The notes under the pieces were generated by a model. The model was not told where the DNA came from. It saw only the letters and a program-made list of their open reading frames with translations, and ran no database searches. A stretch of 64,000 bases of DNA from Leucoraja erinacea. Taxonomy: Eukaryota. The translations under genes were made by a program, and so were the position numbers. The DNA lies in assembly GCF_028641065.1 (NCBI RefSeq), contig NC_073410.1:2294001-2358000 (forward strand), read 5' to 3'. The stretch's first letter is position 1. Each line of letters begins with the position of its first letter. Below are positions 1 to 64,000 of the stretch, piece by piece.

Positions 1-195
1 GCCTCTTAGCGGCTCGTACCGCTAACGGCAGGTACTCGGGAAACGTGGTAAGCTCGGGAAGATTTTTCAACATGTTGAAAAATGTCCACATTAGCCCCGA
101 GTACCGACGAGCGGCCATTACCGTAAATCTCCGAGTTCGAATCAGGGGAAACTCGGGAGAACTCTTGGATTAGCTCGTACAGTGGGACAGCCCCT

Positions 196-352
196 TAACT
201 CAGCGGGACAAGGCAGCATCTCTGGAGAGAAGGAGTGGGCGACGTTTCGGGACGAGACAGGTCTGGAGAAGGGTCTCGACACGAAACGTCGCCCACTCCT
301 TCTCTCCAGAGATGCTGCCTTGTCCCGCTGAGTGACTCCAGCTTTTTGTGTC
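196..352. mobile_element. Palindromic non-autonomous repeat made of two inverted Penelope pLTR halves (many further copies, e.g. 1400-1670, 7345-7480, 9500-9650, 10330-10515, 40585-40800, 57800-58050, 62135-62365)
   Basis: CTCAGCGGGACAAGGCAGCATCTCTGGAGAGAAGGAGTGGGCGACGTTTCG is followed by its near-perfect reverse complement. Confidence 0.75.
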
Positions 353-507
353 CATCTTTGGAGCGATTGTAATGTGTGATTGCAGATCCACTTCTGGGAC
401 CTGCACACAACGAGTGGCCTGGCATGGGTACCATCTGTAGTTACTGAGCCATGTCCACCACAGATGCTGCCTGACCCACCGAGTTACTCCAGCACTGTGT
501 TCTACTG

Positions 508-860
508 CAGTGGTTCCCAACCTTTTTTTATCTCATGGCCCCCTTGGGATCTTTTAATTTTTTTGTGCCACCCCCCCCCCCCACCTGACATTATTAGCAG
601 AAAAAAAAGTACTTCAATATTATAATACCATACATAGAAATATCAGTGTCTATTAATTGCAGATATATCCTCTTTTCCACAAACATCAAAAATATTTCAA
701 CTACATAGATTTAAATGTATTGGGACTTAAATTTAGGAGGCAACAGAGTGGTAGCTCTGTGGCCCCCTTCATTGAACCCGTGGCCCCCTAAATCCCCAAT
801 TTTTTTTTCTGTGGGTCCCCCTGAAATTTGCCATGTATGGCCCCAGGTTGAGAATCACTG
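508..860. mobile_element. hAT-type MITE
   Basis: TIRs CAGTGGTTCCCAACCT / AGGTTGAGAATCACTG, flanked by an 8-bp target duplication TTCTACTG / TTCTGCTG. Confidence 0.8.
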
Positions 861-1772
861 TTCTGCTGTATCTCATTGGAAGTGGTCTGTGTCCTGTGTG
901 TTTGCTACCACCCAGTGGACAAACGGTCCATCACAAGTCACAGATGTGAATTCATTCCAACACCTGGCATCAAGGACTAAACCTGGCCATTGACCAACAA
1001 CATAGGCACAACTAAAACCCCACGATGTTCACAACTGACTTCTCTCACAATGCGACTCAAATTCTATGGTGTGGTACTAAGATCACTTTATTAGTATGCT
1101 TGTCACATGTACTGAGGTACAGTGAAAAACGTTTTTGTTGCGTGCTATCCAGTCAGCGAAAAGACTACACATGATTACAATCGAGCCGTCCACAGTGTAC
1201 AGATACAGGATAAAGGGTACACTTTCATTGCAAGATAAATCCCAATGCAATCTGATTAAAGATAGTCCAAGAGTCTCCAGTTAGGTGGATGGGAGGTCAG
1301 GACCACTCTCTGGTCAGTGGTAGGATAGTTCAGTTGCCTGATAATAGCCGGAGAGAAACTGTCTCCGAATCTGGAGGTGTGCGTTTTCAAACATCTTGTT
1401 TAAGAAGGAACTGCAGATGCTGGAAAATCGAAGGTAGACAAAAGTGCTGGAGAAACTCAGCGGGTGCAGCAGCATCTATGGAGCGAAGGAAATAGGCAAC
1501 GTTTCGGGACGAAACCCAAAGGGTTTCGGCTCGAAACGTTACCTATTTCCTATAGTGGAGATTGTTCAACTCTTTGCATGGAGTGAAGGAAATAGGCAAA
1601 CGTTGCCTATTTCCTTCGTTCCATAGATGCTGCTGCACCCGCTGAGTTTCTCCAGCACTTTTGTCTACCTGTAACTCTTAGAAACATAGAAAATAGGTGC
1701 AGGAGTAGGCCATTCGGCCCTTCGAGCCTGCACCGCCATTCAATATGATCATGGCTGATCATCCAACTCAGT

Positions 1773-2990
1773 ATTGGATGTGGATGTGGTGTATCTGGAC
1801 TTCCAGAAGGCTTTCGACAAGGTCCCACATAAGAAATTAGTATACAAACTTAAAGCACAAGGCATTGGGGGTTCAGTATTGATGTGGATAGAGAACTGGC
1901 TGGCAAACAGGAAGCAAAGAGTAGAGTAAACTGGTCCTTTTCACAATGGCAGGCAGTGACTAGTGGGGTACCCCAAGGCTCAGTACTGGGACCCCAGCTA
2001 TTTACAATATATATTAATGATCTGGATGAGGGAATTGAAGGCAATATCTCCAAGTTTGCGGATGACACTAAGCTGGGGGGCAGTGTTAGCTGTGAGGAGG
2101 ATGCTAGGAGACTGCAGGGTGACTTGGATAGGCTGGGTGAGTGGGCAAATGTTTGGCAGATGCAGTATAATGTGGATAAATGTGAGGTTATCCATTTTGG
2201 TGGCAAAAAAACAGGAAAGCAGAGACTATTATCTAAATGGTGGCCGATTGGGGAAAGGGGGAGATGCAGCGAGACCTGGGTGTCATGGTACACCAGTCAT
2301 TGAAGGTAGGCATGCAGGTGCAGCAGGCAGTAAAGAAAGCGAATGGTATGTTAGCTTTCATTGCAAAAGGATTTGAGTATAGGAGCAGAGAGGTTCTACT
2401 GCAGTTGTACAGGGTCTTGGTGAGACCACACCTGGAGTATTGCGTACAGTTTTGGTCTCCAAATCTGAGGAAGGACATTATTGCCATAGAGGGAGTGCAG
2501 AGACGGTTCACCAGACTGATTCCTGGGATGTCAGGACTGTCTTATGAAGAAAGACTGGATAGACTTGGTTTATACTCTCTAGAATTTAGAAGATTGAGAG
2601 GGGATCTTATAGAAACTTACAAAATTCTTAAGGGGTTGGACAGGCTAGAGGCAGGAAGATTGTTCCCGATGTTAGGGAAGTCCAGGACAAGGGGTCACAG
2701 CTTAAGGATAAGGGGGAAATCCTTTAAAACCGAGATGAGAAGAACTTTTTTCACGCAGAGAGTGGTGAATCTCTGGAACTCTCTGCCACAGAGGGTAGTT
2801 GAGGCCAGTTCATTGGCTATATTTAAGAGGGAGTTAGATGTGGCCCTTGTGGCTAAGGGGATCAGGGGGTATGGAGAGAAGGCAGGTACGGGATACTGAG
2901 TTGGATGATCAGCCATGATCATATTGAATGGCGGTGCAGGCTCGAAGGGCCGAATGGTCTACTCCTGCACCTAATTTCTATGTTTCTATG
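1773..2990 (+). mobile_element. CR1/HER1-type LINE, 5'-truncated (RT C-terminal part and 3' tail)
   Basis: Translation includes GVPQGSVLGP and SKFADDTKL (RT motifs) and LVRPHLEYCVQFWSP...NLWNSLP. One frameshift near 2210. Ends in a (TTCTATGT)-type tail. Confidence 0.93.
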
Positions 2991-4786
2991 TATCCTGTAC
3001 CTGCTTTCTCTCCATAGATGGGAGAGGGAAGAAGGAGGAGTGACTGGTCCTGAAACAGGTATCTGCTAAATGAGATTATCCTTGCGTCTAAACACTTGTC
3101 ATTGTTGGCAGCGTTTAATTACCAAGCATTATTCCCTCATCATGTATCCATCACTGTAGATACATTGATTGTAATCAGCTTTCCAGCACACCAACAAAAG
3201 CTTTTCATTGTACCTCGGTACACGTGACAATAAACTAAACTGTACATTGCAAAGCTCGGAGATGCAGTGTGGGGCAGATAACATAAGGGGTAATAAAAAT
3301 GAACAGCAGATGCTGGTTTATACGCAAGATAAACACACAGTGCTGGAGTAACTCAGCGGGACAGGCAGCTGAGTTACTGGAGAATGTGGATATAGACAAT
3401 ATGTGCAAGAGTAGGCCATTTGGCTCTTCGAGCCAGCACTGCAATTTAATGTGATCATGGTTGATAAGTAACATTTCAGGGCCATGACCCCAAATATCAC
3501 GTACTCCTTTTCTCCAGAGATGCTGCCTGCCCGGCTGAGTTACTCCAGCGTGTTGTGTCTATCTTAGCTAGCGTGAGGTGTAGCAACGGCAGAAACGTGG
3601 GGCTGAAGATGTAGAGTGGATGCAGCCTTCCTGACCTCTCGCCTGCTGGACACCAACCCTGGTAGCTCCAGACGTCTCCAGCTCCCACAGAATTGTGTGC
3701 CTAGTTACCTTGCAGTGAGCTGCTGTGGACAGGGAGGAAACAAACTGCACACTCACCAGTCGCTCACTCAAGCCCAACGTCACAGTGGCAGCGGGCCAAG
3801 CTGCTACATCACAACTCCAATGTTGCAGGTTCGAGTCTGACCTCGGCTGCTGCCTGTGTGGAGTGTGCACACATTCTCCTCGTTAGCCACCTGGCTTCCC
3901 CCCTATAATGTGCTATTGGGTTAATTGGTTCCTACCCAGTCCCACTTGTGTATGCTGGGGAAAGGAGAGGTGAAAGACTTGTGTGTGTGTGTGTGTGAGG
4001 AAGAGTTAAAAAGGGCAGGGGTTGATTAATTGATGAAAACAAGAAAGAAAAGTAAAACAAATTAAATATAAATCAATCTTTAGATCAATATATAACCAGT
4101 TTATACTTTCGAAGCCATTGAAAGTCTCATGGAGAGTTGTGAATGCATATCGATTATATATATTTAATTGTTATAATATCTTACTATTCATTTATACATC
4201 TACATTTATTTATCCCTCGATCTGTATACATGAATAAAGATAGATAGATAAATAATTAGTAAGAGATTCATATAAATAAATATGAATGAAAATTAAAAAA
4301 AACCTAGGTGAATAAATAAGAAATGAATAGAAATAACTAAAGTGGAATGAAAATAATAATGCAAATAAATAACAAGGAGATAGTTAGATATCAATCAATC
4401 AATCAATCAATCAATCAAAGGAGATAGATAGATTATGTTTTAGAGTTGCTGCTTGCAGTGCTGGTGATCCGGGTTCGATCCCGACTATGGGTGCTGTCTA
4501 TGCGGAGTCTGTACGTTCTGTCATAACCGCGTGGGTTTTCTCCAAGGTTGCCACCCACGCTGCAAAGTCGTACAGGTTTGAGGGTTAATTGGCTTGGGGT
4601 TAGTGTCAATTGTCGCTAGTGTGTGCAGGGTAGTGTTAGGGTGCGGGGATCGCTGGTCGGCACGGACTCGGTGGGCCGAAGGGCCTGTTTCCGCACTGTA
4701 CCTCTAAGCCGAACTGAAGTAAACCAAAATGGGCGTTCCAAATGATGGTATTTTATTTGAACTGTATGATTCCTATCACACACGGT

Positions 4787-7700
4787 TTAGGACAACTGCC
4801 CGCAATCGGTGATGGTAATGGTGGTCGTGGGCGCGCCGTCCTCACTGCCGTAGCCCTCCATCTTCATCACGATATCCATGCCTTCCACCACCGCACCAAA
4901 CACAACGTGCTTTTTATTCAACCTACAGCGATGAAGAAGACACCAACGTTAATCGGCAGTGCCCAGACCCCGAGATTCAGACCCCAAATGCAAGGGGGGT
5001 GGGGGGGGAACAGGGCCAGCTCACCATGTTGTTTTCTTGGTACAAATAAAGAACTGGGAGCCATTTGTATCTTTCCCACTATTGGCCATGGACAGTATAC
5101 CTGCAATGGGAAGATGGCAAACGTGTTAGAGGCCTTTAAAATGATGAGAGGGATAGACAGAGTTGACGTGGATAAGCTTTTCCCATTGAGAGTAGGGAAA
5201 ACATAGAAACATAGAAATTAGGTGCAGGAGTAGGCCATTCGGCCCTTCGAGCCTGCACCGCCATTCAATATGATCATGGCTGATCATCCAACTCAGTATC
5301 CAGTACCTGCCTTCTCTCCATACCCTCTGATCCCCTTAGCCACAAGGGCCACATCTATCTCCCTCTTAAACATAGCCAATGAACTGGCCTCGACTACCCT
5401 CTGTGGCAGAGAGTTCCAGAGATTCACCACTCTCTGTGTGAAAAAAGTTCTTCTCATCTCGGTTTTAAAGGATTTCCCCCTTATCCTTAAGCTGTGACCC
5501 CTTGTCCTGGACTTCCCCAACATCGGGAGCAATCTTCCTGCATTTAGCCTGTCCAACCCCTTAAGAATTTTGTAAGTTTCTATAAGATCCCCTCTCAATC
5601 TCCTGAATTCTAGAGATTCTAGGAAGATTCAAACAAGAGGACATGACTTGAGAATTAAGGGACAGAAGTTTAAGGGTAACATGAGGGGGAACTTCTTTAC
5701 TCACAGAGTGGTGGCTGTGTTGAATGAGCTTCCAGTGGAAGTGGTGGAGGCAGGTTTGATTTTATCATTTAAAAATAAATTGGATAGGTATATGGACGGG
5801 AAAGGAATGGAGGGTTATGGTCTGAGTGCAGGTAGATGGGACATGGGGAAAATAAGTGTTCGGCACGGACTTGAAGGGCCGAGATGGCCTGTTTTCCGTG
5901 CTATAATTGTTATATGGTTATATGGTGTTCAGATTCTCCATAACGACAAGATATTCTTCGGGAGAGTTGGAAAGAACCAGGCGTGAAGAAAGAGCAGAGA
6001 GCAAATTTGGAGCGGTCTTGGCTTATAACATGCAGGTGTACAGAGATACAGTGAGAATCGTTTATTTGTTTGCTACCCAGTCAATGCATACCATACATGA
6101 GCACAGCCACACCATGCACAAGTACAATAGGTAGCACTAAGAGAAATGCCAGAGTGCCACATATAGTGCTATTTACGAAGAAAATGTATTTTTTTTTTTT
6201 AAAGTGCAAGGTCTACAATGAGGTAGGTTGGAAGATCAGGACCACACCCTAGCTTATGGGAGGACCATTCCGTAGTCTGATACATATTACATATTCTGTT
6301 GTGCTGCTGCAAGTAAGAGTTTCATTGTTCTAGCTGGGACACATGACAATAAACCACTGTTGACTATGGCAGAGGGAATGAAGCTCTTCCGGAATCTGGA
6401 GGAATGTGCTTTCAAGCTTTTGCATTCAGGAGAGACAAATAGAGGTTCAGCAAAGAAGAGAGAAAGAATATGAAAAAAAAAAAAAAAAAATTCGAACAAT
6501 ATTCAGCACTTATTCCTTCGCTCCAAACAGACACAACTCTCTGGATGTCATTCCTCCCTCTTCCACTCAAACCCTGGAACGGGTCAATAAAATGAGACCA
6601 CATATGTATTTACCTTTCCCTGTGTGCTTCAGTTCAAAATTCTCATCTTCAAACGTGTCCCCATAGATGGACTTGCCTCCAGTGCCATTGTTTGCCGTGA
6701 AATCACCACCCTGTATGATTCAAGGTTGAATATGTGCCGTCAGTTAACATGGAACATAGAAACAGAGAAAAGAGGTGGAGGAGTAGGCCATTCGGCCCTT
6801 CGAGCCAGCACCGCCATCCAATATGATCATGGCTGATCATCCAAAATCAGTACCCCGTTCCTACTTTTTCCCCATATCCCTTCATTCCGTTAGACCTAAG
6901 AGCTCTCTCTTGAAAACATCCAGTGAATTGGCCTCCACTGCCTTCTCTGGCACAGAATTCCACAGATTCACAACTCTCTGGGTGAAAAAGTTTATCCTCA
7001 TCTCCGTCCTAAATGGCCAATCCCTTATTCTTAAACTGTGACCCCTGGTTCTTGACTCCCCCAACATGGAGAACATTTTTCCTGCATCTAACCCGTCCAA
7101 TCCCTTAATAGCAGTACACAGGAAGAGCTCCCTTGTACCTCTGTGCTACACCAGTGCCAAGACACAATCCATATCCTCATTCCCTGTACATCCATGTGCC
7201 TATCCAAACATCCCTTAAATGCCACTATCTTATCTGTCTCCACCTGCTAGCCCTGGCAGTTCCAGTTACCCACTACCCTCTGTCTAACAAAACTTGCCCC
7301 ACAGTCTCGTTTCGCTATCGTGTTAAAGCTATGTCCTCTAGTATGTTTAAGAAGGAACTGCAGATGCTGGAAAATCGAAGGTAGACAAAAATGCTGGCGT
7401 CTGAAGAAGGGTTTTGGCCCAAAACGTTGCCTATTTCCTTTGCTCCATAAATGCTGCCTCAACCGCTGAGTCCCTCCAGTATGGGCCACTTTTGGTTAGT
7501 TCAGTTTAGAGATACACGCCGGGAACAAGCCCTTCGGCCCATCGGGTCTGCACTGACCAGCGATCCCTGCTCATTAACACTATCCTGCACACACTGGGGA
7601 CAATTTTTACATTTACCAAGCCATTTAACCTACAAATCTTTAAACCTGTACGTATTTGGAGAGTGGGAGGAAACCGAAGATCTCGAAGAAAACCCACACA

Positions 7701-10143
7701 GATCACGGGGAAAACGTACAAACTCCGTACAGACAGCATCCGTAGTCGGGATCGAACCCGGGTCTCCAGCGGTGCATTTGCTGTAAGGCAGCAATACTAC
7801 CGCTGCGCCACAGTGCCAGGGAAAAAGATTGTTACCCTATCCATGCCTTTCATAATGTTATATACTTCAATCAGGTCTCTCCGCAAACTCCGGCAATCCA
7901 TGTCTGTCGTTTAACCTCTCCCTGTAGCTAATACCTTCATCATTGTGGCAAAGTGCCCATATCCTCGCTGTTGAATCAAGAGCAGGGAGGTGACCTTGAA
8001 CACACTGCACCTCACCTGGCACATGAAATCGGGAATGATCCGGTGAAAAGTCGAGCCCTTGTAACCAAAACCCTTCTCCCCGGTACACAAGGCACGGAAG
8101 TTCTCTGCAACAAAACCACTCAGGGTTAGACCACATGCTTAAACGATGGAGACTTTGTTCAACTCAACGCGACAAGCCTGGGACTCACCTGCAGTCTTTG
8201 GGACAACATCAGCCCTGAGCTGGAAGAGACAAGAGGCACAGCGTCAGAACACCAACCCATGCACAATAATTACTCTGCCACAATACCGCTGAAAGCAACA
8301 CTGTCGAGAGAGTTCTTAACTCCAAGTCTTGCAAAGCAAAGAAAAACCATCTATAAAGATTTAGAATTTTGTAAATTGCCCCTAGTGTGTACGTTAGTGG
8401 GAGATATTCTGTTACATATTGTGTCGTGCTGCTGCAAGTAAGAATATCATTGTTCTATCTGGGACACACAACAATAAAACACTCTTGACTCTTGAATCTG
8501 GGGAGGATTTATAACTATCTGGAGGGAATAAAGTTGGATTAGATCAATATACTGTATAATCAGTGTTGAACAAGTTGGTGATAGTCAATGTACTTGGTGG
8601 GGCAAAGGGCCTGTTTCCATGCTGTATCTCTCTATATCCATCACACATCTCCAAACCAGCTGGCACCTCCCACACGATGGAAACTTTTAGGCTATTGTTT
8701 CATCCATCAGGTGCCTGCTCCTGACATAACACTGTGAACAGGCTGAGCCCAAGATGTGTTAATTCCCCTGTGGACTATTCCCTGCGGTGCTGACTCTGAC
8801 ACCACTGCACATGCATCACACTGCCCCAATGCATCAACCAGCACAGAGTCACCATCTGAAACTGAGTCTGCAATAATCTTTCTAAATCCCACCCCATCCC
8901 ATCCCATCCCATCCCCCATACTCTTGCTATTGAGGGAGTGCAGCGTAGGTTTACAAGGTTAATTTCCGGGATGGCGGGACTGACATATGCTGAGAGAATG
9001 GAGCAGCTGGGCTTGTACACTCTGGAGTTTAGAAGGATGAGAGGCTATCTCATTGAAACATATAAGACACGCTAGAGGCAGGAAACATGTTCCCGATGTT
9101 GGGGGAGTCCAGAACCAAAGGTCACAGTTTAAGAATAAGGAGTAAGCCATTTAGAACGGAGACGAGGAAACACTTTTTCTCACAGAAAGTTGTGAGTCTG
9201 TGGAATTCTCTGCCTCAGGGGGCGGTGGAGGCAGGTTCTCTGGATACTTTCAATAGAAAGCTAGATAGGGCTCTTAAAACTAGCAGAGTCAGGGGATATG
9301 GGGAGAAGGTAGGAACGGGGACTGATTGGGGATGATCAGCCATGACCACATTGAATGGCGGTGCTGGCTCGAAGGGCCGAATGGCCTCTACTCCTGCACC
9401 TATTGTCTATTACTGATGATATTGGTGATGTTAGTACATCTATTTATTGTTGCGTTAATGGACCTGTTACGTGCAGTAAGCGAAGACGCCATCGTTCCGT
9501 GCAGGAGGGAACTGCAGATGCTGGTTTAAACCGAAGATAGGCACAAAATGCTGGAGTAACTCAGCGGGACAGAAGAAGGGTCTCGGCCCGAATCATCACC
9601 CATTCCTTCTCTCCAGAGATGCTGCCTGTCCTGCTGAGTTACTCCAGCGTGTCCTTGTTCCGTTCCTGGGTACATTTGACAATCTGCAGTGTAGCTACTT
9701 GTAAATCCCCACCGTTTGATGCCTGGTTCACAAGTAGAGTGTCCTGCTCTTGCCCCAAGGCTCATCAATATCCCACTTCCAGCACTTGAAACCATAAAAC
9801 TCACCAGTGGCTAGTTCCTGCACTCTATTCAAACTCACTGTAGGGAGGGGTGGAGGGGGGAGGGGGGTAGTGTTTGGGACATCTGTTGGAGATGGGAGTA
9901 AACTGTGCAGATCTCCAGAGATGCTGTCAGACCCCCTGAGTTGCTCCAGCTTTTGGTGCCTATCTAAGGTCCTTTAGGTTGGGTATTCTATAGGGGGGTT
10001 TTAAGAGTCTGAAGGCTCGGGCATAAGGTGTATGGGGTTTGCCTCCACTCCTCCCGCTTGCCCCAGTAACTCACCTCCACGACAATACGCCCCATCGCTT
10101 TCTTCTTCGTAGCTACGTCCATGTAAACCCGAGGATTGGCCAT
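4787..10143 (-). CDS. Peptidyl-prolyl cis-trans isomerase (PPIF-type cyclophilin paralogue without presequence), unit A, 165 aa
   Basis: Exons 10075-10143, 8189-8219, 8016-8104, 6614-6710, 5025-5100, 4787-4922 (69/31/89/97/76/136 nt). Strong Kozak gccATGg. Protein: [166 protein letters not shown]55, F60, Q63, N102, F113, W121 and H126 are retained. AATAAA at 4752-4757. Confidence 0.9.
5198..5617 (-). mobile_element. CR1-type LINE 3' fragment nested in another CR1 subfamily fragment (5125-5930, +), in intron 4 of unit A
   Basis: Minus-strand [20 protein letters not shown]...GEKAGTGY interrupts the host coding sequence LRVGK|IQTRGHDL; the host ends in a TATATGGT tail. Confidence 0.85.
8920..9412 (+). 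mobile_element. CR1-type LINE 3' fragment
   Basis: [18 protein letters not shown]...LWNSLP plus the shared 3' stem and tail. Confidence 0.85.
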
Positions 10144-10225
10144 GGCACCGCTCGGCTCTGCGGCTCCTGGAGTCTGCGGGAGTGAGGACCAGGTACATCT
10201 CACCTGGAGCTCCCTCCCCCACCTC

Positions 10226-10242
10226 TGGGGGCGGGGATTATA
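10226..10242 (-). promoter_or_regulatory. Candidate proximal promoter of cyclophilin unit A (GC box next to TATAAT)
   Basis: GGGGCGGGG followed by ATTATA (TATAAT on the minus strand), about 90 nt upstream of the ATG. Motif evidence only. Confidence 0.3.
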
Positions 10243-10949
10243 CACTCTACCTATCACACAGTTGTACAACACTCCACCCCCACGCATCCCAAGGGAGAGG
10301 AAGCAACTGGGGCAGATACTCAGAGATAAATGTGTAGCAAGGAACTGCAGATGCTGGTTTAAACCGAAGATAGACACAAAGAGCTGGAGACTCTAGGGTC
10401 TGAAGAAGGGTCTCATCTGTTCCTTCGCTCCATAGATGCTGCCTCACCCACTGAGTTTCTCCAGCATTTTTGTCTACCTTCAATTTTTCCAGCATCTGCA
10501 GTCCTTTCTTAAACACCTTTTAGAAAGGAGGTGAGGAAAAACTTCTTTAGTCAGAGGGTAGTTAATCAGTGGAACTCATTGCCACTGAGGGCTGTGGAGG
10601 CCAAGTCAGTGGATATTTTAAGGCGAGATAGATGGGTGTCAGGGGTTATGGGGAGAAGGCAGGAAAATGGGACTAGGAGGCAGAGATCAGCCATGATCGA
10701 ATGGTGGAGTAGACTCGATGGGCCGAATGGCCTAATTCTACTACGATGACTTGTGAACTTGTGTCAGAGGCAGGAATCGCAGGTGCCATTGTTATTGACT
10801 CTGTGAGTGTGGCAACAACAAAGTCTCTGTTATTGTCAGTGTCTCGTGGTCCCCTGTGGCTATGTTGACTGAAGATAATGCATCTCACTGTATTTACCAG
10901 CGCGCGTGCATTCACAAACATGCGTCCCAAAATGTTCATGTGATTAGAA

Positions 10950-11375
10950 ATACTGCTCCAAGAAGCAGGCAAGTTGCTGCCTCAAAAAGGCTGGCAGTAT
11001 CATCAAAGACCCACACCATCCTGGCCACACACAAATCTCCCTGCTACCTTCAGGCAGAAGGTACAGGAGCCTGAAGACTGCAACAACCAGGTTCAGGAAT
11101 AGCTACTTCCCCACAGCCATCTGGCTATTAAACCTGGCTCGGACAAAACTCTGATTATTAATAACCCATTTTCTGTTATTTGCACTTTATTTATTCATGT
11201 GTGTATATATTTATTTATTCATGTGTGTATATTTATTTTATATTATGTGGTATATGGACACACTGATCTGTTTTGTAGTAAATGCCTACTATGTTCTGTG
11301 TGCTGAAGCAAAGCAAGAATTTCATTGTCCTATACAGGGACACATGACAATAAACTCACTTGAACTTGAACTTGA
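10950..11375 (+). mobile_element. Rex1/Babar-like LINE 3' fragment at the boundary of unit B
   Basis: Degenerate ...IIKDPHHPGH...LLPSGRRYRSLKTATTRFRNSYFPTAI... followed by AATAAA and a (CTTGAA)n tail. Confidence 0.7.
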
Positions 11376-11895
11376 AGAGCAGAGGGGAATTTCAAGGGAT
11401 AGGGTAGGAAGTGGTACAGAGGTCAGTAAAACAGTTCAGTTCATGTCACGTGTACTGAGGTACAGTGAAAAGCTTTTGACGCAAGCTAACCAGTCAGCAG
11501 AAAGACAATACACAATTCCAATTCAGCCACTTACAGAGTATAGATACATGATGAGGGAATAATGTTTAGTGCAAGGCAAAGTTATCAAGGATAGTCCGAG
11601 GGTCACCAAGAAGGTAGATATTAATTCAGCACCGCTCTCTGGTTGTGAAAACCAGCAAAAACTGAACAATGACACAAATGTATAAATGAAAACCAAAACC
11701 ATAACAGCCAATGCCCCTTTCCCCCCAAATGACACAAGTGGCTGCAGATGTCAGAAACTTAAAACAAGACACAGAGCGCAGGATGAACTCATTGGGTCAG
11801 AGAGCATTTACGGAGGGAATGGAAAGCCAACATCACTTCCTCTTCTGGGCAAACTTTGCCAGAGGCCAATGCAGTTCGGAGAGAATCTACTTTAC

Positions 11896-13802
11896 CTGGT
11901 CCTGTGTGCTTCAGTTTGAAATTCTCATCAGCAAATTTTTCCCCGTAGATGGACTTTCCACCAGTGCCATTATTTTCCGTGAAGTCACCGCCCTGTGTGT
12001 TTCAAGGTTGAAGGTGCCGTTAGTTAATATGGAACGGCAGAATCAAGAACATCGGTATAACGTTAACCACCGACCGCTCCTCACCTGGCACATGAAGTCA
12101 TTAATGATCCGGTGAAAAGTTGAGTCCTTGTAACCAAAACCCTTCTCCCCGGTACACAAGGCACGGAAGTTCTCTGCAACAAAACCACTCAGGGTTAGAC
12201 CACATGTTTAAACGATGGAGACTTTGTTCAACTCAACGTGACAAGCCTGGGACTCACCTGCAGTCTTTGGGACAACATCAGCCCTGAGCTGGAAGAGACA
12301 AGAGGCACAGCGTCAGAACACCAACACATGCACAATAATTACTCTGCCACATTGCCGCTGTAATTAGTGCAGCACACTAATTAGTGCAGCTCACAAGGTC
12401 ATTAAGTGATAGGAGCAGAATTAGGCCATTCGGCCCATCAAGTCTACTCCGCCATTCAATCATGGCTGATCCACATTCTCATGCCTTCTCCCCATAACCT
12501 GACCCCCGTACTAATCAAAGGTGATAGAGCTGCTGCCTCACGGAGCCAGAGACCAGAGTTCGATCTTATTCTCGGGTGCTGTCTATGTGGAGTTTGCACG
12601 CATGGGTTTTCTCCGGTTCCTCCCATATCCCAAAGACATGCAGGTTTGTAGTTTAATTGGCCCCTGTAAATTGCCCCGAGTGTATAGGGAGTGGATGAGA
12701 AAATGGGACAACATAGAAAGTTTAACTTGCTAGGCTTTGTCCTGCCCCCACCTCTTCTCTCTTCCCCCCTCCACTATCACAGTCTGAAGAAGAGCCCCAG
12801 ACTCTATCCATGTTCTGCAGAGTTGTCGCCCGACCCGCTGAGTTACTCCAGCATTTTGTGGTCTACCTGAAGCAAATGGTCGATGATCAAGGAGTCATCA
12901 TCCACCCAATGGCAAACACTTGTGGGTGGGTGACTATGTTTCATCCTGAGAGGCTGCGTAACTGAGGACTCTCCGGTTTACAGCCTGTACCCAAGGATAC
13001 GCTCAGGGACAGACATCAAGCTCTGCTGGAAGACCATCAACTCTGTGAAGGAATCTCCTTGGTCTGCATGAAGCTTGCTGGTCTCCCAGCAGAGTGAGAT
13101 GTCCGTCAGGGAATGTTCAGACGGCAGGAATAAATGCTGAGGGAAGCACTGAAACTTGGTGCAGCCAACGCCAAGGCTCTGTCCTTCTGCTGTTGGACAT
13201 TGAGGGGCAGAGTCCGGTGGGGGCACAAGGGAAGGGATATCACCAAAGAGGCCACGAGAAAGGCAACAGTATCATTGTCACAAAAACGGCAACATTGATT
13301 CCAAAGACCAACACTCAAAACGTATGAACATGTAGAGACAAGGAACTGCAGATGCTGCTTAATACATCCAAGGACACAAAGTGCTGGAGTAACTCAGCTG
13401 GACAGGCAGCATCTCTGGAGAGAAGGAATAGGTGATGTTTGGTGTCGAGACCCTTCTTCAGACGATCCTTTACCTGGCCACATGGTGGAGCCGTTGTTCT
13501 TCCATTGGCCAGCCGTGCCTTCAATGGCCCAGGCTGCAAGTTGTCAAAATAAGTTTTTTTCCCCCAATGAAGATAAGGCACAAAATGCTGCAGTAACTCA
13601 GAGGGACAGGCAGCATCTCTGGAGAGAAGGGATGGGTGGCATGTTGAGACCAGTCTTCAGACCCAAATTCTTCCATTGTATAGTTGAGCTATTTTTCTTT
13701 AAATGCTCCCCATTCTTTTCCTGTGCTGTTTTTTTTTTTAAAGCTGTTGGCGAGTTTTTTTGGGGGAACGATCTACACCCCTTGCGCTGAGCGCTGCAAC
13801 AT
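11896..13802 (-). pseudogene. PPIF-like duplicate, unit B: exons 2-4 only, exon 1 remnant, exons 5-6 absent
   Basis: Exons 12258-12288, 12085-12173 and 11896-11992 are open with GT-AG sites. The exon 1 remnant MLQRSAQGV* is at 13773-13802. Homology to units C/D stops at ~11375 in intron 4, next to a LINE tail, and no exon 5 or 6 is visible between 10143 and 11375. Confidence 0.8.
12870..13240 (+). mobile_element. Degenerate L1/Tx1-like ORF2 C-terminal fragment (second copy ~18775-19145)
   Basis: Plus-strand translation ...TDIKLCWKTINSVKESPWSA*SLLVSQQSEMSVREC resembles Tx1/L1 C-termini. Recognised from memory, not by search. Confidence 0.5.
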
Positions 13803-13933
13803 TTTAGCCAGTTGCCAACAATCTGCGACTGGAGAAGGTGGATGCCAATTGCAACGAGTTGTGACTGAGATCCCAGATCACATCATCAATCACACATCAC
13901 TCGCCCTGCCATTCGCTGCAACCGAGACATGTC

Positions 13934-14638
13934 TAGTCAAGACAAGTCACTTTTATTTCTATAGCACATTTAAAAAACAACTCTCGTTGACCAAAGTGCT
14001 TTATATTGATGGAGATACGAACGTTATACAACATTGGTTCATAGATTAAGTACATACATCACTACATACATATAGCCCTCCCTCAGAGGATGTCAAGAAA
14101 GGCTTGAGAGTAAAGATGAGTTTTAAGTCTCGACATAAAGGAGTCGATGGAGGGGGCAGTTTGTTCTGATGGGAAGAAGGATGCTGCTGTTCCACAGTCT
14201 AGGAGCTGCAACTGCAAAGGCACAGTCGCCCCTGAGCTTATGCCTAGACCGCGGGATATTCAGCAACCCCAAGTCGGCCGATCTAAAGGACCTGGAGGTG
14301 GTGTGGTGGGTGAGCAGACTTTTGATGTAGGTGGGGGCAAGCCCATTGAGGGCTTTGTAGACATAAAGGAGGATCTTGAAATGTATACGGAACCGCACAG
14401 GGAGCCAGTGGAGAGAGGCCAGGATCGGGGTGATGTGGTCCCTTTTTCGGGTGCCCATCTGGAGCCTCGCTGCGGCGTTTTGGACCAGTTGCAGGCGGGA
14501 CAGGGAAGATTGGCCGATGCCAGTGTAGAGGGAGTTGCAGTAATCTAGGCGGGAGGAGATAAATGTGTGGATGATCTTTTCGAGGTCGTCAAACTGGAGG
14601 AATCGTTTTATTTTAGCTATCGTCCGAAGCTGGAAGAA
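13934..14638 (-). mobile_element. L2-clade LINE 3' fragment
   Basis: FISSRLDYCNSL...LQLVQNAAARL...DHITPILASLHWLPVRFRIHFKILL...AFAVAAPRLWNS with an L2-type 3' tail. The empty site is visible at ~26717. Confidence 0.9.
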
Positions 14639-15675
14639 ATGACGGCGGAAATCAAAGCAAAACAAAACCCCTTGCATGTGAAAGGACTTCATCTAGTTGG
14701 TTCCTTTGAACAAGGCCACGTTTTGGATACATCAGACTGTGCAATGAGCAACACAAGAGAAGTACCAAGGGTGCAAGTCTGCTGACACTTAAAATATATA
14801 TTTTAATAAATGCTAGAAAATCAGTGGCTCTGGCTCGATCAGCTGATCTTTTTTTTTAATACAAACATTATCAGCATCTGCAGTTCTTTTTTTTTAAAAA
14901 GAAACATATTTTAAACAAATTCAATTTCAATTCATGTCGTTGAATGACTGGAAAAGACCAGGTATAAAACAATTTAAAGCATAACTTACTGCAATCCTTG
15001 TGGGCTGTAGTATTGAAAAACAAGGAACTGCAGAGTTGCTGTTATACAGAAAAAGACACAGTGCTGGAGTGCAGGGGGGGTCTATTTCCCCATTATATCG
15101 TACAGGTTTTCTCATATCATATAGTATTAATTGAAAACATAAGATTACTCCCATATTAATGAAGTATTTTAAGATCAGAATATTCTCAGAATATCATATA
15201 CATGAGTGTCAGGAGCAGAATTAGGCCATTCGGCCCATCGAGTCTTCTCTGTTATTCAATCATGGCTGATCTATCTTCTCCTCCTAACCCCATTCTCCTG
15301 CCTTCTCCCCATAACTGCCTGACACCAGTAATAAGTAAAGCTAGTGCATTGGTAAATCCTGCTGAGCAGGTAACAGAATGCCAGTGATTCAGGGAATTAG
15401 GTGAGTATTTAATGCTAGATGAGTAATATCTAAATACTTTTTGATAAAAGATGACTGAAAGCCATCTGTGTGAGCTGCTAACTCAAGGCAACATTTAACA
15501 TCTGAATTCTTTCATTACAATTATTTTATGACCACACTTCACTAGAAAGTCTTAAATAGAACATGAATGGCACTATGTAAGTTGGAGTATTTGTGTTCCA
15601 AGTTTGCACCCTATTGTGCAGTTGGTAGATGTGTTGTCCCACAGAAACCTGGTTCATCCTCACTTTACCTGTTGT

Positions 15676-16195
15676 CTCCTAACTTGAGGAAGGACATTCT
15701 TGCTATTGAGGGAGTGCAGCGTAGGTTTCCAGGTTAATTCCCAGGATGGCGGAACTGTCACATGATGAATGGATGGAGCGGCTGGGCTTGTATTCGCTGA
15801 AATTTAGAAGGATAAGAGCGGGTCTTATAGAAACATGTAAAATTATTAAGGGATTGGACCCGCGAGATGCTGGAAACATGTTCCGGATGTTGGGGGAGTC
15901 CAGAATCAGGGGCCACAGTTTAAGAATAAGGGGTAGGCTATTTAGAGATGAGGCTTTTTCACCCAGGGAGTTGTGAATCTGTGGAATTCTCTACCTCAGC
16001 AGTGGAGACCAATTCACTGGATGCATTCAATAGAGGGTTGGATAGAGCTCTTAGTGCAAGTGGAATCGAGGCATATGGGAAGAAGGCAGGAACGGGGTAT
16101 TGTTTGTGGATGATCAGCCATGATCACATTGAATGGTGATTCTGGCTCAGAGGGACGAATGGCCTACTCCTGCACCTATTGTCTATGTATCTATG
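15676..16195 (+). mobile_element. CR1-type LINE 3' fragment (duplicate at ~21585-22105)
   Basis: ERLGLYSLKFRRIRAGLIETCKIIKGLD... plus 3' tail. Absent from the homologous site near 28135. Confidence 0.85.
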
Positions 16196-16884
16196 TAGAG
16201 TTTGCATGTACTCGCTGTGATCCTGTGAGTTTCCCCTTGGTGCACCAGTTACATCTCAAGGGCGTAAGGGTTGGTGGGTTAACTGGCCTCTAGACAACTG
16301 CAATGAATGTGCTGGTGAGCGTTGGAATCTGGAGGGAGTTGATGAGAATGAGGGGAGAATAAAAAATGGGATAAACGTTTAATGCATGTAGTTTGTTGAT
16401 GGTCGGTAGGCTGTTTGTGCTATATCTGTCTATAATTCAATAAGAAATGGCTGTTCTTGGTGATAAGGTTCACCAGGCAAGGTGGAGACGTTGGAGTAAC
16501 TTCCAGCTCTCTCAGGTTTAGTTAGTTTAGAGATACAGCGTGAAAACAGGCCCATCGACCCACCGAGTCTGCGCTGACCAGTGATCTCGGCACACCAACA
16601 CGATCCTACGCACACTAGAGGCAAATTGCAATTATACATGGCCAATTAACCAACAAACCATTACATATTTGGAGTGTGGGGGGAAACCGGAGATAGCCCA
16701 TGAGCGTACAAACTCCATACAGACAGTGCCCGTAGTCCGGATCGACCCAGAGTCTCTGACGCTGTAAGGCAGCAACTCTACCGCTGCGCCACCCACTAGT
16801 GATGTAAAATTAGGATCATCCAAATAATGCGAGTCACAAATGATCATACTTTATTTGAACTGCATGCTTCCAAACGCAAATACA

Positions 16885-19708
16885 TTAGGGCAACTGTCCA
16901 CAATCAGTGATGACAACAGGGACAGATTTCTTCGATTTGGTGCCACCTTTTTCTGACGGCTTGCTAGTTTCTTCCATCTTCCTGACAACATCCATGCCCT
17001 CTACCACCGAACCAAACACAACATGCTTGCCATCTAACCTATAACACAAAGCAGGTGATATTATTTACCTCCAATATTATCAATAAATAACTGCAAAATA
17101 GATTTTTTTTTTTTTTAATTGGCAGCTTACCATTCAGTTTTCACGGTGCAGAGAAAGAACTGGGAACCATTTGTGTCTTTTCCAGAGTTGGCCATGGACA
17201 GGATACCTGCAATGTGAAGATGGCAAATGTGCTCAGATTGTCTTTGTAAGCAAGATATTAAAATGTAGATAGAAGCAGGCAAGAGCAGAGTGGAATCTCA
17301 AGGGGAGAGGTGAGGAAGTGGTACAGAGGTCAGTAAAACAGTGCAGTTCATGTCACGTGTACTGAGGTACAGTGAAAAGCTTTTGACGCAAGCTAACCAG
17401 TCAGCAGAAAGACAATACACGATTCCAATTCAGCCACTTACAGAGTATAGATACATGATGAGGGAATAATGTTTAGTGCAAGGCAAAGTTATCAAGGATA
17501 GTCCGAGGGTCACCAAGAAGGTAGATAGTAATTCAGCACCGCTCTCTGGTTGTGAAAACCAGCAAAAACTGAACAATGGCACAAATGTATAAATGAAAAC
17601 CAAAACCATAACAGCCAATGCCCCTTTCCCCCCAAATGACACAAGTGGCTGCAGATGTCAGAAACTTAAAACAAGACACAGAGCGCAGGATGAACTCATT
17701 GGGTCAGAGAGCATTTACGGAGGGAATGGAAAGGCAACATCACTTCCTCTTCTGGGCAAACTTTGCAAGAGGCCAATGCAGTTCGAACAGAATCTACTTT
17801 ACCTGGTCCTTCGTGCTTCAGTTTGAAATTCTCATCAGCAAATTTTTCCCCGTAGATGGACTTTCCACCAGTGCCATCATTTGCCGTGAAGTCACCGCCC
17901 TGTGTGTTTCAAGGTTGAAGGTGCCGTTAGTTAATATGGAACGGCAGAATCAAGAACATCGGTATAACGTTAACCACCGACCGCTCCTCACCTGGCACAT
18001 GAAGTCATTAATGATCCGGTGAAAAGTTGAGCCCTTGTAACCAAAACCCTTCTCCCCAGTACACAAGGCACGGAAGTTCTCTGCAACAAAACCACTCAGG
18101 GTTAGACCACATGTTTAAACGATAGAGACTTTGTTCAACTCAACGTGACAAGCCTGGGACTCACCTGCAGTCTTTGGGACAACATCAGCCCTGAGCTGGA
18201 AGAGACAAGAGGCACAGCGTCAGAACACCAACACATGCACAATAATTACTCTGCCACATTACCGCTGTAATTAGTGCAGCACAGTGGCTCACAAGGTCAT
18301 TAAGTGATAGGAGCAGAATTAGGCCATTCGGCCCATCAAGTCTACTCCGCCATTCAATCATGGCTGATCCACATTCTCATGCCTTCTCCCCATAACCTGA
18401 CCCCCGTACTAATCAAAGGTGATAGAGCTGCTGCCTCACGGAGCCAGAGACCAGAGTTCGATCTTATTCTCGGGTGCTGTCTATGTGGAGTTTGCACGCA
18501 TGGGTTTTCTCCGGTTCCTCCCATATCCCAAAGACATGCAGGTTTGTAGTTTAATTGGCCCCTGTAAATTGCCCCGAGTGTATAGGGAGTGGATGAGAAA
18601 GTGGGATAACATAGAAAGTTTCACTTGCCAGGCTTTGTCCTGCCCCCACCTCTTCTCTCTTCCCTCCTCCACTATCACAGTCTGAAGAAGAGCCCCGATC
18701 CAAAACTCTATCCATGTTCTGCAGAGGTGTCGCCCGACCCGCTGAGTTACTCCAGCACTTTGTGGTCTACCTGAAGCAAATGGTCGATGATCAAGGAGTC
18801 ATCATCCACCCAATGGCAAACACTGTTGGGTGGGTGACTATGTTTCATCCTGAGAGGCTGCGTAACTGAGGACTCTCCGGTTTACAGCCTGTACCCAAGG
18901 ATACGCTCAGGGACAGACATCAAGCTCTGCTGGAAGACCATCAACTGTGTGAAGGAATCTCCTTGGTCTGCATGAAGCTTGCTGGTCTCCCAGCAGAGTG
19001 AGATGTCCGTCAGGGAATGTTCAGACGGCAGGAATAAATGCTGAGGGAAGCACTGAAACTTGGTGCAGCCAACGCCAAGGCTCTGTCCTTCTGCTGTTGG
19101 ACATTGAGGGGCAGAGTCCGGTGGGGGCACAAGGGAAGGGATATCACCAAAGAGGCCACGAGAAAGGCAACAGTATCATTGTCACAAAAACGGCAACATT
19201 GATTCCAAAGACCAACACTCAAAACGTATGAACATGTAGAGACAAGGAACTGCAGATGCTGCTTAATACATCCAAGGACACAAAGTGCTGGAGTAACTCA
19301 GCTGGACAGGCAGCATCTCTGGAGAGAAGGAATAGGTGATGTTTGGTGTCGAGACCCTTCTTCAGACGATCCTTTACCTGGCCACATGGTGGAGCCGTTG
19401 TTCTTCCATTGGCCAGCCGTGCCTTCAATGGCCCAGGCTGCAAGTTGTCAAAATAAGTTTTTTTCCCCCAATGAAGATAAGGCACAAAATGCTGCAGTAA
19501 CTCAGAGGGACAGGCAGCATCTCTGGAGAGAAGGGATAGGTGGCATGTTGAGACCAGTCTTCAGACCCAAATTCTTCCATTGTATAGTTGAGCTATTTTT
19601 CTTTAAATGCTCCCCATTCTTTTCCTGTGCTGTTTTTTTTTTTTAAAGCTGTTGGCGAGTTTTTTTTGGGGGAACGATCTACACCCCTTGCGCTGAGCGC
19701 TGCAACAT
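16885..19708 (-). pseudogene. PPIF-like duplicate, unit C: exons 2-6 intact, exon 1 mostly deleted (pseudogene or alternative exon cassette)
   Basis: Open exons with intact splice sites at 18165-18195, 17992-18080, 17803-17899, 17131-17206, 16885-17038, and AATAAA at 16850-16855. The exon 1 remnant at 19679-19708 reads only MLQRSAQGV*; the remaining exon 1 sequence and its donor are missing. Confidence 0.78.
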
Positions 19709-19839
19709 TTTAGCCAGTTGCCAACAATCTGCGACTGGAGAAGGTGGATGCCAATTGCAACGAGTTGTGACTGAGATCCCAGATCACATCATCAATCACA
19801 CATCATTCGCCCCGCCATTCGCTGCAACCGAGACATGTC

Positions 19840-20549
19840 TAGTCAAGACAAGTCACTTTTATTTCTATAGCACATTTAAAAAACAACTCTCGTTGACCAA
19901 AGTGCTTTATATCGATGGAGATACGAACGTTATACAACATTGGTTCATAGATTAAGTACATACATCACTACATACATATAGCCCTCCCTCAGAGGACGTC
20001 AAGAAAGGCTTGAGAGTAAAGATGAATTTTAAGTCTCGACTTAAAGTAGTCGATGGAGGGGGCAGTTTGTTCTGATGGGAAGAAGGATGCTGCTGTTCCA
20101 CAGTCTAGGAGCTGCAACCGCAAAGGCGCGGTCGCCCCTGAGCTTATGCCTAGACCGCGGGATATTCAGCAACCCCAAGTCGACCGATCTGAAGGACCTG
20201 GAGGTGGTGTGGTGGGTGAGCAGACTTTTGATGTAGGTGGGGGCAAGCCCATTGAGGGCTTTGTAGACATAAAGGAGGATCTTGAAATGTATACGGAACC
20301 GCACAGGGAGCCAGTGGAGAGAGGCCAGGATCGGGGTGATGTGGTCCCTTTTTCGGGTGCCCGTCAGGAGTCTCGCTGCCCTGCGGCGTTTTGGACCAGT
20401 TGCGGGCGGGACAGGGAAGATTGGCCGATGCCAGTGTAGAAGGGAGTTGCAGTAATCTAGGCGGGAGGAGATAAATGTGTGGATGATCTTTTCGAGGTCA
20501 TCAAACTGGAGGAATCGTTTTATTTTAGCTATCGTCCGAAGCTGGAAGA
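19840..20549 (-). mobile_element. L2-clade LINE 3' fragment (duplicated with the tandem unit; frameshifted)
   Basis: Near-identical to 13934-14638. Confidence 0.88.
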
Positions 20550-22802
20550 AATGACGGTGGAAATCAAAGCAAAACAAAACCCCTTGCATGTGAAAGGACT
20601 TCATCTAGTTGGTTCCTTTGAACAAGGCCACGTTTTGGATACATCTGTGCAATGAACAACACAAGAGAAGTACCAAGGGTGCAAGTCTGCTGACACTTAA
20701 AATATATATTTTAATAAATGCTAGAAAATCAGTGGCTCTGGCTCGATCAGCTGATTATTTTTTAATACAAACATTATCAGCATCTGCAGTTCTTTTTTTT
20801 TTAAAAAGAAACATATTTTAAACAAATTCAATTTCAATTCATGTCTTTGAATGACTGGAATAGACCAGGTATAAAACAATTTAAAGCATCTTACTGCAAT
20901 CCTCGTGGGCTGTAGTATTGAAAAACAAGGAACTGCAGAGTTGCTGTTATACAGAAAAAGACACAGTGCTGGAGTGCAGGGGGGGGGGGTCTATTTCCCC
21001 ATTATATTGTACAGGTTTTGTCATATCATATAGTATTAATTGAAAACATAAGATTACTCCCATATTAATGAAGTATTTTAAGATCAGAATATTCTCAGAA
21101 TATCATATACATGAGTGTCAGGAGCAGAATTAGGCCATTCGGCCCATCGAGTCTTCTCTGTTATTCAATCATGGCTGATCTATCTTCTCCTCCTAACCCC
21201 ATTCTCCTGCCTTCTCCCCATAACTGCCTGACACCAGTAATAATGAAAGCTAGTGCATTGGTAAGTCCTGCTGAGCAGGTAACAGAATGCCAGTGATTCA
21301 GGGAATTAGGTGAGTATTTAATGCTAGATGAGTAATATCTAAATACTTTTTGATAAAAGATGACTGAAAGCCATCTGTGTGAACTGCTAACTCAAGGCAA
21401 CATTTAACATCTGAATTCTTTCATTACAATTATTTTATGACCACACTTCACTAGAAAGTCTTAAATAGAACATGAATGGCACTATGTAAGTTAGAGTATT
21501 TGTGTTCCAAGTTTGCACCCTATTGTGCAGTTGGTAGATGTGTTGTCCCACAGAAACCTGGTTCATCCTCACCTTACCTGTCGTCTCCTAACTTGAGGAA
21601 GGACATTCTTGCTATTGAGGGAGTGCAGCGTAGGTTTCCAGGTTAATTCCCAGGATGGCGGAACTATCACATGATGAATGGATGGAGCGGCTGGGCTTGT
21701 ATTCGCTGAAATTTAGAAGGATAAGAGCGGGTCTTATAGAAACATGTAAAATTATTAAGGGATTGGACCCGCTAGATGCTGGAAACATGTTCCTGATGTT
21801 GGGGGAGTCCAGAATCAGGGGCCACAGTTTAAGAATAAGGGGCAGGCTATTTAGAGATGAGGCTTTTTCACCCAGGGAGTTGTGAATCTGTGGAATTCTC
21901 TACCTCAGCAGTGGAGACCAATTCACTGGATGCATTCAATAGAGTTGGATAGAGCTCTTAGTGCAAGTGGAATCGAGGCATATGGGAAGAAGGCAGGAAC
22001 GGGGTATTGTTTGTGGATGATCAGCCATGATCACATTGAATGGTGATTCTGGCTCAGAGGGACGAATGGCCTACTCCTGCACCTATTGTCTATGTATCTA
22101 TGTAGAGTTTGCATGTACTCGCTGTGATCCTGTGAGTTTCCCCTTGGTGCACCAGTTACATCTCAAGGGCGTAAGGGTTGGTGGGTTAACTAGCCTCTAG
22201 ACAACTGCAATGAATGTGCTGGTGAGCGTTGGAATCTGGAGGGAGTTGACGACAATGAGGGGAGAATAAAAAATGGGATAAATGTTTAATGCATGTAGTT
22301 TGTTGATGGTCAGTAGGTTGCAGTGCCTGTTTGTGCTATATCTGTCTATAATTCGAGAAGAAATGGCTGTTCTTGGTGAATAAAGGTTCACCAGGCAAGG
22401 TGGAGACATTGGAGTAACTTCCAGCTCTCTCAGGTTTAGTTAGTTTAGAGATACAGCGTGAAAACAGGCCCATCGACCCACCGAGTCTGCGCTGACCAGT
22501 GATCTCGGCACACCAACACGATCCTACGCACACTAGGGGCAAATTGCAATTATACATGGCCAATTAACCAACAAACCATTACATATTTGGAGTGTGGGGG
22601 GAAACCGGAGATAGCCCATGAGCGTACAAACTCCATACAGACAGCGCCCGTAGTCCGGATCGACCCAGAATCTCTGGCGCTGTAAGGCAGCAACTCTACC
22701 GCTGCGCCACCCACTAGTGATGTAAAATTATGATCATCCAAATAATGCGAGTCACAAATGAGCATACTTTATTTGAACTGCATGCTTCCAAACGCAAATA
22801 CA

Positions 22803-25800
22803 TTAGGGCAACTGTCCACAATCAGTGATGACAACAGGGACAGATTTCTTCGATTTGGTGCCACCTTTTTCTGACGGCTTGCTAGTTGCTTCCATCTTCC
22901 TGACAACATCCATGCCCTCTACCACCGAACCAAACACAACATGCTTGCCATCTAACCTATAACACAAAGCAGGTGATATTATTTACCTCCAATATTATCA
23001 ATAAATTACTGCAAAATAGATTTTTTTTTTTTTTAATTGGCAGCTTACCATTCAGTTTTCTTGGTGCAGAGAAAGAACTGGGAACCATTTGTGTCTTTTC
23101 CAGAGTTGGCCATGGACAGGATACCTGCAATGTGAAGATGGCAAATGTGCTCAGATTGTCTTTGTAAGCAAGATATTAAAATGTAGATAGAAGCAGGCAA
23201 GAGCAGAGGGGAATCTCAAGGGGGGAGGTGAGGAAGTGGTACAGAGGTCAGTAAAACAGTTCAGTTCATGTCACGTATACCGAGGTACAGTGAAAAACTT
23301 TTGTCGCAAGCTAACCAGTCAGCAGAAAGACAATACATGATTACAATTCAGCCACTTACAGAGTATAGATACATGATGAGGGAATAATGTTTAGTGCAAG
23401 GCAAAGTTATCAAGGATATTCCAAGGGTCACCAAGAAGGTAGATAGTAATTCAGCACCGCTCTCTGGTTGTGAAAACCAGCAAAAACTGAACAATGGCAC
23501 AAATGTATAAATGAAAACCAAAACCATAACAGCCAATGCCCCTTTCCCCCCAAATGACACAAGTGGCTGCAGATGTCAGAAACTTAAACAAGACACAAAG
23601 CGCAGGATGAACTCATTGGGTCAGAGAGCATTTACGGAGGGAATGGAAAGGCAACATCACTTCCTCTTCTGGGCAAACTTTGCAAGAGGCCAATGCAGTT
23701 CGGAGAGAATCTACTTTACCTGGTCCTGTGTGCTTCAGGGTGAAATTCTCATCAGCAAATTTTTTCCCGTAGATGGACTTTCCACCAGTGCCATCATTTG
23801 CCGTGAAGTCACCGCCCTGTGTGTTTCAAGGTTGAAGGTGCCGTTAGTTAATATGGAACGGCAGAATCAAGAACATCGGTATAACGTTAACCACCAACCG
23901 CTCCTCACCTGGCACATAAATTCATAAATGATCCGATGAAAAGTCGAGCCCTTGTAACCAAAACCCTTCTCCCCGGTACACAAGGCACGGAAGTTCTCTG
24001 CAACAAAACCACTCAGTGTTAGACCACATGTTTAAACGATGGAGACTTTGTTCAACTCAATGTGACAAGCCTGGGACTCACCTGCAGTCTTTGGGACAAC
24101 ATCAGCCCTGAGCTGGAAGAGACAAGAGGCACAGCGTCAGAACACCAACACATGCACAATAATTACTCTGCCACATTACCGCTGTAATTAGTGCAGCACA
24201 GTGGCTCACAAGGTCATTAAGTGATAGGAGCAGAATTAGGCCATTCGGCCCATCAAGTCTACTCCGCCATTCAATCATGGCTGATCCACATTCTCATGCC
24301 TTCTCCCCATAACCTGACCCCCGTACTAATCAAAGGTGATAGAGCTGCTGCCTCACGGAGCCAGAGACCAGAGTTCGATCTTATTCTCGGGTGCTGTCTA
24401 TGTGGAGTTTGCACGCATGGGTTTTCTCCAGTTCCTCCCATATCTCAAAGACATGTATGTTTGTAGTTTAATTGGCCCCTGTAAATTGCCCCGAGTGTAT
24501 AGGGAGTGGATGAGAAAATGGGATAACATAGAAAGTTTCACTTGCCAGGCTTTATCCTGCCCCCACCTCTTCTCTCTTCCCCCCTCCACTATCACAGTCT
24601 GAAGAAGAGCCCCGATCCAAAACGTTGTCTATCCATGTTCTGCAGCGATGTCGCCCAACCCGCTGAGTTACTCCAGCACTTTGTGTCCGTCTTCGATTTG
24701 AACCATCATCTACTATTTCTTCCTGCACCCTGAAGAGGTGACGTTTCAGGTCGGGACCCTTCTGAATACTAATTGTAAGCGGTGGGAAAACAAAGCACGT
24801 TTGGCAGACACAGGAGAGAAGGCATTTAACGGCCAGATTGTTGGCAAGCGTGGAGAGTTTTGCATTATATTATTCTGTGCTTGTATGCATAAAATTTGCT
24901 TGTAATGCTTTGTCTTCTTCCCATAAGTGGCACGACTTTCAAGAGAGCTATATAGGGCTCTTAAAGATAGCGGAGTCAAGGGATATGGGGAGAAGGCAGG
25001 AACCGGGTACTGATTGGGGATGATCAGCCATGATCACATTGAATTGCGGTGCTGGCTCGAAGGGCCGAATGGCCTACTCCTGCACCTAATTTCTATGTTT
25101 CTATCCTTAAGCTGTGACCCCTTGTCCTGGACTTCCCTAACATCGGGAACAATCTTCCTGCATCTAGCAATTTTATGGACATAAAATGTTGGAGTAACTC
25201 AGCGGGACAGGCAGCATCTCTGGAGTCTGAAGAAGGAATAGGTGTCGAGACCCTTCTTTAGATTGATCCTTTACCTGGCCACATGGTGGAGCCGTTGTTC
25301 TTCCATTGGGCAGCCATGCCTTCAATGGCCCAGGCTGCAAGTTGGCAAACTCCTACAAGTGTTCCAGCTCCACCCTCCAGCCCAGCCCTGCTTTGGATAC
25401 AAGTTTCCGCATTCTTCCATGCAGCTTCGGTTTGGCAGCCAGCGCCCCACACAACCAACCACAGGGCAACACTTCTCTGTCTAGAGTCCTAGCACCAAAC
25501 TACCACCCTATTCCCGCCCAAAGGCCGCCATTATAATCTCCCAGCTCTAATTAAAGATTACTAAACACCCTACTGAAGCAAAAAACAGACACACAAGCAA
25601 CTGCAGACGCTGGAACCTTGAGCAAGACACAACGTGCTGGAGGGGCTCAGTGGGTCAGGCAGCATCTGTGGGAGGAATGGCCACGAAATGTTTGGGGTAA
25701 AAGGTTTTGACCCTTAGAAACATAGAAAAATAGGTGTAGGAGTGGGCCATTCGAGTTAACATCGACATTCAATATGATCATGGCTGATCCTCTAAATATC

Positions 25801-26598
25801 CCCCATATCCCTCGATTCCTTATACCGAAGAGCTAAATCTAACTCCCTCTTGAAAACTTCATCTGGAGTTTTGAGGAAAGGTCACAACATGAAACATCGC
25901 CTAGTTCCACCGCAGACGCTGCCTGACCCGCTGAGTTCCTCCAGCACTTTGTACTTTACTCCAGTTTCCGCGCCTCTGCGGTTCCCCGTTTCTCGCAGAA
26001 ATTCACCAGTTGATCGATTTCACAAAAAACAAAACAAAACTTCGCCCCGACTGTGTAACGCGTCTCTGACACTAAGCGCCGAACTGATTCCACTTGGCTA
26101 CAATTGTTAAACATTTTCGATACCACACCGGACGTTGTTGCTCATTTACAAGCGTAACAAAGTACGTTTTCTCCCAATTCCCCCCCAATGAAGATGAGAC
26201 ACAAAAAAGCTGGAGTAACTCAGCGGGACAGGCAGCATCTCCAGAGAGAAGGGATGGGTCGAGACCTTCTTCAGACCCATTTTTTCCCCTCCACTGTATA
26301 GTTGAGTTTTTTGCTTTCATGTTCCTTATTCTTTTCCTGTGCTGTATTTTTTTTGGTGGGGGGGGAGGGGAGAGATGATTTTTCCAGCCCTTTGACTTAC
26401 CTCCATCACAACGCGGCCCGCGGGCTGGTTATCAATGGAAATGTCCATAAACACCTTGGGGTTTGCGGCCGCCATGGTTCTGCAGCTTCTCAGTTGTGAG
26501 ATAAACGCGAATGGGATGGTCTGCACCAAAGCTTTGGTCTGCACCGCCTTTCCGACTTTGCAACAGAGCAGGAAGTGTTGCGCTGAGCGCTGCAACAT
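22803..26598 (-). CDS. PPIF: Peptidyl-prolyl cis-trans isomerase F, mitochondrial (cyclophilin D)-like, unit D, 214 aa
   Basis: Exons 26401-26598, 24082-24112, 23909-23997, 23720-23816, 23049-23124, 22803-22956 (198/31/89/97/76/154 nt), all GT-AG. The N-terminus [41 protein letters not shown] has no acidic residue (presequence-like). It is followed by ...[45 protein letters not shown]...[10 protein letters not shown]...ITDCGQLP*. The split 97+76 exons are the PPIF pattern (PPIA has one 173-nt exon). AATAAA at 22768-22773. Confidence 0.9.
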
Positions 26599-27232
26599 TT
26601 TAGCCAGTTGCCAGCAATCTGCGCCTAGAGAAGGCGGATTCCAATTGCGACTGAGATCACAGACCACGCCGTCGATCACACATCCTCGCCCGACCATTCG
26701 CTGCCTCTCCTTCCGTGTTCCCATTGCAACCGAGAGATGAGGGCGGAAATCAAAGCGAAAAAAAAAAATCCCCTTTGCATGCGAAAGGACTTCATCTTGT
26801 TAATTCCCCAGAACAAGGCCACGTTTTTGATACATTAAACTGTGCAATGAACAGCGCAAGAGAAGCACCAAGGGTGCAAGTCTGCTGACACTTAAAATAT
26901 ATATTTTCAATGAATGCAAGAAAATCAGTGGCTCTGGCTCTAACATTTTTGTGGGTTTTAAACAAAAAAAAGATTTCCAGCGTCTGCAGTTTTTTTTAAA
27001 ACGATTTAAAAATAAATTCACAGTTCAATTTCAATTGATGGCGTGAAAGCACTGGAAAAAACCAGGTATAAAACAATTTAAAGCATAACTTACTCCAATC
27101 TTCACGGGCTGTAGTATTGGGAAACAAGGAACTGCAGAGTTGCTGTTTTACAGAAAAAGACACAAAGTGCTGGAGTGCGGGGGGGGGGGGTTCTATCTCC
27201 CCATATCTTATTTTTCTCGTACCATATAGTAT

Positions 27233-27630
27233 TAGACAATAGACAATAGGTGCAGGTGTAGGCCATTCGGCCCTTCGAGCCAGCACCGCCATTCAATGTG
27301 ATCACGGCTGATCAACCCCAATCAGTACCCCGTTCCTGCCCTCTCCCCATATCCCCTGACTCCGCTATCTTTAAGAGCCCCATCTAGCTCTCTCTTGAAA
27401 GCATCCAGAGAACCTGCCTCCACCGCCCTCTGAGGCAAAGAATTCCACAGACTCACCACTCTCTGTGAGAAAAAGTGTTTCCTCGTCTCAGTTCAAAATG
27501 GCTTACTCCTTATTCTTAAACTGTGTGGCCCCTGGTTCTGGACTCCCCCAACATCGGGAACATGTTTCCTGCCTCTAGCGTGTCCAAACCCTTAATAATC
27601 TTATATGTTTCAATGAGATCCCCTCTAATC
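27233..27630 (-). mobile_element. CR1-type LINE 3' fragment upstream of unit D
   Basis: Reverse-complement CR1 3' end with an (ATTGTCT)n tail. Absent from units B and C. Confidence 0.85.
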
Positions 27631-30039
27631 CACAATGTATTAATTAGAAACAAGATTACTACCATATTAATAAAGTATGTAAAAATCAGAGCATTCTCAG
27701 AATATCATGTTCATTTGTGTTAGGAGCAGATTTAGGCCATTCGGCCCATCACGTCTACTCTGCCATTCAATCATGGCTGATCTATCTCTCCCTCCTAACC
27801 CCATTCTCCTGCCTTCTCCCCATAACCCCTGACAATTCTACTAATCAAATCTAGTGCAACAGGATTAGTAATATCTAAATACTTTTTTATATAAGATTAA
27901 TGAAAGCCATCTGCTGTGAACTGGTAACACAAGGCAGCATTTAACATCTAGATTCTTTCTTTACAACAATTATTTTATGACCACACTTCACTGGAAAGTC
28001 TTAAATAGAACATGAAAGGCACTTTGTAAATTAAAGTATTTCTTTCGAAGTTTGTACCCTATAGTCCAGAGACTGGACAGCTCAGTTGGTAGATGTGCTG
28101 TCTCACGGAAACCTGGGTTCAACCCTCACCTCACGTGCTGTCTACGTGGAGTTTGCACGTACTGTGATCGTGTGAGTTTCCCCTTGGTGCTCCAGTTTCC
28201 TCTCACATCTCGAGGGCGTAAGGGTTGGCGGGTTAACTGGCCTCTAGACAAATGCATTGAATGTGCTGGTGAGCGCTGGAATCTGGAGGGAGTCGATGAG
28301 AATGAGGGGAGGATATAAACTGGGATAAATGTTTAATTAGTGTAAACAGTTTGTTGATGGTCAATAGGTTGGGGTGCATCTTTCTGTGCTATATCTGTCT
28401 ATAATTCAACAGGAAATGGCTGTACATGGTAATAAGGTTCACCAGGCAAGGTGAAGATGATGGAGTGACTTCTAGGTCTCTAAAGTTCAGTTTAGTTTAG
28501 AGATACAGTGTGAAAACAGGCCCATTTGGCACTGAGTCTGCGCTGACCAGCGAGTGCCCATACACTAGCTCTATCCTACACACTAGGGACAATTTTTACT
28601 AGAAACTAATGAATCTAATAACCTGCATGAGCTTGGGGAATGCAGTAGAAAACCGGAGCACCCGGAGAAAATCCACATGGGCGCAGGGAGAACGTGTAAA
28701 CCAAAGATCTTAGAGCTTTACAAACAGCACCCATAGTCAGGTCTCTGGCACGGCAAGGCCGCAACTCTACCACTGCACAGCTTTGGTTCTCATCTAAAGA
28801 GGATGATTTTATGTACAGAATATTTTTCCAGCCAAATGACCTGTTTTCATCAGGAATACGTTACAGCCATTTCTCTTTCTCTGCTTGTTGAAAGGACTCA
28901 ATTTTCTCAGTAACTGCATGGTTGTTCCTCAACAGTTTGCCTGCTGCAAGTGACACATAATCCAACTCATTGGGTGAAGCTGCGCTGGACATAAATACTC
29001 TGAAGATAAAACCTCGTAAGATTTTCTTAATTGCAGCAACAGAGAGAGAGAGAGAAAAGAATAGTGTAAGCTGGAGAGGTGAACAAAGATCAGAGGTTGA
29101 TTGGTATAGAAGATAGACCCAAAAAGCTGGAGTAACTCAGCGGGACAGGCAGCTTCCCTGGACAGAAGGAATGGGTGACGTTTCGGGTCGAGGCCCTTCA
29201 TCAGACTGGTTAGGGATAAGGGAAACGAGAGATATAGGCGATATATCATATTGAATGGCGGTTTAGGCTCGAAGGGCCGAATGGCCTACTCCTGCACCTA
29301 TTTTCCATGTTTCGATGAAACAGGCCATTGTTAGCTGTTTGAAGAAGGGTTTCAACCCAAAACGTTGCCTATTTCCTTCGCTCCATAGATGCTGCCTCAC
29401 CCGCTGAGTTTCTCCAGCATTTTTGTCTACCTTCGATTTTCCAGCATCTGCAGTTCCTTCTTAAACATGGTTGGTGAAAAACTGGGAAGACTGAAACTGG
29501 AGCTGGAAATTCCAGAGGTGGAAGATGGAGCAGCAAGAAAGCACAGAGACAGTTTAAGTGGGCAAGTACAAACAAGCACCAGAATGTTGGTGTTGTAACA
29601 AGCTGTAACAAACCACCACCCTCCACTGAGCTATAATTCGGATTAACTGAACGCATCACACATTAAATGAAATTCTCTATCAACCTCAACATATAATTCC
29701 CCATTGTGGAAAAGTATCCACAACTCCCCACTTTAAAACTTAGAAAAGCTAATCACTCTACTACTTTTTAAATCTCTCTTTGTTTTCTTCTGACGTGGAA
29801 GGTCATTCGGCCCATTAAGCCTCTACTGCCTCTTAGAACATTCCCTCAACTATGATCTTGTATGGACTGCCTTTGGTTGCACTAAGTAAGGGCTTTGGGT
29901 TTTTGGTCGAGTACTGTAGATATTCATTTATTACATTTTTGATTATTAGACAACAGTTTTCGGCATTCTAGCGTAACAGTTCCAGAGACATTTTTTTATT
30001 TTTTATATATTATAATATCATATTTTTATTTTTTGCTAG

Positions 30040-30328
30040 GGCAACACAACCCAGCGGTATGAATATTGATTTCTCCAACTTCAAGTACTCTTGCTTTCCC
30101 TCTCTCCCCGACCCTAGTTCTCTGACAAGTTTCACCTCAGCTAACAACGAAACATTCCACATTGTCTGCTTTGATCTGTCATTTTCACACCTCACTCTTC
30201 CATATCTCTGGTCTCCCTCTCCTCCGTACACTCAGTCTGAAGAAGGGTCTCGGCCCGAAACGTCACCCATTCCTTCTCCCCGGACGGAGGTGCTGCCTGT
30301 CCCGCTGAGTTACTCCAGCATTTTGTGA
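30040..30328 (+). mobile_element. Penelope-like (Neptune-type) element 3' end: GIY-YIG endonuclease C-terminus and pLTR
   Basis: ...QPSGMNIDFSNFK, then a pyrimidine-rich UTR, then CTGAAGAAGGGTCTCGGCCCGAAACGTC and the GCTGCCTGTCCCGCTGAGTTACTCCAGC terminus shared with many short repeats in the window. Confidence 0.7.
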
Positions 30329-30659
30329 TGATACTTAATTTGTATGTCATTTTTAGCATGGAGTAAAAAATGATTATTGCAGATAACTCGAATGTGAAGT
30401 TTAATGGCCAAACTGTGTATGCATGTTGTGATTCTCATCGAATGATTCTGCATTTCTTTCCCAGCATCTTCATATTTTGTGAACTCTTTTCAAAAAGTAA
30501 ATGCCCCACCTTGTAACAGGCAAAATGAGATCACATTTCAATTCCTCTTTGTTTTCAGCAAGGTAGTGGCAGGAAACTTGCAAATCCAGTTCTAAGTAAC
30601 AGGATCCCTGCAGCAAAATGCACAACAAAACACCAAGCCCTGGACAAGATACAAGAGGC

Positions 30660-31315
30660 CAAAGATCCTATAGCAGAGCAAGATAGACCACTCCTGCTAA
30701 ATGCAATGGGGCTGACGTGTAGTAACATAGAAACATAGAAATTAGGTGCAGGAGTAGGCCATTCGGCCCTTCGAGCCTGCACCGCCATTCAATATGATCA
30801 TGGCTGATCATCCAACTCAGTATCCCGTACCTGCCTTCTCTCCATACCCCCTGATCCCCTTAGCCACAAGGGCCACATCTAACTCCCTCTTAAATATAGC
30901 CAATGAAGTGGCCTCAACTACCCTCTGTGGCAGAGAGTTAGAGATTCACCACTCTCTGCGTGAAAAAAGTTCTTCTCATCTCGGCTTTAAAGGATTTCCC
31001 CCTTATCCTTAAGGACGCAACGGAACATGGGCTTTTTTTTCATCCATTTCAGTAACCGGGCCTGACCCGCAGTGTATCACCGTTGCGGGGGAACTGTTTG
31101 TGTTAATAAATTAAAATTCTGAAAATGAGATTTTTACCAAATAACTTTTATTTTTACGAGGATGTTCCCGTAACCGGATTCCGTCTCTGCACTAGTTATC
31201 CTGCGGGATCTTTGGTGCGGAGACGGAAGCCGGTTACGGAAATTACCCCATGAATCTGCCCATGACCGTACTAGGTCTTTTTCGTCAAGTGGACTATCTT
31301 GCTCGCTGTAGGGTT
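30660..31315. mobile_element. Non-autonomous DNA-transposon-like element interrupted by a CR1 fragment (30725-31012); related inverted copy at ~42385-42630
   Basis: Inverted termini CCTATAGCAGAGCAAGATAGACCACT / AGTGGACTATCTTGCTCGCTGTAGG and an internal palindrome CCGTAACCGG..TCCGTCTC / GAGACGGAAGCCGGTTACGG. Confidence 0.55.
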
Positions 31316-32368
31316 TTTGCAAGAGACTGCAGATGCTGGTATCTTCAGCAAACCCCAAAGCGTACAGGAACAGCAGGGAGTATCTGTGGGGGGAATGGAC
31401 AGAGGACGATTCTGATCGGGACCCATCTTGTAGGGCGGAGAAAACTGAAAAAGAAAGGTTTTTATCATCGTTACTTTTTTGCATATCTTTCATTCATTGG
31501 TTCTATATCTCTCTATATCACCCTCAATATCTCTCGTTTCCCTTTCCCCTGACTCTCAGTCTGAAGAAGGGTCTCGACCCAAAACACCACCTATTGCTTT
31601 TCTCCAGAGATGCTGCCTGTCCCGCTGAGTTACTCCAGCCTATTGTGTGGATGTTCGGTTTAAACTGGCATCTGCAGTTCCTTCTTACACAAGCAAGGTT
31701 GGGTGTGTGGCAAAGCCTGGTGAGTGATAGGTGGAAACAAAAGAACTGCAGATGCTGGTTTATACCAATGATAGACTCAAAGTACTGGAGTAATTCAGTG
31801 GGTCAGGCAGCTTCTCTGGAGGAAATGGATAGGTAATGCTTCAGTCAGAAGAAGGGTCTCGACCCACACCTTTTTGTCCAGAATTGCAGCTGAATTACTC
31901 CAGCACTTTGTGCCTCTGAGTGATAGGTGGATACAGGTGATTGACAGATGGGTGGAGTAAGTGACAAAGGATAGAGGTGAAAGCAGACAAAAAAAAAGTG
32001 TCAGGAAAGGAAAGATGATGAGGCGTGAAATTTAAAGGAGACAGGGTGAGGGGGAAGAGGGGGATAAAAGGGAAATATGGGATTCAGGGAAGGGAGATAA
32101 TAATGGAGAGATGGGGTAACAAATTTAGTGGGAGATGGTGCAAAACAGACAGATACTGGGATGCTGTGAGCAAGGATAAGAAAGGGGGTTGTCGGGAGTA
32201 TTACTTGAAATTGGAGGCTTCAATGCTCACACCATTAGGTTGCAAGCTGCCCAAGCAGAATAGGAAGCTCTGTTCCTCTGGTTTGTGTGTGGATGAGGCA
32301 CATTTTGGCAATGGAGGAGGCCCAGGACAGAAAGGCTGGTGTGGGAATGGGACGGGGAGTTAAAATTG
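31300..32368 (-). mobile_element. Penelope-like element remnant with nested or inverted pLTR pieces
   Basis: The minus strand at ~32200-32365 reads FNSPSHSHTSLSVLGLLHCQ...LGSLQPNG...SNFK* with frameshift (GIY-YIG C-terminus). pLTR segments occur in both orientations at 31320-31915. Confidence 0.6.
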
Positions 32369-33939
32369 TTCGTGTTTGGGAGATCCAACAATAGTCAATA
32401 GACAATAGGTGCAGGAGTAGGCCATTCGGCCCTTCGTGCCAGCACCGCCATTCAATATGATCATGGCTGATCATCCACAATCAGGAAACTCGTTCCTGCC
32501 TTCTCCCCATATCCCCTGACTCCACAATAGGCCTTGGTGGACCGAGCACTTCAACGAAACAGTCGCCTAGTCTACGCTTGGTCTCGCCAATGTAAATATG
32601 TGGAATTCTCTGTCTCAGAGGGTGGTGGAGGCAGGTTCTCTGGATGCTTTTAACAGAGAGCTAGATAGGGCTCTTAAAAATAACGGAGTCAGGGGATATG
32701 TGGAGAAGGCAGGAGATTGCAACCTTCACATGGTCCGCCCTGTTTCAACGAATGCAATCAACCCGGCGTGCACAATCAAATAAGATCATATAGAACAAGT
32801 TGTCCTCCACCTTTAGGCTGTGCACGCCATACACAAGATGAAAAGGTGCCAGGGTTAGTCTCTCTTACTTGGCCACTGTATTTCACCTCGCCCTCGATAG
32901 TTGGCCCAAGGCAGTAAAGACATCTAGAGCCGAGAGTCCTGACAAAACCCAAATGGAACGAACAGCAGTGATGTGGGGCTTGGTAAATGCCACAGTCAAT
33001 GCCAACTTCTAGAATTTTTTGATGATTAAGGGTAGATGGTGGTAAGCAGGATTTGTCCTACTTTCAGGGAACAGAACATTCCTCTTAAGTACCTGAATTG
33101 CACTGGAATGTGTAGGAAAGGACTGCAGATAGACACAAAATACTGGAGTAACTCAGCGGGACAGACAGCATCTCTGGAGAGAAGGAATGGGCGACGTTGG
33201 TCTCATCCCTGCCTGTCCCGCTGAGTTACTCCAGCATTTTGAGTCAACCTTTGTACTGAAACATCATGGCTACAGGTGTAGTTACATCTGTAGCAGAGGT
33301 CTCAGTCATTGTAAGATATCATTATTGCCTGTTCATCTGTATCCACCCATCACTTGCCGGGCTTTGTCCCACCCCCACCTTTCATTTATAGCTTTCTCCC
33401 ACCCACTCAAATCAGTCTGATCTGAAGAAGAGTTTCAAGCCCCAAATGTCACCTGCCCATTCCTGCCTCAGCGGTCCGATGCACAGAAATACTCCAGCAC
33501 TTTGTGCTTTGCTCAAGATTCTAGCATCTGCAATTCTTTGTGTCTTCCTTTCCTCTTTCCAATTTCCACCTGGAAGATCCTACACGTCTGTACACCTTTT
33601 GACAATATTCCACCCAAAGATGTGCGGGTTCGTAGGTTAACTGATCTCTGTAAAATCTCCCCTAGTGTGTCAGGAGTGGACACTGGGGAACTAGCATGAA
33701 CAGATCATACATGAGAGTGAATGGTCGGCATGGACTTGGAGGGGCCGAAGGGCCTGTTTCCATCCTGTACCTCTAAACCAAAATACTAAAGACTGTGAAT
33801 GGCTTGATTGTAATCATGTATTGTCTTTCCGCTGACTGGTTAGCACGTAACACATTACTTTCACCGTGACAATAAGCCAAACTAAACCAAATCTATCGCA
33901 GAGTCCTGTTGCGTTATGAAAATTAAAACAGTTGTACAC

Positions 33940-64000: not shown

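What the first reader, a model, noticed from the sequence alone, without database searches (positions are those of the whole stretch)
4787..26598. Four-unit cyclophilin D (PPIF) array: headless but intact exon cassettes downstream of a single presequence exon
Seen: four same-strand units. Only D has a full presequence exon 1. C has exons 2-6 and B has exons 2-4, all free of stops and frameshifts and with canonical splice sites, yet both lack a usable exon 1. Exon phases allow D-exon1 + C-exons2-6 (214 aa) and D-exon1 + B-exons2-4 + A-exons5-6 (208 aa) to be in frame. Known: PPIF is a single gene beside ZMIZ1 in mammals and regulates the mitochondrial permeability transition pore. Inference: this could be a constant-leader / variable-catalytic-cassette locus producing several CypD variants by alternative splicing and poly(A) read-through. 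The simpler reading is recent pseudogenes too young to have decayed.
Basis: partly seen in the sequence, partly recalled or inferred. Interest (0 to 1): 0.75.

Follow-up and report, generated by a model that had tools for sequence, protein, structure and literature searches.

The report
Hypervariable skate cyclophilin D, headless copies
In a skate, the mitochondrial cyclophilin D gene is followed by two copies whose first exon is deleted and by a complete second gene without a targeting peptide; the headless copies are likely recombination partners (one likely just a second allele) rather than splice-in cassettes, and the working gene carries unusually many amino-acid variants.

Summary
The anatomy is confirmed, with two additions. 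A is a complete 165-aa gene with its own exon 1. B and C each carry a relic exon 1 with a deletion. The locus is ZMIZ1-PPIF in a skate.

Shared-leader splicing is not supported as a main mode. In two bulk RNA runs, D-exon-1 joints match exon 2-3 joints (624/637, 1328/1332), the relic exon has depth 0.8, and C's codon 160 is at most 1% of reads. Minor or tissue-restricted use is not excluded.

'Too young to decay' fits only C. The headless flank differs from D's by 12% while the bodies differ by 2-3%, so B is likely old and kept intact by gene conversion. C's unit differs from its neighbour by 1.3%, which is allele level, and its letters occur in D-led RNA of other animals. C is therefore likely a young unequal crossover or an uncollapsed haplotype.

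The more interesting result is variability. D and C differ at 7 of 148 residues, codon 160 has three states, changes avoid the conserved core (p=2e-4), and one hits an S2 gatekeeper. Other sharks and skates also hold several copies.

The parts
26401..26598 (-). D exon 1: 41-aa presequence-like leader (6 R/K, no D/E), then a second in-frame ATG at 26475
   Evidence: spliced to exon 2 in 624 and 1328 reads
22803..24112 (-). D exons 2-6 (31, 89, 97, 76, 154 nt); AATAAA at 22773
   Evidence: all five joints seen in RNA, molecule ends at 22750-22763
18765..22545 (-). 5' flank of C: old, decayed duplicate of D's promoter, exon 1 and intron 1 (227 of 1862 aligned bases differ from D's flank)
19688..19708 (-). 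relic exon 1 of C (21 nt identical to D, then deletion)
   Evidence: bin depth 0.8 in both bulk RNA runs
16885..18195 (-). C exons 2-6, intact; AATAAA at 16855; 7 aa differences from D
12861..16627 (-). 5' flank of B, 1.33% different from the 5' flank of C
13782..13802 (-). relic exon 1 of B
11896..12288 (-). B exons 2-4, intact; homology ends at 11375 in intron 4; no AATAAA/ATTAAA in 11375-11895
4787..10143 (-). A: complete six-exon paralog, 165 aa, no presequence; AATAAA at 4757
8034..8289 (-). likely conversion tract in A: 7 of 256 nt differ from D, against 20 of 97 in exon 4 and 13 of 76 in exon 5
11375..24685 (.). tandem repeat of a 5.9-kb unit, about 2.25 copies, 97.5% identical
37561..37668 (-). 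last coding exon of ZMIZ1 (a further exon at 41689-41940 was used for naming)
   Evidence: read from the sequence

Best explanation
D is the spliced, expressed cyclophilin D gene and A is a complete separate paralog without presequence; B is likely an old headless partial duplicate whose exons are likely kept intact by gene conversion with D, and C is likely an allelic copy of the D-body-plus-flank unit (young unequal crossover or uncollapsed second haplotype), so neither is likely used as a regular splice-in cassette. Steps. (1) Shown: a whole-gene duplicate of D lost most of exon 1, and its flank has drifted 12%. (2) Inferred: D, B and A keep exchanging sequence over exons 2-4. (3) Inferred: mispairing of B with D duplicated the 5.9-kb unit and made C. 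(4) Shown in two bulk runs: nearly all body mRNA starts with D exon 1 and little RNA lies beyond about 20.8 kb. (5) Inferred: the many amino-acid variants are alleles of D, some shared with the headless copies by conversion.
For: Age mismatch: flank 227/1862 = 12.2% from D's flank; bodies D-C 2.6%, C-B 2.2%. Mosaic: D-odd, B-odd and C-odd sites are interleaved with no single breakpoint. A is 7/256 from D around exons 2-3, including intron 2, but 17-21% in exons 4-5. C at allele level: flank C vs B 50/3757 = 1.33%, D vs C 3' part 6/499 = 1.2%; little skate heterozygosity is 1.56-1.6% (PMC10115646, passages; the window's species was not determined). Letters of the lower copy occur in RNA from the D position in other animals: 23936 in 909/914 (X23) and 1066/1869 (X24); 23062 in 425/710 and 1256/1256; flank sites 21245, 21493, 22192, 22250 in 46/46, 42/42, 47/47, 25/25 (X24). 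Joints exon1-2 vs exon2-3: 624 vs 637 and 1328 vs 1332. Relic-exon bin depth is 0.8, against about 640 and 1170 on D exon 1 and 11-22 at two intron-1 sites. C's codon 160 is at most 5/710 and 12/1256 reads. X24 carries letters at 23105 and 23108 that neither D nor C of the window has, in 98.7-98.9% of reads.
Against: Allele ratios are 60:40 (X23) and 57:43 (X24), off 50:50 even with counts halved (p 3e-4 and 2e-5); a third expressed body could do this. The single-cell runs show three 3'-end types (22762 alt 60% and 58%; 22761 alt 17% and 24%). X21 has 9 of 40 reads with C's letter at 23062 but not the third-state letter at 23061, possibly C's codon; pooling of animals is unknown. Only 40 of 1526 letter rows and 15 of 812 joints were shown, so most B/C-diagnostic sites were not seen. 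RefSeq models in Heptranchias put one identical presequence exon on 5 accessions with 4 different bodies. Tissues of the runs are unknown.
Confidence: 0.65

Rival explanations
1. Shared leader with variable cassettes: polymerase reads through D's poly(A) site and D exon 1 splices to C, B or A exon 2, giving several mitochondrial cyclophilin variants from one allele at a meaningful level in some tissue.
For: Splice sites and frames are intact, and exon 2 with its 25-nt acceptor flank is identical in all four units. Skewed ratios and three 3'-end types. Heptranchias XP_067828595-603: the same presequence exon on several bodies, four loci also modelled with a different short first exon, one of them A-like (automated models, coordinates not seen). 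Some read-through exists: depth 42-47 at 21245-22192 in X24.
Against: Depth falls to 0.8 at 19569-19836, about 4-7% of the depth at two intron-1 sites. C's codon 160 is at most 1% in both bulk runs. No shortfall of exon 3-4 joints (652, 1372) against exon 2-3 joints (637, 1332), as D1-to-A splicing might give. No shortfall of exon 4-5 joints in X23 (696 vs 652); X24 has a 17% shortfall, plausibly from two mismatches near that joint. The one Amblyraja cluster asked for has a single member, with no second full body on the same exon 1.
Confidence: 0.12
2. C is a false heterotype duplication: the assembly placed both haplotypes of the D-body-plus-flank unit in tandem, so D1+C2-6 is a real protein but simply the other allele. 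This is one version of the best explanation, given apart because it changes the copy number from four to three.
For: Unit-to-unit difference 1.2-1.4%, near reported little skate heterozygosity. 12 of the 54 flank differences appear in the RNA table with the lower copy's letter near 100% in at least one run; 5 of the 12 lie in a LINE piece and may come from other loci. Heterotype duplications are the main source of false gene gains (PMC9516828, passages).
Against: No gap lies inside the array; the only Ns are at 34950-35123 and 45406-45600, whereas gaps are a listed mark of false duplications. Multiple copies also occur in Rhinoraja and Heptranchias. A real young crossover between two alleles gives the same sequence pattern.
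Confidence: 0.35
3. B and C are both simply recent pseudogenes that have had no time to decay, with no exchange of sequence.
For: Bodies are 95-98% identical to D. pN/pS among D, C and B is 0.6-1.4, near neutral.
Against: The flank holding the relic exon is 12% diverged, with many indels. The 10 variable residues avoid conserved columns (mean conservation 0.63 vs 0.88, p=2.2e-4), which random decay would not do.
Confidence: 0.08

Closest known systems
Vertebrate PPIF (cyclophilin D) beside ZMIZ1
   Same: Neighbour is ZMIZ1; the Amblyraja ortholog's best solved relatives are CypD (about 270 bits vs 256 for CypA); six exons, leader peptide, and the active-site positions named in PMC9596378 are kept in D.
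   Different: Several copies, a leaderless paralog, an 18-nt longer exon 6, a second in-frame ATG, and fast change at surface residues. That mammals have one slowly evolving copy is recalled, not tested here.
Gene-pseudogene pairs under conversion and unequal crossover (PMS2/PMS2CL, CYP21A2/CYP21A1P in RCCX, OPN1LW/MW array)
   Same: Partial or silent copy homogenised with the gene over some exons, hybrid copies, copy-number change; in the opsin array downstream copies are not expressed (PMC11890787, passages).
   Different: Here the partner is silent because exon 1 is deleted, and the exchanged variants are missense changes at tolerated surface positions rather than disease lesions.
False heterotype duplication (Ko et al. 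2022, PMC9516828)
   Same: Adjacent copy at allele-level divergence.
   Different: No gap in the array; read depth could not be tested.
Common-5'-exon, variable-3'-cassette loci (Ig heavy-chain constant genes, Drosophila lola and mod(mdg4); recalled, no call)
   Same: The layout would allow it.
   Different: No fixed cassette-specific sequence or substantial read-through was seen in the RNA laid.

Membership tests
PPIF ortholog (unit D) | Lies just downstream of ZMIZ1, same strand | tested here: met
   best hit Rhincodon ZMIZ1a at 95%, on a contig of the same length (26,773,444) as its cyclophilin P0071. Most named rows read ZMIZ1; 3 of the 120 listed bird rows are named ZMIZ2.
PPIF ortholog (unit D) | Closer to CypD than to CypA | tested here: met
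   with the Amblyraja ortholog P0002 as query. The tree leaves the deep forks open.
PPIF ortholog (unit D) | Active-site residues R97, F102, M103, Q105, G114, A143, N144, F155, W163, L164, H168 | tested here: met
   11 of 11 kept in D (positions from PMC9596378). Gatekeepers 123, 124, 145 differ.
PPIF ortholog (unit D) | Mitochondrial presequence that is imported and cleaved | tested here: inconclusive
   Composition fits (6 R/K, 0 D/E in 41 aa); import was not testable.
Shared-leader, variable-cassette locus | Cassettes with intact splice sites and compatible phase | tested here: met
Shared-leader, variable-cassette locus | Leader spliced to a downstream cassette in cis | tested here: inconclusive
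   Reads could not be phased; C and B bodies were not in the laid stretch; C codon 160 at most 1% in two bulk runs, possibly 9/40 in X21.
Shared-leader, variable-cassette locus | Substantial read-through beyond the first poly(A) site to the next cassette | tested here: not met
   Depth 0.8 at 19569-19836 vs 11-22 at two intron-1 sites in X23 and X24.
Shared-leader, variable-cassette locus | Fixed sequence differences between cassettes | tested here: not met
   At the body sites shown (23936, 23062, 22762) the lower copy's letter reaches 99-100% of reads in at least one run. Other sites were hidden.
Silent partial duplicate under gene conversion | Lost or silent 5' end | tested here: met
   Deletion in exon 1; relic bin about 0.1% of exon-1 depth.
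Silent partial duplicate under gene conversion | Patch of high identity inside older divergence | tested here: met
   2-3% body vs 12% flank; 2.7% tract vs 17-21% exons in A.
False heterotype duplication (unit C) | Allele-level divergence | tested here: met
   1.2-1.4% vs 1.56-1.6% in little skate.
False heterotype duplication (unit C) | Gap between the copies | tested here: not met
False heterotype duplication (unit C) | Half read depth, no spanning reads | not testable with these tools

The most novel reading that the evidence does not exclude
Skate cyclophilin D is under diversifying or balancing selection around its substrate groove, like an immune gene. The headless copies serve as a conversion reservoir of working variants, and in some sharks (perhaps in some skate tissues) one presequence exon is shared among tandem bodies, giving a repertoire of mitochondrial cyclophilins.
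Probability: 0.25. Interest if true: 0.72.

Novelty: new variant of a known kind. Interest (0 to 1): 0.42.

Why it matters
Gene-pseudogene conversion pairs and young tandem copies are ordinary. What stands out is the gene involved. Cyclophilin D regulates the mitochondrial permeability transition pore, yet here likely alleles differ at about 5% of residues, one codon has three states, and one variable site is the S123 gatekeeper that sets ligand selectivity in human CypD. If selection drives this, skates offer natural variants for testing which surface residues matter for pore regulation, and point to an unknown partner or pathogen binding CypD. If C is a false duplication, the practical lesson is a mis-counted gene. 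Four literature searches listed no paper on a PPIF array or selection on PPIF in cartilaginous fish; the library is open-access only, and one search listed 15 of 356 hits.

Tried and rejected
Earlier-finding look-ups were empty. The protein atlas gave only sub-0.9 bacterial rows for the ZMIZ exon. The bacterial promoter scan is irrelevant to this organism. One search listed no indexed holder on record as RNA ('no RNA holder listed'); the four raw RNA runs came by species label.

I considered that the locus is ZMIZ2-PPIA and rejected it. Rows 23043 and 23046 were set aside as spliced-read overhang into intron 5, and rows 24951, 25045, 25765, 25790, 25824 as outside the duplicated unit; 33 of 40 rows were compared. 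One non-collinear LINE block was dropped from the flank divergence (12.6% with it, 12.2% without). An in-frame GT in the relic exon (19684, 13778) could give a truncated product; no such joint is among the 15 of 812 shown.

pN/pS above 1 was not shown (D-C 0.6, D-B 0.6, C-B 1.37 on few changes). The excess of mature-domain over leader change is not significant (p=0.18 for D vs Amblyraja; p=0.09 pooled with the Mobula pair). The tree does not place A. No structure prediction was run; residue positions come from sequence alignment to CypD. Searches gave nothing specific. No supplements were read.

Full report
Observation. The four units are as described, all on the minus strand. D has six exons (214 aa). 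C has exons 2-6 and B exons 2-4, all with canonical ends and open frames, and the two hybrid frames give 214 and 208 aa. Two facts change the picture. A is a complete gene with its own 69-nt exon 1 and no presequence (165 aa). B and C are not simply headless: each follows a decayed copy of D's promoter region with a relic exon 1, 21 nt identical to D and then a deletion that removes the donor.

Identity. The closest proteins to D exon 1 are from the skates Amblyraja radiata (88%) and Rhinoraja longicauda; I did not determine the species. The upstream gene is ZMIZ1. The Amblyraja ortholog scores higher on CypD than on CypA structures, and D keeps 11 of 11 active-site residues named in PMC9596378 (passages). 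D is the PPIF ortholog.

History read from the DNA. There are three layers. First, A is an old paralog: exons 4 and 5 differ from D by 20/97 and 13/76, yet 256 nt around exons 2-3, intron included, differ by only 7, which points to conversion. Second, the headless unit is old: its flank differs from D's by 227/1862 (12.2%), while the bodies differ by 2.2-2.6%. Sites private to D, B or C are interleaved along the body. 'Too young to decay' therefore fails for B. Third, the 5.9-kb unit is repeated: C's flank differs from B's by 50/3757 (1.33%) and C's 3' part from D's by 6/499 (1.2%). Little skate heterozygosity is 1.56-1.6% (PMC10115646, passages). C is what mispairing of B with D would make, whether in meiosis or in the assembler. 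There is no gap in the array, which counts somewhat against the artefact (PMC9516828, passages). I put a real young duplication at about 0.5, an artefact at 0.35 and an older fixed paralog at 0.15.

RNA. Four raw RNA runs with the same species label as the best DNA holder were laid on 18765-26800 at 92% likeness, so that reads of C and B bodies fall on D (about 1-5% of each run read; tissues unknown). Joint counts for exons 1-2, 2-3, 3-4, 4-5, 5-6 were 624, 637, 652, 696, 487 in X23 and 1328, 1332, 1372, 1138, 835 in X24. So nearly all body mRNA is led by D exon 1, with little room for transcripts led by A's or the relic exon, assuming such reads would have been laid. The relic bin has depth 0.8, about 0.1% of exon 1 and 4-7% of two intron-1 sites, so little transcription seems to reach the next unit. 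At codon 160, X23 shows about 59% of a third codon (Ala), absent from both window copies, and 40% D's base at 23062; X24 shows 99% Ala. C's Val codon is at most 5/710 and 12/1256 reads. Lower-copy letters appear at 23936 (909/914; 1066/1869), at 22762 (85/145; 172/172) and at several flank sites just downstream of the poly(A) site (46/46, 42/42, 47/47, 25/25 in X24). The differences between upper and lower units thus behave as population alleles, not fixed paralog marks. At the sites shown, each bulk run has at most two major types, as one diploid locus would give.

Against that reading. The ratios are 60:40 and 57:43 rather than 50:50. The single-cell runs hold three 3'-end types. X21 has 9 of 40 reads that may carry C's codon. 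Only 40 of 1526 letter rows and 15 of 812 joints were displayed, so the exon 3-4 diagnostic codons were mostly unseen, and no read could be phased from exon 1 to a cassette. Low or tissue-restricted leader sharing stays open (about 0.12).

Relatives. Several copies on one contig are seen in Rhinoraja (P0003, P0042) and Heptranchias (XP_067828595-603), and copies group by species in the tree (98/94 and 97/97), as repeated expansion or concerted evolution predicts. In Heptranchias, five accessions share one identical presequence exon over four different bodies, and four short isoforms have other first exons, one resembling A's. These are automated models whose coordinates I could not see; they fit leader sharing or identical whole-gene copies.

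Variability of D. D and C differ at 7 of 148 codons by amino acid (9.5 nonsynonymous changes in 345 sites, 2.75%). That is twice the flank difference (Fisher p 0.03-0.09) and far above what omega 0.1-0.2 would give (Poisson p at most 1.5e-5). The 10 positions variable among D, C and B lie in poorly conserved columns of 86 homologs (mean 0.63 vs 0.88, p=2.2e-4), although two of them (114, 136) are at least 95% conserved. Position 124 (K/E) aligns with CypD S123, an S2-pocket gatekeeper. Against Amblyraja the mature domain differs at 23/173 and the leader at 2/41 (not significant). The read-through intron-4 tail of Amblyraja isoform X2, a rough neutral yardstick, differs at 4/32. So the mature domain changes about as fast as neutral sequence although 72% of columns are at least 90% conserved. 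This suggests diversifying selection, but relaxed constraint at surface sites plus conversion is not excluded, and omega above 1 was not shown.

Verdict. The array is real in the sequence and its mechanism is most likely a known one: a working gene, an old silent partial copy kept in step by conversion, a young or false extra unit, and a separate leaderless paralog. The cassette model is unsupported as a main mode. The unusual amino-acid variability of a cyclophilin D and the shark models are worth following. Papers seen: passages of PMC10115646, PMC9596378, PMC9516828 and PMC11890787; all others only as search listings. Examples of common-5'-exon loci and the single-copy state in mammals are recalled.

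Noticed in passing
window 26475: Second in-frame ATG in D exon 1 in a strong context; a Met at this place is also in the skate, ray and most shark relatives aligned but not in Rhincodon or the two frogs. Leaky scanning could give a cytosolic form.
   Followed up: partly
window 22803-22956: Exon 6 of D and C is 18 nt longer than A's; an insertion at this place is seen only in the skate proteins of the alignment.
   Followed up: partly
window 20860-22750: X24 has a 3'-extended transcript at about 4% of exon depth, fading near 20.8 kb; X23 has much less.
   Followed up: partly
window 23105, 23108: About 1% of X23 reads carry X24's letters and the reverse; this may be index hopping within one study or a minor expressed copy.
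   Followed up: no
P0001 (Amblyraja isoform X2): Model that reads from exon 4 into intron 4; B's homology also ends in intron 4.
   Followed up: partly
P0073, P0082 (Acanthopagrus): Two isoforms of one cyclophilin model share the body but differ in the first exon, hinting at similar tandem clusters in teleosts.
   Followed up: no
P0198, P0199 (Acipenser): Gene models fusing ZMIZ1 with a cyclophilin domain, showing the same adjacency.
   Followed up: no
window 2307-2994, 46181-46690, 53328-54015 and others: Young LINE family with copies 97-98% identical.
   Followed up: no
window 47570-47800: Short tandem repeat of about 48 nt in a ZMIZ1 intron, seen as repeated peptides in the ORF list.
   Followed up: no
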